64,000 nt of DNA, taken from positions 1,896 through 65,895 of the forward strand of contig JACMJL010000185.1 of assembly GCA_014380625.1 (NCBI GenBank), in the 5' to 3' direction. How positions within the stretch are numbered: position 1 is the first letter of the stretch; the number at the start of each line of letters is the position of its first letter. Positions 1 through 64,000 of the stretch are shown piece by piece. The notes beneath the pieces are model-generated. The model was not told the origin of the DNA, made no database searches, and saw only the letters and a program-made list of their open reading frames with translations. Position numbers and translations under genes: made by a program. Source of the DNA: Clostridiaceae bacterium (GTDB taxonomy: Bacteria > Bacillota > Clostridia > Clostridiales > Clostridiaceae).

Positions 1-1200
1 ATATTCTTTTGGTGAAAACATATCGCCAATTCCCATATCATGAGTAAAAGAAATACCACCTTTATAATTATTACCATGAATGTCCTTAACACTATCTATA
101 TAAGAATATCTACTTAAATATAAATCTAGATTGTTTTTTACAGTCCAAGGATGGAATTTAAGTTCTAGAAACATTTGATCAATAGTGAGGTCAAAGGTAT
201 TCATCATTAGATATTCACCTTCATTAACTACCCATACATATTCATTTTTGTTGTTTATAAGTAACTCTGTATTTGCATAATATGAATGGGTTGCTTGGGA
301 AACATTAAACCTACGGTATTCGTTAAGGCCACTAGCTAACAATTCATTATCTCTAGTTTCAGCCTCCGAAAAAAACAGATCCTGTTTTTCTAAAGCAAAT
401 TCCAATACCTCCTCAAGGTTTTTAAAGTATTTAGCATATCCGAAACTAGCATCCATTCCACTTGTTATGCAGCCTTCACGATATGCAGCTAAAGCTATGA
501 CAAAGCTTTTTTTAGTACCTGCTGGTACCTTCATAGTCAAAGCTACCTCAGTTCCAAGCTTATTAGAACTCCTCTCACCCTTAGCAATGTAATCAGGTAC
601 TGCCCACCCTATTGATTCTTCAATAGAGTCTTCGCTTCTACAAGCGAAGCCAAATCGTCTATCTCTTGCACCACCTAATAATTCATTGTTAGTGGTTTCA
701 GAAAGAAGTCTTCCTACTCCTTCCACACCAAAAACTAATAAGACCTCCTCATCACCAGAAGTATTATCAAAACTAATTTCTCCAAAAATTGCTGGTAGTA
801 AAGCTAATTTAATTTCATTATCAGTCATTTCCGCTGGATTTTTTACTTCTTTAAATGCAGTAATTAGCTTAAACTCCAAATCCCCAGTTTTAAAAGTATC
901 TGAAGCCCAGTTTAACTCTCTTGAGATGGACTCCTCATTAATTACTTGAACCGTCCCTACTTTTTCATTTGAAGTAGGGACTTCATTTATAACAAATTGA
1001 TCCTCTTGACGCTCTCTTCTTTCGAAGTATGGCATCAAATTTAGGTTCTCATTTTTTTTCTTATACCCAATATATATATTATTATTGGGTGACTTAACAT
1101 CGTTTAGAACAAAACCACCCTTAGCACCTTCTTTTCCCATGATAAAACTAAAGTAAGAACCAAAAGCACTATGATGAGTATTATAAAATTTACTTTCCAT
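1..1200 (-). CDS. glycoside hydrolase family 52 (beta-xylosidase-like), N-terminal 400 codons; gene runs off the left window edge
   Basis: The frame is open to position 1. ATG at 1198-1200 is preceded by GGGGAGG (about 1210-1216). My translation starts MESKFYNTHHSAFGSYFSF and contains YVWVVNEGEYLMMNTFDLTIDQMFLELKFHPWTVKNN and GGISFTHDMG, which I recognise as GH52 (Geobacillus XynB2-type) signatures. It is absent from the ORF track because there is no in-window stop. Confidence 0.7.
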   Translation of the reverse strand, partial: MESKFYNTHHSAFGSYFSFIMGKEGAKGGFVLNDVKSPNNNIYIGYKKKNENLNLMPYFERRERQEDQFVINEVPTSNEKVGTVQVINEESISRELNWASDTFKTGDLEFKLITAFKEVKNPAEMTDNEIKLALLPAIFGEISFDNTSGDEEVLLVFGVEGVGRLLSETTNNELLGGARDRRFGFACRSEDSIEESIGWAVPDYIAKGERSSNKLGTEVALTMKVPAGTKKSFVIALAAYREGCITSGMDASFGYAKYFKNLEEVLEFALEKQDLFFSEAETRDNELLASGLNEYRRFNVSQATHSYYANTELLINNKNEYVWVVNEGEYLMMNTFDLTIDQMFLELKFHPWTVKNNLDLYLSRYSYIDSVKDIHGNNYKGGISFTHDMGIGDMFSPKEY

Positions 1201-1224
1201 TTATATCGTCCTCCCCTAAAAAAC

Positions 1225-3663
1225 TTAGATGCCCAAAATTACCTCTACCTTATGTTCACAGCCATCTCCAAACAGGGGAAGTAACTTTTGATTAATAATT
1301 ATCCCATCTACTTTAATTGACTTTACACCCTTAGAAACATGCTCTGAATTTATAATCTTAATATTATAGGTATCACCTCTATAAACTCTTATAATTTCGA
1401 AGCCATCCCACTCTGTTGGGATACACGGTTCAATGCTAAGTCCATCGTATTCAGGTTTAATTCCCAGTATCCATTGAGTAATTGCAAAGTAATTCCATGC
1501 TGCTGTTCCTGTAAGCCAAGAATTTTTAGCCTCTCCATGTCTTATTGCATCTTTTCCTGCTACCATCTGTGAATAAACATAAGGTTCTGTTCTATGAATT
1601 TCGCTTATTTCCTCAACATATGCAGGCGCAATCTTTTTATATACCTCAAAAGCCCTATCTCCTCTACCTAAAACCGTTTCAGCTATCATGATCCATGGGT
1701 TATTGTGACAGAAAATACCTCCATTCTCCTTATATCCTGGTGGATACGAGCTAATCTCACCTATATTTAGATGATATTTGCTATAGGATGGGGATTGAAG
1801 CACTATACCATATTTAGTATCTAATCTTTCCTTTACAGAATCTAAGGCCTTTAATGCTAAGCCTTCTTCAACGCCAATACCTGCCATTACGCAGAAACCT
1901 TGGGATTCTATATATATCTGACCTTCTGTATTTTCTTTACTGCCTATTTTATTTCCAAAGGCATCATAAGCTCTTAAAAACCAATCTCCATCAAACCCTT
2001 TTTCTATAACGACTTTTCTCATTTGGTCAATGTGCCCCTGGGCCATTATAGCATCATCCTTTAATCCACTTCTCTTGCATAACTCTACATATTCTGGTCC
2101 AATAAATACAAACATTCCTGCTATAAGAACAGATTCTGCAACCCTTCCATCTGGATCTCCAAAGGTTTGAAAAGACTCATCGGGCTCTGATGAGAAACAA
2201 TTAAGGTTTAAACAATCGTTCCAGTCAGCCCTTCCGATTAAAGGAAGTCCGTTAGGTCCCAGATTGTTTATAACATGATAAAACGAACGTTTTAAATGCT
2301 CCATAAGTGTATCTTTTATATTGACATCACAGTTGAAAGACACGTGTTCATTTAATATATTAAAATCCCCTGTTTCTTTTATATAGGCAGCGGTTCCTAA
2401 GATTAGCCATAATGGATCATCATTAAAACCTCCTCCAACTTCAAAGTTTCCCTTCTTAGTTAAAGGTTGATATTGATGATATGCCCCACCATCTTCAAAT
2501 TGTGTAGCGGCTATATCTAATATCCTCTCTCTTGCTCTTTCAGGAATTTGATGCACAAATCCAAGTAAATCCTGATTAGAATCTCTAAAGCCCATGCCTC
2601 TTCCAATTCCAGACTCAAAATAGGATGCGCTTCTAGACATATTAAAGGTTACCATACACTGATAAGGGTTCCATATATTCACCATACGGTTTAACTTATC
2701 ATCTGTACTATTTATATTATATTTTGACAATAAGTTTAGCCAATATTTACTTAAGGCTTGTAATCCTGCTTCTACTTGAAGGTCAGTACTATAGCTATCC
2801 ATCATAACTTTGGCCTTTGCCTTATTAATAATACCAGGACTTTCCCACTTTTCAGCTTCTTCATTTTCTACATATCCAATTATAAAAATTAAGCTTGTCT
2901 CTTCACCCGGCTTAAGTGTTAATACTTTACTGTGAGAAGCTACAGGGGACCATCCACTAGCAACTGAGTTATTAGATTTACCCTGCATAACTGCTTGTGG
3001 TGAATCAAATCCATTATATAATCCTAGAAAGGACTCTCTATCGCTATCAAAGCCATCTATCTCTGTATTAGCTGAATAAAATGAATAATGATTACGTCTT
3101 TCTCTATATTCCGTCTTATGATAAATCACAGAATTATCTATTTCAACTTCACCAGTACTAAAGTTCCTCTGAAAGTTAGTCATATCGTCATAAGCATTCC
3201 ATAAACAGAATTCAATAAATGAAAAAATAGTAATTTCCTTAGGATAACTTGAAGTGTTCTTTATTTTAAGTCTATTAACTTCGCCCTTATACTCTAAAGG
3301 TACAAACATTAATTGTTCTACTTCAATACCATTTCTTTCACTTTTAATCTTAGTGTATCCAAGTCCATGTCTACATTCATAAGAATCTAATTCTGCTTTT
3401 ACTGGCATACATCCTGGGGTCCACACGTCTCCACCATCATTTATATAATAATACCTTCCCCCATTATCAACAGGTGCACTGTTATACCTATATCTAGTTA
3501 GTCTTCGTAGTCGTGCATCCTTATAAAAACAATAACCTCCACCAGTGTTTGAAACTAGTGAGAAAAAGTCCTCTGTTCCAAGATAATTAATCCATGGATA
3601 CGGAGTCTTTGGTGTAGTAATAACATATTCCCTTTTAAAATCATCAAAATATCCAAATTTCAT
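1225..3663 (-). CDS. cbp: cellobiose phosphorylase (GH94)
   Basis: 812 aa. [62 protein letters not shown] and [12 protein letters not shown] match, nearly end to end, the Clostridium thermocellum Cbp sequence as I recall it. There are 24 nt to the GH52 gene, so they are probably one operon. Confidence 0.9.
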
Positions 3664-3772
3664 TGTTTTGCCCCTCCCTATATTGGTACTACTCTATTTT
3701 ATATAAAATGTTTAAATTTATCAATTATCATAATAGCTTAAATTAGCCCTATCCCTTACATTACATTTAATT

Positions 3773-3782
3773 AACGCGCGTT
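3773..3782. promoter_or_regulatory. GC-rich perfect palindrome AACGCGCGTT, candidate operator upstream of cbp
   Basis: 10-bp perfect palindrome centred 114 bp upstream of the cbp start. An identical 11-mer, AACGCGCGTTT, recurs at 9493-9503. Confidence 0.3.
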
Positions 3783-3826
3783 TTTAGGTTTTTATATACC
3801 TTTTCAGATTTGTTTTAAAAATGTAT

Positions 3827-4711
3827 TCATAACCTCTTATGCTGTAAAGGTAATTTAATTATTATTTGTCCGTTTTCCATCTCTACTTTTAATTTGTTCT
3901 TACCCGTCAGCCCTAATTTTTCAAGATATTCTTTAGGTATTTGGAGTCTGCCAGCTTTATCTACTACCACAAGCTCTTCTTTTTCTACCTCTTCCACAAA
4001 ATTATTCTCTGTACCCTCAAGTTCTTCTTTATAGGATTTTCTGATAAATTCGCTGCTTGTACGACCATCTCTTATTGCAACTACACGATTTACTTTTTTC
4101 GAAAGTCTTAAATCATGTGTAACGATTATAATTGTCACACCCATATTTTTATTTAAATCTCTAAATACGTCCATAACCATATCCGAGGTTTTAGAATCAA
4201 CTGCACCAGTTGGTTCGTCTGCTAAGAGTAATTTAGGTTTATTTGCTAAAGCAATAGCCATAGTAATTCTCTGCTGTTCTCCTCCGGATAGTTGATTAAG
4301 TCTACTATTTTTTCTATGCAACATTCCAACTGCATCTAACAAATCTAAAGCCCTATTTCTATCTACTTTCCCTGTAAGAAACATTGGCAATTCTACATTT
4401 TCCACTGCAGTCAAATATGGAATTAAATTTCTTGCATTATTTTGCCACATGAAGCCTACAGTTTCCCTTCTATACCTTATCATTTGTTTCTCATTAGCCT
4501 TTAAAAGATCCTTTCCATCCACAACTAATGTACCTGCAGAAGGCCTATCAAGTCCACCCAACATATTTAGTAAGGTAGATTTTCCACTTCCACTGCTGCC
4601 AATTATGGCCATGAACTCTCCGTCTTCTACTGTAAGGTCCAGACCTTGAAGAGCTACTACTTCAATTTCTCCAGTTTTAAATATTTTAACAAGATTATCA
4701 CAGATTACCAC
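3827..4711 (-). CDS. ABC transporter ATP-binding protein (MacB/LolD-like) with C-terminal SpoVT/AbrB-like tail
   Basis: Walker A GSSGSGKST, signature LSGGEQQR, Walker B LLLADEPTGAVD, H-loop THD. The last ~48 aa (VVVDKAGRLQIPKEYLEKLGLTGKNKLKVEMENGQIIIKLP) look like a swapped-hairpin AbrB/SpoVT domain. Confidence 0.85.
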   Translation of the reverse strand: MVICDNLVKIFKTGEIEVVALQGLDLTVEDGEFMAIIGSSGSGKSTLLNMLGGLDRPSAGTLVVDGKDLLKANEKQMIRYRRETVGFMWQNNARNLIPYLTAVENVELPMFLTGKVDRNRALDLLDAVGMLHRKNSRLNQLSGGEQQRITMAIALANKPKLLLADEPTGAVDSKTSDMVMDVFRDLNKNMGVTIIIVTHDLRLSKKVNRVVAIRDGRTSSEFIRKSYKEELEGTENNFVEEVEKEELVVVDKAGRLQIPKEYLEKLGLTGKNKLKVEMENGQIIIKLPLQHKRL

Positions 4712-4726
4712 TGCAGATTGCCTCCC

Positions 4727-5413
4727 CTATAAACTATAATTATCAATAATTTGTCCATCCTCAAGAGTATAAACTTGATCCGCTAACTCCATCATGTTTG
4801 GATCATGAGTAGTCATTACCACTGTAATACCTTCATTTTCTACTAGTTCTCTAAATAACTTCATAACTTGAATAGCCATATGAGTATCAAGCTCTGCTGT
4901 AGGTTCATCTGCAAACACAACTTTAGGTCTATGGACAATAGCTCTTGCTATGGCTACCCTTTGCTGTTCTCCTCCTGATAATTCACTAGGTCTATGATTC
5001 ATCCTTTTATGAAGTCCAACCTTAGCTAGACACTCCTCTACTCGCGCTCTTCGTTCCTTAGGTTTTATCCCAAGTAACCTTAATGGGAGCTCAACATTTT
5101 CATAGGCAGACATTAAAGAAATTAAAGCAAAAGATTGAAATACAAAGCCCATTGAATCTCTTCTTAATTTATCTTGCACACCCTCAGTAAGATTTGTAAT
5201 TTCGACTTTATTAAAAAACACTTTACCTCCTGTAGGTTTATCTAAAGCGCCTAGTACATTAATTAAGGTAGTTTTTCCTGAACCAGAACGTCCCCTAAGT
5301 ATTGTTAAGGTATTAGTTTCTATACTTAAGGTAACTTCTCTTAGCGCATAAATAATATCTTTACCAGTTTTAAACTCACGATTCACGCCTTCAGCAGTTA
5401 TAATTGGAGCCAT
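4727..5413 (-). CDS. ABC transporter ATP-binding protein (MacB/LolD-like)
   Basis: 228 aa. [39 protein letters not shown]. Lies 1 nt after the permease stop. Confidence 0.9.
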   Translation of the reverse strand: MAPIITAEGVNREFKTGKDIIYALREVTLSIETNTLTILRGRSGSGKTTLINVLGALDKPTGGKVFFNKVEITNLTEGVQDKLRRDSMGFVFQSFALISLMSAYENVELPLRLLGIKPKERRARVEECLAKVGLHKRMNHRPSELSGGEQQRVAIARAIVHRPKVVFADEPTAELDTHMAIQVMKLFRELVENEGITVVMTTHDPNMMELADQVYTLEDGQIIDNYSL

Positions 5414-5414
5414 A

Positions 5415-8366
5415 CTAATCCTCTCCTAACTTTATTACATTACTTATTTTAATCTTTGAAAGCATATAAATTAATACACCTAAACCTAAAACAACTGTGA
5501 ATCCAATAAAAGAATATACTTTAACCATATCACTAGCATAAGAAATTACTCTAAAGGGAGGAACCTGTGAATTCCCACTAAAGGTTAATTGGAAAAATGG
5601 TACAAAGACATTACTTGTTACAAAACCTATAATAACTCCCAAAAGCATTGCAATCCCAGAAGTTAATAATTGTTCCCACATAATCATAATTTTTAACTGA
5701 AGAGAAGTAAGCCCCATTGCCCTTAAAACTCCAAATTGAAGAGATCTAGCTTTAAGTGATAACACCCAATACAAAACAAATCCCATAAAGCAAATTATTC
5801 CACATATAATAAAACCCATTGTTAAGGACCCATTTATTGCAAGTTCAAAGGGATCATTTTTAAGTTTTATGATTTCTTGCTTTGAATCAGAAAGCTTATC
5901 AGGTATGAGTTTGTTTACTTTTAAACTATCATATACTATTTTACTGGTAGCATTAGGTTTCATCTTAAGCCAAACCTTATAGGGTTCAACACCAATGTTG
6001 CTTTGAACATAGGACAAGTTACTCACTATTAACATAGGTTCTTTAAAGCTTTTACCCGCCTGACCATTTGCTAGTTCATTAGGATTAAAAGTTGGCCAGT
6101 AATCTATAATGCCGTAAACATTAAATATTACGCCTTTATTTTCGTTCCAATCAGCCACTATATTATCACCTACATTTATATTACAGTTTTTACTTATAGA
6201 TTTTGAAATCAAGCAGGCACTAGGTTCTCCAGATAATAAATTTAGATATTCATTAATATGATGAGGCATTAGTCCATCTCTAAACCAAGCAACTTGGCCA
6301 AAATCATAAGGATCAATGGCCATTATATTTATACCTTCGAATTTTTTTCCATTGATGCCCATTCCTACTTTATCATTTGTAAATACCTTTGTAGCATGTT
6401 CTACTCCATTTAAGTTTGTATACGGATTGAAAGAAGGTTCATAATACAATATTTTATTGTTTTGGATAGTATCACTTTCCTTTGGACTAACTACTGGTAT
6501 TGCCACTGCACCTCCAAGTGAGGGATTTTTTGCAACCCAAGTATTATCAATTACAATGTGGGCTCCATTAGTATACATAATCTTTTCTTCAGCATTTTTA
6601 TTAATAGTTCTAGCAGAATTTGCACTAAATATGCCTACAGATAGAGTCAACATCAAAAATATCATTAAGAAATCATAACTTCTTGTTGACCTTCCAACTT
6701 GAATCAATGCCGTATAGAGAGATGGTGGCCAAAACTTTTTTCCCATGAAATAAATTAGCTTAATTATAAAAGGATATATTCTTAAAAATAAAAGTCCCAC
6801 CCCGATTATAAAAAGTACAGGGACTATAAAAAATAAGGGGTCAATACTCATATCAAGCGCTGAAATTCCAGTGTTTTTAATAATATTTTGCCTTTGAATA
6901 AAGTTATAGTAACCATACCCTGCTATTGCAAGTAATAAAAAATCAAAGAAGAATTTCTCCCAAAGAGGCTGCCCTGACCTTCTACCGATTCTTTGCTTAT
7001 AGCCTACAATATTTGTTTTATTTGCTTTATATGCCGGAATAATTAATGTAGTCATAAATACAAATATGGATATTAGGACATAGAGATAAGAAACCAAATT
7101 AATACTTGTATCTAGTGGTTTTCTATCTACGAACTCAAGAAACCCACTGGATGCACCTAAAAGTTTACAAATAAAATAACCTAGAAAGGGCCCAATTATA
7201 ATAGCCATAATACTAAGGAAAACCCCTTCTACAAAGTACCCAAAAACAACTTGATATTTTTCTGCACCTCTACTTGATAATAGTGCAATTTCGTTTCTCT
7301 CCCTCTCGATTATAAGTCCCGAAATCATGAACATATAAAGGCAGAGTATTACAATTACAGGAACATTTAAAGACCACATCATATTGATAATTTGTTGCTT
7401 TTTATCTACATATTGTCCAAGTATACTAAGTACTGGAACTTCAACAACTATCTCCTTGTCAATATCATGAAGTCCACTATTTATATTTTGTATATTTCTT
7501 ACAAAATCATCAAGTTTGTTTATAGTTATGGAATGATAATCAATAGCATAAAACCATGTGGCTTTTTTTACTTGCGTGGGACCCTTTTTAATTAAATCAT
7601 TCAACATAGTAGCTTCATCTAAAATCATACTTTCTTCCAGAGATATAGGTTTTACGTAAGCCCAATAAGGATCCTTCAGTTCCAAAATATCATAGGTACC
7701 CACTGGCTTCACTTTAATACTCCCAAATCCAAACTTTCTTGGATCCCCCAGAATATATACCTTTCCCAAGGTTACATTTAACTTATTTAGGGCTAAATCT
7801 GATACTAAAACCTCATAAACTCCATCACTAGTTTTAACCGGAAACCTTCCATCTAAAATTTTTATATGTTCATTAAAACCAGTGAAGGATTCTAATTTAG
7901 AAAAGCTATTTACTTGGCTATCACCTTGTTTAAAATTGTCCCGGACTAAGGTTCTTGGATCTGTTGAGTAGTTCGCAAAATTAACCTTCATTTTAATGCC
8001 TAGTTTTGACGATATATTCTCTTTAGAATATTTATCTAACTCATTAAATTCTTTTAATCTTTGCATATATGCAGTATTAACACTTTCATACGTAAACATA
8101 GATTTATCAATTTTATTAATTGCATTAATTGCAGAATCTAAGTCCACATCACTGGGGTAATAAGAAATCATAAATGTGCCTGGAAACTTATCTTGCTTAA
8201 CCTGAAAACTTTCCATATCCTTTATTAAAAGTCTTTGAAGAGCCCCATCCGTATACATAGGAATTGAGCTTAATAGTGCTGCCGAAATTAAAAGCCCTAT
8301 GGCAAGAAAGAAAACAAAGACTCTATTTTTCACCATTTTCCTCAGAATCATTCTTAAGAGTGTCAT
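5415..8366 (-). CDS. large FtsX-family ABC permease (two FtsX/MacB-type 4-TM modules with big extracytoplasmic domains)
   Basis: 983 aa with an N-terminal TM segment. Two FtsX-like blocks (..LSSRGAEKYQVVFGYFVEG.. and ..LKARSLQFGVLRAMGLTSLQLKIMIMWEQL..), each preceded by a long soluble segment. Confidence 0.8.
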   Translation of the reverse strand: MTLLRMILRKMVKNRVFVFFLAIGLLISAALLSSIPMYTDGALQRLLIKDMESFQVKQDKFPGTFMISYYPSDVDLDSAINAINKIDKSMFTYESVNTAYMQRLKEFNELDKYSKENISSKLGIKMKVNFANYSTDPRTLVRDNFKQGDSQVNSFSKLESFTGFNEHIKILDGRFPVKTSDGVYEVLVSDLALNKLNVTLGKVYILGDPRKFGFGSIKVKPVGTYDILELKDPYWAYVKPISLEESMILDEATMLNDLIKKGPTQVKKATWFYAIDYHSITINKLDDFVRNIQNINSGLHDIDKEIVVEVPVLSILGQYVDKKQQIINMMWSLNVPVIVILCLYMFMISGLIIERERNEIALLSSRGAEKYQVVFGYFVEGVFLSIMAIIIGPFLGYFICKLLGASSGFLEFVDRKPLDTSINLVSYLYVLISIFVFMTTLIIPAYKANKTNIVGYKQRIGRRSGQPLWEKFFFDFLLLAIAGYGYYNFIQRQNIIKNTGISALDMSIDPLFFIVPVLFIIGVGLLFLRIYPFIIKLIYFMGKKFWPPSLYTALIQVGRSTRSYDFLMIFLMLTLSVGIFSANSARTINKNAEEKIMYTNGAHIVIDNTWVAKNPSLGGAVAIPVVSPKESDTIQNNKILYYEPSFNPYTNLNGVEHATKVFTNDKVGMGINGKKFEGINIMAIDPYDFGQVAWFRDGLMPHHINEYLNLLSGEPSACLISKSISKNCNINVGDNIVADWNENKGVIFNVYGIIDYWPTFNPNELANGQAGKSFKEPMLIVSNLSYVQSNIGVEPYKVWLKMKPNATSKIVYDSLKVNKLIPDKLSDSKQEIIKLKNDPFELAINGSLTMGFIICGIICFMGFVLYWVLSLKARSLQFGVLRAMGLTSLQLKIMIMWEQLLTSGIAMLLGVIIGFVTSNVFVPFFQLTFSGNSQVPPFRVISYASDMVKVYSFIGFTVVLGLGVLIYMLSKIKISNVIKLGED

Positions 8367-8379
8367 AATATATCCCTTC

Positions 8380-9393
8380 CTAATTCACGATTATATTTTG
8401 TCCTTCATTCACACCAGAGATTATTTCAATTTGAGCAGGTGTCTCAATACCAGTTTCCACAGTTAGTTCTTTTTTACTAGTTCCATCCCAAGTCTCTACT
8501 GATCTTGTATTGGAAAAAACCTTCACTGCATTCTTAGGTATTACTAATGTATTATTCTTAGTCTCAAGGGCAACTTCAATATTAGCAAAATCTCCTATCT
8601 TGACTCCGGTTGGCATGTTTATAAACCTTATACTCACTCCATTTTTAGCTGTTTCATCTTTTGTCAGTTGAGAACTGGCAGGGGTTGATATTATAACGCC
8701 CTCTAGTTTTTGATCATTTACGTTTACCTTTGCTTTCATCCCTATATTTAGATTCTGTATATCTTTTGAGTTACAATATACCATAAGATTTTTAGGATCA
8801 CCCACTGTAACTATGGTTTTATACGGATCCACATTTTCTCCATCTTTAATATTTTCCACAAAAATAACTTGTCCACTAATAGGGGAAATTAATCTTGATG
8901 ATTGCTGTTGACCTCTCAAATCATCTAATTTAGTTTTCTCAATGAGTAATCTTAATCTAAGCTTCTCAAGATCACTTGGACTTGCCCCAGCTTTACCTTT
9001 AATGTCATTGTAGTCGATTTCATTAAGTTGAACATTATATGCTTGAATTTTCACTTGAGTATCGATATTACCAGCTTCAGTCTCCACTAAAATGTCACCT
9101 TTCTTAACAATATCTCCGACTTTCACATTAATATGTTTAACTCGCTTTGAATTATCCTTAAAATAGACTGAGTTTAGTGCTGCTGATATTAATGTCCCAT
9201 TTCCTGTAAATTTCTTTTCAATTGTACCCTTACTAATCTTGTAAAGTTTATATTCTTGTTTTTTAGGTGCTATAAGGGGTGGTGCTAAAGCGGTTTCTTC
9301 CTTAGGGAAAATACCACATCCAGAAGATAAACCCACTATTAATGAAATAATAGCTAAAATAGAAAATATGCTTTTAAACTTAGAACAAATCAT
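8380..9393 (-). CDS. HlyD/MFP-type periplasmic adaptor lipoprotein
   Basis: 337 aa. Lipobox LSSGC at residues 22-26, lipoyl-like motif VKVGDIVKKGDILVE, a coiled-coil stretch and a beta-barrel C-terminus. First gene of the 4-gene ABC operon. Confidence 0.8.
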   Translation of the reverse strand: MICSKFKSIFSILAIISLIVGLSSGCGIFPKEETALAPPLIAPKKQEYKLYKISKGTIEKKFTGNGTLISAALNSVYFKDNSKRVKHINVKVGDIVKKGDILVETEAGNIDTQVKIQAYNVQLNEIDYNDIKGKAGASPSDLEKLRLRLLIEKTKLDDLRGQQQSSRLISPISGQVIFVENIKDGENVDPYKTIVTVGDPKNLMVYCNSKDIQNLNIGMKAKVNVNDQKLEGVIISTPASSQLTKDETAKNGVSIRFINMPTGVKIGDFANIEVALETKNNTLVIPKNAVKVFSNTRSVETWDGTSKKELTVETGIETPAQIEIISGVNEGQNIIVN

Positions 9394-9492
9394 TTTAATA
9401 ATCCTCCCATTGAATAATTAATATGTTTTAATTTTATTTCAGATGACGCCAAAATACTGCAATATTCACTCTTTTAATATATTCAGAACGTG

Positions 9493-9502
9493 AACGCGCG
9501 TT
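9493..9502. promoter_or_regulatory. second copy of palindrome AACGCGCGTT, candidate operator upstream of the ABC operon
   Basis: Centred 104 bp upstream of the adaptor start at 9393. Same 11-mer as at 3773-3783. Confidence 0.3.
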
Positions 9503-9571
9503 TATATTGCTAATTATACTTGAAAATGAGAGTAATATCTATAGTTATTTACCAATTTTTATATACCTAAA

Positions 9572-9620
9572 GAAAAAAAGAGACAACCTCAAAATAAAAT
9601 TAATTATTTTGAGGTTGTCT
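9572..9620 (-). terminator. rho-independent terminator of recR
   Basis: 17-bp perfect stem AGACAACCTCAAAATAA/TTATTTTGAGGTTGTCT (9581-9620), followed on the minus strand by T7 (9573-9579). Starts 12 nt after the recR stop. Confidence 0.85.
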
Positions 9621-9631
9621 TCTTTAACGAA

Positions 9632-10228
9632 CTATATTTCTCTTCGACCTTCAAGAGCCTTTGATAAGGTAACCTCATCAGCATACTCTAAGTCTCCACC
9701 AACTGGAATACCGTGAGCTATTCTAGTTACTTTTACTCCTAAGGGCTTTAGAATTCTTGATATATACATTGCTGTAGCTTCACCCTCTACATTAGGGTTA
9801 GTTGCAACAATTACTTCCTTTATGTCTGAGGTCATTCTAGAAACAAGTTCTTTTAGTTTAATATCATTTGGCCCTCTTCCAGCCATTGGTGAAATAGTTC
9901 CATGAAGCACATGATATGTTCCATTAAATTCCCTTACTCGCTCTAAGGACATTATATCCTTAGGTTCTGCAATAACACATATAGTTGTTTTATCACGACT
10001 AGGGTTGCTACAAATAGCGCAGGGATCTGAATCTGTAAAATTACCACAAATAGAGCAATATTTAATAGTGCCTCTAGCCTTTACAAGAGCCTTAGCAAAT
10101 TCCTGAACCTGATCACTTGGCAAGTTTAGCACATGTATAGTTAATCTTTGTGCTGTTTTATGTCCGATCCCTGGAAGTTTTGCAAACTCCTCTATAAGCT
10201 TTTCAATTGCTACAGGATAAAAATCCAC
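9632..10228 (-). CDS. recR: recombination protein RecR
   Basis: 198 aa. HhH N-terminus [13 protein letters not shown]4 zinc finger [18 protein letters not shown], Toprim segment. Confidence 0.95.
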
Positions 10229-10242
10229 TTAAATCCACCTCA

Positions 10243-10584
10243 TTAAAATAAGCCCGGCATATTCATTCCACCAGTTACTTTTTTCATCTGACTTTCAGAT
10301 TCGCTTTCAGCTTTTTTCATAGCTTCATTACAAGCACTTAATATTAAATCTTGAAGCATTTCCACATCTTCTGGATCAACCACTTCAGGCTTAATTTTAA
10401 TGTCCACAAGTTGTTTGCTACCATTAACAAATGCTTCAACAGCTCCACCGCCTACAGCTGCAGAAAATATCTTATTTGCTAATTCCTTTTGATTTTCCTC
10501 CATTTGTTGTTGCATCTTCTGTGCTTGTTTAAGAAGATTGTTCATATTTCCTCCACCCATTCCTGGGAATCCGCCTTTTGCCAT
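10243..10584 (-). CDS. ybaB: YbaB/EbfC nucleoid-associated protein
   Basis: 113 aa. [18 protein letters not shown].. and the conserved dnaX-ybaB-recR synteny. Confidence 0.9.
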
Positions 10585-10680
10585 AATACTATACTTCCTT
10601 TCATCTCATACATTTAAATTTAAATTATTCTTTATATAAAAATTATTATACACTAAATAAAGAAGATTTTACATATCTTA

Positions 10681-12309
10681 TTACTCATCTAATATTTCTA
10701 CTAATTCTTCTCCAAAGGTAGCAATTAAAATCTTTTCAGGGTCTATCATAGTTGTTGCTTCTTCAGTTTTATCGATGGTAAAGTGTATCCTTATTTTTTC
10801 CTTTAAAATTTCAGAGAATATTTCCTCTATTTGATGTCTCGGTTCATCCTTATCCAATCTTTTTTTACTAAAGGAATATTGTTCAGGAAAATTTATTTGA
10901 ACCACTGCATTTCTACAGCCTACAACCTCGCCAGTTATCAAACTAGCGTACACACTCATCATTCTACGAGTTTTAAAAATCTCTAATATGTCTCTCCAAG
11001 ATTTTTTAACCTGATCAAGAGTTACAGAGGATTCTTCACCAATTTCCTCAGGGATAACTTCACTCTTAACCTTATTAATAACCTTTTGTTTAGGAGTAAT
11101 TTGAGTATCCTTCTTTTCTTCTTGGGTGATAACTCTTTCTGATGATAAGTTAACACCCCCATCCTTAATAAGTTTCTCAAGTTTATTAATTCTTGAGAGT
11201 AACACCTCGGTGGAGGTATCATACTGAATCTTGCACATCTTTATAACTGCAAGTTCAAGGTAGATTCTACTTTGTTTACTCCACTTTGACTGTTCTTCAG
11301 CTTCCTGAAGAATTCTTATATCTCTCATAATTTCTTCAATTCTTATCTTTTCAGATTGTTTTTTTATTAATTCGATATTTTCCTTAGACATGTCTACAAC
11401 TTCCTCAGGATTATTACTGACCTTAACCATCATAAGATTTCTCATATGAAGCACCATATCCCTGATTAATGCATAAACATCTTTTCCACCAAAAACTATA
11501 TCCTCTATTAACTTCATAGACTTTTCTACATTTTTTTCAATGATAGCTTCTGATAAGCTTAAAAGCTTGTCATTAGTAACAAGTCCTAACATACTTATAA
11601 CCTGATCATATTCTACCTTCCCACCGCCCATAGAAATGGCTTGATCTAGAATACTTAGAGCATCTCTCATTGCGCCATCACACATTCTACTGATAAGGTT
11701 TAAGCTATTATCATCCGCAAAAACCCCTTGTTTATTTACTATTTTAAGTAATCTTTCATAAATCTCATCATTTTTAATTCTAGTAAAATTAAAGCGCTGA
11801 CATCTAGAAAGAATTGTTATTGGCAACTTTTGAGGATCAGTAGTTGCTAAAATAAAAATAACATTTTTAGGAGGTTCCTCTAAGGTCTTTAAAAAGGCAT
11901 TAACGGCCTCAACGGTTAACATATGAACCTCGTCAATTATATAAACCTTATATTTACCTTCTGTAGGTAAGTATTGAACATCTTCAATAATATCTCTCAT
12001 TTTATCAATTCCTCGATGAGAAGCCGCGTCCATTTCCACTACATCTATAGCGGTGCCAGAGTTTACCTTCAGGCACATGGCGCAGGCATTACAAGGTTCC
12101 CCATCTTGAAGATCTAGACAATTAACTGCTTTCGATAAAATTTTTGCGATAGTAGTTTTCCCTGTACCTCTTGTTCCACACAATAGATAAGCATGAGCGA
12201 TTCTACTACTTTTTATTTGATTTTTCAAAGTTATAGTTACCTGTTTCTGGCCAACCACTTCCTCAAAGGACTGCGGTCTCCATTCTCTATATAATGCAGT
12301 ATATGCCAT
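10681..12309 (-). CDS. dnaX: DNA polymerase III subunit tau (gamma/tau)
   Basis: Walker A GTRGTGKTT, zinc module CNACAMC, IIDEVHML, SRC motif LSRCQRF. I prefer the ATG at 12309 (GGGGTG RBS 6 nt upstream, MAYTALYREWRPQ..) over the track's GTG at 12318. Confidence 0.9.
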   Translation of the reverse strand: MAYTALYREWRPQSFEEVVGQKQVTITLKNQIKSSRIAHAYLLCGTRGTGKTTIAKILSKAVNCLDLQDGEPCNACAMCLKVNSGTAIDVVEMDAASHRGIDKMRDIIEDVQYLPTEGKYKVYIIDEVHMLTVEAVNAFLKTLEEPPKNVIFILATTDPQKLPITILSRCQRFNFTRIKNDEIYERLLKIVNKQGVFADDNSLNLISRMCDGAMRDALSILDQAISMGGGKVEYDQVISMLGLVTNDKLLSLSEAIIEKNVEKSMKLIEDIVFGGKDVYALIRDMVLHMRNLMMVKVSNNPEEVVDMSKENIELIKKQSEKIRIEEIMRDIRILQEAEEQSKWSKQSRIYLELAVIKMCKIQYDTSTEVLLSRINKLEKLIKDGGVNLSSERVITQEEKKDTQITPKQKVINKVKSEVIPEEIGEESSVTLDQVKKSWRDILEIFKTRRMMSVYASLITGEVVGCRNAVVQINFPEQYSFSKKRLDKDEPRHQIEEIFSEILKEKIRIHFTIDKTEEATTMIDPEKILIATFGEELVEILDE

Positions 12310-12357
12310 GTATTTCACCCCACTTAATCTATATATATTATACTATAGATTAATATT

Positions 12358-12849
12358 TTATTTAATCCTTTCTAAAATAAGAAAGTTATGTGGTATAGAG
12401 TTTTTCTCGTCTATAACACCCTCTATTTTAGAAACTTCTTTCCATTGACCCTTATCTATTTCAGGAAAATAGGTATCTCCCTGAAAGACCTTTTGTACCT
12501 TAGTTAAATATAACTTTTCACTGTAAGGCATAAGTGCTTTATAGATTTCTCCTCCGCCAATTACAAAGTATTCAATTTCTTCATTAAGAGATTGGAGTAA
12601 TTCCTCAACAGAATTAACTACCTCTACCATTTCACTTTGGGCTATAGAGGAACTATTTCTTGTTAAAACAATATGTTTCCTACCGGGAAGTATTTTAGGA
12701 AGAGACTCAAAAGTTTTTCTTCCCATAATTATGGTATGACCCATGGTGATCTCTTTAAAGTTCTTTAAATCATTAGATAATCGCCATAAAAGGTCATTAT
12801 CTTTTCCAATAACATTATTTTCAGCAACTGCTACTATAATTGAAAGCAT
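12358..12849 (-). CDS. folA: dihydrofolate reductase
   Basis: 163 aa. IGKDNDLLWRLSNDLKNFKEITMGHTIIMGRKTFES. Overlaps the thyA stop by 1 nt. Confidence 0.9.
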   Translation of the reverse strand: MLSIIVAVAENNVIGKDNDLLWRLSNDLKNFKEITMGHTIIMGRKTFESLPKILPGRKHIVLTRNSSSIAQSEMVEVVNSVEELLQSLNEEIEYFVIGGGEIYKALMPYSEKLYLTKVQKVFQGDTYFPEIDKGQWKEVSKIEGVIDEKNSIPHNFLILERIK

Positions 12850-13640
12850 TAGATAGCTACCTCCATTTGAATTTTTTCATGATATTTATAATCTATAAGC
12901 TTAATATCCTCAGGAGTAAATTCATAAAAATTATTTATCTCAGGATTTATCCAAAGTTTAGGGGCATCATAGGCATCATTAATTCTAGTTAATTGAAGCT
13001 TTAAACCCTCCACATGATTTTCATATATATGTGCATTGTTAATTACATGTGTAAAGAGCCCTGGTTTTAAACCAACTGCTTGAGCAATTAAATGAACTAG
13101 CACAGCATATTGACATGTATTAAAGGGTATTCCAAGCCCTGCATCTCCTGACCTTTGCACCAGCATACAATTAAGTCTACCATCCGTTACATCCCACATA
13201 GTTAAAAAACAGCAAGGGTGCAGCGCACCTGTATTCAAGTAAGGAATTTGCCATAGGTTAATCATCATTCGACGATCTTGAGGATTATTCTTTAAAGTAT
13301 TAATCAATTCATCGATTTGCTTAAACTTTTCAACCACAAACCCATAGGATGTTCCTATAGTCCCATCTTCCATCATCCATTCATCCCATATATGCACATT
13401 TTGTGCTTGAAGAGCTAATACATCATTACTCTGATCTTTAAAAATCCATAAAAGTTCTTTAACTGCAGTTTTAAAGGCAACAAATTTAGTTGTTATTATT
13501 GGAAACTCCTTCTGTAGATCAAACTGCATTATCTGATGGGGAAGCTTATATGTTGCCATCCCTGTTCTATTTTGATCATAATAACCTTCATTTAATATGT
13601 CATCAATTAATTTATGGTATTTGATATCCGCTACACTCAT
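12849..13640 (-). CDS. thyA: thymidylate synthase (ThyA)
   Basis: 263 aa. Catalytic-Cys region LHPCCFL and [13 protein letters not shown]. Confidence 0.9.
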
Positions 13641-13807
13641 TTACATAACCCCTTTTTAAAATATGTTATGTATATTATAACATATTTTAAAACACATAAT
13701 GTTCACATAAATATTTTGAAATGTTTTGAAAATTATATGATAGAATATAATAAAAGATGTATTTATATGTCTTAACGCTTAATAAACTGGGGGTGTTACT
13801 CTTGTCA

Positions 13808-14488
13808 ATGAAGATATATCTTGTAGAAGATGAAAAAAGTTTAAATATTCTACTAGAAAAATACCTACAACGTGAAGGTTATGAAGTAACCACTTTTTCA
13901 ACTGGTAATTCTGCAATAGCAAGAATTAAAGACATGCCAGATCTTTGGATACTAGACATAATGCTTCCGGATATCGACGGCTATGAAATTATTAAAGCTA
14001 TTAAAAATAATAATAAAAATACACCTGTTATCTTTATGTCTGCAAGAAATGAAGAACTAGATAGAGTTGTTGGACTGGAACTAGGTAGCGATGATTATTT
14101 ATCAAAGCCATTTTTACCTAGAGAACTTATTATTAGAACAAATAAACTTTTAGAGAGAATTTATGATATAGATAAAAATATAAACCTTCAAGCCAACGTT
14201 GACTTAGCTATAGCAGGCTATAATATTAGCAAGAAACAAAGAACGGTTTTTCTAGGATCAGAAGAGATTATATTAACCAACAAAGAATTTGAATTACTAA
14301 ATTATTTTATTGAAAACAAAAATAATTTAGTATCTAGAGAACAAATATTAGATACAGTTTGGGGAGATGATTACTTTGGATCAGACAGAGTGGTTGATGA
14401 CACCATAAGGAGAATCAGAAAGAAATTAGATAAGTTTACCATAGATACAATATATGGTTATGGCTATAAATTGGTGTATAAAGCATGA
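13808..14488 (+). CDS. OmpR/PhoB-family response regulator
   Basis: Receiver domain (MKIYLVEDE.., LDIMLPDIDG) plus a winged-helix C-terminus (GYGYKL). ATG at 13808 with a GGGGGTG RBS is preferred over the track start at 13757. Confidence 0.85.
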   Translation: MKIYLVEDEKSLNILLEKYLQREGYEVTTFSTGNSAIARIKDMPDLWILDIMLPDIDGYEIIKAIKNNNKNTPVIFMSARNEELDRVVGLELGSDDYLSKPFLPRELIIRTNKLLERIYDIDKNINLQANVDLAIAGYNISKKQRTVFLGSEEIILTNKEFELLNYFIENKNNLVSREQILDTVWGDDYFGSDRVVDDTIRRIRKKLDKFTIDTIYGYGYKLVYKA

Positions 14489-15861
14489 AGAAGTTTAAAT
14501 ATAAATCTCTAACCATGAGAATATGGACAACTTTTACAATCATTATATTAATAATAATTTTTAGCATTTCATTTTTCTATCTGGTTGCCTTTAGAACCAT
14601 AAATGAAAAGGCTAAAATTGAAGACTTAAAGGTGGCTCATGATACCCTATTAACAGCTAATAACTTTACGCAACCTATTAGATTTGATCAATATAAAAAT
14701 CTAAAAGGCAGTGATTATTTTATTTTTAATAATAAAGCTGGAATTATTAATGTAAATAAAGGGCATGGTTTTCCAGGAGATGCACAAAAGGGTCCTAACA
14801 CACCTTTTGGTGTGAATGATACAGATGTTAAACAATGGATGTCACGTTTCATTACAACTGATACTATTAACGATCAGGAATTTAAAAAGTCCTACAATAA
14901 TATGAAATTTATTTTTATAATAAGTTCAGTTGAGTATGGGAATACAGGAAAGTCTTATCTAATAACTTATTTGCCTGAAAGGGAAGATAATAGTTTGTTT
15001 TATATGGTACTTGGTGTAGGAATTATATTTATAGCAATTGGTTTTCTAACTGCTAAATTAGTTGCAAATTATATTTCAAAACCCCTTAAGGAGCTTGAAA
15101 ATTATACTATTAGAATAGCCCATAAGGATTGGAAGGAACCTATCAAGGTTAAAAGTGAAGACGAGATTGGAAGACTGGTCAACTCCATGAATATGATGCA
15201 AAAGGAATTAAAACGTGCAGACGAAGAAGAAAAAATGTTTTTGCAGAGTATATCCCATGATTTAAAAACACCGGTTATGGTAATTATGAGCCATGCTGAG
15301 GCTATTATTGATGGTGTGTATGTGGAGTCAGTGGAGAAAACCGCTGAAATAATAAGGGATGAGGCATTAAGTTTAGAAAAAAAGGTTAAGCAGATGTTAT
15401 ATTTAAATACCCTAGATTACGTTTTAGAAAATAACTTTGAAAATATTGAAATTAACTTGCAACGCTTACTTTTCCATATTATAAATAGATTTAAAGTAAT
15501 CAATAATAATATCATCTGGGATTTAAACATTGAAGAGGCTATGATAAATGGAAACGTGGATAAAGTACAGATTTCCATTGAAAACATATTAGATAATAGC
15601 CTTAGATATGTTAACGAGAAAATTTGTGTAACTCTGAAAAAAGAAGGTGACTTTGCAGTCATAGAGATATATAACGATGGACCTAATATCCCGGAGGAGC
15701 ATATTTCTCATATCTTTGATAATTTCTATAAAGATAAGACTGGCAACTTCGGTCTCGGGTTAGCTATTTGTAAAAAGATCACAAACTTTTACCAGGGTGA
15801 ATTAGAGGCAGTAAATAGGGAGTCTGGTGTTAGTTTTTTAATTAAATATCCGTTTAAATAA
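14485..15861 (+). CDS. sensor histidine kinase (HAMP-HisKA-HATPase)
   Basis: Two TM segments, H-box FLQSISHDLKTPV, N box ENILDNSLRYV, G boxes YNDGPNI and GLGLAICKKI. 4-nt overlap with the regulator gene. Confidence 0.85.
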   Translation: MKKFKYKSLTMRIWTTFTIIILIIIFSISFFYLVAFRTINEKAKIEDLKVAHDTLLTANNFTQPIRFDQYKNLKGSDYFIFNNKAGIINVNKGHGFPGDAQKGPNTPFGVNDTDVKQWMSRFITTDTINDQEFKKSYNNMKFIFIISSVEYGNTGKSYLITYLPEREDNSLFYMVLGVGIIFIAIGFLTAKLVANYISKPLKELENYTIRIAHKDWKEPIKVKSEDEIGRLVNSMNMMQKELKRADEEEKMFLQSISHDLKTPVMVIMSHAEAIIDGVYVESVEKTAEIIRDEALSLEKKVKQMLYLNTLDYVLENNFENIEINLQRLLFHIINRFKVINNNIIWDLNIEEAMINGNVDKVQISIENILDNSLRYVNEKICVTLKKEGDFAVIEIYNDGPNIPEEHISHIFDNFYKDKTGNFGLGLAICKKITNFYQGELEAVNRESGVSFLIKYPFK

Positions 15862-15872
15862 ACATTATTTTT

Positions 15873-15902
15873 AAGGGAAGCCTGGGGCTTCCTTTTATTT
15901 TT
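15873..15902 (+). terminator. terminator after the kinase gene
   Basis: Hairpin GGGAAGCC-TGG-GGCTTCCT (15875-15893) followed by TTTTATTTTTT. Confidence 0.6.
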
Positions 15903-16200
15903 TAACTACTTTGTAAACCATAAAACCTAAAATACAACCTATTGTATTTAGGATAACATCATCCACATCCAACACCCCCACATTTAGACTAAACTGCCCG
16001 ATCTCGATACAAATTATAATAAAAACGCAGGTCAACCCTGTATTAATTACCTTGGCAGATTTTCTAAATAATAGTGACATGAAAAACCCTAGCGGTATAA
16101 AGGTAATAATATTTGCTATAAGATTTATAAATAATACTTGAAAATTATATCTATTAGCATTAAAAAGGAATTCACTAACGGTTTTAAATTGAAAATATAG
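15895..16200 (-). pseudogene. VanZ-like protein, 5'-degraded remnant
   Basis: The open frame codes ..FQFKTVSEFLFNANRYNFQVLFINLIANIITFIPLGFFMSLLFRK...LDVDDVILNTIGCILGFMVYK (VanZ motifs). There is no ATG, GTG or TTG between the in-frame TGA (16201-16203) and M at 16080. A GGAGG RBS followed by ATG-TAA sits at 16257-16282, and stops occur in all frames between it and the open frame. Confidence 0.5.
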
Positions 16201-16503
16201 TACAATTATTCATTTACTTTATTATACAGAATATTATTCAATACTTAAAGTATTTACATGATAGTATATAGGTTTCCTCCGTTATACTAAAGTCTCTAAA
16301 TTTGTATAAGAATGAGTTATATTTCAGCCTGAGAGCCGCCTTAGCCAATTTTTTTGTTAAGATAATTTCTCTAATATACTATCTTTGCTTTCCTCCATCA
16401 CATAAAGTTCACATACTTATTTGACACTGTCATTACAATTTGTATTTATACTTAAATCTATAGAAAAACATTAGAAGTTCAACACAAATGAGGAGGTAAC
16501 ATA

Positions 16504-18223
16504 ATGAATGTTTTCAGAAACATCAAACTAGCAAAAAAAATTACTCTACTATCCATAAGTTTTTTTATTTTCCTTTTGGTCATAGGGTATACATCCATAA
16601 CCCAAATATCTAAGGTTAATTCCCATATTACGGAGTTAAGCAATGAGAGAATGGATCCTATTTTAGAAATGGAAAATTTAAAATCTGATATTGAGTACAT
16701 TAGAGCTCAAGGTAATTCATTAATGGATGCTACGGATGAAGCAGGAAAAAAAACTGTTCTTACTGCTATTTCAGCACTAATAGCTGATGTTGATAAGGGA
16801 TTATCCAACAAAAAAAAACAATACAGATTATAAAGCTTTACTTGCCAATTATGATAGCTTTATAAAAGCGAAAGATGTTTTTGTAGCAGCGGAGAGTGCT
16901 GTAAAAGTACAAGGAAGTCAAGCAACAACAGGAGAAGGTCCCCCTATAGGTATGTTAAACTTTGATAAAACTAAACTTGCTCTTGTAGCATCTTTTGATG
17001 ATATTATTAATAAACAGGTGGCTGCAGCAAAAGAAACCTATGCTGATAGTAAAACTGTTTATACCACTACATTAATAGAGCTTTTAGCTTTGTTTACTGT
17101 TTCTTCTATTGTAATAATAATTTTATCTATAATTATTATAAGATCAATTATTGTTCCTATCAACAAGGTAACCACAAAGTTAAAAGAGATATCTCAGAGC
17201 AATGGTGATCTAACCCAAAGAATTAATTATGAAAGTAAGGATGAAATTGGAGAATTAAGTAGTAGCTTTGATTTATTTATAGGAAAACTTCAATCAATAA
17301 TTAGTGAAGTAGCTGTTTCAGCTGAAACTATTTCTACTTCTAGTAATCAATTAAACAATGCGGCGAAAGTAACAACACAATCTTTAGAAGAAATATCAAC
17401 TACAGTTGTGAGCATTGCCTCAGGCACTTCAGATGGAGCTGCCGTTGCCCAAGAAACTTCCGCAAGCCTTACCGAGGCTACAAGATTTTCGGAAGCAACT
17501 TCACAGGCAAGCAAAAATACTGCCCATAATAGTAGAAAGGCCAAGGAAGCTGCTGAAGAGGGTTCAACTAAGATATCTGAAGTTGTTTCATCTATAAATG
17601 AAATAGCGACCTCTTCAAAAGAAGTTTCAACAATAATAAATGAATTAGATGTTTCTTCAAAAAAGATTGGCGACATTATTAAAATAATAACATCAATATC
17701 GGAGCAAACTAACCTACTAGCATTAAATGCCGCAATTGAAGCGGCACGTGCAGGAGAGGCAGGCAGAGGTTTTAATGTGGTATCAGATGAAATCAGAAAG
17801 TTAGCGGATGAAAGTAATAAGGCAGCTAAGGAAATCTCTTCCTTAGTTATGGAGAATCAATTAAAATCAGCATCTGCAGTAAACTCAGTGAACCAAGTTG
17901 AAAAGAAAGTATCTCTCGGAGTTTCTAAAGCCTCTGAAGTTGGACAAAGTATATATAATATAATTAAAAATATAAAGGATATTGCATTGGAAATAGAACA
18001 AATAGATAATGCAAATGACCAACAACTACAGGGTACTAAGGAAATTGAGAAGGCTATTAGTAATATAGCTATAAACTCCAATGAAATAGCCGGAAGCACA
18101 GAAAACATAAGTGCAAGTATAGAGGAACAGCTAAGTGTAATGAATGAAATAGAGAAAACTACAGAGAACTTATCTGAAATGGCTAAGAAACTAAGTAAAA
18201 TGACCTCTGGATTTAAAGTATAA
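16504..18223 (+). pseudogene. methyl-accepting chemotaxis protein interrupted by a frameshift in an A9 tract
   Basis: ORF 16504-16833 holds the TM segment and 4HB-type sensor N-terminus. ORF 16787-18223 holds the second TM, HAMP and MCP signalling domains ([20 protein letters not shown]). The frames differ by +1 and switch at A9 (16810-16818). Removing one A gives a continuous 572-codon MCP. Confidence 0.7.
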
Positions 18224-18243
18224 CCTTTTTAATTATGCATAAT

Positions 18244-18281
18244 TAAAAAAACACAATAAACCAAACGTTTATTGTGTTTAA
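18244..18281. terminator. bidirectional terminator (MCP gene / SRP RNA)
   Basis: 11-bp stem ACACAATAAAC/GTTTATTGTGT (18251-18277), flanked by A7 upstream and a T-rich tail downstream. Confidence 0.7.
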
Positions 18282-18302
18282 TATTATAATTTAATATGTA
18301 AT

Positions 18303-18572
18303 GCCGTGCACCCAGCGTCGACATTAACTTATGAGCGTTACCATTATAGGTGGCTCAAGTCAGATTTTTCCACGGCACACGAAAGTTTTTGCTTACCGCT
18401 GCTTCCTTCCGGATCTGACGGAGTTCACAAATTTTCGTTGCGTGGGACCCGACTCTCAACACCACTTCTAATGGTCAGACCTCACAAGTTAAGGCCTCAA
18501 CTGGGAATTCAACCCTGCTACAGCGGATTGCAGGTTACAGGGCACCGCTATCTCCCCATCTAGCACGACAAA
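18303..18572 (-). ncRNA. ffs: signal recognition particle RNA, long (Bacillus scRNA-type, with Alu domain)
   Basis: The reverse complement reads GTCGTGCTAGATGGGGAGATAGCGGTGCCCTGTAACCTGCAATCCGCTGTAGCAGGG ... GTCAGATCCGGAAGGAAGCAGC ... GGTGCACGGC. It is colinear with B. subtilis scRNA as I recall it, including the domain IV motif. Ends are approximate (+/-5 nt). Confidence 0.85.
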
Positions 18573-18579
18573 GTTTAAC

Positions 18580-18669
18580 TGGCGGAGAAAAGGGGATTCG
18601 AACCCCTGGTAGAGTTGCCCCTACACACGCTTTCCAGGCGTGCTCCTTAAACCGCTCGGACATCTCTCC
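18580..18669 (-). tRNA. tRNA-Ser(GGA): tRNA-Ser (anticodon GGA), CCA encoded
   Basis: The reverse complement GGAGAGATGTCCGAGCGGTTTAAGGAGCACGCCTGGAAAGCGTGTGTAGGGGCAACTCTACCAGGGGTTCGAATCCCCTTTTCTCCGCCA folds as follows: 7-bp acceptor stem, anticodon stem CACGC/GCGTG with loop CTGGAAA, long variable arm, GGTTCGAATCC T-loop, discriminator G. Confidence 0.9.
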
Positions 18670-18747
18670 ACGTATGACACAGTCTATACATATTTCTTTC
18701 GCGATTAAACAATCACGCTTGAGACACATTTAACTGCTACGAAACTT

Positions 18748-18776
18748 ATTATATACGTTTATACTCTAACCGTCAA
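18748..18776 (-). promoter_or_regulatory. sigma-A promoter for the tRNA-Ser / SRP RNA transcript
   Basis: On the minus strand, TTGACG (18776-18771), a 17-nt spacer, then TATAAT (18753-18748). About 70 nt upstream of the tRNA 5' end. Confidence 0.7.
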
Positions 18777-18961
18777 TACGGAAATTTTTACTAACCCTTG
18801 ACCATTGTTTTAGTTAACAAAGAGTAATACTGTTCATTCGACAAATATTTCACTATGTATTCCAATATACATTAATAATGCTAAATTCTTCTAAACTATT
18901 AGTGTAATTTACTTGTTTTATTCCATTAAAAAGGTTTACATTAAATTTTTTCAAAAAAGTA

Positions 18962-18990
18962 TTGACTTAGTGCTAGGTTTTTGTTATTAT
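18962..18990 (+). promoter_or_regulatory. candidate sigma-A promoter with no ORF behind it
   Basis: TTGACT (18962-18967), a 17-nt spacer, then TATTAT (18985-18990). A TATAAT also lies 9 nt further on. Confidence 0.45.
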
Positions 18991-19087
18991 TTATATAATG
19001 AAGTCGAATATTGCTTAAAATATTTAATTTGCCAGTTTCAAAACTTTATATAGATATTAGGAAATATAATCCCTATCCCTTTTCACA

Positions 19088-19125
19088 CCATTTGAGTCCC
19101 CACTCAAATGGTTTTATTTTTTTTT
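19088..19125 (+). terminator. rho-independent terminator
   Basis: CCATTTGAGT-CCCC-ACTCAAATGG (19088-19111) followed by TTTTATTTTTTTTT. Confidence 0.75.
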
Positions 19126-19218
19126 GGTAAATACCTTACTTTAATCTTAGAATTAATACTAATATGTTAGAATATATTAATATCAATAGTAATATTTAAT
19201 TCGGGAGTCAAATTATAT

Positions 19219-19497
19219 ATGTATTCAACTTGGTTTTTTCTTTGCTTAATTATAATTATATTAATTTTTCTTTTAGTTTACACCACAAAAGACCTAGAGG
19301 CACTTATAATCTCAGGCTTCATTATTATGGCTTATTTTTTTCTCAAATTGATTATTTATATTATCAACTTCATAAACTCTCAAGACCTAATGTCTAATCT
19401 AGGCTCAAGTTTTTTAACCTTTATAAAATATATAACTGCTTGTTTGCTTTTCACTCTAGTTTTTGTATTTACCTATCCTTTTTTAAAAAGAAGATGA
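19219..19497 (+). CDS. small hypothetical membrane protein
   Basis: 92 aa with three hydrophobic helices and a GGGAG RBS about 10 nt upstream. I recognise no family. Confidence 0.5.
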   Translation: MYSTWFFLCLIIIILIFLLVYTTKDLEALIISGFIIMAYFFLKLIIYIINFINSQDLMSNLGSSFLTFIKYITACLLFTLVFVFTYPFLKRR

Positions 19498-19580
19498 TTA
19501 AGGCTGCATATTTATGTAAAGGAGATGAAATAATAATTTCTTCTCCTTAAGGTTATAATGTTAGCTAGTAGCCAAAAAAG

Positions 19581-20066
19581 TTATTCATATTTAAATGGCT
19601 CTTTATGAGTTTCCTCTTCTCCATTTAAATCCAACTTATCTAGCACATTGCTAGTAGGAATGTTTTCAATTCCTTTTGGCAATTGAAAGTTAGGATTATT
19701 TAAGGTTCCCCCCATATCACTAATTATTCCCTTTATATTCTCACCTTCTTTATCATCTGCTTCTACTATTACCTTATAATTGACATCCGCTATCTCTTTA
19801 AAATTACCCATACCGCTTGCCATTGGACTTGCTGCTAAAAGTGGTCCTTTATCGGGGTCTCCTAAAGAACCACTTACATCAAGTACCAAGCTGGACAGAC
19901 TTGAAGGATTCTGGGCTCTGCCTGATTGTACAAAGTTATTACTTCTAACACTATAATGTTCATTTAAATCCGAAACTGTCTTTAAATATCCAGCCTTTTT
20001 TAACTTTTCCACCGCAATATTTGCATTTTTTATACCACTAAAATATCCCTCTATTTTCATTCTCAT
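19581..20066 (-). CDS. hypothetical protein (weak resemblance to general-stress YflT-type domain)
   Basis: 161 aa, soluble. The N-terminal MKIEGYFSGIKNANIAVEKLKKAGY resembles YflT/GsiB-neighbour-type stress proteins. RBS AGGAGAG present. Confidence 0.5.
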   Translation of the reverse strand: MRMKIEGYFSGIKNANIAVEKLKKAGYLKTVSDLNEHYSVRSNNFVQSGRAQNPSSLSSLVLDVSGSLGDPDKGPLLAASPMASGMGNFKEIADVNYKVIVEADDKEGENIKGIISDMGGTLNNPNFQLPKGIENIPTSNVLDKLDLNGEEETHKEPFKYE

Positions 20067-20126
20067 CTCTCCTTCTATACTCTAGTGTTAACAATAGCAA
20101 TTATTTTATCCTTATGATAAAATAAT

Positions 20127-20171
20127 GGGGACGGGGTTGTTGACAACAAAGTTGTCAACAACCCCGTCCCC
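20127..20171. repeat. perfect 45-bp palindrome (21-bp arms, AAA centre), GC-rich
   Basis: GGGGACGGGGTTGTTGACAAC-AAA-GTTGTCAACAACCCCGTCCCC. It ends 19 nt before the aldo/keto reductase ATG. The 16-mer CAACAACCCCGTCCCC recurs at 48898-48913. Confidence 0.9.
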
Positions 20172-20190
20172 ATTAGAAAGAGGTGAGAAA

Positions 20191-21183
20191 ATGTCATATT
20201 TAGCTAGTAACGAAAGATATTCAACAATGAAATACAATAAGTGTGGTAATAGCGGGTTAAAACTCTCTGCAATTTCTCTAGGATTATGGCACAACTTTGG
20301 AGGTACAGATTCCTTTGAAAACTCAAGAGCTCTAATTCATGGAGCTTTCGATCTTGGAATTACACATTTTGATATTGCCAACAACTATGGCCCGCCTCCT
20401 GGATCTGCTGAAGAAAATTTCGGTAAAATCTTAAAGCAGGATTTACTAAGTTATAGAGATGAACTAGTTATCTCAACAAAGGCAGGTTATACTATGTGGC
20501 CGGGTCCTTATGGCGACTTTGGTTCAAAAAAATATTTAGTTTCAAGTTTAGACCAAAGTTTAAAAAGAATGGGCTTAGATTATGTTGATATTTTTTATCA
20601 TCATAGACCTGACCCAAATACCCCTTTAGAAGAAACTATGGCTGCCTTAGACCTAATAGTAAAACAGGGAAAGGCTCTTTATGTAGGATTATCCAACTAT
20701 AAACCAGCTGAAACCAAAAGGGCATCTGCCATACTTAAGCAATTAGGCACCCCTTGTTTGATCCATCAACCCTCCTATTCAATGTTTAACAGATGGATAG
20801 AGAAAGAAGGTCTTCAGGAAGTTTTAGAGGAAGAAGGCATTGGTTCCATAGCGTTCAAACCTTTAGAACAAGGTCTACTTACTACAAAATATTTAAACGG
20901 AATTCCTGGGGACTCTAGAGCTGCAGGTAACTCAGTTTTCTTCCAGTCTAAAGATATCACAGAGTCAAAAATAGAAAAGGTTAGAAAATTAAATATCATG
21001 GCAATGGAGCGTGGCCAAACTTTGCCTCAACTAGCTTTAGCTTGGGTATTAAGAGGCGGACGTGTTACTTCTGCACTAATTGGTGCAAGTAAGGTCAGTC
21101 AAATTGAAGATAACGTAGCAGCGCTTAACAATTTAGACTTCACTGCTGAGGAACTTCTCCATATAGAACAAATATTAGCATAA
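20191..21183 (+). CDS. aldo/keto reductase (YghZ/L-glyceraldehyde-3-phosphate reductase-like)
   Basis: MSYLASNERYSTMKYNKCGNSGLKLSAISLGLWHNFG.., DIANNYGPPPGSAEE, STKAGY, HRPD. ATG at 20191 with an AGAGGTGAG RBS. The track start at 20125 lies inside the palindrome. Confidence 0.85.
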   Translation: MSYLASNERYSTMKYNKCGNSGLKLSAISLGLWHNFGGTDSFENSRALIHGAFDLGITHFDIANNYGPPPGSAEENFGKILKQDLLSYRDELVISTKAGYTMWPGPYGDFGSKKYLVSSLDQSLKRMGLDYVDIFYHHRPDPNTPLEETMAALDLIVKQGKALYVGLSNYKPAETKRASAILKQLGTPCLIHQPSYSMFNRWIEKEGLQEVLEEEGIGSIAFKPLEQGLLTTKYLNGIPGDSRAAGNSVFFQSKDITESKIEKVRKLNIMAMERGQTLPQLALAWVLRGGRVTSALIGASKVSQIEDNVAALNNLDFTAEELLHIEQILA

Positions 21184-21188
21184 TAAAA

Positions 21189-21236
21189 GGACAGTCTCAA
21201 AATAATTAATTTTATTTTGAGACTGTCCCCTTTTTT
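21189..21236. terminator. bidirectional terminator (reductase / HD-GYP gene)
   Basis: GGACAGTCTCAAAATAA-TTAATT-TTATTTTGAGACTGTCC followed by CCTTTTTT, with an A-rich stretch on the other side. Confidence 0.85.
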
Positions 21237-21241
21237 ACATT

Positions 21242-22306
21242 TTAAATTACTAATTCCTCTACGAATAACCCTTTTTCTTTTTTCAAATCAATAAAACCAA
21301 ATTCCCCTAGCAATAACGGCCTGGATAAATCATTTATATCAATTTGTACTATTTTACATACTTGACCATCATTTAATGATACTTCCTGACCCATATAATA
21401 ATTTATTATATGATCTAAAAACACTTTACAATATTCATAGTCTAATTTTCCTAAACTTTCTTTTTGAATTATTTCAAGAACTTCCAGAGGCGACTTACTC
21501 CTTTTGTAAATTCTATCAGAATTCACAGCATCAAAAACATCTGCAATAGCAATTATTCTAGCAAACAAAGGAATCTGTTCTGCCTTAATTCCAAATGGAT
21601 ATCCCGTTCCATCTAATCTCTCATGATGCATCAGTATCCCATGGCTAACAATACTATCTAAATTTTCTATTTTTTTTATATCCTCATAACCCCAAATAGG
21701 ATGTTTTTTTATGCCCTGAAATTCTTCTTTTGTTAAAGTCTCAACTTTATTTAATATCTTTTTATCAATCTTTACTTTTCCATAATCATGTAAGATAGCT
21801 GAATAAGTTAGCAGATTTTTTTTGTATTCATCTAACTCCAGCCAGGATCCAAGTATACTACTAAGTGCTGCAACATTTACAGAATGTTTATAAATGCTGT
21901 CCTTCCCACTTCCATGAAGTACTATATTTTTAATAATAGCACCAGTTGAATCCAACTCACCTTGAATTTTTTTAGCAAATGCTCTTACCTCTTGCATACC
22001 TAACACATAATTACCTTCTAAGTTATCGAATATACCTTCTACATTTTTTGAAAGGACCTCAAAGCTTCCTTGAATATCCTCTATACTCTTCTCATTATTA
22101 AAATGAACATGTCCTGCTTCGCCTTTATCATTACTATACACTTCAACTTTATCAAAAAATAACTTTTCTTTCAGCTTGAAAATTATTGATTCGGTTACAA
22201 TAACATTTTTTGCTACTAATAATATATTCTCAGAGTAGATTTCCTTACCAATTACCATTCCAGGCTCTAAATCATTAACATACATGAAAATACTCTTATT
22301 ACTCAT
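21242..22306 (-). CDS. HD-GYP domain c-di-GMP phosphodiesterase
   Basis: 354 aa. ILHDYGKVKID (HD) and HHERLDGTGYPFG (GYP) motifs. The N-terminal ~130 aa are an unassigned sensor region. Confidence 0.85.
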   Translation of the reverse strand: MSNKSIFMYVNDLEPGMVIGKEIYSENILLVAKNVIVTESIIFKLKEKLFFDKVEVYSNDKGEAGHVHFNNEKSIEDIQGSFEVLSKNVEGIFDNLEGNYVLGMQEVRAFAKKIQGELDSTGAIIKNIVLHGSGKDSIYKHSVNVAALSSILGSWLELDEYKKNLLTYSAILHDYGKVKIDKKILNKVETLTKEEFQGIKKHPIWGYEDIKKIENLDSIVSHGILMHHERLDGTGYPFGIKAEQIPLFARIIAIADVFDAVNSDRIYKRSKSPLEVLEIIQKESLGKLDYEYCKVFLDHIINYYMGQEVSLNDGQVCKIVQIDINDLSRPLLLGEFGFIDLKKEKGLFVEELVI

Positions 22307-22382
22307 AATATTATACCCCTCAACTTTTTACACATTGATAGTATTATATTCGACAATTAATTCTATTCTCCTCTATAATTAT

Positions 22383-23972
22383 TTACTTTTGTTTGTATTG
22401 AGATGGAGTTAATCCCACATACTTTTTAAAAATCTGAGAGAAGTATTTTTCATCTTTAAATCCTATCATATTCGATACTTGGTAGTTCTTAAGTGAACTA
22501 TTTTTTAAAAGTTCCATAGCTCTTTCTATTCGGTATTTTGTAATAAAATCTATAAAATTGATGCCCATTTCCTGTTTAAAAAGCAAACTCAAATAACCAG
22601 GGGTTATATATAACTCCCTAGATATCACCTCAAGACTGATATCATTAGGGTAGTTCTTCATAATGTATTCAACAGCCTTTCTTGTAAATATATTCTTTTT
22701 GTGAACGTCCCCCATACATTGCAGTATACTATCAAGAAGTGAACTAACGTACTCTGTAAGCTCTATCATAGTTTCACATTCCTCAATTTTATCGAAGGTT
22801 TTTAAGTTAAAGTCAAATATTTGGCTAGCATTAATGTTTTTATCAACGCAAAATTTATATACTCTGCTACAAAAACTAATAGAAATCTTTTGTAAGAACC
22901 CCTTACTAGGCAATTTTTCATCACACAACTTATTATAAAAATCCTCTAATTTTTGTTGCATTAAAACCTTATTTCCAGTTTCCAAACAATTCAATATGTC
23001 TATTTCTTCATTAACAGGATAGAAACCTGTCATATCCTCATAAGCATGAATATTACCTAAACTTATCACCCTATCATTACCTAAAAAGAACTTTGCTTCA
23101 AGTGCTATTCTTGCATCTTTGTAGGACTCATTGATAGCTATAAGATCTGTTACTATAGACCCCACTCCTATAGTTAAGGTATTTTCAGATAATGCCTTTA
23201 TCTCATTTTTTATTTTAGTTATAGTTTCTAAAAAACGTCTTGAATTATAGTAAGATTTATCAATATATAAAATGAAGGTAGTCTCATTATTGATTTGAAA
23301 ATCACCTACAATTTCTTTATGTAAAACAGTGTTTGTATAATTCACTATATTCCAATTCATCTCTACCACATTCTTTTTATCTAATATCTTATTTTTATTA
23401 TCTATACTAAAGGTAATAGCTAAAAAACTCTTTTCCAGAGAAGTTTTTATATGGTAGGAATATGCTTTGGACTCAATTTCTATAAAGTTTATATTTTCGT
23501 CAATTGCTAATTCCATTAAAAATTCTCTCTTTTTTTGTAAAATACTTTCATTATAGCTTGTTTTATAATCTTCTAAAATCCTAATATTTTTCTGCTCATC
23601 CTCCAGTAACTTTTTAGCCTTAAGCACCACTTCTATTATCTCCTTTGGTCTACAAGGTTTTAAAAGATATTCTATAATATTTAAATTTATAGCTGTCTTT
23701 GCTGTATCAAAATCACAATATCCGCTTAAAATTATGCTTTTTACATTTATATTTTCCTCTTTTAAATTTATTAAAAGTTTAAGTCCATCCATTTTAGGCA
23801 TCCTTATATCTGCAATAAGTATATCTGGTCGCAAAATTTTAATAAGTTGAAAAGCAGTTAAGCCATTATTAGCTTGACCACAAATTTCAATATCATAATC
23901 GCTCCATTTTATTAAAGTTTTTATTCCTTCTATAAGATCAATTTCATCATCAACTATAAATAGTTTAAACAT
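22383..23972 (-). CDS. YesN-type response regulator (receiver + AraC/XylS HTH)
   Basis: 529 aa. MFKLFIVDDE.., IADIRMPKMDG. C-terminal AraC HTH (..GYLSLLFKQEMGINFIDFITKYRIERA..IGFKDEKYFSQIFKKYVGLTPSQY). Confidence 0.85.
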   Translation of the reverse strand: MFKLFIVDDEIDLIEGIKTLIKWSDYDIEICGQANNGLTAFQLIKILRPDILIADIRMPKMDGLKLLINLKEENINVKSIILSGYCDFDTAKTAINLNIIEYLLKPCRPKEIIEVVLKAKKLLEDEQKNIRILEDYKTSYNESILQKKREFLMELAIDENINFIEIESKAYSYHIKTSLEKSFLAITFSIDNKNKILDKKNVVEMNWNIVNYTNTVLHKEIVGDFQINNETTFILYIDKSYYNSRRFLETITKIKNEIKALSENTLTIGVGSIVTDLIAINESYKDARIALEAKFFLGNDRVISLGNIHAYEDMTGFYPVNEEIDILNCLETGNKVLMQQKLEDFYNKLCDEKLPSKGFLQKISISFCSRVYKFCVDKNINASQIFDFNLKTFDKIEECETMIELTEYVSSLLDSILQCMGDVHKKNIFTRKAVEYIMKNYPNDISLEVISRELYITPGYLSLLFKQEMGINFIDFITKYRIERAMELLKNSSLKNYQVSNMIGFKDEKYFSQIFKKYVGLTPSQYKQK

Positions 23973-24006
23973 TTTTTTTCAAATCCCCCATTCAACTTTT
24001 TGAATT

Positions 24007-25341
24007 TCAGTAGGAATTAGCTGCATTTATTTCAGCTTCTTTCAAAAACTCTTCTGGACTCTTTATCCCTAGAGAGAACTCTTGTACAAGATTTTCTATA
24101 TTTGTTTTGAACTCATAGGTTAAACTATCATTCCAAGGCGTGCCACTAATTGATGTTGAACTAGCTAATATATCTGATAACTTACTTTGAAGAGGGGATT
24201 CTTTACCAGTTTTGAACTGATGGAATTCTTGTGCTGGAATAATTCCTACAGTCTGCCACCCTTGCTTTGCCCAATTTTCTGGTTTCATTATATACTTTAA
24301 TAACTTAATGCTTTCATCTATAACTTTAGAATTAGCTGAAACTGCATATCCCCCACCGTTCCAACCTACTAAATCCGTATCTTTACCTTTTCCAGTACTT
24401 GTTGCAGGGAATTTCATAACATCCACATTTTTCTTAAAATCCTCACTAAAGCCCTTACTTGTATCCATACCAACTTCCCATTCTCCCATGTAGTACATTG
24501 CTGCTTTTCCTTGTGCAAATAAGTTATTGGCGGCACCATAATCCGCAGAATCAAAAGAATCTTGAAACCCTTTAACATCCATTAATGCTTTTAGATCTAA
24601 TGCTGCCTTCAAGTATAACCCGTTACTTGCGAACTTATTAGTACCCCTTAGTCCTTCACCAATTAATCTTTGATCTCCACTCTCCTTAATAAGTAGATCT
24701 TGATATAATATAGCAATAGGATACTTATCCTTACCATTCATAGCAATTGGAGATAAGTTATTTGCTCTAAATATTTTAGCTGAACTAATAATATCTTCAT
24801 AAGTTTTAGGAAGTGGAACCTTATACTTTTCAAATATAGCTTTATTAAAGTATAAAACCATATAGTCTGTATTCCGTGGAAGTCCATATAACCTTCCATT
24901 TAAGCTAAACCCATCAAGGGCTCCATTAAAAAATCCATAATCTTTAAAATCCTCTTTATTAAGTTCAACTACATATCCGTTTATCATAATAGGGTAGAAA
25001 AAAGAGGGTTGTCCCCATGCCATAAAAACATCTGGAATTTCATTACTAGCTACATAAGTTTTAAATTTTTGTTTGTAGGGTTCATCCTGAAGTGCTTCAA
25101 CGGTAATTTTTACATTGGGATTTTCTTTAACGTATTTATCCAAAAGCATTTGTTCGAGTTTACCTTGTCCTGTTAAACGATCAGGAAGATTGGAAAAAAA
25201 TTTTAAGTTTACTTGTTTTTTAGGAGTAAAAGCTGTGCTATATTTGGAGGAACCTTGAGAGCAGCTTATAAGCCCGTTCATTATAATGAATATCAAAATA
25301 ACATCTACAAACCTTTTAGCCTTTACCATTTTAAATTTCAC
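24007..25341 (-). CDS. extracellular solute-binding lipoprotein (family 1, sugar type)
   Basis: 444 aa. Signal peptide with lipobox LISC. Typical family-1 SBP length and W/Y-rich profile. No permease genes are adjacent. Confidence 0.75.
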   Translation of the reverse strand: MKFKMVKAKRFVDVILIFIIMNGLISCSQGSSKYSTAFTPKKQVNLKFFSNLPDRLTGQGKLEQMLLDKYVKENPNVKITVEALQDEPYKQKFKTYVASNEIPDVFMAWGQPSFFYPIMINGYVVELNKEDFKDYGFFNGALDGFSLNGRLYGLPRNTDYMVLYFNKAIFEKYKVPLPKTYEDIISSAKIFRANNLSPIAMNGKDKYPIAILYQDLLIKESGDQRLIGEGLRGTNKFASNGLYLKAALDLKALMDVKGFQDSFDSADYGAANNLFAQGKAAMYYMGEWEVGMDTSKGFSEDFKKNVDVMKFPATSTGKGKDTDLVGWNGGGYAVSANSKVIDESIKLLKYIMKPENWAKQGWQTVGIIPAQEFHQFKTGKESPLQSKLSDILASSTSISGTPWNDSLTYEFKTNIENLVQEFSLGIKSPEEFLKEAEINAANSY

Positions 25342-25486
25342 CCATCCTTATAATATTGCCATGTGAATCATAATTAGAGTATACCAATTATTTACATTTT
25401 AAGGTAGTGTAAAATACTAATATAAATAAAAAACCTTAGAACTCATGGTTAGAGCTCTAAGGTCTTTGAGTTTTTTTGAAGATGCC

Positions 25487-27124
25487 TTATTGGCCTAATA
25501 TGGTAAAAGCCTCCCATGCCCCACCTACAGATGCTCGATTTGCATATAAAACTGCGCCATTATCTAAATCAGTAGTGACAAACTGGTTATTTGCCAGGGC
25601 CTTAAGCGCTATGGTTCCATCACCTTGTGCAACCTTACTAAACTTCTCCCAGGTGCTAATACTAGAACTTCTTGCAACCAGCTTAGCTGATTGGTTTAGG
25701 TCAGCACAAACATATAAATTATTAGCTTTTGACTGAAATGAAATTGTACCATCAGAATTATTTATCACCTTAAATAACTCCCAATCTCCTGCAGTTGGTC
25801 TATTTGCCACAAGAGGGCTAGTTCCTGAATTATCCGCGCAAACAAAGTTTGAATTTGCAGCTGCCTTTAAAGAAGAATATCCAGTTATAGGAACAGGCAC
25901 GGTAGTTGTATATTTCTTCACTAAAGTTTGAAAGGTAGTATTAGCTTTAAAGTTATTAGTAGTGAATTGAGCCCATTTTGATGCTATTGTAGCTGCGCTG
26001 TCTGTAGTTACATTAGGAACCGAACTTGGATTGTTATTAAAGTATCCCCAGTTACCATAATTGGAAGTAACCTTGTAGGTCCAATTTGTCCATGAAGCAT
26101 TCATTGCATTAAATCCAGCTAGGAACTTTTCCCAAAGATCATTAAACTCAAAGGGACAAAATTCTCCAGCATAGACTGGTACATTCCACATACTCTGATG
26201 ATCCTTCATGCCTTGAAGAGCTCCAGTAATCATATTATTCTGTGCGTTCCAGTCTGTAGCTTGTCCTGACGCCATAGCATAAAAGTGCATCTCATATACT
26301 ACATTTGTCCATCCTTTAGCTGATGGGGCATTTAATTGATTCCAGTCCCAAGCAGCTTCCATATAAATCATATGATCTGGGTCTATTGGACGAATTGCTT
26401 TATAAAGTCTGTCATAGAAATTATTCAGTTGATCTTTTGAAACTCTATCAGGCTCATTTAATAGATCATATCCAGCTACAGCTGCATTACCTTTAAAATG
26501 GGTGGCTATTCCCTGCCATAATGCCACAGTACGGTCTTGGTATGTAGTGTTTTTCCATAACTGAGGATCAGAATTCGCCTGTCCGCAATTATCAAAGGTG
26601 TTCTGTCCACCAAATGTGCCATGAAGGTCTAATAACACATAAATTCCCCTAGAGGCGCAATTATTCACTAACCAGTCCAACTTGGTCCATGGATTTGCCT
26701 TCCAATTACCATATTTGTCCATCAACTCCAGGTATAAAATAGGTACTCGAACAAAATTCATCCCCATGTTCTTTATGTTATCAAGGTCTGTTGTAGTTAG
26801 CCAAGCATTTTGGTAACCAGTTATTAAACTTTCCTTTGTAGCTTCTCCAAAACGATTGGTTAGTGTCTCGCGAAGGTTCCATTCATCAGTAACAGAGCAG
26901 GGTGACATCCAAGGTTCTTGTAGCATCCACCCTCCTAGATTAGTACCACGAAGGTTTACAATTGATCCATTCCCATAATTATCTTTTACTATAGTTCCAC
27001 TGGTCTTTAAAAAACCTGTTGATCCGATTACAGCAGCTTTAGAAACTAATGGTCTTGACACTAATAGACCCCCTAAGATAGTAATAGTAATCATGGTTGA
27101 TATCAGTTTTTTTCTTTTAAACAT
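25487..27124 (-). CDS. secreted GH5 glycoside hydrolase with C-terminal beta-trefoil (fascin-like) module
   Basis: Signal peptide, NLRGTNLGGWMLQEPW, NFVRVPI, acid/base YDLLNEP, nucleophile region AGEF. The C-terminus has three ~42-aa repeats (FVCADNSG..WELFKV / YVCADLNQ..WEKFSKV / FVTTDLDN..WEAFTI). Confidence 0.8.
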   Translation of the reverse strand: MFKRKKLISTMITITILGGLLVSRPLVSKAAVIGSTGFLKTSGTIVKDNYGNGSIVNLRGTNLGGWMLQEPWMSPCSVTDEWNLRETLTNRFGEATKESLITGYQNAWLTTTDLDNIKNMGMNFVRVPILYLELMDKYGNWKANPWTKLDWLVNNCASRGIYVLLDLHGTFGGQNTFDNCGQANSDPQLWKNTTYQDRTVALWQGIATHFKGNAAVAGYDLLNEPDRVSKDQLNNFYDRLYKAIRPIDPDHMIYMEAAWDWNQLNAPSAKGWTNVVYEMHFYAMASGQATDWNAQNNMITGALQGMKDHQSMWNVPVYAGEFCPFEFNDLWEKFLAGFNAMNASWTNWTYKVTSNYGNWGYFNNNPSSVPNVTTDSAATIASKWAQFTTNNFKANTTFQTLVKKYTTTVPVPITGYSSLKAAANSNFVCADNSGTSPLVANRPTAGDWELFKVINNSDGTISFQSKANNLYVCADLNQSAKLVARSSSISTWEKFSKVAQGDGTIALKALANNQFVTTDLDNGAVLYANRASVGGAWEAFTILGQ

Positions 27125-27225
27125 CTTGTACCTCCTCCAAATATCCTATATGTAAATTTTACCATTATAATATTGCCTTAAATAGTATGTAATTTGTCAA
27201 AATGGTTTAATATATATTTATAATC

Positions 27226-27273
27226 AAAAAAACAAGAGACATCTAAGCCAAACTTTGGCTTAGATGTCTCTTG
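27226..27273 (-). terminator. rho-independent terminator of ldh
   Basis: 17-bp perfect stem CAAGAGACATCTAAGCC/GGCTTAGATGTCTCTTG (27233-27273), followed by T7 on the minus strand. Confidence 0.85.
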
Positions 27274-27276
27274 GTT

Positions 27277-28236
27277 TTATAGAAGTTGTAGATTTGAAAG
27301 ATAACTTGATAAAATTTCAGCACTTTTCTTTAATAATTCAGCTTCCGTTTCAGATAGAGGCACCACTAAGCGTTTAGAAATACCTTCACTAGAAATTACA
27401 CAGGGAATACTTAATGCAACATTACTAATTCCATATTCTCCTTCAAGAGTCGTAGAAACAGGCAAAATGCTCAATTCATTTAGGAGAACTGCCTTAACTA
27501 ATCTACTTACACTCATAGCTATTCCTGAGCTCGTATAACCTTTTAATTGAAGTATCTCCGTTCCTACTGTTTTAACCTCCGCTACTACCTCATCACAATT
27601 TAAGGGGGAAGTACTACCTATAATATCGTCCAAGCTTTGAGCAGGTATTCCCGCAATATCAACAAGGCTCCATGTAGCAAAAGCGCTCTCACCGTGTTCT
27701 CCTAAAATATATCCATGGACATTTTTTGTATCTACAAGATACTTTAATGCCAATATTCGCCTAAACCTTGCAGTATCCAAAAGTGTTCCAGTTCCAATAA
27801 TCTTATTCTTTGGATATCCAAAGTTATTTTGTAAATGATAGGTGATAATATCCACAGGATTTGTTACTACAATAATTACAGCATCCTTTGTATACTTACA
27901 GATTGAAGTCATAACAGAATCCATAACCTTAACATTTCTCTCTGCCAAAACTAAACGTGACATTTTTTCTCCTGGTTTCATACTTGGGCCCGCTGAAATT
28001 ACTATGGTTTGCGCATCCACACAATCTTCATAATCCCCAACCCTTACATGAACATTAGGACTATAGGCAAAAGAAGTAGTATGACTTGCATCTAATGCCT
28101 CACCTCTAGCTTTATCTATATTATTATCAATAATTACAATCTCACCTACTAGGTTTAATCCGAGAAGAGTGTTTAAAATGGCGGAACCAACCATACCGGC
28201 TCCTACTAATACAACTTTGTTTTTTATTGGCTTCAT
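27277..28236 (-). CDS. ldh: L-lactate dehydrogenase
   Basis: MKPIKNKVVLVGAGMVGSA (NAD fold), VVTNPVD, LGEHGES. ATG at 28236 with an AAGGGAG RBS is preferred over the track start at 28287. Confidence 0.9.
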   Translation of the reverse strand: MKPIKNKVVLVGAGMVGSAILNTLLGLNLVGEIVIIDNNIDKARGEALDASHTTSFAYSPNVHVRVGDYEDCVDAQTIVISAGPSMKPGEKMSRLVLAERNVKVMDSVMTSICKYTKDAVIIVVTNPVDIITYHLQNNFGYPKNKIIGTGTLLDTARFRRILALKYLVDTKNVHGYILGEHGESAFATWSLVDIAGIPAQSLDDIIGSTSPLNCDEVVAEVKTVGTEILQLKGYTSSGIAMSVSRLVKAVLLNELSILPVSTTLEGEYGISNVALSIPCVISSEGISKRLVVPLSETEAELLKKSAEILSSYLSNLQLL

Positions 28237-28318
28237 CTTCGTCTCCCTTTGCTTAAGTTTAAGCTCTTTTTCTATATTATAAAGCATGTTTTCAAAAAAA
28301 CCAACGAAAAAATATTAA

Positions 28319-30175
28319 TTAAGCAAAATTTTCAAACTGATTATGATACATCTCATAATAAAATCCCTTTTTAGCAACGAGACTATCATGACTTCCCTGT
28401 TCTGCAATTTCACCCTTATCAATTACCATAATTGTATCAGCATCTCTAATGGTACTAAGCCTATGGGCTATTATAAAACAAGTCCTCCCTTTCATAAGCT
28501 TTAGCATTGCTTCTTGGATATTAAGTTCAGTGCGAGTATCTACATTACTAGTAGCTTCATCTAGAATTAATATTGAGGGATTAGAAAGTATAGCTCTAGC
28601 TATTGCTAATAATTGTCTTTGACCTTGGCTTAAATTATTACCACTTTCAGATAACAAGGCATCATAACTCATAGGAAGTCTTCTGATAAAAGTATCAGCA
28701 TTTGCCATAGTTGCAGCGGAGACAACCTCTTCATCTGTAGCCTCCAAGTTGCCATATTTAATGTTTTCTTTTATAGTTCCTGAAAATAAATATGTATCTT
28801 GAAGAACAATTCCAAAACATTTTCTTAAGCTTTCCCTAGTATATTCTCTTATATCCCTTCCATCAATTAAAATTTTCCCCTTGGTTACATCATAAAACCT
28901 TGTAAGCAAATTCACTATTGTAGTCTTTCCAGCACCAGTTGGACCAACCAATGCAATATTACTGCCCTGAGGTGCTATGAAATTTATGTTTTTGAGTATA
29001 GGTAGGTCTGGACGATATCCAAAGATAACCTCTTCAAAGGCTACGTTTCCTTTTGGGTCTAGAAGTTCAATTGCACCTTTAACATCTTTTTCTTCATCTT
29101 CTTCATCAAGAACTTCAAAAACCCTCTCAGCTCCTGCTATAGCAGATTGAAGGGTGTTAAATATATTTGCTAAATCATTAAGTGGTCTAGAGAACTGTCT
29201 AGAGTAACTTAAGAAGCTGGCTATAATTCCAACCGTAATTAAATTACTAACTGCAAGGGTTCCACCCACAGCCGCAACCATAGCAAATCCTAAGTTATTT
29301 ATTACATTCATAATTGGCATTAAGTATCCTGACCAAATCTGTGCCTTTAAACCCACCTGACACAATCTATTATTAACTTGATCAAACTCTTCAATAGCCT
29401 TGTTTTCATGGTTAAAGGCTTTAACAACATGAATACCAGAAATAGTTTCTTCAATGTGTCCATTAAGCTTCCCTAGTTCCTTTTGCTGTTCTTTAAATAA
29501 AGATCCTGTTTTCTTTGTTATAGTGCCTGTAAGCAAAAATACAAAAGGCACAGTTATAATACTTGCAATTGTAAGTAATGGACTTAACACTAACATCATA
29601 ACTAAAGAGCCAGTAATGGTTATAACTCCCGCCATAAGTTGAGTAGTTGATTGAGATATTGTACCGCTAACATTTTCTATATCATTTGATAATCTACTCA
29701 TAATCTCTCCGTGAGTAGACTTATCAAAAAATGAAATAGGAAGAGTCTGTAGCTTTAAAAAAAGTTTTCCCCTTAAATTCATTACTATCCGCTGAGATAC
29801 TCCCGCCATTAACCAGCCCTGAACAATATTTATAATAGCATCCATAAAGTAAGCTGTAATAAGAGCCACTGCCATTATTTGCAGTATTCCAAAGTTTACT
29901 CCATTGCCTCCTGTTATCATAACATCAATGGAATGTCCAATTAGGTATGGCACTACAAGCCCTATCCCTGAGCCAACAATAACTAAAGCAAATATAATAA
30001 TTAACAACTTTCTCTCAGACCCAAAATATTTCCAAAGTCTTAGCATTGTACCCTTTAAGTTCTTTGGTTTAATAACCGGTGCCCGAGCTCCGTTTCTCCC
30101 GCTCCGATTCCTTCCAGGAAGTACACTGATATTTAAGGCTTCTAGGTGGTTTTTTTTATCTTTATCCTGTTGCAT
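28319..30175 (-). CDS. ABC exporter, fused TMD-NBD half transporter (chain B of heterodimer)
   Basis: Six TM segments plus an NBD: GPTGAGKTT, non-canonical signature LSQGQRQ, Walker B ILILDEATS. The ATG at 30175 lies 1 nt after the partner's stop. Confidence 0.85.
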   Translation of the reverse strand: MQQDKDKKNHLEALNISVLPGRNRSGRNGARAPVIKPKNLKGTMLRLWKYFGSERKLLIIIFALVIVGSGIGLVVPYLIGHSIDVMITGGNGVNFGILQIMAVALITAYFMDAIINIVQGWLMAGVSQRIVMNLRGKLFLKLQTLPISFFDKSTHGEIMSRLSNDIENVSGTISQSTTQLMAGVITITGSLVMMLVLSPLLTIASIITVPFVFLLTGTITKKTGSLFKEQQKELGKLNGHIEETISGIHVVKAFNHENKAIEEFDQVNNRLCQVGLKAQIWSGYLMPIMNVINNLGFAMVAAVGGTLAVSNLITVGIIASFLSYSRQFSRPLNDLANIFNTLQSAIAGAERVFEVLDEEDEEKDVKGAIELLDPKGNVAFEEVIFGYRPDLPILKNINFIAPQGSNIALVGPTGAGKTTIVNLLTRFYDVTKGKILIDGRDIREYTRESLRKCFGIVLQDTYLFSGTIKENIKYGNLEATDEEVVSAATMANADTFIRRLPMSYDALLSESGNNLSQGQRQLLAIARAILSNPSILILDEATSNVDTRTELNIQEAMLKLMKGRTCFIIAHRLSTIRDADTIMVIDKGEIAEQGSHDSLVAKKGFYYEMYHNQFENFA

Positions 30176-30176
30176 T

Positions 30177-31904
30177 TTAAATACCCGCCTTTCCAAATTG
30201 AGAGCAGAATATATCTTGATAAACTTCACAACTTTTCATTAGATCTTCATGTTTACCCATTCCTACTACCAATCCATTATCAAGAACTATAATTTTGTCT
30301 GCATCAATTACGGAGGTAATGCGCTGAGCAATTATCAAACAGGTTAATCCTTCTGAATACTTTTTCAAAGTTTCTCGAATTTTTTCTTCCGTAGTTACAT
30401 CTACGCTACTTGTACAATCATCAAGTATTAATACTTCCGGCTTTTTTATTAATGCTCTTGCAATAGACACACGTTGCTTCTGTCCTCCTGAGAAGTTTAC
30501 ACCCCCCTGCCCAATTAGGGTATTATAACCTTCCGGAAAAGCTGTTACAAATTCATGAGCCTGGGCTAGTTTAGCAGCAGCTTCTACTTGATCTAAATTA
30601 GCATCTTCTTTGCCCCATTTTATATTATCAATAACACTTCCTGTGAAAAGCACAGTTTTCTGTGGCACTAGCGCAATTTTATTTCTAAGTACCTTAGGAT
30701 CAATATCCTTAATATTCACATCGTCTACTTTTATCACTCCAGAAGTAACATCATAAAACCGTGGGATTAAGCTGACTAAACTACTTTTTCCCGAACCTGT
30801 AGCACCAATTATACCTATTGTTTCTCCTGGCATACAAATAAAGCTAATATCCTTAATAACAGGATCCCCATTAGCCTCAGCATAAGAAAAACACACATGT
30901 TGGAACTCAACCTTTCCCTTTTGCTTAAATTCTTCAATGGGCTTAAGTGAAATGTCCATAGTATTTTCCAGAGAAAAAACCTCCCCGATTCTTTCTGCTG
31001 AAGCCCTAGCTCTAACGAAGGTGGTAAAAACGTAGGAAATCATCATTAATGAAAATAATATCTGAGTCATATAATTTATAAAGGCTATTATTTCACCTAC
31101 ATGCATGCTACCATTATTAACTCTAATACCTCCAAGCCATATTACTGCAACTATACCTAAGTTTACTGTTAAGGTTACTCCAGGAGAAAATACTGCCATT
31201 ACCTTCATAGCAGTAATAGATGCATCTGCTTGCTCTTTATTAATTTTCTCAAATCTTTCTTTTTCATACCCGAATCTATTAAAAGCTTTCACAACTCTTA
31301 CTCCTGATAAATACTCCCTCATTACGCTATTTACCCTATCCAAGGCCTTTTGTACCCTTACAAAAAACGGATAACCTACTTTCACATTAATAGTAATAAA
31401 AAGACCAACCATAGGTACTACTACTACTAAAATCAAAGCCATGTGCGCATTCAGTCTTGTGGCCATAATTAAGCTTCCTATGCATAGCAACGGCGCTTTA
31501 ACAAAAATTCGCATTAATCCGTTAACAAAATTTTGGACCTGTGTTACATCATTAGTGAGCCTTGTAACAAGTGAGGCTCCCTCAAACTTATCTATATTCT
31601 CAAAGGATAAACTCTGTATCTTTTTAAATAAGTCATATCTCATTTCAGTTCCAAACCTTTGAGAAACCTTACTAGATATAATATTTCGGCTCACTGCACT
31701 AGTTGCCCCAACCAATGTAATTAAAAGCATTAACCCACCCATTTTAAGTATATAATCCATTTGTTTCCCCATAACTCCAACATCTATAATCTTAGCCATT
31801 ATTGTTGGTTGCATAAGATCACAGGTAGCTTCTATAGTTAAACAAGCCACTGCAATACAAAAGGGTTTCCAATGTTCATGTACGTATTTCTTTAAAAAAT
31901 CCAT
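30177..31904 (-). CDS. ABC exporter, fused TMD-NBD half transporter (chain A, degenerate catalytic site)
   Basis: GATGSGKSS, FSGGQKQR, Walker B VLILDDCTS (catalytic Glu replaced by Asp). This is the hallmark of asymmetric heterodimeric exporters of the LmrCD/BmrCD/TM287-288 type. Confidence 0.85.
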   Translation of the reverse strand: MDFLKKYVHEHWKPFCIAVACLTIEATCDLMQPTIMAKIIDVGVMGKQMDYILKMGGLMLLITLVGATSAVSRNIISSKVSQRFGTEMRYDLFKKIQSLSFENIDKFEGASLVTRLTNDVTQVQNFVNGLMRIFVKAPLLCIGSLIMATRLNAHMALILVVVVPMVGLFITINVKVGYPFFVRVQKALDRVNSVMREYLSGVRVVKAFNRFGYEKERFEKINKEQADASITAMKVMAVFSPGVTLTVNLGIVAVIWLGGIRVNNGSMHVGEIIAFINYMTQILFSLMMISYVFTTFVRARASAERIGEVFSLENTMDISLKPIEEFKQKGKVEFQHVCFSYAEANGDPVIKDISFICMPGETIGIIGATGSGKSSLVSLIPRFYDVTSGVIKVDDVNIKDIDPKVLRNKIALVPQKTVLFTGSVIDNIKWGKEDANLDQVEAAAKLAQAHEFVTAFPEGYNTLIGQGGVNFSGGQKQRVSIARALIKKPEVLILDDCTSSVDVTTEEKIRETLKKYSEGLTCLIIAQRITSVIDADKIIVLDNGLVVGMGKHEDLMKSCEVYQDIFCSQFGKAGI

Positions 31905-31946
31905 CTACTACACCTCATTTAATACTAATTATATATTAAATTAAAG

Positions 31947-31981
31947 AAAAAAGATCAAAGAGTTATATTAACTCTTTGATC
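31947..31981 (-). terminator. terminator of the TPR-protein gene
   Basis: 13-bp stem GATCAAAGAGTTA/TAACTCTTTGATC followed by T6 on the minus strand. Confidence 0.75.
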
Positions 31982-31987
31982 AAATAT

Positions 31988-32878
31988 TTACTTCCAACTA
32001 TAAAACTTCCAGTAAAATGAGTGTATAAAATACTTATAGGCTCCAATAAATGCCCATAGAACTAGCGTAAGAATAAGCATTATATTTAGCATACTATCCT
32101 TTTGAATGATTTGAATCAATAAAGTTATAAAAGCAAGAGCTCCTAAAACCTTACCCCATCTGCCCCAGCTACCAAGAATATCAAATAACACCAATGGTTT
32201 ATATATTAACTTAACCCTTAACCTTAATTCATCAAGATAATCTGCTATTGACTCGTTATCAGGATCCAAAAGATATGCTTTCTCAAACTTCCTCATTGCA
32301 ACTGAGTGCCTTTGCCTTTCAGCATCAGACTTACCAGCTTTTACAAGTTTAAGTATTTCGTTAGAGCTATTGTCTACGAAGCTCTTAATTAACTTATATC
32401 TTTCAAAATTAGAACTTGCACTATGGAGATAAAAATATACAACGTAATGGTTTACTAAAGTATTATCAGGATCTGCTCTTAATGCTTCTAAAATAAAGCT
32501 ATAAGCACTATAGGTATATCCACTTTTTAAAAGCAAATATGCATAAGCAGCTTTAATTTCAGAATTATTAGGATTAAGCTTCAATCCAAGAAGGTAATTA
32601 TCCTCTGCTTCCTCAAACCAATCCATATATTCATAGCTTTGCCCAATCAATAAGTAACATTCCTCAGCTTCAGATTCAACTCCACATTCTAAAGCCTGCT
32701 TACATAAGCTTATGGTTCTAAAGTAGTTTCCCAAACGAGAAAAACAATAGCCTTTTAGATATAAATAATATTTCCTATAAGGCTCTGCTAAATAAGCCTT
32801 ATCGATGCCCTCAATGGCATCCTTGTAACTTTGTTTACCAATGTACTCAAATATATTTTTTTTATTATTCATACCCAA
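31988..32878 (-). CDS. TPR-repeat protein with C-terminal membrane anchor
   Basis: 296 aa. Several TPR-like 34-aa units (..AEECYLLIGQSYEYMDWFEEAEDNYLLGLKLNPNN..) and two C-terminal hydrophobic helices. Confidence 0.6.
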   Translation of the reverse strand: MGMNNKKNIFEYIGKQSYKDAIEGIDKAYLAEPYRKYYLYLKGYCFSRLGNYFRTISLCKQALECGVESEAEECYLLIGQSYEYMDWFEEAEDNYLLGLKLNPNNSEIKAAYAYLLLKSGYTYSAYSFILEALRADPDNTLVNHYVVYFYLHSASSNFERYKLIKSFVDNSSNEILKLVKAGKSDAERQRHSVAMRKFEKAYLLDPDNESIADYLDELRLRVKLIYKPLVLFDILGSWGRWGKVLGALAFITLLIQIIQKDSMLNIMLILTLVLWAFIGAYKYFIHSFYWKFYSWK

Positions 32879-32952
32879 AAGCTCCCATCATTTTTTTAAT
32901 TTGTCATATATTACCATTTCGACAGAGCATTGGGAAACTCCTTCTTAATTTA

Positions 32953-32990
32953 TAAAAAAATAAAAAAATACTCCAGAAAAATTTCTAGAG
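32953..32990 (-). terminator. terminator of the cyclophilin gene
   Basis: Hairpin CTCTAGAAA/TTTCTGGAG (one mismatch) followed by long T runs on the minus strand. Confidence 0.55.
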
Positions 32991-33000
32991 CATTTCTGAA

Positions 33001-33690
33001 TTATTTTACTTTTGTAGGTTCAGCAAATTTTTCACCAAGAGTGTCCACAGTAACAGTTTTCATTTTCTGAGGCGTATTGGGTTTATCATTAGCATCTTTA
33101 GCTACCCCAACAATTTTATCTACCTCAGCCAATCCTTCTATTACCTTACCAAAAGCTGCATACTTACCATCTAAACTAGGAACATCAGCAGCCATTATAA
33201 AAAATTGAGATCCAGCTGAATCTAGTGGTGTTGATCTAGCCATGGAAATTACTCCCTTTGTATGTTTTAAAGTGTTAACTACCTTATTATCGGCAAACTC
33301 ACCTTTAATAGAGTAACCAGGTCCACCCATTCCAGTTCCTTGTGGGTCACCACCCTGAATCATAAACGCAGGAATTACTCTATGAAAAATCAATCCATTG
33401 TAAAAACCCTTTTGAACTAAAGAAACGAAATTATTTACTGTATTAGGAGCTATTTCTGGATATAACTCTATTTTAATCTTCGCTCCATCTTCCATTTCAA
33501 TAGTCACTACAGGCTTCACGTTGTGCTTAACTGTGTCAGTACTTGGCTCAGTTACCACTGGAGCGTTTTTACTATCTGAGGTGGATTTTGAGTCCGTTGA
33601 CTCTGTTGAGCTTGTTTGATCCTTACATCCACCAATCATAAGAACCATGAAAATTGACATTAAGGCTATAAAACATTTTTTCTTAAACAT
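33001..33690 (-). CDS. cyclophilin-type peptidyl-prolyl isomerase lipoprotein
   Basis: Lipobox IGGC. FHRVIPAFMIQGGDP, SMARS..DSAGSQFFI. Confidence 0.9.
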   Translation of the reverse strand: MFKKKCFIALMSIFMVLMIGGCKDQTSSTESTDSKSTSDSKNAPVVTEPSTDTVKHNVKPVVTIEMEDGAKIKIELYPEIAPNTVNNFVSLVQKGFYNGLIFHRVIPAFMIQGGDPQGTGMGGPGYSIKGEFADNKVVNTLKHTKGVISMARSTPLDSAGSQFFIMAADVPSLDGKYAAFGKVIEGLAEVDKIVGVAKDANDKPNTPQKMKTVTVDTLGEKFAEPTKVK

Positions 33691-33779
33691 AATTTTCCTC
33701 CCTTAGCTTAAAGTGATTCAAACTATATTATCTTGCAACTTTATTAATAAGTCAATATTATTAAAATAATTTTATAACT

Positions 33780-34997
33780 CTAAACTGATTTCTTTCTTGA
33801 AACAATGTCTATCCAAACTGCTGCTAAAAGTATTAACCCTTTAACTATGTTTTGCCACTGTATTTCAACATTCATAAGGCTCATTCCATTATTAATAGTA
33901 GCCATAACTAGGGCTCCAATGATGGCTCCAATAACAGATCCTTCTCCACCCATGGCACTTGCTCCGCCTATATAACAAGCCGCAATGGCATCAAGTTCAA
34001 ATAAGTTACCAGCAGAGGCTGTAGCTGAATTTAATCTACCAGTAAACACAATACCACCAATAGCCGATAATAAGCCCATAGAAATAAATATTAAAAGGGT
34101 TGTTCTTTTTATATTTATACCTGATAATCTTGCAGCCTCTTTATTCCCACCTATAGCGTATACATGCCTTCCAAAGGGAGTCATGGTTGAAAGATAACTA
34201 TAAAAGAACACCACTGCAGCAACAAGTACTATACAATAAGGCATACCTAAATATGATACCATTATTAAGAAAGTCAACCCTATAAGAGCCGATATTGCAA
34301 CAACCTTAACAATCTGTAATTGAAAAGGAAGTACTTTAAAACCATAACTAACTCTTGTTCTTCTACTCCTAGCTTCAAAAATTATATATGCTAGGATACA
34401 GATAATTCCTAGAAAAAGTGTAGTGTCATGATAGGATGCATCTTGTAAAAACAACCTAGGAATATAATCTTGACCAATAGCCCTAAAGGAATCTTTCATT
34501 GGAGCTATAGTTGCACCATTTGTAACTCCTATAACCGCTCCCCTAAAAATAAGCATTCCAGCCAAGGTTACTATAAAAGAAGGTACATTTTGATACGCAA
34601 CCCAATAACCTTGCCATAAACCAACTATGAGACCAACCACAAGTGTAAGTAAGATAGCTGGCACCGTTCCCCAACCATATTTTACTTGAGCTATAGCCGC
34701 GATTGCACCACAAAAGCCTGCTACAGATCCTATAGATAAATCAATATGTCCCGCAATGATAATTAATACCATGCCACAGGCCAGTATTGCTATTGTAGCT
34801 GTTTGAAGAAATAAGTTATTAAGGTTTCTAGATGATATAAATGTACCATCCGTTAATATGTTAAAGATTATTCCAATAAATATTAGTGCAATAAACATAG
34901 TATATTGTCGCATGTTGGCCTTCATTGCAGCTTTTATAGAGTCCTTAAGCGACTCTTCTTTTACATCACTTTGTGATATACTCTTTGTTCCAGACAT
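33780..34997 (-). CDS. xylH: xylose ABC transporter permease
   Basis: About 405 aa with 10-12 TM segments, a branched-chain/monosaccharide permease fold. The ATG at 34997 lies 1 nt after the xylG stop. Positioned in the xylFGH order. Confidence 0.8.
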   Translation of the reverse strand: MSGTKSISQSDVKEESLKDSIKAAMKANMRQYTMFIALIFIGIIFNILTDGTFISSRNLNNLFLQTATIAILACGMVLIIIAGHIDLSIGSVAGFCGAIAAIAQVKYGWGTVPAILLTLVVGLIVGLWQGYWVAYQNVPSFIVTLAGMLIFRGAVIGVTNGATIAPMKDSFRAIGQDYIPRLFLQDASYHDTTLFLGIICILAYIIFEARSRRTRVSYGFKVLPFQLQIVKVVAISALIGLTFLIMVSYLGMPYCIVLVAAVVFFYSYLSTMTPFGRHVYAIGGNKEAARLSGINIKRTTLLIFISMGLLSAIGGIVFTGRLNSATASAGNLFELDAIAACYIGGASAMGGEGSVIGAIIGALVMATINNGMSLMNVEIQWQNIVKGLILLAAVWIDIVSRKKSV

Positions 34998-34998
34998 A

Positions 34999-36525
34999 TT
35001 ACATACCCCCCGTAGCATAATACATTACTTTTTCCTGTGTGGCATCTTGAATACTTAAATCTGCTGTAAATTTTCCTGCGGTCATTACTATAACGCGATC
35101 GCTCATGCCTAATACTTCTGGAAGCTCAGAGGATATCATAATTATACATACGCCTTGATCCACTAGATCATTCATTATGTTATATATTTCATATTTGGCG
35201 CCAACATCTATTCCTCTAGTAGGTTCATCTAAAATAAGTATTTTAGGCTCCGCCATAAGACACTTAGCAACTGCAACCTTTTGCTGATTTCCTCCACTTA
35301 AATTTTGTACCTTCTGTTCAATAGAGGGAGTCTTAATATTCATTTTATCTACATACATTGTTGCGGTCTTTATTTCCTCATTTGAATTGATAGTATTCCA
35401 TTTCGTTATTTTACCAAGGCTTGAAAGTGAGATATTAGTTTTAATGTCCATCCCTAATACAAGACCTTTACCTTTTCTGTCCTCAGAGGAATAGCTTATC
35501 CCACATTTAATGGCATCTCCAGGATTGTTTACACTGATTTCTTTTCCATCCATAAACATCTGCCCAGACTTTTTAATGCCATAAGCTCCTATTAAACTCA
35601 TAACAAACTCAGTTCTTCCCGCTCCCATTATTCCTGCTATGCCTAATATCTCACCTTTTCTTACCTGAATATTAGCATTATTTATCATTATCTTATCAGG
35701 TAGTTCAGGATTATTGATTGTCCAGTTTTTAACTTCAAGGACTACTTCTCCCCTTATATGTTCTACTCTAGGAAATCTTTGGGTTAATTTCCTCCCAACC
35801 ATTAAGGAAATCATATCATCTTCAGTGAGTTTTTCCTCACCCTGCATATCACGAGTAGTTATACTATGTCCATCTCTTAAAATTGTAACTGAATCTGATA
35901 TTTCCATGACCTCATTTAATTTATGAGAAATATATATACAAGTTACGCCCTTACTTCTTAACTCTTTAAGAATAGCAAGTAGATTGTCGGTATCGGTTTC
36001 ATTTAATGCGGCTGTAGGTTCATCAAGAATTAATATATCAACATTCTTTGATATAGCCTTAGCAATTTCAACAAGTTGTTGCTTTCCAATTCCCAGTTCA
36101 ATAATTTTTGTTTCAGGACTAATATCTAGGTTAACATCATTAAGCAATTTTCTTGCCTCAGAATGTGTTTTTCCCCAGTTTATCCTTCCTCCATCAAAAA
36201 ATTCATTACCTAAAAATATATTTTCTCCAACACTTAATTGCTTTACCAATGCAAGCTCTTGATATATAATTGCAACTCCAACTTTTTCACTATCTTTTAT
36301 ATTATGAAAGTTCTGCTTTTGCCCTTTGATTATTATATCGCCTTGATAACTACTTGAAGGGTAAACTCCGCTTAATATTTTCATTAAAGTTGATTTTCCT
36401 GCACCATTCTCTCCTACAAGAGAATGTATTTCTCCTTTTTTAACCTTCAAATTTACGTTGTCTAATGCAATAACGCCGGGAAACTCTTTAATAATATTCT
36501 GCATTTCTAGAACATATTCACTCAA
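34999..36525 (-). CDS. xylG: xylose ABC transporter ATP-binding protein (tandem NBD)
   Basis: 508 aa with two NBDs (GENGAGKST..LILDEPTAAL; GIMGAGRTE..LSGGNQQK..LILDEPTRGID). Confidence 0.85.
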   Translation of the reverse strand: MSEYVLEMQNIIKEFPGVIALDNVNLKVKKGEIHSLVGENGAGKSTLMKILSGVYPSSSYQGDIIIKGQKQNFHNIKDSEKVGVAIIYQELALVKQLSVGENIFLGNEFFDGGRINWGKTHSEARKLLNDVNLDISPETKIIELGIGKQQLVEIAKAISKNVDILILDEPTAALNETDTDNLLAILKELRSKGVTCIYISHKLNEVMEISDSVTILRDGHSITTRDMQGEEKLTEDDMISLMVGRKLTQRFPRVEHIRGEVVLEVKNWTINNPELPDKIMINNANIQVRKGEILGIAGIMGAGRTEFVMSLIGAYGIKKSGQMFMDGKEISVNNPGDAIKCGISYSSEDRKGKGLVLGMDIKTNISLSSLGKITKWNTINSNEEIKTATMYVDKMNIKTPSIEQKVQNLSGGNQQKVAVAKCLMAEPKILILDEPTRGIDVGAKYEIYNIMNDLVDQGVCIIMISSELPEVLGMSDRVIVMTAGKFTADLSIQDATQEKVMYYATGGM

Positions 36526-36605
36526 TTAGATTTAACCTCCTAAAAAAAACATTTTGCAATTTATAGTAAGATGGGGACAGCCTTTGCCATCCCACACTTT
36601 TAGTT

Positions 36606-37667
36606 TTATTTCTTATAAACGTCATCTTTCTTCAAGTAACCACTTTCAATTAAAAGCTTATCAATATTATTTTTATCAACAACTTGAGCTGCTAAAAGGA
36701 TTGAAGGAACATCCATTTTTTTATTGTTAACAGTACTTGTTGTAGCAGGTTTTTCTCCATTAGCAATTTTAATTGCTGCTATGATTGCTGCCTTACCTAA
36801 TTCTCTAGTGTCTTTATAAATTGTCATTGATTGAGTTCCTTGAACTATTCTTTGTGCAGCTGTTAATTCAGCATCCTGTCCAGTTATTGGAACCTTTCCA
36901 GCTAAACCTTGTGTTGTTAATGAAACAATAGCTCCACCTGCAGTACCATCATTTGGTGCAAGTATTGCTTGGATATTATTCTTATTCTTTGTTAAAGAAT
37001 TTTCAACAATATTAACTGCATTTTTTGGCTCCCAGTTATCAACTGCTTGATCAGTTACTATTTTGATATCACCCTTATCAACTAGTGGTTGTATAAATTT
37101 CATAGCTCCTTGTTTAAATAATGTTGCATTATTATCTGATGGAGCGCCTGCCATAACTATATAGTTTCCTTTGGGAACTGCTTTAGTTATGTACTCACCC
37201 TGTAATTCTCCAACTTTTACATTATCAAAAGATAAATAGTAATCTACGTTTGTATTCATTATTAATCTATCATAAGATATTACTTTTATTCCTGCCTTTT
37301 GAGCCTTTTCAACACTTGCTGCTGCCGCTGCTCCATCTACTGGTGCAAATATCAATACATTGATACCTTGAGAAATAAGATTCTCTATCTGTGAAGCCTG
37401 TTGTGCTACGTCTGTATCAGAAACTTGAACTTTAAGCTCAACTCCTGCTGCTTTTGCTTCTTTTTCCATAGTATCTTTATCTCTAACCCATCTTTCTTCT
37501 CTTTGTGTTGGCAATGAAAGACCAATAACTATTTTCTTAGGTTTTGCAGTTGAAGTTGAACTTGATGCTACACTGCTGCTGCTACCTGATGATGAACACC
37601 CAGCTAACATAGAGAAGGCAAGTACTGAAGATAGGACTGTTGCAAATAGTTTAGATTTTTTAATCAT
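36606..37667 (-). CDS. xylF: D-xylose-binding lipoprotein
   Basis: Lipobox LAGC. REERWVRDKD, ISYDRLI..DYYLSFDNVKVGELQ, NDGTAGGAI, ITGQDAEL and TIYKDTREL are colinear with E. coli XylF as I recall it. Confidence 0.9.
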   Translation of the reverse strand: MIKKSKLFATVLSSVLAFSMLAGCSSSGSSSSVASSSTSTAKPKKIVIGLSLPTQREERWVRDKDTMEKEAKAAGVELKVQVSDTDVAQQASQIENLISQGINVLIFAPVDGAAAAASVEKAQKAGIKVISYDRLIMNTNVDYYLSFDNVKVGELQGEYITKAVPKGNYIVMAGAPSDNNATLFKQGAMKFIQPLVDKGDIKIVTDQAVDNWEPKNAVNIVENSLTKNKNNIQAILAPNDGTAGGAIVSLTTQGLAGKVPITGQDAELTAAQRIVQGTQSMTIYKDTRELGKAAIIAAIKIANGEKPATTSTVNNKKMDVPSILLAAQVVDKNNIDKLLIESGYLKKDDVYKK

Positions 37668-37704
37668 TTAATAATCCCCCCAAAATTGTAATATGTAACG
37701 CTTT

Positions 37705-37718
37705 TGTAAACGCTAACC
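37705..37718. promoter_or_regulatory. candidate cre (CcpA) site in the xylF leader
   Basis: TGTAAACGCTAACC versus the consensus TGWAANCGNTNNCW (last position deviates). It lies 38-51 nt upstream of the xylF ATG. A related TGTAACGCTTTT lies immediately beside it (37694-37705). Confidence 0.4.
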
Positions 37719-37898
37719 TTATAATACAATTATTTTAATGAATATACTCTATATAGAATTACTATGAATCTTGATATTATTAACTACTAATTTCCAACTA
37801 AATCTTTGTATAGGATTTTTTCCACCCAATCTTAGAAAAATCCACTTTACAAAAGGGGCTATCTCAAAATAAAATTAATTAATTTGAAATAGTCCCTT

Positions 37899-38987
37899 TT
37901 ACTTTGAGATAGCCTCATCTTTTGGCCATTCTAATTGAGGTATATTCCTATATATATCCTCAAGTCTATGAAAATTATTTCTTACAACTATATCTACCAT
38001 ATTATCTTTTGTAACTTCAGTTGAATATTCTCTAAGTACCGGTACATTAACTAGCCCATCATTTATTTCACCATTACTATTAATCTTTTTACCCTTGGCC
38101 ATTTTTACCGCCGCCTCAGCTGCATCCTGGGCCATTTTTACTATAGGCTTGTATACTGTCATTAGTTGCAGACCCTCCACCACCCTTTGGCAGGCAGCAA
38201 GGTCTGAGTCCTGCCCCACTACCACTACCTTACCTGCAAGCCTGTGTTCCGAAAGAACCTTAATAACGGCCTGAGCAAGAGTATCATTGGCGGCTACAAT
38301 TCCATCTATCTTTATATTCTTTGCAATGGTCTCCTCCACGGATTTTATTGCTTCATCCTCATTCCAATCTTTGGACCAAACTTCGTCGACTATTTTAATA
38401 TCTCCACTTTTAATGGAGGAATTAAGAACTTTCATATAACCTTGATTAAATTCTATTGCATTATAATCTTGCTTATTTCCATTTATAATAATATAGTTTC
38501 CTTTAGGGACTTTTTTTTCTAAAGCTTCTCCCATTAGTTCTCCAACTCTTTCATTATCAAAGGTTACATAAAGGTCCACATTACCTTTTCTTATTATCCT
38601 GTCATAAGAAATTACCTCTATCCCCTTTTTTTGCGCCATACTTACAACTGGTGCCAATGCGTCTCTATCATTTGGTACTATCACTAGAACATCTACTTCT
38701 TGTGCAATTAAATACTTTATTTGGTTTATTTGTTCATTGCTATTATTTCCGGCATTTTGAACAATAGTCTCTCCCCCAAGTTCTTTTACCTTAGCCATAA
38801 AGACATCTCGATCTGTTTGCCATCTTTCCACTACAAGGGAATCCATGGACAGTCCGATTTTTATCCTTTTTATATCTTTTTTTTCATCATTATTCTTATA
38901 TATTTTATAATAGTAACCGATTGTTGCACAAATGATTATAACCAATCCCAAAATTAATCCCTTCAGATATTTTTTGGATCCCCACAT
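37899..38987 (-). CDS. membrane-anchored XylF paralogue (XylFII-type xylose sensor component)
   Basis: An N-terminal TM anchor (no lipobox) plus a XylF-like fold: VERWQTDRD, ISYDRIIRKGNVDLYVTFDNERVGELMG, VGQDSDLAACQRV, MTVYKP. Lies 8 nt after the regulator gene. Confidence 0.8.
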   Translation of the reverse strand: MWGSKKYLKGLILGLVIIICATIGYYYKIYKNNDEKKDIKRIKIGLSMDSLVVERWQTDRDVFMAKVKELGGETIVQNAGNNSNEQINQIKYLIAQEVDVLVIVPNDRDALAPVVSMAQKKGIEVISYDRIIRKGNVDLYVTFDNERVGELMGEALEKKVPKGNYIIINGNKQDYNAIEFNQGYMKVLNSSIKSGDIKIVDEVWSKDWNEDEAIKSVEETIAKNIKIDGIVAANDTLAQAVIKVLSEHRLAGKVVVVGQDSDLAACQRVVEGLQLMTVYKPIVKMAQDAAEAAVKMAKGKKINSNGEINDGLVNVPVLREYSTEVTKDNMVDIVVRNNFHRLEDIYRNIPQLEWPKDEAISK

Positions 38988-38995
38988 ATCTCCAC

Positions 38996-40585
38996 CTAAC
39001 CCTTATTAAAATTTTTTATATACTCAGAAGGTGTTATTTTCTCATTTTTCTTAAAAATATAGCTAAAATAATTTGGATCTGTATATCCTATTTCAAAACA
39101 TATTTCTTTAATATTTAGATTTGAACTTTTCATAAATTCTTTTGCCTTATCAATCCTTATTCTAGTGAGATACTCTATAAAATTTACTGAAGTTTCTTCT
39201 TTAAAAAGTCTACTAAAATAATGAGGGCTTACAGAGACCTCCTTAGAAACTTCCTCTAAGGTTATCTCCTTATTAAAATTTTCATTAATAAATCGCTTTG
39301 CATTAATAATAATTTTATTAACCTTCTTGTTATGTAGTTCTTTTATAGAGCCTATTATATTGATGATTCTTTCCCTACAGTAGTTTTCTAACAAGGAATA
39401 ATCTTGTATGTTATTCATATTAAACAGGTAACTTTTATTATCTTCTTTACCCCCAAAATCAAAAGCCATTTTATCTATAATAATCATTAACTCAATTAAT
39501 CTCCATTTACCAATTTCAAAGGAATCTTTATAATTTTCATTTATCCATGTGTATATCTTTTTAAAAGCATCAAATGCGGAATCCTTATCCGCAAGAATAA
39601 TCATTTCTTTTAATCTATTTTCCTGGTCCTTAGGATACTCTGTTAGATTGTACATTTCTGATATTATATCTTTAATATGAACAATTCCTTTGTCTCTTGG
39701 ATAATGGAGAGCCCTTAAAGCCTCTTCATAGGAACTTGATATGTTTTCTAATTTTTTACAACTCCCAATTCCTATATTAAAGTTTAATTCGCTACTAAAA
39801 CTTTTTAGTTTATCCAGAGCATAATTAGCAACTTCAAAAGCTTCCACTCTATCGTTATATTCCGAACTAAAATCAGACTCTACAAATATAACCACCCTAT
39901 TTATCATAGCTGGTCCAATTAAGCATGGACATTTGTATTTAAAGGCATCCCTAAGGATCTTATAATATGCCTGCTCAGCATCTAATTCTAACTTTTCCTC
40001 GAAACTAATAATATTATCCTTCTCCTCAGACTCTAGAATCATAATATATCCACCGTTTTCATATAACCCGAGGATTTCTTTATATCTATCTACTTTTCTT
40101 CCATAACTTTCGCCTAAAAGAATAGAATATATAAAACCATATTCCAAAAACGGAATTACATTTTGATACTTCTCAATATTTTCAAGCTCTCGCATTCTTT
40201 TTTCTCGCTCATAGGTTAATCTTTTTATAACATTATCAATAATGTTTATTAAATCATTTTTTATTATTGGTTTTAAAACGTAATCCTTTACCCCTAACGT
40301 TAACGCTTCTTTAGCATATTCAAACTGTTCATAGGCTGAAATAATAATAAAGTTAATATTGGGGCGAGTATTTTTCATCTCAGTTATAGCATCTATACCA
40401 TTAATACCTGGCATTCTAATATCCATTAGTACTATATCCGGATTAAAGCTTTCGTTTTTAACTATAGCCTCACGACCTGTCCTAGCTGAATCCATGGTTA
40501 TTTCTGTACTAAAGTTTCTTTCTATAATAAAAGATACTGCATCTATTACAATCTTTTCATCATCTACAATTAAGAGTTTAAACAC
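38996..40585 (-). CDS. YesN-type response regulator (receiver + AraC HTH)
   Basis: 529 aa. MFKLLIVDDE, LMDIRMPGINGI, C-terminal AraC HTH (..PHYFSRLFKEETSVNFIEYLTRIRIDKA..GYTDPNYFSYIFKK). Confidence 0.85.
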   Translation of the reverse strand: MFKLLIVDDEKIVIDAVSFIIERNFSTEITMDSARTGREAIVKNESFNPDIVLMDIRMPGINGIDAITEMKNTRPNINFIIISAYEQFEYAKEALTLGVKDYVLKPIIKNDLINIIDNVIKRLTYEREKRMRELENIEKYQNVIPFLEYGFIYSILLGESYGRKVDRYKEILGLYENGGYIMILESEEKDNIISFEEKLELDAEQAYYKILRDAFKYKCPCLIGPAMINRVVIFVESDFSSEYNDRVEAFEVANYALDKLKSFSSELNFNIGIGSCKKLENISSSYEEALRALHYPRDKGIVHIKDIISEMYNLTEYPKDQENRLKEMIILADKDSAFDAFKKIYTWINENYKDSFEIGKWRLIELMIIIDKMAFDFGGKEDNKSYLFNMNNIQDYSLLENYCRERIINIIGSIKELHNKKVNKIIINAKRFINENFNKEITLEEVSKEVSVSPHYFSRLFKEETSVNFIEYLTRIRIDKAKEFMKSSNLNIKEICFEIGYTDPNYFSYIFKKNEKITPSEYIKNFNKG

Positions 40586-42104
40586 CGTTTTCTTCCCCCT
40601 TAAACAATGGTAATTTTAGAACTATACTTGTACCCTTACCTACCACAGATTTTATTTCAAATACATCCTGTTCTCCGTAAAAACTTCTTAGCCGCTTTAT
40701 TACATTATTTAAACCAATATTAGTTGTATGTCCTTTTTTATTTTTATCTTTAATAACTACTTTTTCACTACTAGGATTGAGAATTTGCTCAATAGTTTTT
40801 CTGTCCATGCCCCTGCCATTATCCTCAATTACAACTTGAACAACCTTATCTGTTTTCTGTACACTTATGGTTATAAGTCCGCCAACCTCCATGTCCCCAA
40901 CCCCATGAATACAGGCATTTTCAATAACAGGTTGCAAGATTTGTGCAGGCATACTAACCACTAATCCTTCCTCTTCAATATTATATTCATATTTAATCAA
41001 CTCTCCAAATCTTGTTTCTAATAAGAAAATATATGAATATACGTTTTGAATTTCTTCTTGTAATGTAACTGGATTATCCATACTTCTCAAATTATATCTA
41101 AACAAATCCGACATTTTTGCAAGAAAATTACTAGTCTTTTCAGCATCCTCCATCATTGCGAGTTGAACCCCTGCATTTAAAGTATTAAACAGAAAATGAG
41201 GATTAATCTGAGACTGAAGTGCCTGTAACTCAGCATTTTTCAAAAGATTCTTCATTTTTAAATTCATAACCTTTTGGTCCTTAAGCTTTGATTCAGTTTC
41301 AGCTTGATACTTCAATTCGCCAATGTGATTTCTAATATTTTCCTTCATTTTATTAAAAGCATCTGCCATAACTTTAATCTCATCATTAGTATCAACTTGT
41401 ACATTTTCTGTATCAAAATTGTTCTTAGATATTTCATTTGCTGATTTTGCAAGACTAACGATTGGAACAGAAGTATTATTAGCAAACCAAAAGGTTAGGA
41501 CTACATTTAATAAAAATGTGCTGGCAATAATTACTATATTAAGTAATTGAAGAAATTTTAGTTTTTCAGTAATAGAAAAATATTTTTCAGTATTTTCATG
41601 AAATTGATTTAGATTTAACTGTTTTATATAAAAGTTTATATAACCCATAATTTCCTTACTTTCACTATATCTTAAATTATATTCATTTACATTTCTTCCT
41701 CTTTTTGAACTTATTGCTGCATCTCCCTGAGCTAAATATTTATCTATCATATTTCCAATATCCTTTAACATTAACTTTCCGTTATTGTAAGAAATATCTC
41801 TACTCATTTTGTTGGAACTATTTCTTAAATTATCACTGTTTTTTATATAATCTCTTAAACTATTGGAGCTTTTAGTTGTTAAATAGTTTAACAGCTCTTC
41901 ATCTATAGCCTGTATATCCACAGAGAGTTTAGTTAAATATATATCGTTAATAAACATATAATCAAATTTCTCTAAAATATGTTTAGCATTATACAATGTA
42001 TATAGGCTTGTAGAAATCATTATTAGAATTAATAGTAAGGAATAAAGTAATAGCTTACCCCGAATAGTATTAAAGCCTAACACCTTTTTTAAATAATTTA
42101 TCAC
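40578..42104 (-). CDS. LytS/YesM-type sensor histidine kinase
   Basis: Two TM segments flank an extracellular domain, followed by a HAMP domain. His_kinase motif QINPHFLFNTLN and an ATPase domain (IEDNGRGM). 8-nt overlap with the regulator gene. Confidence 0.85.
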   Translation of the reverse strand: MINYLKKVLGFNTIRGKLLLYSLLLILIMISTSLYTLYNAKHILEKFDYMFINDIYLTKLSVDIQAIDEELLNYLTTKSSNSLRDYIKNSDNLRNSSNKMSRDISYNNGKLMLKDIGNMIDKYLAQGDAAISSKRGRNVNEYNLRYSESKEIMGYINFYIKQLNLNQFHENTEKYFSITEKLKFLQLLNIVIIASTFLLNVVLTFWFANNTSVPIVSLAKSANEISKNNFDTENVQVDTNDEIKVMADAFNKMKENIRNHIGELKYQAETESKLKDQKVMNLKMKNLLKNAELQALQSQINPHFLFNTLNAGVQLAMMEDAEKTSNFLAKMSDLFRYNLRSMDNPVTLQEEIQNVYSYIFLLETRFGELIKYEYNIEEEGLVVSMPAQILQPVIENACIHGVGDMEVGGLITISVQKTDKVVQVVIEDNGRGMDRKTIEQILNPSSEKVVIKDKNKKGHTTNIGLNNVIKRLRSFYGEQDVFEIKSVVGKGTSIVLKLPLFKGEENGV

Positions 42105-42127
42105 CTTTTTCCCCTTCCTTAATTCTT

Positions 42128-43123
42128 TTATTTCAAATAATTCTTCAAATTCGACTTAGTAATTACTATTGAATCAGTATGTATATATGCTGATACTCTT
42201 CCGTTCTCTTTCAAACTTACCAGGGTCTTAATACTGTCACAGCCAATTTTATATGCTGCCGGAACTATAGTTCCATAAATTATTCCCTTTTGTATATAAC
42301 TTAATATTTCAGGAGTGCTGTCATAGCCTATAATTGTTATGTCTCCTACTCGATTAAAATCTACTACCAATTGAGCAGCACCAATAGTATCCTTAGAGCT
42401 TGTACAAATTATTGCATTTACTTCATGATTATTAATTAATATATCCTGTGTTATGTCATTTGCTCCAAGTATTCCAGTATCAGATACCTTTACTGTCTCT
42501 ACCTTAATATCCTTAAAACTTTTTATTCCATTATTGATGCCATCTAATTTAACATTTTCATTTACATTTCCTTCTAGACTTTCTAATATTACCGCTACCT
42601 TTGCTTTGCCGTTTAACGCCTCTGCCACTAATTGCCCAGCCTTTGAACCAGTTTCAAATCCATTTGTCCCAACATAGGCGGATCTTTTACTATTTGATAA
42701 ATCTGCATCTAAGTTTATAACTGGTATTTTATTCTCTTCAGCTTTATCTATTAACTTTTGAAATTCTGTGGTGCTATAAGCATGAGTAATTATTCCATCC
42801 ACCCTTGAAGCTATGGCTATGTTTATATATTTTATTGCATCCTTATAATCGTCTACACCGTTGCTATAATTTATTTCAATAGCTGTATTCAAAGAATTAG
42901 CTGTATCCTTTAATCCTTTTTCAACCTCTTTTATGTAAGGCTCATCTGTATTACGCAAGATAATTGAAAAATGATATTTAGGGGGTTTCTTAGATGAAAA
43001 CATTGGACCTTTTTCGTCCATAACCATTACATCAATTTTTCTAGAGTAACTTATTGATAGCACAATTGAGGCTGTGACAATTATAAGTAAAACTAAAATT
43101 ATGATCTTATATAGTATTTTCAT
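42128..43123 (-). CDS. membrane-anchored periplasmic-binding-protein-like (type I, ribose/LacI fold) sensor component
   Basis: 331 aa. An N-terminal TM anchor, then a PBP type I fold (VDGIITHAY, IPVINLDAD, YVGTNGFETGSKAGQ, IIGYDSTPE). First gene of the sensor operon. Confidence 0.7.
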   Translation of the reverse strand: MKILYKIIILVLLIIVTASIVLSISYSRKIDVMVMDEKGPMFSSKKPPKYHFSIILRNTDEPYIKEVEKGLKDTANSLNTAIEINYSNGVDDYKDAIKYINIAIASRVDGIITHAYSTTEFQKLIDKAEENKIPVINLDADLSNSKRSAYVGTNGFETGSKAGQLVAEALNGKAKVAVILESLEGNVNENVKLDGINNGIKSFKDIKVETVKVSDTGILGANDITQDILINNHEVNAIICTSSKDTIGAAQLVVDFNRVGDITIIGYDSTPEILSYIQKGIIYGTIVPAAYKIGCDSIKTLVSLKENGRVSAYIHTDSIVITKSNLKNYLK

Positions 43124-43192
43124 ATTAACCCCCTAATCTTTATTATTATTGATATTATACCATATATTGTAAATAAAAGTTAGAAAAATTAG

Positions 43193-43226
43193 AAAAAAGC
43201 TCTAGCGGGTTTGCTAGAGCTTTTTT
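43193..43226. terminator. bidirectional terminator after dapA
   Basis: AGCTCTAGC-GGGTTT-GCTAGAGCT flanked by A6 and T6. Confidence 0.8.
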
Positions 43227-44093
43227 CTAAAATCCAATTAATCCATCTAATTTTTTTTCTAAATCCTCTGTAACTTCTACTAAGGGTAATCTAACTTCTG
43301 AAGAATCTATTAATCCCAACTTTTTTAGACAATACTTTAAAGGAGTTGGATTAGGTTGTTGAAATAACATTGGAATAAGTTTATACAATTCCTTCCAGGT
43401 TTCTAAGGCTGCTTTATTATTATTTTTAGTAATATCATTATATACCTTAATGAAGCCTTCTGTATTTATATGTGCAGAGGCTAGAATACCTCCGTCCCCC
43501 CCTAAAGAAAGTGTTGAATAAAACAAGGCATCTTCCCCAGTAAGAATAGAAAAATCTTTAGGTCTATTTAGTAACAGGTCTGTTGTTTGAAGGATATCTC
43601 CACTAGAATCCTTAATCGCCACTATATTCTTTAGCTCAGCTAATTTATGAATTGTGGTGTTTTCAATATTTCTTCCAGTCCTATAAGGTATATTATATAA
43701 AATAATATCTAAATAAGTTGCCTCTGAAATACTCTTAAAATGTTGAAAGATCCCTCTTTGATCTGGTCTAGAGTAATAAGGAGAAACGGATAATATTCCG
43801 TTTATTTTATACTTTTCTGCTACCTTAAGTTTCTCTACTACCTTTTTTGTATTATTTCCACCCAAGCCCACATAAATAGGAACAGCCCCCTTGGTGTACT
43901 CTATGGTTTTTTCAATTATCTCCTCATATTCAGGTTCTGAAACTGTAGGACTTTCACCTGTCGTTCCCAGTGGTATAAAACCATGCACGCCTTTAGTTAA
44001 ATAAAAATCTACCATTCTTTTATAAGAGACATAATCCACCTTGTCCTCCTTAAATGGTGTTACTAATGGAACGAAAACTCCGGATATACCCAT
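43227..44093 (-). CDS. dapA: 4-hydroxy-tetrahydrodipicolinate synthase
   Basis: 288 aa. GTTGES, YNIPYRTG, Schiff-base Lys region VAIKDSSG. Confidence 0.9.
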   Translation of the reverse strand: MGISGVFVPLVTPFKEDKVDYVSYKRMVDFYLTKGVHGFIPLGTTGESPTVSEPEYEEIIEKTIEYTKGAVPIYVGLGGNNTKKVVEKLKVAEKYKINGILSVSPYYSRPDQRGIFQHFKSISEATYLDIILYNIPYRTGRNIENTTIHKLAELKNIVAIKDSSGDILQTTDLLLNRPKDFSILTGEDALFYSTLSLGGDGGILASAHINTEGFIKVYNDITKNNNKAALETWKELYKLIPMLFQQPNPTPLKYCLKKLGLIDSSEVRLPLVEVTEDLEKKLDGLIGF

Positions 44094-44115
44094 AATCTAC
44101 CTCCTAAAATAATTT

Positions 44116-44360
44116 CTAAAAAAATAAGAGCCTTGGAGAAATCCAAGGCTCTTTTACTCAAATAAATTTAAATAAGAATAAAGTTCGCGTTGGATAGCTC
44201 TCCACAATAAAATTGTGACAGTCTTACATATATTTTATGCAAAACCAGTATAATAGCCTTTAAGCATATGCTATTTACTTCGGCGATAATTCCTTTCCCA
44301 TTATATCTATGTGCTTACCTCAATAATGGTACTCTTAAGTCTCGCGCCTCTACCTCTAAA
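44116..44360 (-). promoter_or_regulatory. lysine riboswitch (L-box) with terminator
   Basis: The minus strand reads GGTAGAGGCGCGAG..AGAGTA..GGGAAAGG..TCGCCGAAG..CTGG..GACTGTCA..TGGAGAGCTATCC (L-box core). This is followed by the hairpin AAGAGCCTTGGA-TTTC-TCCAAGGCTCTT and T7 (44116-44153). Confidence 0.85.
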
Positions 44361-44465
44361 TAAATATTTAATTTATGGTTTATTATACACTAGTATCTCT
44401 AGTAAATCAAATTAATACTTTACCAATTGTTATTAACTTGTTAATAGATATAAAATACTGTATAT

Positions 44466-45284
44466 TTATAATCCATGCATAGAGACCTCTCCCGACATGA
44501 TTTTCTCTACTTTTCCATCCATGTGCTCAATAATGAGTAATCCCTCTCCATCAATATCAACGGCTTTTGCTGTTACTAGCACACCTTTAATGTACAACTG
44601 TATCTCCTTTCCAAGAAGAATTGAGTTCTTCCTACAAGTCTCTAGTGTGCCTTTAAAATTGTCTTCCTTAATATATTCTTCATATAACACTTCAAAATGA
44701 TTAAGAATACTTGCCATGAACTTTTGCCTAGAAACAACCTCTCCAGTCTCAATTCTTAAGGAGGTTGCTATATTTTTAATTTCCCCTGAGAAATCCTCTA
44801 ATAAAACATTTACATTAATCCCCATACCCATAACAATATAATTTGTTAAATTTAATTTGCTACTCATTTCAGTTAAGATTCCGCCTAACTTCTTTTTATT
44901 CAAGATAATATCATTAGGCCATTTAATTTGTGCTTTAATCCCAAAGTCTTTAAGTGCATTAATTACTGCTGCTGCACCTATTAGTGTTATGTTTGAAGCC
45001 TTAGTTGGATCCAGGTTTGGTTTTAATATAATGGACATCCAAATCCCTTTAAATTTAGGTGAACTCCATTGTCTCCCCAATCTTCCTCTGCCGGATGTTT
45101 GTTCTTCACTTATTACTAAAGTACCATGGCTCACATCTAACCCAGCCAGCTCCTTTGCTTTTGTGTTTGTAGAGTCTATGCTATCAAAATGAAGGATATT
45201 TCTACCTATATAACTGGTATTTAAAAACTTATCCACTTCTTGTTTTGTTAATAAATCTAGCGAAGAAATTAATTTATCTTTCAC
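44466..45284 (-). CDS. birA: biotin--[acetyl-CoA-carboxylase] ligase
   Basis: 272 aa. GRGRLGRQW, KWPNDI, C-terminal SH3-like domain. I see no obvious N-terminal HTH. Confidence 0.85.
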   Translation of the reverse strand: MKDKLISSLDLLTKQEVDKFLNTSYIGRNILHFDSIDSTNTKAKELAGLDVSHGTLVISEEQTSGRGRLGRQWSSPKFKGIWMSIILKPNLDPTKASNITLIGAAAVINALKDFGIKAQIKWPNDIILNKKKLGGILTEMSSKLNLTNYIVMGMGINVNVLLEDFSGEIKNIATSLRIETGEVVSRQKFMASILNHFEVLYEEYIKEDNFKGTLETCRKNSILLGKEIQLYIKGVLVTAKAVDIDGEGLLIIEHMDGKVEKIMSGEVSMHGL

Positions 45285-45391
45285 CTTTTAACCTCTTTTC
45301 TTTTGATTGATAATTATTACCCCAATAATAAAATAAAATAAGGACTACGTCAATCTATATAACTATAAATCATCTAGTTTACCAAATCTAC

Positions 45392-45420
45392 TTGACACAT
45401 ACTCCATATCATGTTATTAT
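45392..45420 (+). promoter_or_regulatory. sigma-A promoter of the amino-acid ABC operon
   Basis: TTGACA (45392-45397), a 17-nt spacer, then TATTAT (45415-45420). Confidence 0.65.
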
Positions 45421-45460
45421 AAACCAATAATTCATATAGGAATACTTGGAGGTATGTAAA

Positions 45461-46273
45461 ATGAAAAAGAATTCATTAATTTTAGCAACTATTTTAACTA
45501 TGACTATGGCTCTTGTAGGTTGTTCATCAAGTAGCAGTTCTACAAGCACCAGTACTAACGCTGATACATCAACATTACTTGGTCAGATAAAAAGCGCAGG
45601 TAAAATCCGTATTGGTACTGAGGGAACTTATTCCCCATTTACCTATCATGACATCACAGGAAAATTAACAGGTTTTGATATTGAAATAGCAGAAGCTATT
45701 GCTGCAAAACTAGGTGTGAAAACTGAATATGTAGAGACAAAATGGGATGGAATCTTTGCAGGCTTAGATGCAAAGAGATTTGATATTATAGTAAATGAAG
45801 TAGGTATAAGTGCCGAGAGACAAGCAAAATATGATTTTTCAGATCCATATATATTATCTAAACCAGTACTTATTGTTGAAAAGGATAATACTTCAATAAC
45901 TAAATTCGAAGACTTGAAGGGCAAAAAATCAGCCCAATCCTTAACAAGTAACTTAGGTAAAATTGCAACTTCCAATGGTGCAGAATTAGTTGCAGTAGAT
46001 GGCTTTAATCAATCTATTGACCTAATTACTTCAAAAAGAGCTGATGCCACAATTAATGATAGCTTATCTTTCTTAGATTTGAAAAAACAAAAACCAGATA
46101 TAGCTGTAAAAGTTGTTGCTGAAGGCAAAGAGGCAGATAAAAATGGAATTATGCTTAACAAAGGAAATAAAGAACTTTTGGATGCTGTAAACAAAGCATT
46201 AACAGATATAAAAGCAGATGGAACCTATTTAAAGATTTCTCAAAAATGGTTTGGTGCAGACGTATCAAAGTAA
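45461..46273 (+). CDS. amino-acid ABC transporter substrate-binding lipoprotein (family 3)
   Basis: Lipobox LVGC. GTEGTYSPFTY, KWDGIFAGLDAKRFD. ATG at 45461 after a GGAGG RBS (the track uses a TTG at 45446). Confidence 0.85.
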   Translation: MKKNSLILATILTMTMALVGCSSSSSSTSTSTNADTSTLLGQIKSAGKIRIGTEGTYSPFTYHDITGKLTGFDIEIAEAIAAKLGVKTEYVETKWDGIFAGLDAKRFDIIVNEVGISAERQAKYDFSDPYILSKPVLIVEKDNTSITKFEDLKGKKSAQSLTSNLGKIATSNGAELVAVDGFNQSIDLITSKRADATINDSLSFLDLKKQKPDIAVKVVAEGKEADKNGIMLNKGNKELLDAVNKALTDIKADGTYLKISQKWFGADVSK

Positions 46274-46288
46274 AGTGGTGAAGAAAAA

Positions 46289-46972
46289 ATGATTTTTGAT
46301 GATAAAACTATGAGATTTATTGAAATATTTACAACTTCCTTCCTGCCCTTATTAAAGGCAGGTTTGGCCTTTACAGTTCCCTTGACCCTAATATCTTTTA
46401 GTTTAGGCCTAATGCTAGCCTTATTTACTGCCTTAGCTAGAATTTCAAAAATTAAACCCTTAGCAGCGCTAGCAGCAATCTATGTATGGATAATTAGAGG
46501 GACTCCCTTACTTGTTCAATTATTTATAATCTTCTACGGGCTACCTAAGATTGGAATAGTTTTGGACCCCCTAGTTGCAGCAATTATAGGATTTACTTTA
46601 AGTGTAGGTGCCTATAATTCTGAAATAATTAGAGCGGCAATTTTATCTATACCTAAGGGCCAGTGGGAAGCAGCCTATTCTATAGGAATGACAGAGAGTC
46701 AGGCACTAAGGCGAATTATTTTGCCTTTAGCTGCAAGAGTATCTATTCCTCCATTATCAAACTCATTTATTAGTCTTGTAAAAGACACTTCATTAGCTGC
46801 AGCCATAACAGTTGCGGAAATGTTTCAGATAGCCCAAAGGATAACTGCTGCAACCTATGAACCACTTCTGTTATATTTTGAGGTAGCTTTAATCTATCTA
46901 ATGTTTAGTACAGTTTTAACCATAATCCAAGGTAGGATTGAAAAAAGATTAGAAAGATACGTAGCTAAATAG
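46289..46972 (+). CDS. amino-acid ABC transporter permease
   Basis: 227 aa, HisM/GlnP type, EAA loop EAAYSIGMTESQALRRIILP. Confidence 0.85.
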   Translation: MIFDDKTMRFIEIFTTSFLPLLKAGLAFTVPLTLISFSLGLMLALFTALARISKIKPLAALAAIYVWIIRGTPLLVQLFIIFYGLPKIGIVLDPLVAAIIGFTLSVGAYNSEIIRAAILSIPKGQWEAAYSIGMTESQALRRIILPLAARVSIPPLSNSFISLVKDTSLAAAITVAEMFQIAQRITAATYEPLLLYFEVALIYLMFSTVLTIIQGRIEKRLERYVAK

Positions 46973-46984
46973 TGGAGGTATTTT

Positions 46985-47728
46985 ATGATAGAAATTAAAA
47001 ATTTGCATAAGAGTTTTGGTGAAAATGAAATATTAAAAGGTATAAATCTGCAAGTAAATAAAGGCGAAACTGTTGTAATAATTGGTCCATCTGGTTCAGG
47101 CAAAACTACTTTTTTAAGATGTTTAAACCTATTGGAGACCCCAGATAATGGATTTATTCAAATTGGAACAAGTGGTCTAGACTTTGCGACTAGCAGTAAA
47201 CCAACTCAAAGCAGTATTTTAGCCCTACGTAAACAGACAGGGATGGTATTTCAAGGCTTCCATCTATTTCCTCACAAATCAGTTATTGAAAATATCATGG
47301 AGGGTCAAGTTACTGTTCTTAAACGTTCTAAGAATGAAGCTCTTAAAAAAGGGTTATCCCTACTTGAGAAGGTTGGGCTTTCAGAAAAAAGGGATGCATT
47401 TCCCCATGAACTTTCTGGAGGTCAACAGCAAAGGGTAGCTATTGCTCGTGCTATGGCAATGGATCCAGAGGTATTACTATTTGATGAGCCTACCTCTGCT
47501 TTAGATCCCGAACTTGCTGCTGAGGTTCTAAAGGTAATGAAATCTTTGGCGGAGGAAGGCATGACCATGGTGGTTGTAACTCATAAAATGAGTTTTGCAA
47601 GAGATGTGGCTAATAAGGTTGTGTTCATGGATGAGGGTTTAATCCTTCAAAGTGGAACTCCTGCTGAGGTATTAATTAATACTAACAACTTAAGAATAAA
47701 ACAATTTTTAAATATGTTGGATGATTAA
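46985..47728 (+). CDS. amino-acid ABC transporter ATP-binding protein
   Basis: [36 protein letters not shown]. Confidence 0.9.
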
Positions 47729-47737
47729 GAAGAAAAT

Positions 47738-47771
47738 AAAGGACCTAGGTGCTATCGCACCTAGGTCCTTT
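47738..47771. terminator. bidirectional terminator
   Basis: 15-bp stem AAAGGACCTAGGTGC/GCACCTAGGTCCTTT with loop TATC. Confidence 0.7.
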
Positions 47772-47809
47772 ATCATTATATCTGGAACAATAGCTTAGTT
47801 CCTATACCC

Positions 47810-48715
47810 CTATTTTAAACTAACATATATCTTTTCAATATTATCTTTCATAGATTGTATATAATCCTTATTATCTTCTTTACTTTCTATTGTGTAAATT
47901 TTTTCTGCCTTAGCTCCAACTTCCTTAGCTAAGGTTTCTGAAACCTTGGGACTTGCCATGCTTTCTACAAATATGGTTTTTATTTTATTTTCTTTACAAT
48001 AATCCGTCAATGACTTTAATTTCTTAGCGCTAGGCTCACCCTCTGCAAACACATCTTCTACACTGTTTTGTTTGAGTCCAAAGTCTTTAGCTAAGTATGC
48101 AAAAGCCGCATGCCCTGTAACAAAAGTTTTATTAGTCAAACTACTAAACTTAGTATTATAATCCTTTAAGATATCTTCTAGCTTATTATAAAAATCCAGG
48201 TAGTTTTTCTCGTAATAATCCTTATTAGTAGGATCTGCTTTTACTAATCCATCCTTAATATTTTTAGATTGACTTTCTGCGCCCTTAAAACTTAGCCATA
48301 AATGAGGATCACTTTGTGCATCCGCTTTAACCACTTCAGTATCTGTATTTATTATTGGCGTAGCGCCTTTTGAAGCATCTATTGATATTAATTTTTTATT
48401 ATCTACTGCTTCTAAGGTAGCCTCAGTCCATTTTTCCATACCAAAACCGTTAAAAACAAATACTTGTGCTTTGTTTAACTCTTCCATATCCTTGGCCTTG
48501 GGTTCAAAATCATGTGGTTCCGTACCTTCAGGTATCATAGTGTGGACGTCAACCTTATCCTTGCCCACAGCTTCCACAAACTCCTTCATAGCATTAAAGG
48601 AAACTACTACCTTTATTTTTTCGGAAGTATCTTTATTGTCTGCTTTGGTGCTACAGGCAGACAAGGTTACAACCATAGTTGTTATTACTAAAAACAAACC
48701 TAATTTTTTTAACAT
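47810..48715 (-). CDS. metal (zinc-type) ABC substrate-binding lipoprotein, ZnuA/AdcA-like, without partner genes
   Basis: Lipobox LSAC. Cluster-9 SBP motifs EPHDFEP, DPHLW, GHAAFAYL. ATG at 48715 with an AGGAG RBS is preferred over the TTG at 48745. Confidence 0.8.
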   Translation of the reverse strand: MLKKLGLFLVITTMVVTLSACSTKADNKDTSEKIKVVVSFNAMKEFVEAVGKDKVDVHTMIPEGTEPHDFEPKAKDMEELNKAQVFVFNGFGMEKWTEATLEAVDNKKLISIDASKGATPIINTDTEVVKADAQSDPHLWLSFKGAESQSKNIKDGLVKADPTNKDYYEKNYLDFYNKLEDILKDYNTKFSSLTNKTFVTGHAAFAYLAKDFGLKQNSVEDVFAEGEPSAKKLKSLTDYCKENKIKTIFVESMASPKVSETLAKEVGAKAEKIYTIESKEDNKDYIQSMKDNIEKIYVSLK

Positions 48716-48743
48716 TTTATCACTCCTAATTTTAAATGCGAAC

Positions 48744-48765
48744 AACTTGCATTTGCATGCAAGTT
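48744..48765. promoter_or_regulatory. 9-4-9 perfect inverted repeat, candidate metalloregulator operator
   Basis: AACTTGCAT-TTGC-ATGCAAGTT, 29-50 nt upstream of the ATG, immediately downstream of a TATTATAAA -10-like element on the minus strand. Confidence 0.45.
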
Positions 48766-48859
48766 TATAATATAGGTTTATTAAAGTTTTGTCAATACAT
48801 TCAAGTTATTTAAATATCACAACAATTCTATTTTTTAAATAAGAGTTATAAGAAAAGAT

Positions 48860-48890
48860 AAAGGCTCTAGCATAAACTGCTAGAGCCTTT
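48860..48890 (-). terminator. terminator of the pdaA-like gene
   Basis: 12-bp stem AAAGGCTCTAGC/GCTAGAGCCTTT followed by a T-rich tail on the minus strand. Confidence 0.7.
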
Positions 48891-48897
48891 ACCTTGA

Positions 48898-48913
48898 CAA
48901 CAACCCCGTCCCC
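48898..48913. repeat. second copy of GC-rich 16-mer CAACAACCCCGTCCCC
   Basis: Identical to 20156-20171. Flanked here by the direct octamers CCTTGACA (48892-48899 and 48911-48918). Confidence 0.85.
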
Positions 48914-48921
48914 TTGACATA

Positions 48922-49881
48922 CTACATTGGCAATTCGTTTAAAGTTTTAAATTCAAAACCTTTGCTTGTCCACTCTTTTAATAAATAATCTAAAATATTT
49001 GCATTTGTTTTAGAAACGGCATGTAACAGAAGTATTCCACCGTTATGAGTTCTTTGCATAATTAGATTTTTTGCATAATCCTCACTAGGTTGTTTAGCGG
49101 TATCCCAATCTGCATAGGCAAAACTCCAGAAAACAGACTTATAACCTAACTGTTGAGTGTAATACATTGATAATTCACTATATTTACCCATTGGTGGTCT
49201 AAAGAATTTCTTCATTTTAGTTCCAGTTAGGGTTTCAAAGGTATTTTCACAAGTAATAAGTTCTGCATTAAATTTATCTCTATCCCTAATTCCTGCCATT
49301 GAGGGATGAGTAGTTGAATGATTACAAACAAGGTGTCCTTCAGCTACCATTCTTTTAATTAAATCCTTATTATCATTAATATAAGGTGTAGTTACAAAAA
49401 AGGATGCTTGTACATTATTAGCTTTTAAGATATCCAGCATTTTTGAAGTATATCCATTTTCATAGCCTTCATCAAAGGTAAGATAGTTAATTTTTTTTGT
49501 AGTATCTCCAAGGTAATAACCACTAAACCGTTGAAGGTAATCCCCTACTTCTTTTGGCGGAGCAGGCGAAGTACCATCAGTTTTAGGGCTATAATACCAA
49601 TTTTTTTCTGAGGAACTTAAAGTTAAGGGGTCAGCCGTAGGTTTATCTGAAATCGGAGTACTAGGCTTATTAACTACAACTTCTGGAGTACTTGGTTCTG
49701 GTTTAATGTTATCTTTTGAAGGTTTCGGCGTACTTGGTTCTGGTTTTACATTATTATTTAAAGGTGCTGTAACAGTATGTGAAATAATAGGCTTTTGGAC
49801 AATAGCTTCAGGCTCGTTTCTTCCACAACCTACAAAAACTAATGAAATCAACAGAATTAAACTAATAGTATTTCTTTTCAT
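48922..49881 (-). CDS. pdaA: polysaccharide deacetylase lipoprotein (PdaA-like, delta-lactam-type)
   Basis: Lipobox FVGC. A Pro-rich linker with a duplicated KPEPSTP, then YLTFDEGYENGYT, NHSTTHP, FRPPMGKYS, LLLHAVS, colinear with B. subtilis PdaA as I recall it. Confidence 0.8.
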   Translation of the reverse strand: MKRNTISLILLISLVFVGCGRNEPEAIVQKPIISHTVTAPLNNNVKPEPSTPKPSKDNIKPEPSTPEVVVNKPSTPISDKPTADPLTLSSSEKNWYYSPKTDGTSPAPPKEVGDYLQRFSGYYLGDTTKKINYLTFDEGYENGYTSKMLDILKANNVQASFFVTTPYINDNKDLIKRMVAEGHLVCNHSTTHPSMAGIRDRDKFNAELITCENTFETLTGTKMKKFFRPPMGKYSELSMYYTQQLGYKSVFWSFAYADWDTAKQPSEDYAKNLIMQRTHNGGILLLHAVSKTNANILDYLLKEWTSKGFEFKTLNELPM

Positions 49882-50121
49882 TTGTAGCTTCCTTTCAACA
49901 TTCGTAAAATTTTATTATAGCAAATATAATGTCATAAAACATCACTTAAAAAGCATTAATCATACAACCATTTTACAACTATTTTATTTTTTTTACAAGT
50001 TTCACGAAGTTGGTAATGAGAAATCAAAGAATAATTTTTCAATTGTTACACAAACTAATATATAAACCAATCAACACTAGGATAATACCCCTATGTGACT
50101 ATAAAGTTAGTGAGGTGAATT

Positions 50122-50268
50122 ATGCCACAAATATTTTGGTACTATTCCGTAGTTGCAATAGGTATAGCAATGATTATATTTACAATGTATAAAAAACGAA
50201 ACTTTGCTGATTTATTTTCATTTTTTTTAGCTGCTGCCTCCTTTGGCTATTTACAGGAGTATATATAA
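50122..50268 (+). CDS. possible 48-aa membrane peptide (below the ORF-track size cutoff)
   Basis: ATG at 50122 follows a GAGGTG RBS by 6 nt. MPQIFWYYSVVAIGIAMIIFTMYKKRNFADLFSFFLAAASFGYLQEYI has two hydrophobic stretches. It could be a gene fragment. Confidence 0.3.
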   Translation: MPQIFWYYSVVAIGIAMIIFTMYKKRNFADLFSFFLAAASFGYLQEYI

Positions 50269-50383
50269 TATAAGATGTTCCATGTTCGTCTTCCACAATT
50301 TAAAAAGTAAACAAATTACCTTAAGATGATTTCTATTTAATTAAATTTATTGTCAAATTTAATCGAAAAGTGTAGCTACACTA

Positions 50384-50412
50384 TTGACATTTTATTCTAT
50401 TAATTATAAGAT
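50384..50412 (+). promoter_or_regulatory. sigma-A promoter driving the c-di-GMP riboswitch
   Basis: TTGACA (50384-50389), a 17-nt spacer, then TAAGAT (50407-50412). Confidence 0.55.
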
Positions 50413-50424
50413 ATATTCAAATGA

Positions 50425-50520
50425 ATACTTTTCTTTTGAAAAGAGCAAACTTGTTGAAAAACAAGGACGCAAAGCTACGAATCTACGGCAAAAGCTATGA
50501 TAGTCGGGTTACCAAAAGGG
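50425..50520 (+). promoter_or_regulatory. c-di-GMP-I (GEMM-I) riboswitch
   Basis: GAGCAAAC-TTGTT-GAAA-AACAAG-GACGCAAAGCTAC...CGGCAAAAGC...AGTCGGGTTACCAAAAGG. Matching features are the GCAAAC element, a GNRA-capped P1 hairpin, ACGCAAAGC and CGGGTTACC, which fit the GEMM-I core (Vc2/Cd1-type) as I recall it. Confidence 0.8.
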
Positions 50521-50577
50521 GAAACAAAATACCATAAGTTTTCTCTCATTGGAATAAATTATTAGGGGGATTTTTTT

Positions 50578-51984
50578 ATGGTTATTTTTATTAAAAAGGG
50601 TAAGTTTCTTTTATTCTTACTAGCTATTCTAGTTGTATTTTCTGGTTTTCAACTTAATAGGGTACAAGCTATTTCTCAAACTATATACACTCCTATTGAA
50701 AGTACTAAGGTACTAAATAACCCTTTAATGGGTTGGGCTCCTGATGCAAGATGGATTTTAAAGACACAAAAATATAAGTTAGTTTTTGCATCATTAACTT
50801 GGAGTGACCTTGAAGCACAAAAGGGGATATACAATTTTAGTGCAATTGAAACAAAATTCAATTTTAGTTATTGGCACCAACAGGGTGTTAAAGTCATTAT
50901 TAGAGTAGTTTTGGACAATCCTAGTAGTATAAACCATAAAGATATTCCTAATTGGCTATATAACGAAATAAATGGAGACGGTATTTGGTACAATAATAGC
51001 TACGGTCAAGGCTTCAGTCCAAATTATGAGAATGCTACACTGTTAGCTTATCATCAAAAATTAATTTCTGCACTTGGACAAAAATATAATAATTCTGGTG
51101 ATATTGCTTTTATAGAACTCGGTAGTCTTGGTCACTGGGGTGAATGGCACACAATGCAAGCTACAGGATACACCTTTATACCTTTCCCTAGCGAGGCCAC
51201 TGCTAATAAATATGTTACTCATTATATTAATAGTTTTTCCAATAAAATTAAGTTAATGAGAAGACCTTTTAATATCGCGAAAACTAATAATTTAGGCCTC
51301 TTCAATGATGTTTTTGGAGATATCGTCCAAACTGACAGATATCTTTCATGGATAAACAATGGTTACTATAATAATTATACCAAAGCACAACAGCCTGCAA
51401 TGATAGATTTTTGGAAAAAAGCTCCCTCAGGAGGAGAATTCGCAAACGGAAAAGCTGGTGTTCAATATTTCAGCGATATTAACTTTAGTAATACTCTTAC
51501 TAAAGCTAAGGAAACCCACTTATCTTGGGTTGGTCCAAATTGTCCTGCAAATCAACCACTTAACGGAACAATACAACCTAATATGGATAGTTTTTTAAAT
51601 ACAATTGGATATAAATTTGTTATTTCTCAAGTGTCATATTTGCCTACTATACAGCGTTCGAAGTCTGCTTCCCTTACAATTACTATCAACAACAAAGGAG
51701 TGGCTCCATTTTATTACAAATGGCCTGTAACTCTTTATCTAATGGATTTGAATGGAAATGTAATAAACAAGCAAACTTCAACTGAAGATATTAGAAATTG
51801 GCTTCCAGGTATAAGAACCTTTAGCTCTAATTTATATATACCTTCAAAAACTAAACTAGGCACTTATAAACTGGCAATAAGTATAAATGACCCGTCCGCC
51901 CTAAATCAATCCGTAGACTTCGCAAATGAGGGCAAAACCTCATCCGGCTACTTCTATATCGGTAATATAACTGTAGCAAATTAA
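50578..51984 (+). CDS. secreted glycoside-hydrolase-like protein (clan GH-A TIM barrel; DUF4874/DUF4832-type as I recall)
   Basis: 468 aa with a signal peptide. LTWSDLEAQKGIYNF, GSLGHWGEWH, APSGGEFA. Paralogue of 52030-54012. Confidence 0.7.
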   Translation: MVIFIKKGKFLLFLLAILVVFSGFQLNRVQAISQTIYTPIESTKVLNNPLMGWAPDARWILKTQKYKLVFASLTWSDLEAQKGIYNFSAIETKFNFSYWHQQGVKVIIRVVLDNPSSINHKDIPNWLYNEINGDGIWYNNSYGQGFSPNYENATLLAYHQKLISALGQKYNNSGDIAFIELGSLGHWGEWHTMQATGYTFIPFPSEATANKYVTHYINSFSNKIKLMRRPFNIAKTNNLGLFNDVFGDIVQTDRYLSWINNGYYNNYTKAQQPAMIDFWKKAPSGGEFANGKAGVQYFSDINFSNTLTKAKETHLSWVGPNCPANQPLNGTIQPNMDSFLNTIGYKFVISQVSYLPTIQRSKSASLTITINNKGVAPFYYKWPVTLYLMDLNGNVINKQTSTEDIRNWLPGIRTFSSNLYIPSKTKLGTYKLAISINDPSALNQSVDFANEGKTSSGYFYIGNITVAN

Positions 51985-51987
51985 AAA

Positions 51988-52029
51988 TAGAGACTATATC
52001 AAAATTTAATCATTTTGATATAGTCTCTA
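51988..52029. terminator. bidirectional terminator between the two convergent hydrolase-like genes
   Basis: 18-bp perfect stem TAGAGACTATATCAAAAT/ATTTTGATATAGTCTCTA flanked by A5 and TTATTTT. Confidence 0.85.
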
Positions 52030-54012
52030 TTATTTTACAATTGAGAAATCGTCAATCACTGAACTATACTGGGAGTTTTCCTCTTTAAACTTTACTCTTA
52101 GGCCAATTTGAGAAACACTATTTTCATCTTTACACTTTATATTAAATATATCCTCTTCCTTATTGTTTTCCGTAAGATTAAATATTCTTATCTTATCTTT
52201 ATTCTTTTTAATCATAATATTAGCAGGAAGTTTGATAATACTACTTTCTTTATCACAACTTATTTTTAAAGCATTATTATCAACATAGTTTATATTAATA
52301 ATCTGTTGAATATTTCCATCAGTGTTGTTCTCAATACTATAATTCTTAATATTTGAATTAGGATTTTTTAAACCAAGTTTTATTTCATAACCATCTGAGT
52401 TTAAGAGGTTTCTATAAATAAAACATTGATTTTCAGAACTTTGTTCTTTATTTTTAGGAATCGAATTTATTGTCAGCTTTTCACCGAAATAATCAATATA
52501 ATTGTAATAATTATTATTTTTTAAATCATTACAATTATAGGGATATTGCATAATCACTTCCGTTTCACCAACACTGCAAGTTTTACTTTCTTCACTTCCT
52601 GTATTAGCAAATTCAATTTCAGGTTTCTTTGTTTCAGGATTTAGAAGGTAAACATTCATATTATATATTCCTGCTGATAAACTTTTGTTTAAAGGAATAT
52701 CAAAATCAATATCAGCACTTCCAGGAAGCAGTTTCTTGATATTATAATCAAACTTGAATGTATCCATAATACTTTTATTTATATAATTAATTGATAAATA
52801 TAATGGCCATTCAAAATAGAAGGGTGCTACACCTGAATTTCTAAGGCTTATTTTACCTTTTAATTTATCACCAGGATAATTTTTGTCAAGGTATTGGGAC
52901 TTTGTAACAGTATACCTATATCCCATAAGATTCAAAAGTTTACTAAGATTTCTCTGTTTATCATCCTCAAGCTTAACGTATCCAGGATTGCTCGGTCCTA
53001 ACCAACTTGTATGACTATTCTTAACCATATTAATTGTGCTTTCTATAGATCTATCCTCAAGATATTCATCACCGGGATAGTTGGCAAATTCACCTCCAGA
53101 TGGAGCTTCCGTCCAAAAATCTTTCATACTCGGATTTTGTTGTTCAATGTTTGGGTCCTCATAACCGTTATTTACCCAGTTAAGAAAATAATCATTAGTT
53201 TGAAAATCATCTCCAAAGGAATCATTAAAAAGTCCCATTTTATTATCCTTCGCTATCTGAAAGGGCCTTCTCATAAGTAAAATCTTATTTTTAAAGTAGT
53301 CAAGATATGGTTCTACATACAGATCAGTAATATTTGTCTTTGGAAAGTTGTTATTTCCCCCTAATAAAGAATTGTGCCATTCACCCCACTGACCTATACT
53401 CCCAATCTCTACAAAGGCAATTTCCCCATCCTTATCATACCTTTCTGATAATGCCTTTATTAAATCTAAATGATACTTGATCAAAAGTTTATTATTATAG
53501 TCTGGAGAAAAACCCTTCTGTCCATCTTTGTCATACCAGCTACCCTTACCTTGGATTTCATTATAAACCCATTCTGGGATATCCATATGCTTTACATCTG
53601 AAGGGTAATCGAGATACAACCTGATTACAAACTTGATTCCTTTTTCTTTCCAATGATCATAGCGTATTTTTGTCTCAAAGGCTTGAAAATCAATCCTACC
53701 CTTTTGGGGCTCCATCTCTCTCCAAGAAACCCCCGCATAAACCATAGAAAATGGTTGAGGTATATTTTCAGATGTGCTATCCATAACAAGTCCAATATAT
53801 GGATTTGTTATAACCCTGTCGCTTTCTTGGAAAACATTCACCTTATCTTCCTGTTTTACACGGTTTACTCTATCTTCTTTACTTGATTTAAAGCTAAAAA
53901 ACCCACATCGTAAAATCAATATTACAAGTAGACAAAGAACTACAATTATATTTATTAAAATAAATGATTTCATCTTTCTCTCATCCATGGCGTCATTCCG
54001 CATAATCCCCAT
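52030..54012 (-). CDS. membrane-anchored glycoside-hydrolase-like protein (paralogue of 50578-51984) with ~190-aa N/K-rich C-terminal extension
   Basis: 660 aa. TM anchor FILINIIVVLCLLVILIL, VSWREMEPQKGRIDF, GSIGQWGEWH, APSGGEFA. The start is uncertain (ATGs at 54012, 54003, 53988 and 53973). Overlaps the DUF4956 gene. Confidence 0.7.
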   Translation of the reverse strand: MGIMRNDAMDERKMKSFILINIIVVLCLLVILILRCGFFSFKSSKEDRVNRVKQEDKVNVFQESDRVITNPYIGLVMDSTSENIPQPFSMVYAGVSWREMEPQKGRIDFQAFETKIRYDHWKEKGIKFVIRLYLDYPSDVKHMDIPEWVYNEIQGKGSWYDKDGQKGFSPDYNNKLLIKYHLDLIKALSERYDKDGEIAFVEIGSIGQWGEWHNSLLGGNNNFPKTNITDLYVEPYLDYFKNKILLMRRPFQIAKDNKMGLFNDSFGDDFQTNDYFLNWVNNGYEDPNIEQQNPSMKDFWTEAPSGGEFANYPGDEYLEDRSIESTINMVKNSHTSWLGPSNPGYVKLEDDKQRNLSKLLNLMGYRYTVTKSQYLDKNYPGDKLKGKISLRNSGVAPFYFEWPLYLSINYINKSIMDTFKFDYNIKKLLPGSADIDFDIPLNKSLSAGIYNMNVYLLNPETKKPEIEFANTGSEESKTCSVGETEVIMQYPYNCNDLKNNNYYNYIDYFGEKLTINSIPKNKEQSSENQCFIYRNLLNSDGYEIKLGLKNPNSNIKNYSIENNTDGNIQQIININYVDNNALKISCDKESSIIKLPANIMIKKNKDKIRIFNLTENNKEEDIFNIKCKDENSVSQIGLRVKFKEENSQYSSVIDDFSIVK

Positions 54013-54673
54013 TATAACTTATAAGTGATGCATCCATAACTCCAGGAATTTGAGATATTTCATTTACGAAGCTGGAATTATTACTTTTAACTTTAACCTC
54101 AACAGAAAGTTCAGTAATTCCTTTTGCCACTGTCTTTCCCTTTGTTACATACTTCATTCCTTCAAGAATTATTTTAACATTATCCTTTGCTTCCTCTTCA
54201 AAATGAATAATTAACATATAAGTTCTACTTTTAATCTTATAATTTGTCATTATTAAAATAATCAAACCTACAAAAAGAGACCCGAAAATAGAAACTGAAT
54301 AAACCTTAGCTCCAGACGCTATTCCCACAGTTATTGCCCAAAACATAAACATAATATCCATTGGATCCTTCAGAGCCGTTCTAAATCTTACAATACTAAG
54401 AGCTCCTACCATACCTAAAGACAGGGCCACATTTGAGCTTATTGTTAAAACTATAAGAGATGTCAGCATACACATCATCAATAGGGAAACATTATAAGCG
54501 TAGCTATATACAACCCCTTTAAAGGTATACTTATATATGAAAAATATAAACAACCCTGCTATTAAGGTAAACACTAAACAGATCATTACTTCAGATGTTG
54601 GTATTTTTTGGAACGTATCTAAATTTGAAAAACCCTTTTTTAAAATATCTTGAAAATTCAAACTCTTATCCAT
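53993..54673 (-). CDS. DUF4956-family membrane protein
   Basis: 226 aa with about 4 TM segments. The signature ALSIVRFRTALKDPMDIMFMFWAITVGIASG is what I associate with DUF4956. The C-terminal ~80 aa form a soluble domain. Confidence 0.7.
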   Translation of the reverse strand: MDKSLNFQDILKKGFSNLDTFQKIPTSEVMICLVFTLIAGLFIFFIYKYTFKGVVYSYAYNVSLLMMCMLTSLIVLTISSNVALSLGMVGALSIVRFRTALKDPMDIMFMFWAITVGIASGAKVYSVSIFGSLFVGLIILIMTNYKIKSRTYMLIIHFEEEAKDNVKIILEGMKYVTKGKTVAKGITELSVEVKVKSNNSSFVNEISQIPGVMDASLISYNGDYAE

Positions 54674-54687
54674 TTTATTTCCTCCAT

Positions 54688-55389
54688 TTATATATTATTC
54701 TTTTGTACTCTGCAAAAAACATATTTAGAAATTGCACTCATATCCTTTGCATCCATGCTAATCATTTTTTTTACTATGTCAGGAAGGAACTCATTAAATT
54801 TAACCTCCATTATCATCATTGGCATGGGAAATATGATCTTTGTAGCTATATTAGGATTAAATATATCATTACTTGAAAATGCGACTCTTACATTCTTATC
54901 AAAAGTAATTCTTACATCACTAATATTCCCCACATAGGCCTCCCTATCATAATCAACGATGACCTTAGGTATTAACAATTTATTTTTCATTGTCATAAAC
55001 AAGTCCTTTTTTAATAAGCTATCTGCTGCGTCAAGAAAGGTAAACTTTCCTTGAAGGATGTTCTCGTACTCTTCTCTTGAAATATTAACAGCCTCTTTAT
55101 TTACATACTGACCTACCTTGCTTTTCCGTTCCAATTTTATAGACTTATCGCTCATATTGTATATTCTTATACGATATTTATTTCTTAAATTTACTCCAAA
55201 GTTCTTTTCAAATAAGGCTGAATCATAAATATCATCAAAATAGAGACTCCTAATAAAGTATTCCCCTTGTTCATTAGCATTGGAATCAAGTTTTAATACA
55301 TGCTTTATTCTATTCCGAACGGCTATATAGTCATTATAATTAATATAATATTTTAGCTCATGTCTAAATTTCCTTGCTGTGTGTCCCAT
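54688..55389 (-). CDS. VTC-domain (polyphosphate polymerase-like, CYTH/triphosphate-tunnel) protein
   Basis: 233 aa. RHELKYYI.., FIRSLYFDD, RNKYRIRIY, MEVKF strand pattern typical of bacterial VTC-domain proteins. Confidence 0.7.
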   Translation of the reverse strand: MGHTARKFRHELKYYINYNDYIAVRNRIKHVLKLDSNANEQGEYFIRSLYFDDIYDSALFEKNFGVNLRNKYRIRIYNMSDKSIKLERKSKVGQYVNKEAVNISREEYENILQGKFTFLDAADSLLKKDLFMTMKNKLLIPKVIVDYDREAYVGNISDVRITFDKNVRVAFSSNDIFNPNIATKIIFPMPMMIMEVKFNEFLPDIVKKMISMDAKDMSAISKYVFCRVQKNNI

Positions 55390-55407
55390 CCCATACCTAC
55401 TCTCATA

Positions 55408-57117
55408 TTAATTTATGATAAGTTCTTTTTCTCCATAATAACTTTTTCCGCTAACAATGTGGTAAAGATCAAAGGCAATCTGATGCTTGTTCTTAGAATT
55501 GTAAATATCAACCTTCCAGTAATACTTTCCTTTAGCTAAGTTTTCTACGGTTATAGTCATATCTTTAAGTGAATCCTTATTAAATACAACATTTTTAAAA
55601 TCTGGGTCTGTGCTCAAACTAAAATTATAAAATAAATCATTACCTTTTAAGTCATATGATTCTTCCCATTTAAAAACAGTTTTATTTCCTTGTACTTCAG
55701 GAATGCCTAAAAATATGGGCATAGGTGTATCTATATTCTCATAGAATCTTTTTTTATTTGTTTCAATTACAGAAGGTAATCTCTTAATTTCTTTTTCATA
55801 ATTTTCTAGGGTAGAAGGTATAAAGTTAAGATCGGGCAAGGTCTTAATAATAGAACTTGTTTGACTATAGTATTTTGAAACCAAACTCTTAACTTTTTCC
55901 TCTGACATATACTTTGAGACTTCCTCCAATTCCTGTGTTAAATCCTTAAGGTTATTAGAGTCTGAAATAAACCTTTTATGAAGTTTAACCCCCCAGTAAT
56001 TTGATAGGGGCTGAGTTTGCCAAGGAGCATATAGCTCTTGCTCGTGAGGTTGTGATTCATAGCCAAATGCACCATCATAATCCCAGGGTATAAAGTACCA
56101 TCTTTCTGCAGTAATAGGACTAAATAGCAAGAAATTTTGTGAATTTGTATCCCAATTTCCAGTAAGGATATTTACTGCAAGCCAGGTCAAATAATTTTCT
56201 CGATCAAAGTGTTTTTTGATTACATCATTAATATTCAAACTATAATTATTTACATCATCAAGCATACCTATTAACAATGAATGGTCCTCAATACCTCTGA
56301 TTTTTAGTACCTTTTCAAACTCTATTTTGTTATAGCTTGGATCATCTACATTTTTAATCCTTTCATCATCTCTGTTAAATTCAAAAAACTCTGCTTTATA
56401 TAAATATCCTTGCTGAGCAAGTCCGTGATTTTTTATATAGGTCTCATTTGGTTGTTCTACCTGAGTAAATAGACCATAATCTATAAATTGTTTACTTGAT
56501 CCTGATAAGTCTTTAATATACAGATGAAAAAACTGAGTTCTTAAGCTAAACATGTTTGGAATAGTTTTAAAAAGATCAAAAGCTAACTTATTTCTAATCC
56601 TAGACATATCATAAGGAGATTTACTTAAATTAATAATCTTCTGTCCTTTCCACTTTCCACTCTTTTCGTCTAATGTGACTTTAAAGGATTTCTGAGAAGC
56701 TGAGCTAGATGAGTGACCTTTAGGTTCCAAAACTGCATTTGCTTCAGAACCAGAAATAGATATCGGTAGATTTCCAATATCTACCTGTATATCTAATTTA
56801 GGTTTTTCATTAACTTTATCTTTATCATTTTCACTTAAAAAATATTTGAATTTATAATTATATAAATCCCCCAAGGTTTCTTTATTGTCTTGTAGAACTG
56901 TAATGTACATATTCTTCACAGTATCATCGTCATCAGCATAAATTAATTTATTGTCCTCAACCTTAAAACTATCCGTAACACTTTCTTTATTACTATCTGT
57001 TTTCTCTTTAGTGTCAAGAAGCGGATTGTTACTAACTAAAATACTTATAGCGGTCGAGCCTACTAGAACTCCAGCAATTATAAATATTAATACTTTGTTA
57101 TTTAAATACTTTTTCAA
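55408..57117 (-). CDS. CotH-family kinase-like protein, membrane-anchored/extracytoplasmic
   Basis: 569 aa. TTG start directly after the pelG TGA, with an AAGGAAGGAAA RBS. N-terminal anchor VLIFIIAGVLVGSTAISILV. CotH motifs YLTWLAVNILTGNWDT and YFIPWDYDGAFG. C-terminal Ig/Fn3-like module. Confidence 0.8.
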   Translation of the reverse strand: MKKYLNNKVLIFIIAGVLVGSTAISILVSNNPLLDTKEKTDSNKESVTDSFKVEDNKLIYADDDDTVKNMYITVLQDNKETLGDLYNYKFKYFLSENDKDKVNEKPKLDIQVDIGNLPISISGSEANAVLEPKGHSSSSASQKSFKVTLDEKSGKWKGQKIINLSKSPYDMSRIRNKLAFDLFKTIPNMFSLRTQFFHLYIKDLSGSSKQFIDYGLFTQVEQPNETYIKNHGLAQQGYLYKAEFFEFNRDDERIKNVDDPSYNKIEFEKVLKIRGIEDHSLLIGMLDDVNNYSLNINDVIKKHFDRENYLTWLAVNILTGNWDTNSQNFLLFSPITAERWYFIPWDYDGAFGYESQPHEQELYAPWQTQPLSNYWGVKLHKRFISDSNNLKDLTQELEEVSKYMSEEKVKSLVSKYYSQTSSIIKTLPDLNFIPSTLENYEKEIKRLPSVIETNKKRFYENIDTPMPIFLGIPEVQGNKTVFKWEESYDLKGNDLFYNFSLSTDPDFKNVVFNKDSLKDMTITVENLAKGKYYWKVDIYNSKNKHQIAFDLYHIVSGKSYYGEKELIIN

Positions 57118-58575
57118 TCAGATTTTCCTTCCTTTCAGCAGCATATATTTGTATAACTTCCCGAATCTTCCTTCTTTGTTTTTAATAAATATTGGTTGTG
57201 AAGCAAAGGTGTAATAGTCAATTTCTTCTAGAAAATAACTAAGCTTAAAGTAAGCAAAAACCATAGATATAATAGCTGCAGCAAAAAATCCATATCCATA
57301 AAAACTTTCACCTAAAAATAAACTGATTAATGTAAAAATAAGATTTAAACTAAAAAAAGTAATAGCTATATGCATTGCATTTTTTTTATTATCAAAATAA
57401 AGTAAAATTATTAAGAGAAAATACATAATAATATAACAAAGGCTACCTAATATAAGTATGGAAAAAATATCTGTAGATAGTTGGGATAATCCTACCATCG
57501 GTAACAGCTTTCTTCCAAATGCTATAAAGGTGAAAGAAATAAACAATTGAACTTCAATTAAATATCTTAATTCAATCAATAAAGTTGTAATCATCTCTGA
57601 ACGGGCAATTTCAATATCTTTAACACTACCATTGCTTTGTGTCAAACTGTAATACTCCTTATATCTAGGATAAAAGGAAGTCTCAACCTTCACTACAAAT
57701 ATTACAGTTATTGGTATTATGGATAAAAAAGCATAAAACAAAGCAACATCATAGAAGGGTGCAATTCTAAAAGTATCTTTTATAACCATCCCTTTGTCAC
57801 TGAACCAAAACACAAAGTTATGCACATACATACCCAAATAATAAAGAACACCTGTTACCAAAAGTTCTGGATGTTCATCTATGCTGGTTATTATTTCAAA
57901 GCAATCAGTAACACTAAATCTTGTTCCTCCATAGACCTTATATATCTTTATTGCAAAAAGTATCGCCATAACTAAAAAGCCTATAACAAGGGAGAGTAAT
58001 GCTGAAAAGAAATTATCTATATGAATCCAATATACTAATCCCAAAAATACTGAAAACATAACAGCTATTCCAATAAAGAAACTTATAAATATTGATAGAT
58101 AATCTTTAATTGTGGTAATATAAATGGATTCAATCCATATTATTGAAATTTCTCCAAGAAGAATAATTGAATATATCTTTACAAAGTCGTTTATTCCTGA
58201 TGTTAAGTAAAAGATATTTGCAAGCACAAAATCAATTATAAGAACTATAACAGTGACCCCAAAGAAAGAAGGGAAAATTTTACCCAAAGTCTTTCTATAA
58301 ATACAATCAGAGATATATCTTGCAGCCAATAATACAAACCCTCCAGTTATGATTAAAGAAAAAGCAAAACAATATATCATAATGGATATGAAATACTGAA
58401 TATTTATAAAAGATTCTCCCATGTTTTTTAATAATACCTGCATTCCAATAATTAAAATTATACATAATAAAGTAGGACCTGAAGTTACAACAGATGAAAC
58501 AAAATATGCTTTAAAATTATAAAATAAACCCCGTTCTTTAAAAAGACCTCTCAATTCAAACCCAATACCTGCCAT
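57118..58575 (-). CDS. pelG: Pel exopolysaccharide export/polymerisation membrane protein PelG
   Basis: 485 aa with about 12 TM segments and the characteristic N-terminus MAGIGFELRGLFKE. Confidence 0.8.
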   Translation of the reverse strand: MAGIGFELRGLFKERGLFYNFKAYFVSSVVTSGPTLLCIILIIGMQVLLKNMGESFINIQYFISIMIYCFAFSLIITGGFVLLAARYISDCIYRKTLGKIFPSFFGVTVIVLIIDFVLANIFYLTSGINDFVKIYSIILLGEISIIWIESIYITTIKDYLSIFISFFIGIAVMFSVFLGLVYWIHIDNFFSALLSLVIGFLVMAILFAIKIYKVYGGTRFSVTDCFEIITSIDEHPELLVTGVLYYLGMYVHNFVFWFSDKGMVIKDTFRIAPFYDVALFYAFLSIIPITVIFVVKVETSFYPRYKEYYSLTQSNGSVKDIEIARSEMITTLLIELRYLIEVQLFISFTFIAFGRKLLPMVGLSQLSTDIFSILILGSLCYIIMYFLLIILLYFDNKKNAMHIAITFFSLNLIFTLISLFLGESFYGYGFFAAAIISMVFAYFKLSYFLEEIDYYTFASQPIFIKNKEGRFGKLYKYMLLKGRKI

Positions 58576-59990
58576 TAACCTTCACCCACCACTTCATCAT
58601 AGATTTTCCTATAGCTATTTATAAAGTTATCGATTGTATATAATTTTGATACTCTATTATAGGCACTTTTGCCCATGTCTTCTCTTAATTTTTTATCTTG
58701 GCTGAGCCGAATTATAGCTGCACCAAATGCCTCATAGTCCATTACAGGTACAACAATTCCTGCATCACCGAAATCATCATCTGCTCCATACATCAGTTCT
58801 CTGCAACTACCTACATCAGTTAAAATATGAGGTTTTTTTGTGGCCATGCCCTCCAATACTGCCAAAGGTTGTCCTTCGCTAATACTACCTAGAACTAAAA
58901 CATCCATTTTACCTATATAGTCTCTCACATTTACTTGGCCAGTAAATATTACATTTTTAAGGCCTAAGGATTTAGTAAAAGACTTGCATTCTTCTGTATA
59001 AATTAAGTCTTCATCCACAGGTCCCATAATAAACAACTGTATGTTTTTTATTTTTTCAGAAGCAATTTCAAAGCCTTGAATTATTGTCTTAATATCCTTT
59101 ATAGGTACTACCCTTAAAATTGCACCAATATTAATGATGTTCTCATCTTCCTTAATCACATTAATATCAATATAATCCCTACAATTAATACCATTGGGTA
59201 CTACTGAGATTTTATCTTCTGCACACCCTATCTCTATTTGAACCTTCTTATTACGATCAAATAGTGTAATAACTGAATCTGAAAAGGAATAAGCACACCT
59301 GGATAAATTGTAAAAGTATTTTATCCAGATATCTTTAAAGTGCCCTTTAACCCAATCAGCTTTAATTAACTCTTCTTCCCTCTCTCTGGTATAAATTCCA
59401 TGTTCAGTGAGTACTAATGGTGCACCATATTTATATTTTCCAAAGGCCGCCATTACCCCTGCATATCCCGTAGATACACTATGATATAGATCAGCTTTTG
59501 GTATGCCCTTTTTTATCACCTCAAATAATGCTAAAACCATAGATCTTATGGTCCAAAAAAAATCATTAAAAACTACATAGGGAAAATATTCTTCACATAC
59601 TTCACGTATTATATCAAAAAAATCTTTACTCATTAATAATTCAGAAACAGTAGTATCTCTGTTCTCATCAATAAACCTAAATAAATCCTGCCAGTCAAAA
59701 TATTCTCCTGTTATCAATCCTTTAATTGCGGCTTTTTCAGAAGGTTTTAAGGTATACCTCTTTCTAGGCTCTCCAGTTTCATTAAGGTAGGAATCCAGAA
59801 AAACTTCTTGAATATCTATAATATTATCAGGAAACTTGTATTTAAACTTCCCTTTTGATTCCTCATGTGCGCCTATAGAGTATATAATAAACTCATGTTC
59901 AGGCATTAATCTTATGAGTGTCTGTATCCAGCTTGATACTCCTCCGGTTATATATGGATAGCTGCCTTCTGCTACAATACATATCTTCAT
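58575..59990 (-). CDS. pelF: GT4 glycosyltransferase PelF
   Basis: 471 aa. MKICIVAEGSYPYITGGVSSW (DUF3492-type N-terminus) and a GT4 C-terminus (..SISEGQPLAVLEGMA). Confidence 0.85.
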   Translation of the reverse strand: MKICIVAEGSYPYITGGVSSWIQTLIRLMPEHEFIIYSIGAHEESKGKFKYKFPDNIIDIQEVFLDSYLNETGEPRKRYTLKPSEKAAIKGLITGEYFDWQDLFRFIDENRDTTVSELLMSKDFFDIIREVCEEYFPYVVFNDFFWTIRSMVLALFEVIKKGIPKADLYHSVSTGYAGVMAAFGKYKYGAPLVLTEHGIYTREREEELIKADWVKGHFKDIWIKYFYNLSRCAYSFSDSVITLFDRNKKVQIEIGCAEDKISVVPNGINCRDYIDINVIKEDENIINIGAILRVVPIKDIKTIIQGFEIASEKIKNIQLFIMGPVDEDLIYTEECKSFTKSLGLKNVIFTGQVNVRDYIGKMDVLVLGSISEGQPLAVLEGMATKKPHILTDVGSCRELMYGADDDFGDAGIVVPVMDYEAFGAAIIRLSQDKKLREDMGKSAYNRVSKLYTIDNFINSYRKIYDEVVGEG

Positions 59991-61816
59991 TTCGCACCTT
60001 CCGTTTCTATATTAAATTCAGAATCAATGGCCTTAATTAAATACGCATTATCATCGATTTTTGTAAAAGAACAACCCGTACATTTACTAATTTTTTTGTC
60101 AGTCCTTAAAATAAAATACATTTGATCTCTAAAGTTTTTAGAATATCCTTTAATGTTTTTCTCACTATATTTAAATTCAGTTTCAGTATCTAGATATCTA
60201 CTTAACTCAACTCCGCCCTTTGAAATAGTCATACTTCTTAGCCAATTAAAGTTATTGTGTATATCTTTCATCATTCCATTATAGTCCCTATACATATCTT
60301 CCCAACTGATTCCCAAACTCCTACTTGAATCTAATATATCATCCGGATGGAGGAAATGTGAAAAGGTTCCATATGCTGTTATTCCATTATATATTGACCA
60401 TTTTTTTTCTGAAGTGTACTTATATCCAGAAGATATACGAGGTAACTGTAAAAACCCATCATCACTTTTTTCAAATTCTTGTACATATTCATCTCCACTT
60501 AAGCCTCCCTGAAAGACAGAGGAAATTATCTTTAAGTCCGGCATAGAATTATGAAGTGCTTCTATACCTTCATCACTGATAACATTGGAGGGAGGTACAT
60601 AACTTGTTATATTATAATTAGGAAAAACAGTATGAAAATAATTGTTTACTTCTTTTAAAGACGCCTCCATATTATTAATATTAGGCCAGCTATTATATCC
60701 TAAGTCCACTTTCATAAATCCTTTGAAAACGAGAGATTGATGATTATAACCGTGTATCCCTATTTCCCCACCACTTTTAATTATTTCGTGACCAACTCTC
60801 AATAGCGTATTCCTGGTTTCTTGATCTCTTACTATATCAAAATTTGGAGAAACCCTGTTGTTATAAACTTCAATATAGAAGGTTGAATATTTTGTATCAT
60901 ACTGTTTTGAGCTTTTAAGCATGTCCGGCCACCATATATCAGAAAAAAAACTAGATGCATCCTTGCCATAATCCTTAAAAATACGCTCATTATAACCTAT
61001 TGGAATAGGTGCAGGAAAGTCATCAATAAAACTTAGTTTCATATTCATTACAGGGTAGATAAATCCAGTTTCAATCTGACCTAAAATACCAGCAAAAAGT
61101 CCTCTATTCTCCTTTTCCACAAAAAATTGCCCGTTGGAAAATATAACCTTACCTGTCCCAATTTTCTTTTCCCAAATGAGGGGTCTATTGTCACTTGAAA
61201 CACTGTATACCTTACAATCATTATCAAGCTGTACAGCTATAGAGGATATTACTGCAGTACTATCTTCTGCACCTTTCCCTTTTAAAAGGACATTAGTCAA
61301 CATTTTCATACCCTTAACTTCATCAATGGTGCCTCTTTCATAAATTCCAAGCTTTCTATATATACTAGAGAAGTTACCGCTTTGTATTGGCCTTTCTGCG
61401 ATAATTACACTACCACCCTTCTCTACATATTTAAAAAGATTATCAAAGTAATCAAAATTCTCAAAATTCTCAAAATCAAGTATTACGCAACTATAACCTT
61501 CAAAAGTAGCACTAGTATCTTTAACATCTTCATAGGTTACGTGCTTTTTCATTCCAGAAAATAGCTTTTCTAAATTTTCCTTAATCTTGATACTGGCTTC
61601 TTCTGAAGAATTAAAAACAAAAAGATACTTTTCATTTCCTTCATTTTTGATTGTATCAAATAGTTTTGAAGTTTTAACTGGAACATTTACATAATCTTTA
61701 TAAACATCCTTATTACCTACATTATTTAGAACAAAATTAGCTCTGATTACGAATAATAATGCAGATAATAATACTAATAAAACAATAAAACCACTGAAAA
61801 ATCTCTTATTAAGCAT
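59987..61816 (-). CDS. DUF2194-domain protein (PelA deacetylase-type component of Gram-positive pel loci)
   Basis: About 609 aa with a signal anchor. The ATG at 61816 shares one base with the pelE TAA (TAATG), after a GAGGGGGA RBS. Its position between pelE and pelF matches the Gram-positive pel order. Confidence 0.7.
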   Translation of the reverse strand: MLNKRFFSGFIVLLVLLSALLFVIRANFVLNNVGNKDVYKDYVNVPVKTSKLFDTIKNEGNEKYLFVFNSSEEASIKIKENLEKLFSGMKKHVTYEDVKDTSATFEGYSCVILDFENFENFDYFDNLFKYVEKGGSVIIAERPIQSGNFSSIYRKLGIYERGTIDEVKGMKMLTNVLLKGKGAEDSTAVISSIAVQLDNDCKVYSVSSDNRPLIWEKKIGTGKVIFSNGQFFVEKENRGLFAGILGQIETGFIYPVMNMKLSFIDDFPAPIPIGYNERIFKDYGKDASSFFSDIWWPDMLKSSKQYDTKYSTFYIEVYNNRVSPNFDIVRDQETRNTLLRVGHEIIKSGGEIGIHGYNHQSLVFKGFMKVDLGYNSWPNINNMEASLKEVNNYFHTVFPNYNITSYVPPSNVISDEGIEALHNSMPDLKIISSVFQGGLSGDEYVQEFEKSDDGFLQLPRISSGYKYTSEKKWSIYNGITAYGTFSHFLHPDDILDSSRSLGISWEDMYRDYNGMMKDIHNNFNWLRSMTISKGGVELSRYLDTETEFKYSEKNIKGYSKNFRDQMYFILRTDKKISKCTGCSFTKIDDNAYLIKAIDSEFNIETEGAK

Positions 61817-62706
61817 TATTCTTCCCCCTCTAACCAAAACCTAAGTATTTTTATTCCGTTACTACTAAGCTTAACCTGAGAACTTCTAAGTTTTAACATA
61901 ATTCTATTAAACTGATTAACATTTTTATTTATATACCCTATTTGAAGCAACAATAGATATGGAGTTTCACTGTTTATAAATATCTCCATATAATTTTCAC
62001 AATATGAAATCGCCTCATTAAACTTTCTTAGTGTAATATCACATTTTATAATCTCTTCAAAATAAAATTCGTTAGTCTTGTCCATACTTAGGATTCTAAT
62101 TAAAATCTCTCTATATTTATACTGATTCTTTATATAGGCTTTTTTATCTAAAAGGCCACTTTCATTATACTTTTTTAATATTCCTACATAAGTTGTGAGA
62201 ACTTCCATATTAGAGTCATCCTGTTGATATTTCACCTCAAACTCTTGGAGTGCCATTGTAAGCTTTCTTTTTACTTCTGTAACTGCCGTGGCTGCATAAT
62301 GAGAGGTTTCTGTATCCTTATCTTTAAGTGCCTTTTTTAAGAAACCCAAATATTGATATGAATCGCCTTTTATAGCATTAATTATTAGTCTTCTCTTAAC
62401 ACTTTCATCATTTAATACAAGGGCTTCTTCAATAGGAATAATATCCATCGCATTTTTCAGGTCTCCACTTCTACGAATCAAACTTTCTTGTTTAAAATCA
62501 TTGTCAAACCAAAGTTTAAAATGCTTATTATCAAATTCTACTATATACTTTTCACATACTACCATTACAATATAAAAAATCACTCCACAAAAGGGGAGGA
62601 AAATCATTATTAAAAAGCCAATGATTGCATCTTTCTTTCGAACTTTTTTTTCATATAAATATATTACTATGCTTATAATGAAATTCACCAAATAAAACTT
62701 ATACAT
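61816..62706 (-). CDS. pelE: PelE-like protein (2 TM + TPR-like helical domain)
   Basis: 296 aa with two N-terminal TM helices, then a helical-repeat region. 8-nt overlap with the pelD-like gene. The assignment rests mainly on position and architecture. Confidence 0.6.
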   Translation of the reverse strand: MYKFYLVNFIISIVIYLYEKKVRKKDAIIGFLIMIFLPFCGVIFYIVMVVCEKYIVEFDNKHFKLWFDNDFKQESLIRRSGDLKNAMDIIPIEEALVLNDESVKRRLIINAIKGDSYQYLGFLKKALKDKDTETSHYAATAVTEVKRKLTMALQEFEVKYQQDDSNMEVLTTYVGILKKYNESGLLDKKAYIKNQYKYREILIRILSMDKTNEFYFEEIIKCDITLRKFNEAISYCENYMEIFINSETPYLLLLQIGYINKNVNQFNRIMLKLRSSQVKLSSNGIKILRFWLEGEE

Positions 62707-63958
62707 ATAAAACTTCCTCTATTATCTGACTGAATTCCACGCCTTGATCTTTCAATCTATTTGATACTATTAAAGCATCTGAATTTGATGCATTTGATAA
62801 AATCAAATAAATATTATCATCAGTCCATATACCTGCAAAATCAGCTTCTCTAATACATCTCATTACTACTTCCGATAATGATTTATAATCTCTATTTGAA
62901 TTTTCTATTTTAAGCATAGCGAATTCGGATTTACTTTCCTTCATAGACTTTGTTTTTATGCTAAGGATATTTTCAAAAAACTCCTTCTTTAAAAATATAG
63001 TATCCTGCACATATCTTTCATCATTTATTGCACTCTCATATAAATAAGCGTTTAATACAGCTGTGTTTATAAGTCTAGAAACAACAACAAACAGGTTTTG
63101 AAAATATAAAGTAAGTCTATCAAACTCAACACCATGTAACATAATTAGCGCAATTGTTTTCTTGTTGGTATCAACTATTGGTGCTATCAGCATAGGTAAT
63201 TCTGGATTTAATTTTTTATTTATAAAAATATTACCTTGAAGAAGCTGTTCTTTTGCTTCCATAAAGTAATCAAGCTCAATAGTTTTTTTAGCAATTAGGC
63301 TTTCTTTATTGGATTTTACTATTAACCTCAAAAACTTAGCACTTTTGTCAATAGAATAAATTGATATTTCATCTGTGTTTAAAATTCTTTCTAGTACATC
63401 AATTGCCCCTTTGTATATAAATTGTGGCTCTAAGCTATCAAGTTCTTTAATTATTCCGTAAATCTTTCCAAAACTGTCCTCTGAATTTACAACTTGGTTC
63501 TCTAATAAGGATTTTGAGATATAGGTCTCATTATATACTTCCTGTAAAAAATTATATTTTTCTTCTATTGCTGAAATAAAAACCTTATTAGAATCTCCTT
63601 GCCTTGAATATTTATCTATCATATAGCCAACGATTAATCCTACAAGTAAATAGATACTAATTTTAAGTACAAAGCTTGTATCTAACATCATTGAAAATGA
63701 ATCCATACCCGTTGAAAAACTTTCATAGGTAAAAAGACAAACGGAAAGTATTACCGCTATAATAGATTGATTAGTTCCATAAACTAATCCCATAATTACA
63801 ATATATACAAGCTTTAAATCAACTGTATTTAATGAAAAATCCATTTTAAAAAGTTTAGTTAAAGAAAATATCACTAAAAATAATATTACATTTTCAATGT
63901 ACGGAAGAACCTTCTTAAGATGCTTCCAATCCTTTTTACTATCTTTCTTTTTAATCAT
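62699..63958 (-). CDS. pelD: PelD-like c-di-GMP receptor (4 TM + GAF + degenerate GGDEF)
   Basis: At least 419 aa. N-terminal TM bundle and a GAF-like middle. The C-terminus carries RxxD (READ, residues 370-373), followed 5 residues later by TDDNI where GG[DE]EF would be. The reading frame stays open from 63959 to the window end, so the 5' end is unresolved. Confidence 0.7.
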   Translation of the reverse strand: MIKKKDSKKDWKHLKKVLPYIENVILFLVIFSLTKLFKMDFSLNTVDLKLVYIVIMGLVYGTNQSIIAVILSVCLFTYESFSTGMDSFSMMLDTSFVLKISIYLLVGLIVGYMIDKYSRQGDSNKVFISAIEEKYNFLQEVYNETYISKSLLENQVVNSEDSFGKIYGIIKELDSLEPQFIYKGAIDVLERILNTDEISIYSIDKSAKFLRLIVKSNKESLIAKKTIELDYFMEAKEQLLQGNIFINKKLNPELPMLIAPIVDTNKKTIALIMLHGVEFDRLTLYFQNLFVVVSRLINTAVLNAYLYESAINDERYVQDTIFLKKEFFENILSIKTKSMKESKSEFAMLKIENSNRDYKSLSEVVMRCIREADFAGIWTDDNIYLILSNASNSDALIVSNRLKDQGVEFSQIIEEVLYV

Positions 63959-64000
63959 GATTTCCTGATTCTCATAGTTATCTTTATACCACTTAAAGGT

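Follow-up and report, generated by a model that had tools for sequence, protein, structure and literature searches.

A predicted class I c-di-GMP riboswitch in the leader of a secreted DUF4832-family hydrolase gene convergent with a pel operon

Introduction

The 64 kbp stretch of DNA analyzed here (the window) contains a gene for a predicted secreted DUF4832-family glycoside hydrolase (50578-51984, + strand) whose 5' leader carries a class I c-di-GMP-type aptamer. We propose, with a probability of about 0.6, that this leader is a riboswitch that represses translation of the hydrolase when ligand is bound. The gene converges on a pel operon. One messenger, c-di-GMP, is predicted both to activate the Pel synthase and to repress, through the leader RNA, a secreted enzyme from a family with a member that dissolves Pel aggregates, which constitutes a concrete and testable dispersal circuit. 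To our knowledge, little is known of how Gram-positive bacteria turn Pel biofilms off. Riboswitches of this class are familiar, and what makes the example valuable is its association with this gene and the logic of the control, together with the functional lead that it offers for the widespread DUF4832 proteins.

Aptamer and leader organization

The features of the leader and the gene that follows it are:

50384-50412, + strand: predicted sigma-A promoter (-35 TTGACA at 50384-50389, 17-nt spacer, -10 TAAGAT at 50407-50412)
50428-50443, + strand: small 5' hairpin of the predicted ligand-free state, CUUUUC-UUUU-GAAAAG
50429-50522, + strand: P1 closing helix, UUUUCUUUUG (50429-50438) paired with CAAAAGGGGA (50513-50522) in the minimum-free-energy fold of the full leader
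50434-50516, + strand: c-di-GMP-I (GEMM-I) aptamer core
50444, + strand: A at the equivalent of Vc2 G20
50512-50552, + strand: anti-sequestor helix of the predicted ligand-free state
50526-50588, + strand: sequestor helix over the SD and AUG, from full-leader folds
50578-51984, + strand: secreted DUF4832-family glycoside hydrolase, 468 aa (Pfam DUF4832, AlphaFold2, Foldseek)

The original prediction placed a GEMM-I core at 50425-50520 and named a scan with the Rfam covariance model RF01051 as its check. The scan identifies 50434-50516 as c-di-GMP-I over model positions 1-87 of 87 with a score of 80.7 bits (E-value 2.7e-14). This exceeds the gathering score of 35 more than twofold, and the core is therefore well founded; no further cyclic-dinucleotide riboswitch was found in the 64 kbp by the covariance-model scan. 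A covariance model built in the present analysis (R1) scores the same RNA at 99.3 bits. In an alignment of five related aptamers 88.5% of cells form standard pairs, compared with 23-41% in slid controls, and nine pairs have compensatory changes. By these model matches the RNA is assigned to the class I c-di-GMP-type aptamers, and ligand binding is predicted.

All of the helices are intact in the RF01051 alignment, and the core contains a GAAA-capped hairpin (50450-50465) and a tetraloop-receptor hairpin (50473-50510). The GNRA tetraloop (GAAA, 50456-50459) and its receptor are both present, the receptor strands being CUACG, with a C one base off the consensus CUAAG, and UAUG. Vibrio cholerae Vc2, the type example of RF01051, shares with the window RNA the full-length model match, the two hairpins, the tetraloop and receptor, the conserved segments GCAAAC, GACGCAAAG and GUUACC (the latter two retaining the equivalents of A47 and C92 respectively), a closing P1 formed from the flanks, and a 5' UTR position. 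The window RNA differs from it in having A for G20, one changed receptor base, and a predicted platform in which an SD/AUG sequestor is combined with an SD-mimicking P1 3' strand, with no terminator. The SD-like element in that strand is GGGGA. In an orthologous locus, L034, the P1 counterpart is formed by pairing of UUUCUGUUG with CAAUAGAGG, including a U-A to G-U double change.

The near-consensus sigma-A promoter noted previously matches the consensus at 10 of 12 positions and is tied for the top score in a 2.5-kb scan, although this AT-rich region has 13 promoter-like sites versus 13.8 in shuffles, and it is only the position that makes the promoter plausible. It lies ~10 nt upstream of the P1 5' strand, and transcription would be expected to start near 50419; in L034, TTGACT and then TATAAT precede the aptamer at a similar spacing. 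The ribosome binding site GGGGGA (50565-50570) had been correctly recognized, and lies 49 nt past the aptamer end (~55 nt in the earlier estimate) and 7 nt before the ATG at 50578. There is no other credible open reading frame between the promoter and aptamer and this ATG, and the order of promoter, aptamer and start codon places the aptamer in the 5' UTR. A terminator scan gave no terminator-like site between the aptamer and the start codon, in agreement with the earlier failure to see a clear intrinsic terminator before the ribosome binding site.

The putatively regulated gene and the convergent pel operon

The product of 50578-51984 matches Pfam DUF4832 with 87.4 bits (cut-off 29.2) and has an N-terminal signal peptide ending in ...RVQA, immediately before IS. 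Its AlphaFold2 model (mean pLDDT 92.9) has a TIM barrel followed by a C-terminal beta-sandwich, and the best Foldseek matches of the model are GH35 beta-galactosidases (E-value ~2e-8, probability 1.00); a sequence search gave no matching solved structure for the hydrolase. Two glutamates are conserved without exception across 62 homologs and the operon paralog: E189, in the motif GHWGEWH that follows strand 176-181, and E287, in PSGGEFA (strand 284-288). From their barrel positions they are a candidate catalytic pair. The genes and other features on the facing side are as follows, together with one distant gene relevant to c-di-GMP signaling:

51986-52031, no strand assigned: long perfect hairpin between the convergent genes (20-bp stem, T-run on the - strand), candidate bidirectional terminator
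52030-54012, - strand: operon DUF4832 paralog, 660 aa (Pfam DUF4832, 81 bits)
53993-54673, - strand: DUF4956 (Pfam, 44 bits)
54688-55389, - strand: VTC / polyphosphate-polymerase-like (Pfam VTC, 126 bits)
55408-57117, - strand: CotH kinase-like (Pfam CotH, 203 bits)
57118-58575, - strand: pelG (PelG Pfam, 432 bits)
58575-59990, - strand: pelF (PelF NCBIfam equivalog, 380.8 bits versus a cut-off of 100)
59987-61837, - strand: pelA(DA) / DUF2194 (DUF2194, 492 bits)
61816-62706, - strand: pelE-like (position, and homologs at the equivalent place in other loci)
62699-63958, - strand: pelD-like, first gene of the operon (position, and homologs at the equivalent place in other loci)
21242-22306, - strand: HD-GYP c-di-GMP phosphodiesterase candidate, 28 kb away (Pfam HD_5, 104 bits)

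The operon order is pelDEA(DA)FG-cotH-VTC-DUF4956-DUF4832, with the core families and all four accessory genes matched, and the same accessory gene set is found in clostridial and streptococcal pel loci (PMC7112168). The DUF4832 protein encoded by its last gene is 39% identical to the hydrolase, carries a membrane anchor at its N-terminus and is extended at the C-terminus by ~190 aa. Its closest named relative (63% identity) is a Clostridium botulinum DUF4832 protein, which is encoded by the last gene of a pel-cotH-VTC-DUF4956 operon. The earlier description of a secreted hydrolase-like gene converging on the pel operon thus stands, and from family, fold and homology the enzyme can be specified further as a DUF4832-family glycoside hydrolase that is a paralog of the convergent operon's last gene.

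The c-di-GMP receptor proposed at 62699-63958 is retained as a candidate. The PelD-like protein is encoded by the first pel gene and has N-terminal transmembrane helices and an RxxD motif (READ), which is situated five residues N-terminal to a degenerate GGDEF position, with R370-E-x-D373 invariant in nine homologs. Sequence searches against solved structures gave no significant match, with a weak transmembrane match to KdpD and an insignificant GGDEF match, in which profile alignment to a GGDEF structure matches RxxD-GGEEF at an E-value of 1.6. The HD-GYP assignment is supported by the HD_5 match and by the motifs HD and HHERLDGTGYP. No diguanylate cyclase was found among the scanned window genes.

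The Streptococcus intermedius DUF4832 protein SIR_1591 (468 aa) disrupts Pel aggregates, although its deletion gives no aggregation phenotype in that organism (PMC12345266). By analogy, the secreted hydrolase most likely cleaves Pel polysaccharide. The two proteins are likened by features and not by sequence alignment: they belong to the same Pfam family, are of the same length, have an N-terminal hydrophobic segment, TIM barrel and DUF4832 beta-sandwich, and their genes adjoin pelDEA(DA)FG-cotH-PPP-DUF4956 (PMC12345266, PMC7112168). SIR_1591 is however operon-encoded, in the position occupied in the window by 52030-54012, whereas the riboswitch-associated gene stands alone as an additional copy that converges on the operon. 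No streptococcal SIR_1591 ortholog is among the matches listed in a large protein search with the operon paralog as query, and the word riboswitch has no occurrence in either PMC12345266 or PMC7112168.

Alternative pairings in the predicted expression platform

Three sets of predicted pairings compete for the leader. The small 5' hairpin is predicted in every fold without P1 and occupies the P1 5' strand; its L034 counterpart is AUUUC-UGUU-GAAAU at 169-182. The anti-sequestor helix is present in the minimum-free-energy fold of every transcript ending before the SD, and pairs CCAA (50512-50515) with UUGG (50549-50552) and AGGGGAAAC (50517-50525) with GUUUUCUCU (50538-50546), consuming the P1 3' strand and the C92-equivalent region. 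It is incompatible with the ligand pocket because the CC of GUUACC, including the C92 equivalent, is used in the helix. The sequestor pairs UCUCUC (50542-50547) with the SD GGGGGA and AAAAUACCAUAAG (50526-50538) with UUUAUGGUUAUUUU (50575-50588), the last strand spanning the AUG (50578-50580); on its own it has a predicted energy of -13.4 kcal/mol (z = -2.9 versus shuffles). The L034 equivalents are GCCAA:UUGGC plus GAGGA:UCCUC for the anti-sequestor, and CUCCUC:GAGGAG and AACCGUACUA:UAGUAUGGUU for the sequestor (-19.7 kcal/mol, z = -4.9).

The window and L034 behave similarly in folding predictions. In both, the full-length minimum-free-energy fold contains the aptamer, P1 and the SD/AUG helix, and transcripts ending before the SD fold into the 5' hairpin and the anti-sequestor helix. 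For these pre-SD transcripts the free fold and the fold with P1 forced have energies of -30.1 versus -21.5 kcal/mol in the window and -35.6 versus -26.2 in L034; the full-length energy pairs are -34.4 versus -31.6 and -46.7 versus -39.2 respectively, and the gaps are alike in the two loci. The triplet of SD, anti-SD and SD-mimic co-varies between these two sequences, on which the platform comparison rests, being GGGGGA/UCUCUC/GGGGA in the window and GAGGAG/CUCCUC/GAGGA in L034. In both leaders the P1, anti-sequestor and sequestor pairings are mutually exclusive, with the SD and start codon inside the sequestor. A translational expression platform, as had been guessed, fits these folds and the ortholog comparison, and the architecture points to OFF logic, with the hydrolase made when c-di-GMP is low.

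A simple thermodynamic switch was considered and dropped in favor of a kinetic model, as blocking P1 does not open the SD in equilibrium ensembles. The SD is unpaired in ~16% of the ensemble in the window and 26% in L034, with or without P1, and the open SD state is seen only in length-limited, co-transcriptional folds. Because the SD/AUG helix is the most stable state at equilibrium even without P1, the switch would work only under kinetic folding control, and the OFF switch is probably kinetic. We therefore envisage that c-di-GMP binding during RNA synthesis would lock P1 (50429-38:50513-22), and that the freed pyrimidine-rich anti-SD (50526-50547) would then pair with the SD and AUG (50565-50588) and block translation. 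When ligand is absent, the P1 5' strand would fold as the small local hairpin and the SD-mimicking 3' strand would pair with the anti-SD (50512-25:50538-52), such that the true SD and AUG are unpaired as they leave the polymerase and translation proceeds.

In the cell, c-di-GMP would control the matrix at two levels, through PelD and at the RNA. When c-di-GMP is high Pel synthesis would be on via PelD with the free hydrolase off, and when it falls the hydrolase would be released, favoring matrix loosening or dispersal. There is a precedent in Clostridium difficile, in which class I riboswitches are OFF switches and c-di-GMP represses ZmpI, a protease that cleaves adhesins, but induces the proteins on which ZmpI acts (PMC6200980). 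Cdi-1-12 upstream of zmpI is a class I OFF switch, and the secreted enzyme under its control strips from the surface an adhesive component that c-di-GMP induces, the logic being to build at high signal and release at low (PMC6200980); the same arrangement and logic are predicted here. They differ in that ZmpI is a metalloprotease acting on protein adhesins and the effect is at the transcript level, whereas the window gene encodes a polysaccharide hydrolase with predicted translational control.

The ligand pocket

In the cmscan alignment the window has A (50444) at model position 11, where the consensus is G, corresponding to Vc2 G20. This column is G in the other four aptamers, including the L034 ortholog, and A in the window alone of the five. 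Of the ligand-contacting bases G20, A47 and C92 the window aptamer thus has the latter two and lacks the first, and has the GEMM-Ib genotype (A at position 20 and C at position 92). G20 in Vc2 contacts one base of the ligand and is replaced by A in cGAMP riboswitches (PMC6140456). A Vc2 G20A variant binds c-di-GMP at 53 nM and cGAMP at 120 nM, and Cbe 1-2, a natural bispecific RNA of Clostridium beijerinckii, binds them at 30 nM and 463 nM, c-di-GMP being bound via a protonated adenine as in A20-type RNAs (PMC6140456).

The genotype at A50444, which was absent from the original prediction, is by alignment that of bispecific c-di-GMP/cGAMP binders. Both Cbe 1-2 and Vc2 G20A have A at the G20 equivalent, and Cbe 1-2 likewise comes from a Clostridium, although it has other downstream genes and is likened by its reported genotype and not by direct sequence alignment. 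The affinity and selectivity of the window aptamer may accordingly differ from those of a textbook aptamer (PMC6140456): c-di-GMP affinity is probably nanomolar and not picomolar, and the RNA may bind 3',3'-cGAMP as well. Judged by the A20 examples with nanomolar Kd (PMC6140456), the deviation would exclude the RNA from the strictly selective type, and not from c-di-GMP binding as such. Together with the receptor C in CUACG it could weaken ligand binding. The L034 and window aptamers form a natural orthologous pair differing at G20/A20, useful for studying the drift of ligand selectivity.

Alternative explanations

The same aptamer and gene could form an ON switch, with c-di-GMP inducing the hydrolase since Pel production needs a processing hydrolase; in Pseudomonas, PelA hydrolase activity is required for cell-free Pel. 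Glycoside hydrolases are integral to exopolysaccharide systems (PMC12345266), one of the class I riboswitches of C. difficile, Cdi-1-1, gives a positive response (PMC6200980), and equilibrium SD accessibility barely differs with and without P1, such that the OFF direction is a prediction. We nonetheless consider an ON switch unlikely, given that the P1 3' strand complements the anti-SD and not the SD, so that in both the window and L034 a stabilized P1 can only free the anti-SD to close the ribosome binding site, and that the operon itself already has a gene for a processing hydrolase co-expressed with it (52030-54012). Regulation could also act on transcription or mRNA stability, either with the UCUCUC...GGGGGA hairpin and its U7 run (50542-50577) as a ligand-dependent terminator or with a closed ribosome binding site exposing the mRNA to Rho or RNases. 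The seven-U run lies directly 3' of the SD hairpin, and premature termination giving truncated RNAs occurs with most characterized clostridial class I c-di-GMP riboswitches (PMC6200980). This hairpin, however, is just -3.5 kcal/mol with a 17-nt loop, was missed by the terminator scan, and has an L034 equivalent without a U-run, the conserved feature being the pairing of the SD and AUG; the terminator was accordingly demoted to a minor alternative, and control at these levels seems improbable.

The physiological ligand could be 3',3'-cGAMP, or both dinucleotides, and not c-di-GMP alone. The A at 50444 and the dual binding of Vc2 G20A and Cbe 1-2 (PMC6140456) are consistent with this, but Cbe 1-2 prefers c-di-GMP, the genomic context (PelD, HD-GYP) is one of c-di-GMP signaling, and the G of the L034 ortholog argues that the ancestral signal is c-di-GMP. 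We know of no cGAMP synthase for the window organism, and regard a role for cGAMP in place of or alongside c-di-GMP as rather doubtful. Finally, the departures from consensus at two sites that matter for function (G20 to A and CUAAG to CUACG) and the absence of an aptamer from most homologous loci could indicate an inactive relic with no regulatory role. The model score and intact helices speak against it, as do the alternative platform pairings, which are matched in L034 even though its protein is just 59% identical, and we view a relic as very improbable. A c-di-GMP-responsive switch that represses translation remains our preferred interpretation.

Distribution of the aptamer and its linkage to DUF4832 genes

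An aptamer is located upstream of a DUF4832 gene in four of ~120 DUF4832 loci, representing three lineages, and the association is rare but recurrent. The L034 leader has a c-di-GMP-I aptamer (79.4 bits) 64 nt before the ATG, and L034 is the sole close ortholog with an aptamer among those examined; distant DUF4832 genes with c-di-GMP-I upstream are in Paenibacillus methanolicus (L007) and Anaerosacchariphilus (L025), the latter in tandem. Aptamers are absent from the close homolog L033 (60% identity) and from all of ~10 examined homologs with 48-52% identity, and riboswitch control is thus not general to DUF4832 genes. They are also absent from the closest Logan/ENA/NCBI homologs (P0003, P0004, P0006, P0007, P0008, P0012, P0122 and P0126). 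An exact-pattern scan of metagenome contigs with the conserved aptamer stretch GGCAAAAGCTATGANAGTCGGG gave no match, and 80 DUF4832 loci from a protein-based metagenome scan contain no c-di-GMP-I aptamer by regex or by model R1.

A broader proposal is that two paralogous hydrolases operate in opposite regimes, an anchored copy co-transcribed with the synthase and a secreted copy held off by a cyclic-dinucleotide riboswitch with a possible cGAMP response, and that this is a general Pel dispersal module. We offer this as speculation that is unlikely to hold in full. If it did, the A20 pocket would let the secreted copy answer 3',3'-cGAMP too, linking breakdown of the matrix to a signal distinct from that for its synthesis, and the independent c-di-GMP-I aptamers before DUF4832 genes in three Bacillota lineages would represent a general and so far undescribed RNA-level module for Pel dispersal.

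A c-di-GMP-II riboswitch beside a pel-cotH operon in L012 was set aside as a further case, being upstream not of a DUF4832 gene but of a glucan-phosphorylase-like gene. Linkage between DUF4832 homologs and pel genes is itself more widespread, with pel genes adjoining the homolog in about a dozen of 35 loci and likewise in L116, L122 and L123. The neighbor is pelG or pelD in L001-3, 6, 7, 9, 10, 12, 13, 16, 33, 35, 116, 122 and 123.

Aptamer and promoter

A whole-window scan with Rfam 15 places a full-length RF01051 (c-di-GMP-I) match at 50434-50516 on the plus strand (87/87 model positions; 80.7 bits, the gathering score being 35; E 2.7e-14), in agreement with the class I c-di-GMP riboswitch of the original prediction, and this is the sole cyclic-dinucleotide hit of the scan. 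The core elements quoted there are all present, namely GAGCAAAC, the GAAA-capped hairpin CUUGUU-GAAA-AACAAG, GACGCAAAGCUAC and CGGGUUACC. Across five related aptamers, 88.5% of the cells in the Rfam structure are standard pairs and nine pairs show compensatory changes, compared with 23-41% paired in slid controls. The tetraloop receptor of the window aptamer, CUACG, is one base off the consensus CUAAG. The aptamer is almost certainly genuine, and it very likely controls the gene at 50578-51984 (+) in cis (probability about 0.9).

The predicted near-consensus sigma-A promoter is present as TTGACA-17-TAAGAT at 50384-50412, matching at 10/12 positions and tying for the top score in a 2.5-kb scan. 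The region is AT-rich and contains 13 promoter-like sites in that scan versus 13.8 in shuffles, so its position alone argues for this site; transcription would start near 50419, about ten bases 5' of the RNA structure. A perfect 12-bp palindrome, GTGTAGCTACAC, lies at 50370-50381, 2 bp 5' of the -35 hexamer. Its GC content is unusually high for this AT-rich spacer; it is absent upstream of the promoter of L034, the ortholog described below, and is a candidate regulator site that may add promoter-level control. Directly 5' of the riboswitch promoter is a 48-codon ORF (50122-50268, plus strand) with GAGGTG 6 nt before its ATG. It encodes a very hydrophobic peptide, MPQIFWYYSVVAIGIAMIIFTMYKKRNFADLFSFFLAAASFGYLQEYI, and may represent a gene for a small membrane protein, with possible read-through into the riboswitch leader.

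The predicted riboswitch-controlled hydrolase

The product of 50578-51984 is a 468-residue protein with a typical signal peptide (MVIFIKKGK, a hydrophobic stretch, RVQA/IS) and a Pfam DUF4832 match of 87.4 bits (cut-off 29.2); DUF4874 is below threshold. No solved structure is detectable for it by sequence search. A confident AlphaFold2 model built with 62 homologs (mean pLDDT 92.9, pTM 0.88) has a beta-sandwich after an (alpha/beta)8 barrel. The top Foldseek hits in the PDB are GH35 beta-galactosidases (probability 1.00, E about 2e-8), with global TM-scores of 0.3-0.37 that indicate fold-level likeness to GH35 and not membership of it. Residues E189 (GHWGEWH) and E287 (PSGGEFA) are invariant in 62/62 homologs and in the operon paralog, and their placement in the model resembles that of the acid/base and nucleophile in clan-A-type barrels. 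The expected secreted hydrolase-like product is supported by signal peptide, family match and barrel.

The pel operon and its neighbors

The riboswitch gene converges, as had been proposed, on a pel-type operon: nine genes on the minus strand, across a long hairpin at 51986-52031.

62699-63958, minus strand, PelD-like gene (synteny, motif)
61816-62706, minus strand, PelE-like gene
59987-61837, minus strand, DUF2194 gene, PelA deacetylase type
58575-59990, minus strand, PelF (NCBIfam equivalog, 380.8 bits versus 100)
57118-58575, minus strand, PelG (432 bits)
between PelG and DUF4832, minus strand, CotH, VTC and DUF4956 genes (Pfam)
52030-54012, minus strand, second DUF4832 protein, 660 aa, the operon's last gene (Pfam)

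This arrangement, pelDEA(DA)FG with cotH, polyphosphate-polymerase-like, DUF4956 and DUF4832 genes, is known from clostridia and streptococci (PMC7112168). As the operon itself ends in a DUF4832 gene with 39% identity, the riboswitch-controlled protein is a paralog. At its N-terminus the operon copy carries a membrane anchor with no obvious cleavage site, and at its C-terminus an extension of ~190 residues (about 470-660), rich in Asn and Lys and with no Pfam match; neither the riboswitch-controlled copy, which looks freely secreted, nor the C. botulinum ortholog (473 aa) has this extension. The window derives from a Clostridiaceae MAG. Among named relatives of the operon copy, the best is from Clostridium botulinum, where the same operon ends in a DUF4832 gene and a convergent second DUF4832 copy is absent after it.

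The likeliest substrate is Pel, given the activity of a family member and repeated adjacency to pel. The Streptococcus intermedius protein SIR_1591 (468 aa; transmembrane helix, TIM barrel, DUF4832 sandwich) is encoded by the last gene of a pel operon of the same type, and the purified protein disrupts Pel-dependent aggregates on par with the PelA hydrolase domain; its deletion has no aggregation phenotype (PMC12345266). Homologs from Paraclostridium, Romboutsia and several metagenomic contigs converge on pelG; in seven genomes of Paenibacillaceae (six Paenibacillus, one Saccharibacillus) the homolog diverges from pelD, and in a Clostridia MAG and C. botulinum it sits within the pel operon. 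By analogy, Pel is probably also the substrate of the riboswitch-controlled hydrolase.

Divergent from the riboswitch gene is a CE4 polysaccharide deacetylase (48922-49881, minus strand; Pfam 109.6 bits) whose N-terminus resembles that of a lipoprotein (…LVFVGC) and which has a Pro/Ser/Thr-rich linker. With it, a second enzyme that modifies matrix or wall lies beside the pel region.

Two c-di-GMP proteins had been named in the window. The HD-GYP phosphodiesterase at 21242-22306 holds at domain and motif level. The proposed PelD-like receptor is encoded at the expected place in the operon, has transmembrane helices at its N-terminus and shows, five residues before a degenerate GGDEF, an RxxD that is invariant; its profile, from nine homologs, has no significant match among solved structures, and the gene is accordingly labeled PelD-like on grounds of synteny and motif. 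Among the window ORFs scanned, a set without the seven large ORFs at 33780-43123, no GGDEF or EAL enzyme is seen. Beside the HD-GYP gene, 22383-23972 (minus strand) encodes a response regulator whose DNA-binding domain is of AraC type and whose middle domain is GGDEF_2-like (25 bits); it may belong to the same signaling module.

Expression platform

The only close homolog that shares the aptamer is L034, a Logan contig of 2.8 kb; its protein shares 59% identity, and its aptamer (79.4 bits) ends 64 nt before the ATG. In both leaders the full-length minimum free energy fold comprises the aptamer, its closing helix P1 and a long helix burying the ribosome binding site, and transcripts ending before the Shine-Dalgarno sequence (SD) fold otherwise, with a 5' hairpin and an anti-sequestor that pairs the P1 3' strand with the anti-SD. 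The window elements, all on the plus strand, are:

50429-38 UUUUCUUUUG with 50513-22 CAAAAGGGGA, P1, 10 bp (full-length fold)
50542-47 UCUCUC with 50565-70 GGGGGA, sequestor, SD part (full-length fold)
50526-38 AAAAUACCAUAAG with 50575-88 UUUAUGGUUAUUUU, sequestor, AUG part, AUG inside (full-length fold)
50428-33 with 50438-43, 5' local hairpin taking the P1 5' strand (pre-SD fold)
50512-15 CCAA with 50549-52 UUGG, and 50517-25 AGGGGAAAC with 50538-46 GUUUUCUCU, anti-sequestor (pre-SD fold)

All four elements recur in L034 with the sequence letters changed: SD, anti-SD and SD-mimic are GGGGGA/UCUCUC/GGGGA in the window and GAGGAG/CUCCUC/GAGGA in L034, and A-U pairs flanking the start codon become C-G. 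Before the SD, the anti-sequestor is favored over P1 (-30.1 versus -21.5 kcal/mol in the window, -35.6 versus -26.2 in L034); at full length, P1 plus sequestor is favored over the anti-sequestor (-34.4 versus -31.6 and -46.7 versus -39.2, respectively), with similar energy gaps in the two leaders. The anti-sequestor uses the CC of GUUACC, within which lies the equivalent of the ligand-contacting C92 of the Vibrio cholerae Vc2 aptamer, and thus excludes the bound state.

At equilibrium the closed state is favored even without P1, with the SD unpaired in 16% (window) and 26% (L034) of both ensembles, so that the switch would have to decide during transcription; this fits measurements on other GEMM riboswitches, in which binding competence is restricted to certain transcript lengths (PMC9262584). 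Ligand would lock P1, release the anti-SD and close SD and AUG. As modeled, this wiring permits only OFF logic, and OFF control at translation is the probable mode. A terminator scan detects no terminator-like site between aptamer and start codon, consistent with the original prediction, whose guess at a translational platform agrees with the alternative SD/AUG pairings and their match in L034. The U7 run after the SD hairpin was rejected as a terminator, the stem being only -3.5 kcal/mol and L034 having no U-run.

The riboswitch class is well known, its placement sensible and its platform readable; the novelty is the target, an extra, apparently secreted copy of the Pel-locus hydrolase. In the proposed circuit c-di-GMP would turn the Pel synthase on and keep the free hydrolase off. 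The nearest precedent is in C. difficile, where ZmpI, a protease that cleaves adhesins, is repressed by a class I OFF riboswitch and its substrates are induced by class II ON riboswitches (PMC6200980), although there the target is an adhesin protease and here a Pel-locus hydrolase copy. Neither pel paper (PMC7112168, PMC12345266) mentions a riboswitch, and pelG goes unmentioned in the papers listed as containing the phrase 'c-di-GMP riboswitch'.

Ligand pocket

The covariance-model alignment reveals a feature missed in the earlier sequence-only reading: model position 11, a consensus G, is A in the window (A50444, ...AAAAG-A-GCAAAC), and by the alignment this position corresponds to Vc2 G20; G is found there in the other four aptamers, that of the L034 ortholog among them. 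In Vc2, G20 pairs with one guanine of c-di-GMP, and cGAMP (GEMM-Ib) riboswitches have A at this position (PMC6140456). [quoted passage not shown] The window aptamer is best described, on its sequence, as A20-type GEMM-I. With G20 in the ortholog, and with PelD-like and HD-GYP genes in the same window, a response to c-di-GMP remains very probable; by analogy, lower affinity is expected, and it may cross-react with cGAMP.

Distribution and related loci

Among about 120 DUF4832 loci (31 from reference genomes, 80 from metagenomes and about 10 from individual homologs), a c-di-GMP-I aptamer lies directly 5' of a DUF4832-family gene in four, and the pairing occurs in three independent lineages. The link is rare, yet by rough estimate commoner than would be expected for a random gene, as such riboswitches number only a handful per genome. 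Besides the window and L034, the loci are:

L007, 9448-9536, minus strand, Paenibacillus methanolicus, c-di-GMP-I aptamer (76.5 bits) before a distant, signal-peptide-bearing DUF4832 paralog of 633 aa
L025, 9615-9833, plus strand, Anaerosacchariphilus polymeriproducens, tandem RF01051 then RF03167 (c-di-GMP-I-GGC variant), about 70 nt apart, before a DUF4832 protein of 1139 aa that has Ig-like domains

The L007 gene is a second DUF4832 copy convergent on the pel-linked one; its aptamer is followed by a strong hairpin of 14 bp that lacks a U-run. The L025 gene is the third of three consecutive DUF4832 genes, and its SD, AAAGGAG, starts a few nt past the second aptamer, a placement that would also suit repression through P1 formation.

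The closest aptamer-less homolog (60% identity) is at 10001-11317 (+) of L033, from Bacillota MAG GCA_030706015. Its signal-peptide region is lost in frame (MTIFTKK-NIPVES versus MVIFIKKGKFLL...TPIES); riboswitch and secretion signal are both absent from this lineage. In the L033 pel operon no DUF2194 gene is called, and PelD is fused to an epimerase-like domain.

In a Clostridia MAG (L012, 8150-8232, plus strand), a pelG-cotH-VTC-DUF4956-DUF4832 operon is followed, 2.4 kb further 3', by a class II c-di-GMP riboswitch (57.7 bits), which precedes a glucan-phosphorylase-like gene (Phosphorylase + DUF3417). Elsewhere in the window are a lysine riboswitch (RF00168, 44187-44360, minus strand, 120 bits) upstream of a DHDPS (dapA-type) gene at 43227-44093, an ordinary arrangement, and a large-type bacterial SRP RNA (18304-18669, minus strand, 216 bits) directly downstream of a long-variable-arm tRNA (54 bits).

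Follow-up and report, generated by a model that had tools for sequence, protein, structure and literature searches.

Whitfield et al. [quoted passage not shown] All four extra genes have been deleted in Streptococcus intermedius (mBio 2025, PMC12345266). Pel is still produced there without any of the four, and loss of the CotH or DUF4956 gene alters Pel level and reduces aggregation: Pel goes up in the DUF4956 mutant and down in the CotH mutant. Deleting the VTC gene has no clear phenotype, the mutant still aggregating, and the DUF4832 counterpart, SIR_1591, has hydrolase activity and can dissolve aggregates of Pel. The Pel of this species consists largely of acetylated GalNAc (PMC12345266).

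The locus analysed here lies at one end of a 64,000-nt stretch of DNA (the window) and has exactly the gene set and PelD epimerase domain of that accessory group. Its nine genes follow the same order as S. intermedius pelDEA(DA)FG and SIR_1594-SIR_1591, and both loci encode a 569-aa CotH, a VTC protein, an MgtC-like/ACT membrane protein and a membrane-anchored TIM-barrel plus DUF4832 hydrolase. Unlike S. intermedius, the window has a PelD that keeps a degenerate GGDEF domain with an RxxD site, an SDR domain whose cofactor-binding motif and catalytic triad are intact, an operon hydrolase with ~180 extra C-terminal amino acids, a second hydrolase paralogue next door under predicted riboswitch control, and a host from a c-di-GMP-using clostridial lineage. 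Altered, probably inactive SDR residues were reported for clostridial PelD (PMC7112168), whereas those of the window are conserved. The five core functions and their order are shared with pelDEA(DA)FG of Bacillus cereus ATCC 10987, which lacks both an SDR domain on PelD and the CotH-VTC-DUF4956 triad and has galE and the gene for a divergent GH114/PelA-type hydrolase as accessories.

A preliminary description of this DNA had held that no described pel system includes the triad. That claim fails, since Whitfield et al. name exactly this group, and the triad deletions it suggested had already been published for S. intermedius in 2025 (PMC12345266). With its layout in print since 2020 and genetic tests since 2025, the operon is ordinary. 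The region, from a Clostridiaceae MAG, is very probably the 'extended' Gram-positive Pel operon known from clostridia and streptococci, running as one unit from beyond the window to a hairpin at 51986-52031.

Organization of the pel operon

The region contains the following features.

50434..50516, plus strand: c-di-GMP-I riboswitch aptamer, full length (Rfam RF01051, 80.7 bits, gathering score 35, E 2.7e-14)
50578..51984, plus strand: second DUF4832/DUF4874 hydrolase paralogue, 468 aa, convergent with the operon (Pfam DUF4832 E 1.5e-24)
51986-52031, no strand assigned: perfect 20-bp hairpin, terminator common to the operon and the convergent gene
52030..53988, minus strand: membrane-anchored DUF4874/DUF4832 glycoside-hydrolase-like protein, 652-660 aa (DUF4832 E 1.1e-22, DUF4874 E 8e-6)
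53993..54673, minus strand: DUF4956 membrane protein, 226 aa, MgtC-like with a C-terminal ACT-like domain (Pfam DUF4956 E 2.5e-11)
54688..55389, minus strand: VTC-domain triphosphate-tunnel enzyme, 233 aa (Pfam VTC E 1.9e-36)
55408..57117, minus strand: membrane-anchored or secreted CotH-family kinase, 569 aa (Pfam CotH E 9e-60)
57118..58575, minus strand: PelG inner-membrane export component (Pfam PelG E 3e-129, full length)
58575..59990, minus strand: PelF GT4 glycosyltransferase (NCBIfam PelF equivalog E 1.2e-113, 381 bits, cutoff 100)
59987..61816, minus strand: PelA_DA (DUF2194) polysaccharide deacetylase-like protein (Pfam DUF2194 E 2.8e-147, full length)
61816..62706, minus strand: PelE-like membrane protein, 296 aa (position, size, topology)
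62699..64000, minus strand: SDR(epimerase)-PelD fusion gene, 3' 434 codons, cut by the window end (full protein 728 aa)

The ORF list of the 64,000-nt window confirmed the nine packed minus-strand ORFs of the preliminary description, coordinates included, and we re-derived all eight minus-strand junctions from the ORF coordinates. The pel core is joined by an 8-nt overlap (pelD-pelE, 62699-62706), TAATG (pelE-pelA(DA), 61816), ATGA (pelA(DA)-pelF, 59987-59990) and a 1-nt overlap (pelF-pelG, 58575). At the pelG-cotH junction, TGA abuts TTG at 57118/57117, with AGGAAGG 9 nt upstream. Gaps of 18 nt (cotH-VTC, 55390-55407) and 14 nt (VTC-DUF4956) follow, each with a Shine-Dalgarno-like motif inside. 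The last junction, a 20-nt overlap between the DUF4956 and hydrolase genes (53993-54012), hinges on the start codon chosen: the gene call on an identical contig starts the hydrolase at ATG 53988, 4 nt past the DUF4956 stop. Similarly, the longest PelA_DA ORF would begin at TTG 61837, and the independent call on the identical contig uses ATG 61816. A ribosome-binding motif accompanies every overlap or gap.

The terminator scan of the region found one convincing terminator, the hairpin at 51986-52031, whose stem starts 2 nt past the stop of the plus-strand gene and overlaps the TAA that ends the last operon gene. The preliminary description was thus right about a single strong hairpin; its 18-bp stem at 51988-52029 is in fact a perfect 20-bp stem. 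In the region, terminator-like matches (5 vs 4.5 expected from shuffles) and promoter-like matches (72 vs 75.2) are at shuffle level, so we see no sign of an internal break, and the proposed lack of an internal terminator holds. More than one transcription unit, with an internal promoter before cotH or the hydrolase gene, seems quite unlikely. In its favour, promoter-like hexamers are plentiful in AT-rich DNA, some of them just within the 5' ends of cotH (57106-57077) and the hydrolase gene (53973-53945), and the latter's placement differs among genomes (downstream, upstream divergent or absent); however, the number of promoter-like sites does not exceed the shuffled level, and no gap is longer than 18 nt. 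Together, the junctions and the scan support the earlier proposal: the nine genes look like a single unit with one terminator at its end and a 5' end outside the window.

Profile searches gave matches for seven of the nine genes, the PelD-like part having a sub-threshold DUF4118 match and PelE none. The frame of the first gene is open to base 64000, and the gene is 100% identical to P0001, a 728-aa protein of a Clostridiaceae MAG; the 419-aa ORF starting at 63958 in the preliminary description is therefore a window-edge artefact. Judging by P0001, ~294 N-terminal codons, comprising the SDR/epimerase domain, lie beyond the window. Pfam Epimerase covers residues 3-233 of P0001 (E 8e-60), and the weak match to the DUF4118 transmembrane region is the sole profile support for the PelD-like part. 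For the SDR part, a match to UDP-glucose 4-epimerase 4ZRM (E 3e-70) shows that GxxGxxG, Ser and YxxxK are conserved. The C-terminus (READ-FAGIW-TDDNI), inspected by eye, has an RxxD I-site and, after it, a GGDEF motif in degenerate form. From these residues, the SDR domain looks catalytically intact and probably provides UDP-GalNAc, and PelD probably binds c-di-GMP via the retained RxxD site.

The first five genes had been equated with B. cereus pelD-E-A(DA)-F-G. The profiles bear this out for PelA_DA, which also has weak DUF2334 and Polysacc_deac_1 matches, for PelF, which also matches Pfam DUF3492 and Glycos_transf_1, and for PelG, but PelD is a long SDR-PelD fusion. Profile searches did not recover PelE, for which neither Pfam nor NCBIfam gave a match; what fits is only its position, its size and a pair of hydrophobic segments at the N-terminus, which precede ~230 aa without a profile match. 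A homologue occupies the same position at all surveyed pel loci (phmmer E 1e-20 to 1e-62). Going by homology with Pel systems already characterised, PelF would polymerise UDP-GalNAc at the membrane with PelD, PelE and PelG, PelA_DA would partly deacetylate the polymer outside the cell, and the membrane-anchored DUF4832 enzyme would cut Pel.

For the last operon gene, the DUF4832 match (E 1e-22; that to DUF4874 is weak) agreed with the preliminary description, and the gene product begins with a hydrophobic helix. The convergent paralogue is 38% identical to it over 449 aa (E 7e-115). The riboswitch aptamer lies 62 nt upstream of this second gene and, in the predicted fold, the ribosome-binding site GGGGGA pairs with UCUCUC, pointing to control of the second hydrolase by c-di-GMP.

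Proteins and distribution of the triad

Characterised CotH proteins are ATP-dependent protein Ser kinases active inside the mother cell. Profile searches sustained the CotH, VTC and DUF4956 assignments made earlier (E 9e-60, 2e-36 and 2.5e-11). The window CotH belongs to the same Pfam family as the Bacillus spore-coat kinase, aligns to B. cereus CotH (PDB 5JD9, E 6e-13) and keeps both catalytic aspartates, D323 and D346 aligning with D228 and D251 of B. subtilis CotH. Unlike Bacillus CotH, it starts with a hydrophobic membrane anchor or signal sequence and has ~110 additional aa at the C-terminus, beyond the CotH domain, where an Fn3 domain is reported for the 569-aa counterpart in S. intermedius. 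In our survey of VTC loci, nearly all complete CotH partners have the N-terminal anchor, and non-pel CotHs bear LTD, CHB_HEX_C, Fn3_assoc or LysM domains. CotH is thus predicted to face outward and to be catalytically competent and, since it sits in an exopolysaccharide operon, a substrate and compartment other than those of Bacillus CotH are expected.

PelG and CotH form a single ORF in three metagenome contigs and in eight Paenibacillus-type genomes, of which six belong to named Paenibacillus isolates. In the window, the pelG TGA is followed at once by the same-frame TTG of cotH. The two genes share a frame in eight further loci, window included, with a single stop between them in six and a few more codons in two.

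The VTC protein, which has no membrane segment, is a putative polyphosphate polymerase. Its AlphaFold2 model (pLDDT 87.8) best matches Vtc4 (PDB 3G3R/3G3Q; E about 1e-12, TM about 0.72) of the yeast VTC complex (PDB 3G3Q, 7YTJ, 8I6V), ahead of other tunnel enzymes, suggesting a polymerase-like enzyme. As in Vtc4, the tunnel is lined by conserved basic residues (14 invariant among 18 homologues) and there is a membrane partner; unlike yeast VTC, the protein lacks an SPX domain and a fused transmembrane domain, and its partner DUF4956 has no relation to the Vtc1-type channel. The DUF4956 model (pLDDT 75.5) has five helices and a beta-alpha-beta-beta-alpha-beta domain whose best fold match is the MgtC C-terminal domain 2LQJ; profile matches to MgtC are weak (NCBIfam MgtC/SapB E 0.0016, Pfam MgtC E 2.8), and the motif SLGMVGALSIVRFRTAxKDPxD is invariant. 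Judged by its model, DUF4956 looks like the MgtC regulator and not like the yeast complex's transmembrane channel. The top 150 of 6862 family representatives included no VTC-DUF4956 fusion.

The triad directly follows pelG in 50 of the 55 closest metagenomic pelG loci with enough sequence, across many lineages, and the same nine genes occur in Clostridium botulinum. Among 80 genomic VTC loci, VTC adjoins DUF4956 in 78 (median gap ~21 nt) and CotH is adjacent in 68, 43 of which lack the pel core. The triad is free-standing, without pel genes, in about 40 of the 80; this contradicts a published statement and bears out the earlier remark that these families co-occur elsewhere. Clostridium perfringens NELoc-2 likewise places VTC, a 226-aa membrane protein and CotH side by side without pel genes, the first two duplicated around a resolvase gene (PMC2879425). 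In neither Whitfield et al. 2020 (PMC7112168) nor the mBio 2025 study (PMC12345266) did we find the free-standing triad, the PelG-CotH fusion or the riboswitch-linked second hydrolase.

Candidate roles for the triad

The preliminary description saw in the triad an accessory step in the modification or export of a Pel-like polymer, which may be so. We tentatively prefer a mechanism in which the triad faces outward and serves as a phosphorylation module where Pel leaves the cell. Docked to DUF4956, its constant partner, the Vtc4-like tunnel enzyme would make polyphosphate at the cytoplasmic face, and outward-facing CotH, tethered beside PelG and fused to it in some genomes, would phosphorylate nascent Pel or a Pel-associated surface component, its phosphoryl supply depending on VTC/DUF4956. 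Several points speak against it: characterised CotH kinases use ATP and act on proteins within the mother cell, DUF4956 is MgtC-like, and the S. intermedius VTC deletion lacks a clear phenotype. The CotH and DUF4956 deletions shift Pel level in opposite directions and so fit a simple linear pathway poorly.

Those opposite shifts accord with a regulatory or homeostatic triad that sets Pel output instead of modifying the polymer, an explanation we consider possible but rather unlikely. MgtC-like DUF4956 would act on phosphate/ATP balance, as its architecture and best fold match suggest, VTC would consume ATP into polyphosphate, and CotH, a family whose known substrates are proteins, would phosphorylate protein components of the Pel machinery outside the cell, PelA_DA or the hydrolase for instance. 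However, the MgtC similarity is weak, PelG-CotH fusions put the kinase at the polymer exit, and about 40 of 80 loci have the triad without any pel genes, so its target is not Pel-specific in general.

It is improbable that exported polyphosphate is itself a matrix component, a polyanion cross-linking partly deacetylated, cationic Pel in the manner of extracellular DNA in Pseudomonas, with CotH as an auxiliary. In its favour, only one machine is known to link polyphosphate synthesis with passage across a membrane, and VTC resembles its polymerase; the membrane motif of DUF4956 is invariant and rich in Arg/Lys, and the operon-encoded deacetylase would render Pel cationic. Yet S. intermedius Pel is mostly acetylated and the VTC mutant still aggregates, the DUF4956 fold match gives no indication of a channel, and the near-obligatory CotH partner is left unexplained.

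Least probable is a functionally independent passenger, serving host interaction or surface phosphorylation, say, and co-transcribed through a shared surface/biofilm programme: the triad stands alone in many genomes and in NELoc-2, and S. intermedius makes Pel without it, but its place behind pelG in 50 of 55 related loci across many lineages, the recurrent PelG-CotH fusions and the effects of its deletion on Pel level and aggregation argue otherwise.

On the preferred reading, phosphorylation at the Pel exit, the triad would tune Pel retention and cell aggregation while being dispensable for Pel synthesis, and CotH-VTC-DUF4956 would be a portable envelope module, not a Pel-specific invention.

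The nine-gene operon and its precedents

Gram-positive Pel loci of the pelDEA(DA)FG class are defined by an alpha-1,4-linked GalNAc/GalN polymer, which is predicted for this organism from its genes. Profile searches against Pfam and NCBIfam upheld the assignment of three core genes in the window. The PelA_DA-like protein matches DUF2194 (E 2.8e-147), the PelF GT4 glycosyltransferase scores 381 bits against the PelF equivalog (cutoff 100) and begins with a DUF3492 domain (E 3e-82), and the membrane protein PelG matches its profile over the entire length (E 3e-129). PelE stands apart, since its candidate matched no Pfam or NCBIfam profile at any threshold; all that fits is its position, its size and a pair of hydrophobic segments at the N-terminus, in a class described by two transmembrane helices and a helical/TPR-like domain. 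The PelD class combines a transmembrane region, a GAF domain and a degenerate GGDEF domain with an RxxD c-di-GMP site. In the window's protein, the transmembrane region gives a weak DUF4118 match, and the C-terminus, read by eye as READ...TDDNI, offers an RxxD followed by a degenerate GGDEF as a candidate c-di-GMP site. In every locus surveyed, the gene at the pelD position encodes a full-length homologue of this protein.

The first ORF matches, at 100% identity, the last 434 residues of P0001, a 728-aa protein from a Clostridiaceae metagenome-assembled genome, whose first ~300 residues form an SDR/epimerase domain (Pfam Epimerase, E 8e-60). This domain aligns with UDP-glucose 4-epimerase 4ZRM (E 3e-70) and keeps GxxGxxG, the Ser and YxxxK, whereas the SDR residues of clostridial PelD proteins were reported to be altered and probably inactive (PMC7112168). 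Because the first ORF is only the C-terminal part of P0001, its gene begins ~880 nt outside the window. The frame is open up to the window end, and the start at 63958 given in the preliminary description does not hold. We sought the 5' end of the operon through identical PelG proteins. The sole recorded contig (11 kb) ends inside pelD and the 728-aa PelD had no match in the contig index searched, so that the promoter and any leader lie out of view. The 504 nt that precede pelD in C. botulinum gave no Rfam match.

The remaining layout was largely re-found, with nine minus-strand ORFs packed at 52030-63958 and the junctions as first described, with a reservation on the last. There, the 20-nt overlap depends on the start codon chosen; on an identical contig, an independent gene call places the start at ATG 53988, 4 nt past the DUF4956 stop. 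At the pelG/cotH junction, the TGA directly abuts the TTG start of cotH, with AGGAAGG 9 nt 5' of the TTG, and each short intergenic gap of the operon holds a Shine-Dalgarno-like motif. A consensus scan found 72 promoter-like sites in the operon against 75.2 expected from shuffled sequence, and 5 terminator-like sites against 4.5. These counts give no sign of an internal promoter or of an internal terminator, the latter in agreement with the preliminary description.

This architecture has precedents. Whitfield et al. 2020 (PMC7112168) described a 'second accessory gene group' of CotH, polyphosphate polymerase, DUF4956 and DUF4832 that, in species of streptococci and clostridia, is contiguous with pelDEA(DA)FG and correlates with an N-terminal epimerase domain of PelD. 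The window operon resembles it throughout, with the CotH-VTC-DUF4956 triad 3' of pelG, the SDR domain on PelD and the DUF4832 gene all present. In S. intermedius, every gene of an operon with the same nine genes has been deleted (mBio 2025, PMC12345266). The preliminary description took the triad to belong to no described pel system; it was in fact published in 2020 (PMC7112168), and the triad deletion proposed alongside that claim was already carried out by 2025, in a relative rather than in this organism (PMC12345266). The window operon is thus an ordinary further case of a known operon kind, and its architecture adds nothing new.

Hydrolases and a c-di-GMP riboswitch at the 3' end

The operon ends at a hairpin that it shares with a convergent gene, and the window carries several further features beyond it.

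Features at and beyond the 3' end of the pel operon in the window (position, strand, feature)
51986-52031, perfect 20-bp hairpin overlapping the last operon stop codon; sole convincing terminator
50578-51984, plus strand, second DUF4832 paralogue, 468 aa, 38% identical to the operon's last gene
50434-50516, plus strand, full-length c-di-GMP-I riboswitch, 80.7 bits, 62 nt upstream of the second hydrolase gene
48922-49881, minus strand, Polysacc_deac_1 deacetylase gene (E 1e-31), just past the riboswitch-hydrolase gene
44187-44360, minus strand, lysine riboswitch, an ordinary feature
18583-18669, minus strand, tRNA, an ordinary feature
18304-18568, minus strand, large bacterial SRP RNA, an ordinary feature

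The single strong terminator of the preliminary description keeps its location but not its size, having been read as an 18-bp stem at 51988-52029. The operon's last gene matches DUF4832 (E 1e-22) and, weakly, DUF4874, in line with its earlier assignment. Its product has an N-terminal anchor, a TIM-barrel in the DUF4874 region and a DUF4832 beta-domain, as in the class of SIR_1591, the S. intermedius counterpart, and homologues at the equivalent operon position reach phmmer E-values of 1e-88 to 1e-105, up to 1e-197. Pel hydrolysis has been shown for the S. intermedius enzyme only, where the purified DUF4832 protein dissolves Pel aggregates (PMC12345266).

The second DUF4832 paralogue converges on the operon, and the hairpin terminator is common to both. 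In the predicted fold of its riboswitch leader, the ribosome-binding site is sequestered by a U-rich segment that has the 3' strand of the aptamer closing helix as an alternative pairing partner. These features suggest a translational OFF switch, by which a matrix-cutting hydrolase would be made at low c-di-GMP. With the paralogue under its control, this riboswitch suggests a simple toggle, by which c-di-GMP would decide whether the matrix is built or cut. Riboswitches are mentioned in neither Whitfield et al. 2020 (PMC7112168) nor the S. intermedius study (PMC12345266).

Similar elements accompany other operons that carry pel and the triad. In three Bacillaceae loci, a convergent gene for a secreted GH114-like hydrolase is preceded by a c-di-GMP-I riboswitch, and the relative position is equivalent to that in the window (L007 11453-12406, L008 11450-12400 and L012 11640-12588). 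At L017 (5759-10958), a PAS-GGDEF-HD-GYP gene comes first, then a c-di-GMP-II riboswitch and, after it, a glycogen-phosphorylase-like gene; at L013 (12592-13529), a c-di-GMP-I riboswitch precedes a histidine-kinase-like gene. The deacetylase encoded just past the riboswitch-hydrolase gene may be a further Pel-modifying enzyme, and the Oscillospiraceae locus L013 has a similar gene after DUF4956 (11604-12521).

A portable module and its predicted kinase

We surveyed the triad from two anchors, in samples that are both biased toward relatives of the window proteins. A PelG-anchored metagenome scan (best 80 of at least 566 matches) gave 55 loci with enough downstream sequence. The triad lies directly 3' of pelG in 50 of these; it lies upstream of pelD in one further locus, and C. 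botulinum has the same nine genes in the same order and at nearly equal sizes. Among the closest PelG relatives, carrying the triad is the usual arrangement. The DUF4832 gene is less fixed, following DUF4956 in 8 of the 30 loci with room for it and otherwise being upstream and divergent, or absent. A variant locus, L118, has the triad and a GH114-like gene upstream of pelD.

The second scan was anchored on VTC, with one genome per species (best 80 of at least 592 matches) and the pel core sought within up to 10 kb on each side. DUF4956 adjoins VTC in 78 of the 80 loci, at a median gap of ~21 nt, and the other two loci lie at contig ends. A pel core is linked in 25; CotH is adjacent without one in 43, of which two have a PelF-like glycosyltransferase as neighbour, the context there being Pel-like but rearranged; and 12 have no detectable CotH beside VTC-DUF4956. 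C. perfringens NELoc-2 (PMC2879425) shows the same CotH, VTC and DUF4956 neighbours. Co-occurrence of the triad elsewhere, already noted in the preliminary description, is thus confirmed, and the 43 pel-free loci contradict a published remark confining the arrangement to pel loci (PMC12345266). The triad is a portable module and not a Pel invention, with VTC and DUF4956 as its fixed core. At L011 (8322-19002), CotH-VTC-DUF4956 come first, then an SDR epimerase, a 586-aa PelF-like glycosyltransferase (DUF3492 and GT1) and three ORFs that match no Pfam family; at L030, a PelF-like gene follows the triad directly.

Profile searches agreed with the earlier naming of all three triad proteins. For VTC (Pfam E 2e-36), a structure model (pLDDT 87.8) found the yeast polyphosphate polymerase Vtc4 as its best Foldseek match (E 1e-12, TM 0.72), ahead of other tunnel enzymes. 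VTC homologues share invariant Arg/Lys residues, and the predicted closed beta-barrel tunnel is lined with basic residues, Vtc4 being closest. A VTC profile retrieved nothing from the PDB at sequence level even at E 10, so the putative link to Vtc4 is one of fold comparison. Unlike the yeast complex, with its SPX and transmembrane domains, the window's 233-aa VTC has neither.

DUF4956 (Pfam E 2.5e-11) belongs to a very uniform family of ~225 aa with 6862 representatives at 50% identity. The motif SLGMVGALSIVRFRTAxKDPxD (residues 85-106) is invariant at 19 of 22 positions in 24 homologues whose overall identity is just ~50-70%; its two Arg and one Lys lie in or beside the membrane. The 120 VTC homologues that scored best, whose longer members have unannotated N-terminal extensions, contained no VTC-DUF4956 fusion, and neither did the top 150 of the 6862 DUF4956 representatives, where longer proteins are extensions or chimeras (for example, with a citrate-synthase fragment). 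The C-terminal domain is ACT-like, with 2LQJ, the corresponding domain of MgtC, as its best match (E 2e-3, TM 0.63 on target); the transmembrane part reaches Pfam MgtC at E 2.8 and NCBIfam MgtC/SapB at E 0.0016, far below cutoff. Foldseek returned only these ACT-like and MgtC C-terminal matches, and no structural match to the yeast VTC polyphosphate channel or membrane subunits. A regulatory, MgtC-like role is a rival explanation for the triad.

The CotH gene product matches Pfam CotH at E 9e-60. Its D323 and D346 align with the catalytic D228 and D251 of B. subtilis CotH (alignment to 5JD9), residues whose mutation inactivates that enzyme. Because almost every complete CotH partner at the VTC loci has an N-terminal hydrophobic segment, the kinase domain should sit outside the cell. 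By these sequence features, CotH is an outward-facing, catalytically competent kinase whose activity is predicted. The non-pel CotHs match the profile at E 1e-40 to 1e-67, often carry LTD, CHB_HEX_C, Fn3_assoc or LysM domains, and in free-standing triads often reach ~1000 aa. A strict catalytic-motif regular expression had made them appear to have no active site; alignment showed both aspartates kept, with degenerate sites limited to some second tandem paralogues. Several pel loci have two tandem CotH genes (L004, L013, L018, L034, L038 and L066), and in L013, L034 and L066 the first catalytic aspartate is missing from the second copy (NFS, NYK and NVE in place of NxD), as it is from the sole CotH of L010 (NYR). 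Such proteins may be pseudokinases.

A single uninterrupted ORF encodes both PelG and CotH in eight genomes, among which are six named Paenibacillus isolates, and also in three metagenome contigs (L089, L090 and L102).

Genome loci with a fused PelG-CotH ORF
L014, 6847-9984
L043, 6700-9978
L020
L025
L036
L049
L054
L055

The L014 fusion has PelG at 11-463 and CotH at 609-907 (Pfam), with a hydrophobic segment between the domains. In eight further loci, including the window (57115-57120), CotH lies in frame with PelG; one stop codon separates the two in six of these loci, again including the window, and a few more codons do so in two. The fusions and shared frames put CotH at the site of Pel exit. 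We rejected programmed read-through of the pelG TGA: in-frame junction stops vary among genomes (TAA, TAG and TGA), so nothing favours a conserved signal. That the triad is an unrelated passenger module is a second rival explanation, to be set beside both the pel-free loci and these fusions.

Role of the triad

Deletions in S. intermedius (PMC12345266) bear directly on function. Pel depends on the five core genes but not on the four extra ones. Its level falls when the CotH gene is lost and rises when the DUF4956 gene is lost; in artificial sputum both of these mutants aggregate less, and the VTC mutant is silent. The opposite effects of CotH and DUF4956 on Pel, together with the silent VTC mutant, argue against a simple linear triad pathway.

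Our best reading is a tentative one. VTC docked on DUF4956 would make polyphosphate at the membrane, and this would feed or condition phosphorylation by CotH. The substrate could be nascent Pel or a Pel-associated surface component, and its phosphorylation would tune retention and aggregation of Pel. A fuller alternative, which we consider unlikely, is a self-contained envelope module in which the Vtc4-like enzyme, together with its membrane partner, would produce polyphosphate and pass it across the membrane. The outward CotH would use this supply where ATP is scarce and, in pel operons, where it is in some cases joined to PelG, would add phosphate or polyphosphate to nascent Pel. If true, this would mean a chemically modified Pel, for which nobody has looked. 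Polyphosphate might instead serve as a matrix cross-linker, a third rival explanation.

Firmicutes of gut and soil commonly carry the three extra genes, among them C. botulinum as well as streptococci of the mouth and gut. Interest lies in the side observations given above and in the role of the triad, which the comparative results narrow to a portable module with a VTC-DUF4956 core, a predicted outward kinase and PelG fusions. Together, these results could matter by raising concrete questions about polymer phosphorylation and extracellular polyphosphate.

Follow-up and report, generated by a model that had tools for sequence, protein, structure and literature searches.

Analysis of the window (the whole stretch of DNA under study, 64,000 nucleotides) showed that genes for a CotH-family kinase, a stand-alone VTC-domain protein and a DUF4956 membrane protein lie in the 3'-terminal part of a Gram-positive pel operon, with which they appear to be co-transcribed. 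Synthesis and export of polyphosphate (polyP) feeding a surface CotH was the best explanation for the three genes, and was given a probability of about 0.4. We infer its four steps, namely that polyP is made, that the VTC protein binds DUF4956, that the pair acts as a translocon by which polyP crosses the membrane, and that CotH uses the polymer.

Organisation of the operon and its published relatives

The three ORFs were found on the minus strand exactly where the earlier note had placed them (53993-57117), and their Pfam scores exceeded the curated cut-offs (CotH, 203 bits against 23.8; VTC, 126 against 23; DUF4956, 44 against 30.6). The features of the locus are as follows:

51986-52031, minus strand: intrinsic-terminator-like hairpin, a 20-bp stem followed by a T run, at the operon end
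52030-54012, minus strand: DUF4874/DUF4832 protein, 660 aa (Pfam; N-terminal TM segment by hydropathy)
53993-54673, minus strand: DUF4956 membrane protein, 226 aa (Pfam DUF4956, 2.5e-11)
54688-55389, minus strand: stand-alone VTC-domain protein, 233 aa (Pfam VTC, 2e-36)
55408-57117, minus strand: CotH-family kinase, 569 aa (Pfam CotH, 9e-60)
57118-58575, minus strand: pelG (Pfam PelG, 3e-129)
58575-59990, minus strand: pelF, GT4 glycosyltransferase (NCBIfam PelF, 1e-113; Pfam DUF3492 and Glycos_transf_1)
59987-61837, minus strand: PelA deacetylase-type protein, DUF2194 (Pfam DUF2194, 3e-147)
61816-62706, minus strand: pelE-like gene (position and homology to same-order genes in related loci)
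62699-63958, minus strand: pelD-like gene (position and homology to same-order genes in related loci)

The gene order along the operon was pelD-E-A(DA)-F-G, CotH, VTC, DUF4956 and DUF4832 hydrolase, followed by the terminator, which was the only strong one in the operon. The genes overlap or sit 0-18 nt apart; the TGA stop of pelG immediately adjoins the TTG start of cotH, and the final gene, DUF4832, overlaps the DUF4956 gene by 20 nt. The product of this last gene is predicted to act as a glycoside hydrolase outside the cell; glycoside hydrolase activity is known for SIR_1591, its homologue in S. intermedius (PMC12345266). The pelE-like and pelD-like genes had phmmer matches to same-order genes in 17 pel loci, while family models gave a weak DUF4118 match to the pelD-like gene and nothing more. 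An N-terminal epimerase-like domain is reported for the published operons; the pelD-like ORF of the window (only 419 aa) extends to 42 nt or less from the window end.

This type of cluster has been described previously (PMC7112168; PMC12345266), and by its gene content the window locus adds a new member. The cotH, "poly-phosphate polymerase", DUF4956 and DUF4832 genes were reported as accessory to pelDEADAFG in streptococci and clostridia (Whitfield et al. 2020, PMC7112168), and their S. intermedius equivalents are SIR_1594-1591 (mBio 2025, PMC12345266). Downstream of pelG the published loci match the window in gene content and order, and so do the published predictions: a CotH that is secreted, a Vtc4-like tunnel protein in the cytoplasm, a TM protein resembling MgtC and carrying an ACT domain, and a hydrolase at the surface. 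The organism differs, being a low-GC Clostridiaceae MAG.

The VTC-domain protein as a putative polyphosphate polymerase

The earlier note had described a VTC protein of 233 aa without a TM segment, and hydropathy likewise detected no hydrophobic or TM segment in it. The AF2 model (pLDDT 88) contained eight main strands and a C-terminal helix, and its top Foldseek PDB matches were Vtc4 structures (E ~1e-12 to 1e-13, TM 0.72-0.75), which outranked every other tunnel enzyme. Use of hhalign onto Vtc4 195-445 gave an E of 3e-5. In the alignment, R9, K13, R73, R75 and K89 corresponded to Vtc4 R196, K200, R264, R266 and K281, and Y147, R149, R160, E195 and K197 to Vtc4 Y359, R361, R373, E426 and K428. 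Every alignable triphosphate-/Mn-binding residue of Vtc4 was kept and was invariant across 35 bacterial homologues, so the basic tunnel residues that the earlier note had wished to see compared with Vtc4 are present. The protein was interpreted as a soluble Vtc4-type triphosphate tunnel enzyme, a putative polyphosphate polymerase with an apparently intact active site.

The least probable of the alternatives considered was that the bacterial VTC protein is another triphosphate tunnel enzyme (a tri-/polyphosphatase or a nucleotide-processing enzyme) which acts at the membrane with DUF4956 and is not a polymerase. Catalysis varies within the tunnel-enzyme superfamily, and for AtTTM3 a closely similar structure proved no guide to polymerase activity (PMC4641920). 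The VTC sequence profile failed to reach Vtc4 in hmmsearch, and E11 is invariant in the bacterial family; this position is Thr198 in Vtc4 but Glu in hydrolytic tunnel enzymes, being the second Glu of their ExExK motif. However, two of the four acidic-patch glutamates that define the hydrolytic enzymes, and are needed for the second, water-activating metal, are replaced by basic residues as in Vtc4 (R9 and K197). The S221-K222 pair in the C-terminal helix corresponded, by weak local alignment only, to Vtc4 S457-K458; the lysine of this pair is specific to the active polymerase (inactive Vtc2/3 carry Ile or Leu there) and is invariant in the bacterial VTC family. The Pfam VTC score and the ranking of Vtc4 structures above all hydrolases also argue for a polymerase.

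The tunnel fold and the triphosphate-/Mn-binding residues are shared with the yeast VTC complex (Vtc4/Vtc3 or Vtc2/Vtc1), a channel-coupled polyP polymerase, and each system has its catalytic domain facing the cytoplasm and tied to an obligate membrane partner, here by synteny. Unlike the yeast complex, the window VTC has no SPX domain, fused TM region or DUF202/Vtc1-type subunit; it keeps E11, and it is paired with an unrelated five-helix protein that resembles MgtC and ends in an ACT-like domain.

Predicted topology of the DUF4956 protein and CotH

The DUF4956 protein had been credited with about four TM segments and a soluble C-terminal domain. Hydropathy and the AF2 model (pLDDT 74, with moderate confidence in the TM part) gave five helices within residues 26-144, while the soluble domain was retained as an ACT-like beta-alpha-beta-beta-alpha-beta fold at residues 150-219. 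The top Foldseek match was the C-terminal domain of M. tuberculosis MgtC (2lqj), and no structural analogue was found by Foldseek for the TM part. Weak Pfam MgtC matches recurred in 28 of the 38 family members, with weak NCBIfam matches as well. The polytopic N-terminal part and C-terminal ACT-like domain are shared with MgtC/SapB/YhiD proteins such as Salmonella MgtC, but DUF4956 falls below MgtC thresholds, forms a separate Pfam family, and has its own invariant motif (S85-LGMVGALSIVRFRTAxKDPxD-106), placed on the cytoplasmic side by K/R distribution; constant pairing with VTC is likewise a DUF4956 trait and not an MgtC trait. These sequence and structural matches mark it as a distant member of the MgtC/YhiD superfamily. 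A Vtc1/DUF202-like channel was considered and rejected, as there was no homology and the sole detectable relatives were of the MgtC type. MgtC-type proteins are known as regulators, not pores.

The CotH protein was predicted to be extracytoplasmic and held by a signal-anchor, in agreement with the outward-facing kinase domain proposed before. It contained a single hydrophobic segment by hydropathy (~residues 5-31, following MKKYLNNK), a CotH domain (131-456) and a C-terminal beta-rich domain. The anchor, and with it the claim of one N-terminal TM segment, exists only if translation begins at the TTG at 57117; the NCBI model (500 aa, from Met70) lacks it. The TTG start is supported by a GGAAGG Shine-Dalgarno sequence 9 nt upstream, by a second, independent gene call of 569 aa, and by the hydrophobic or lipobox segments kept at the N-termini of homologues. 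Among complete CotH ORFs adjoining VTC-DUF4956 pairs, 60/62 had an N-terminal hydrophobic segment, several with lipoboxes.

The PWDYDGAFG motif reported earlier was located at residues 344-352, and D323, N328 and D346 are predicted to be catalytic, being conserved in 62/68, 66/67 and 66/68 aligned CotH sequences, respectively. B. cereus CotH (5jd9) was matched by phmmer (6e-13) with the NWD, N and DYD motifs aligned, and the 23-residue spacing of D323-D346 equals that of B. subtilis D228-D251, where mutation inactivates the enzyme. The CotH domain and the catalytic and metal-binding aspartates are thus shared with the Bacillus spore-coat kinase (5jd9/5jda), whose location is the spore coat or the cytoplasm of the mother cell, whereas the window CotH is predicted outside the cell, is encoded in a polysaccharide operon, and has an N-terminal signal-anchor (a lipobox in relatives) and an extra C-terminal beta domain.

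Synteny of the three genes and the proposed mechanism

VTC and DUF4956 were same-strand neighbours in 78/78 genome loci with the flank present; either gene could come first, and the median gap was 15 nt. In the reverse search from DUF4956 a VTC gene adjoined in 46/48 metagenome loci. Because adjacency was obligate in both search directions, a functional link between the two is strongly supported. The pairing of the two proteins proposed in the earlier note therefore stands. CotH adjoined the pair in 47/54 informative genome loci and 16/20 informative metagenome loci (about 80-87%), with or without pel genes and across very different CotH architectures.

The 2025 report stated that the three-gene synteny is absent outside pel loci (PMC12345266). 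On the contrary, it lay mostly outside pel here, with 31/47 informative genome triads not adjoining pel genes. A probable further case is NELoc-2 of C. perfringens (Lepp et al. 2010, PMC2879425), where VTC-domain genes precede ~222-226 aa cytoplasmic-membrane proteins, likened to DUF4956 by description only and originally annotated "tubulin/FtsZ", and a CotH gene, next to a GT2 "chitin synthase" and not to pel genes. The Pel-specific role suggested earlier is weakened, since most triads lie away from pel loci. Where pel is present, however, PelG-CotH fusion proteins, found in some Paenibacillus and related loci, link CotH to the Pel exporter.

The same distribution bears on the quite unlikely reading that exported polyP is a matrix or surface polyanion and not a phosphoryl donor, cross-linking cationic, partly deacetylated Pel or binding wall cations, while the target that CotH binds, anchors or modifies would be a different one. 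The synteny and active-site findings behind the main model speak for it too; the PelA-type deacetylase of the operon would render Pel cationic, and Pel is a known binder of polyanions such as eDNA. However, with most triads away from pel the function cannot be Pel-specific, and this reading gives no role to CotH, the most conserved third partner, with conserved catalytic residues.

A possible but doubtful alternative is that polyP stays in the cytoplasm. DUF4956 would then be an MgtC-like anchor or sensor whose ACT domain toggles VTC in the role of yeast SPX, and CotH would be a separate surface kinase using ATP or another donor and sharing only regulation or physiology. The likeness of DUF4956 to MgtC and ACT domains fits this, as do the 13-20% of VTC-DUF4956 pairs without an adjoining CotH, for which no consistent substitute neighbour was found among genome and metagenome loci. 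MgtC relatives are described, in work cited in PMC12345266, as acting through binding of other membrane proteins, and the S. intermedius authors argued that polyP may remain cytoplasmic since other VTC subunits are missing (PMC12345266). In that species deletion of VTC (SIR_1593) had no Pel or aggregation phenotype, while deletion of DUF4956 or CotH altered aggregation and shifted Pel level in opposite directions (PMC12345266), which argues against a simple linear pathway from VTC through DUF4956 to CotH. The kinship of DUF4956 with regulators and the pairs lacking CotH likewise weigh against export, whereas the Pel and aggregation effects of deleting DUF4956 or CotH were counted in its favour. 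Cytoplasmic polyP nevertheless leaves unexplained both the frequent adjacency of a secreted or anchored CotH and the dedicated polytopic partner of a soluble VTC in every genome locus.

According to the preferred export model, VTC, docked on DUF4956, would use ATP to build the phosphate polymer. DUF4956 would serve as anchor and gate and pass the polymer outward; its invariant basic RxRxxxK motif would lie at the cytoplasmic face and its cytoplasmic ACT-like domain may sense a ligand. CotH would present its active-looking kinase domain at the outer face of the membrane by its signal-anchor, or in relatives by a lipid anchor or PelG fusion, and would use polyP on a surface or matrix substrate, acting in pel loci where Pel exits PelG. 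By its synteny the triad appears to be a widespread self-contained module across three compartments, of which the window locus is one copy.

Organization of the pel operon and its CotH protein

ORF calling and family assignment with Pfam and NCBIfam showed nine head-to-tail ORFs on the minus strand of the window, running from 63958 to 52030.

Genes of the operon, with the E-value of the family match
62699-63958, minus strand: pelD-like, weak DUF4118 match
61816-62706, minus strand: pelE-like, without a family match
59987-61837, minus strand: PelA-deacetylase-type protein (DUF2194), 3e-147
58575-59990, minus strand: PelF, 1e-113 (NCBIfam)
57118-58575, minus strand: PelG, 3e-129
55408-57117, minus strand: CotH, 9e-60
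54688-55389, minus strand: VTC protein, 2e-36
53993-54673, minus strand: DUF4956 protein, 2.5e-11
52030-54012, minus strand: DUF4874/DUF4832 protein, DUF4832 1e-22, DUF4874 match below the cut-off

The genes overlapped or were spaced by 0-18 nt, and the TTG start of cotH directly abutted the TGA stop of pelG, with a GGAAGG Shine-Dalgarno sequence 9 nt upstream of the TTG. The sole strong terminator (20-bp stem and T run) was located at 51986-52031, immediately past the last operon gene, while promoter-like sites were no more frequent than the chance level. The ORF calls and family matches confirmed that the three genes which the earlier note had placed at 53993-57117 (cotH, VTC, and DUF4956, the triad) are real, and from the families, the tight spacing, and the single terminator it follows that they are the tail of a pel operon. 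Whitfield et al. 2020 (PMC7112168) described cotH, a poly-phosphate polymerase, DUF4956, and DUF4832 as contiguous with pelDEADAFG in streptococci and clostridia. The same gene order was found in the window, pelD-E-A(DA)-F-G and then contiguous cotH, VTC, DUF4956, and DUF4832; here the pelD-like and pelE-like genes were identified solely from where they lie and from their homology to genes that occur in the same order elsewhere. The window locus is ordinary for this published cluster type, and its value is in the hypothesis and the comparative evidence.

The pelD-like ORF (62699-63958, minus strand) encodes 419 aa and starts 42 nt from the window end, while its homologues elsewhere have about 730 aa. 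Pel operons of this class are reported to encode an N-terminal epimerase-like domain, which here is either absent, separately encoded, or beyond the window. A second DUF4832/DUF4874 paralogue of 468 aa was found at 50578-51984 on the plus strand, converging with the pel operon at its end. Together with the operon gene, this makes two copies of the putative hydrolase of Pel type in the window locus. Just outside the operon, a polysaccharide deacetylase (Polysacc_deac_1, 1e-31) was located at 48922-49881 on the minus strand, adjoined by a ZnuA-type binding protein and an amino-acid ABC transporter.

The earlier note had described CotH as held by an N-terminal membrane anchor with no other transmembrane segment, and hydropathy agreed, showing a single hydrophobic segment at about residues 5-31, preceded by a Lys-rich start. 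The anchor rests on the choice of start codon, since the NCBI model of this protein begins at Met70 (500 aa) and lacks it; an independent gene call gave 569 aa. The upstream TTG start (56910-57117 region) was backed by the Shine-Dalgarno sequence, the pelG abutment, the second gene caller, and the N-termini of homologues, those of 555-580 aa aligning through the N-terminus with a signal-anchor or a lipobox (LMISGC, SLTGC). In other genomes, 60/62 complete CotH ORFs beside VTC-DUF4956 pairs had an N-terminal hydrophobic segment, and about a dozen of the CotH proteins beside such pairs had clear lipoboxes. A cytoplasmic topology was not indicated, and the outward-facing CotH domain proposed earlier is a well-supported prediction.

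The CotH domain scored 203 bits in Pfam and aligned to 5jd9. The distance of 23 residues from D323 to D346 is also that from D228 to D251 in Bacillus subtilis CotH, where mutations at these two positions inactivate the enzyme. Among pair-adjacent CotH proteins the catalytic positions were retained at D323 in 62/68, N328 in 66/67, and D346 in 66/68. Spore-coat localisation with CotB/CotG-type substrates was not indicated, the protein having a signal-anchor or lipobox and its gene lying inside the pel operon. Outside pel operons the CotH beside the pair was usually a large protein of about 900-1100 aa (44/59 loci; e.g. locus L029, 60-2738), its kinase domain preceded by two lamin-tail domains and one chitobiase/Fn3-associated domain.

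PelG and CotH formed a single ORF in five Paenibacillus or Bacillota loci, confirmed with Pfam in three.

PelG-CotH fusions in other genomes (about 1040-1090 aa)
L016, 6859-9996
L041, 6879-9995
L036, 6700-9978
L020 and L030, also fused

The linker of these fusions still has one stretch rich in K/R, one hydrophobic stretch, and a segment resembling a lipobox, an arrangement that would put the kinase domain outside the cell, tethered to the Pel exporter.

The VTC and DUF4956 proteins

The VTC protein matched Pfam PF09359 with 126.3 bits (cut-off 23) over profile positions 1-228 of 235. Its AF2 model (pLDDT 88, pTM 0.85) has eight main strands and a C-terminal helix (222-232), and AF2 and Foldseek together gave a closed beta-tunnel of eight strands, plugged by a C-terminal helix, with Vtc4, the yeast polyphosphate (polyP) polymerase subunit, as the closest structure. 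The best 12 Foldseek matches in the PDB were all VTC subunits, with the Vtc4 crystal and cryo-EM tunnel domains first (E 4e-13 to 1e-11, TM 0.72-0.75), then Vtc3 and Vtc2; hydrolytic and other tunnel enzymes ranked after these, at E 2e-7 or worse. HMMER did not reach Vtc4 in the PDB even at E up to 10, either with the single VTC sequence or with a 35-sequence profile. The exact sequence of Vtc4 188-481 was recovered from the PDB via a probe sequence and aligned by hhalign and MAFFT, and hhalign paired window residues 8-210 with Vtc4 195-445 (E 3e-5). Neither an SPX domain nor a fused C-terminal transmembrane region is present, and this 233 aa single-domain protein has no hydrophobic segment, as the earlier reading from sequence had it.

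Synthesis of polyP by Vtc4 requires K200, R264, R266, K281, Y359, R361, S457, and K458, and E426 is the Mn ligand (bioRxiv 10.1101/2023.01.27.525886). In both alignments, K200, R264, R266, K281, Y359, R361, and E426 corresponded to window K13, R73, R75, K89, Y147, R149, and E195; all are invariant in 35 VTC homologues except Y147 (97%). The Vtc4 exit-path residues R196, R373, and K428 corresponded to window R9, R160, and K197, which are likewise invariant, so that the basic tunnel residues on which the polymerase proposal depended (K13, R73, R75, K89, R149, R9, R160, and K197) are all present. The pairing of the last two required residues matters because K458 is the sole residue that differs in the catalytically dead Vtc2/3 (Ile or Leu there; bioRxiv 10.1101/2023.01.27.525886). 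The family-invariant S221-K222 lies within the C-terminal helix, beyond the hhalign region, and was paired with S457-K458 only by a weak local alignment (score 19); MAFFT sets S457/K458 three residues off, and 1/35 local alignments of the homologues paired the motif.

Hydrolytic tunnel enzymes use four glutamates to bind a second, water-activating metal (PMC4641920). At two positions of this acidic patch, E2 and E171 in the hydrolase AtTTM3, the window protein has R9 and K197, basic like Vtc4 R196 and K428. At a third, occupied by T198 in Vtc4 and by E4 in AtTTM3 (second Glu of the ExExK motif of hydrolases), the bacterial family has an invariant Glu, E11. The active site as aligned looks like that of a polymerase with one unexplained difference (E11), and a non-polymerase function is improbable.

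The possibility that long VTC homologues (340-408 aa) are transmembrane fusions was rejected, their extensions being K/R-rich, disordered, and without a transmembrane domain, and no VTC-DUF4956 fusion protein was found among 160 loci. Lys/Arg-rich, disordered-looking N-terminal extensions of 110-170 aa with no detected domain were seen in the VTC homologues P0044, P0067, P0069, P0072, P0077, P0102, and P0118 and at loci L003, L006, and L019. These extensions could bind a polyanion or the membrane.

The DUF4956 protein had been described as having about four transmembrane segments and a soluble C-terminal domain. Hydropathy showed several hydrophobic segments, and the AF2 model (pLDDT 74) upheld the domain, which is of beta-alpha-beta-beta-alpha-beta type, but not the count: besides a short amphipathic helix there are five long ones (26-50, 58-77, 80-100, 104-121, and 125-144). 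The best Foldseek match in the PDB was the MgtC C-terminal domain of Mycobacterium tuberculosis (2lqj, E 5e-4), followed by ACT domains; the C-terminal domain alone was matched, and the transmembrane part gave no channel, transporter, or Vtc1-like match. Weak Pfam MgtC matches were obtained in 28/38 DUF4956 homologues (best E 7e-4), and the JGI name for the family is YhiD. The window protein shares with MgtC/SapB/YhiD a polytopic N-terminal part and a C-terminal ACT-like domain but does not reach the family threshold (NCBIfam MgtC/SapB, 18 bits against a cut-off of 214), and by these matches it is a distant relative rather than a family member. DUF4956 as a Vtc1/DUF202 channel was rejected, the protein being unrelated and MgtC-like instead, and Pfam showed no DUF202 (Vtc1-type) protein in the window operon.

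The family has an invariant motif, SLGMVGALSIVRFRTAxKDPxD. From the K/R distribution in 38 sequences, the C-terminal domain is predicted to be cytoplasmic, together with loops 1 and 3. With that topology the invariant R96, R98, and K102 would lie between helices 3 and 4, at the mouth on the cytoplasmic side. Such a placement would suit the docking or entry of a polyanion, and the positive-inside rule gives the same pattern equally well.

Occurrence of the pair and the triad in other genomes

Loci in other genomes were collected with the VTC profile (80 loci), and a reciprocal metagenome scan was made with the DUF4956 profile. DUF4956 was the immediate same-strand neighbour in 78/80 VTC loci, and the contigs of the other 2 end at most 250 nt from VTC. 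VTC preceded DUF4956 in 63 genome loci and followed it in 15, with a median gap of 15 nt. VTC was adjacent in 46/48 DUF4956 metagenome loci with room on both sides, and 650 nt away in one further locus. Because adjacency holds in both search directions, the VTC-DUF4956 pair is a unit, and the synteny premise is stronger than the earlier note knew (78/78 genome loci with flanking sequence, 46/48 metagenome loci). At 90% identity the families comprise more than 6,000 VTC clusters and at least 8,000 DUF4956 clusters.

CotH is usually, not always, the third member. It adjoined the pair in 47/54 genome loci whose flanks extend at least 3.5 kb both ways (16 pel operons and 31 others) and in 16/20 metagenome loci, 6 with and 10 without PelF or PelG on the locus. 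In a study of S. intermedius (bioRxiv 2024, mBio 2025; PMC12345266), the three-gene synteny was reported as not found outside pel, a statement that the triads outside pel in both the genome and the metagenome scans contradict. The NELoc-2 gene table of C. perfringens from 2010 (PMC2879425) lists VTC, a membrane protein of about 225 aa, and CotH beside a GT2 synthase. Pairs without CotH had no consistent substitute, their neighbours including GH130, a pilin-like protein, GH3, and a P-type ATPase.

In 8/59 loci with neither PelF nor CotH in the first phmmer pass (L044, 157-2154, and 7 more), the pair stood beside a histidine kinase and a response regulator of the OmpR type, which may provide dedicated regulation of the VTC-DUF4956 unit. 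In B. thetaiotaomicron a DUF2490 gene adjoins DUF4956, a candidate outer-membrane component of a Gram-negative version. Two loci had CotH-VTC-DUF4956 followed by a PelF-like DUF3492/GT4 protein of 593 aa (L008, 12452-14230; L024, 11463-13241); other pel genes are not upstream there, which gives the triad a different polysaccharide context.

Proposed roles of the triad

The strongest statement that we would make from the sequences and models is that a polymerase-like Vtc4-type enzyme and a dedicated MgtC-like membrane protein appear to work as a unit, usually coupled to a surface-exposed, apparently active CotH. The reading ranked first, with a probability of roughly 0.4, is a synthase-exporter, because cytoplasmic, polytopic, and extracytoplasmic proteins co-travel across contexts and a membrane-crossing process would be the simplest account. 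VTC-DUF4956 would then be a functional analogue of the yeast VTC complex with an unrelated membrane partner: the yeast complex has SPX domains, a fused transmembrane region, and a Vtc1/DUF202 channel, whereas the window system lacks these and has the MgtC-like DUF4956 as its membrane neighbour. Export of polyP and its use as a donor are both steps that we infer.

Published work on S. intermedius bears on this ranking. The authors made the same structural predictions for SIR_1594-1591 (the cotH, VTC, DUF4956, and DUF4832 homologues), noted that the VTC homologue has the catalytic residues, and reasoned that polyP may stay cytoplasmic, with other VTC subunits missing (PMC12345266). Deletion of DUF4956 led to more Pel and to less aggregation in sputum medium, deletion of CotH lowered both Pel and aggregation, and deletion of VTC or the hydrolase gave no phenotype (PMC12345266). 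The VTC result is awkward for a mechanism in which a synthase-exporter serves CotH. Cytoplasmic polyP with DUF4956 as a membrane regulator, though on balance unlikely, comes close behind the synthase-exporter because of the MgtC ancestry of DUF4956 and the missing VTC phenotype; the co-travelling of proteins on both sides of the membrane is what places the synthase-exporter first. Export of polyP solely as a matrix polyanion is distinctly less probable than either.

Under the synthase-exporter reading, the surface-anchored CotH may depend on exported polyP as its phosphoryl donor or as an obligate cofactor, and in pel loci it would modify Pel or a matrix protein emerging from PelG. Taken whole, with VTC and DUF4956 as a third bacterial polyP route besides PPK1 and PPK2, this chain of steps is unlikely. 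The interpretation of the earlier note is partly supported: neither of the two refuting outcomes that were examined, loss of the basic tunnel residues and a cytoplasmic CotH, was seen. Whitfield et al. 2020 (PMC7112168) suggested that CotH might regulate Pel through protein phosphorylation. No proposal of polyP export through DUF4956, or of polyP as a CotH donor, was found in the literature searched, where the remaining mentions of DUF4956 are gene-list entries only; relative to that literature the hypothesis is new.

If true, it would solve how a kinase operates outside the bacterial cell, where ATP is scarce. Bacterial polyP synthesis is ascribed to PPK1 and PPK2, to which a widespread enzyme of the Vtc4 type, paired with its own membrane protein, would add another polyP route, possibly one of export. 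The question of what powers extracytoplasmic phosphorylation would find a testable answer in a surface kinase genetically tied to the pair, and the PelG-CotH fusions suggest that modification takes place at the Pel exporter. By its occurrence outside pel, the triad puts a published statement right and takes the question beyond biofilm polysaccharide.
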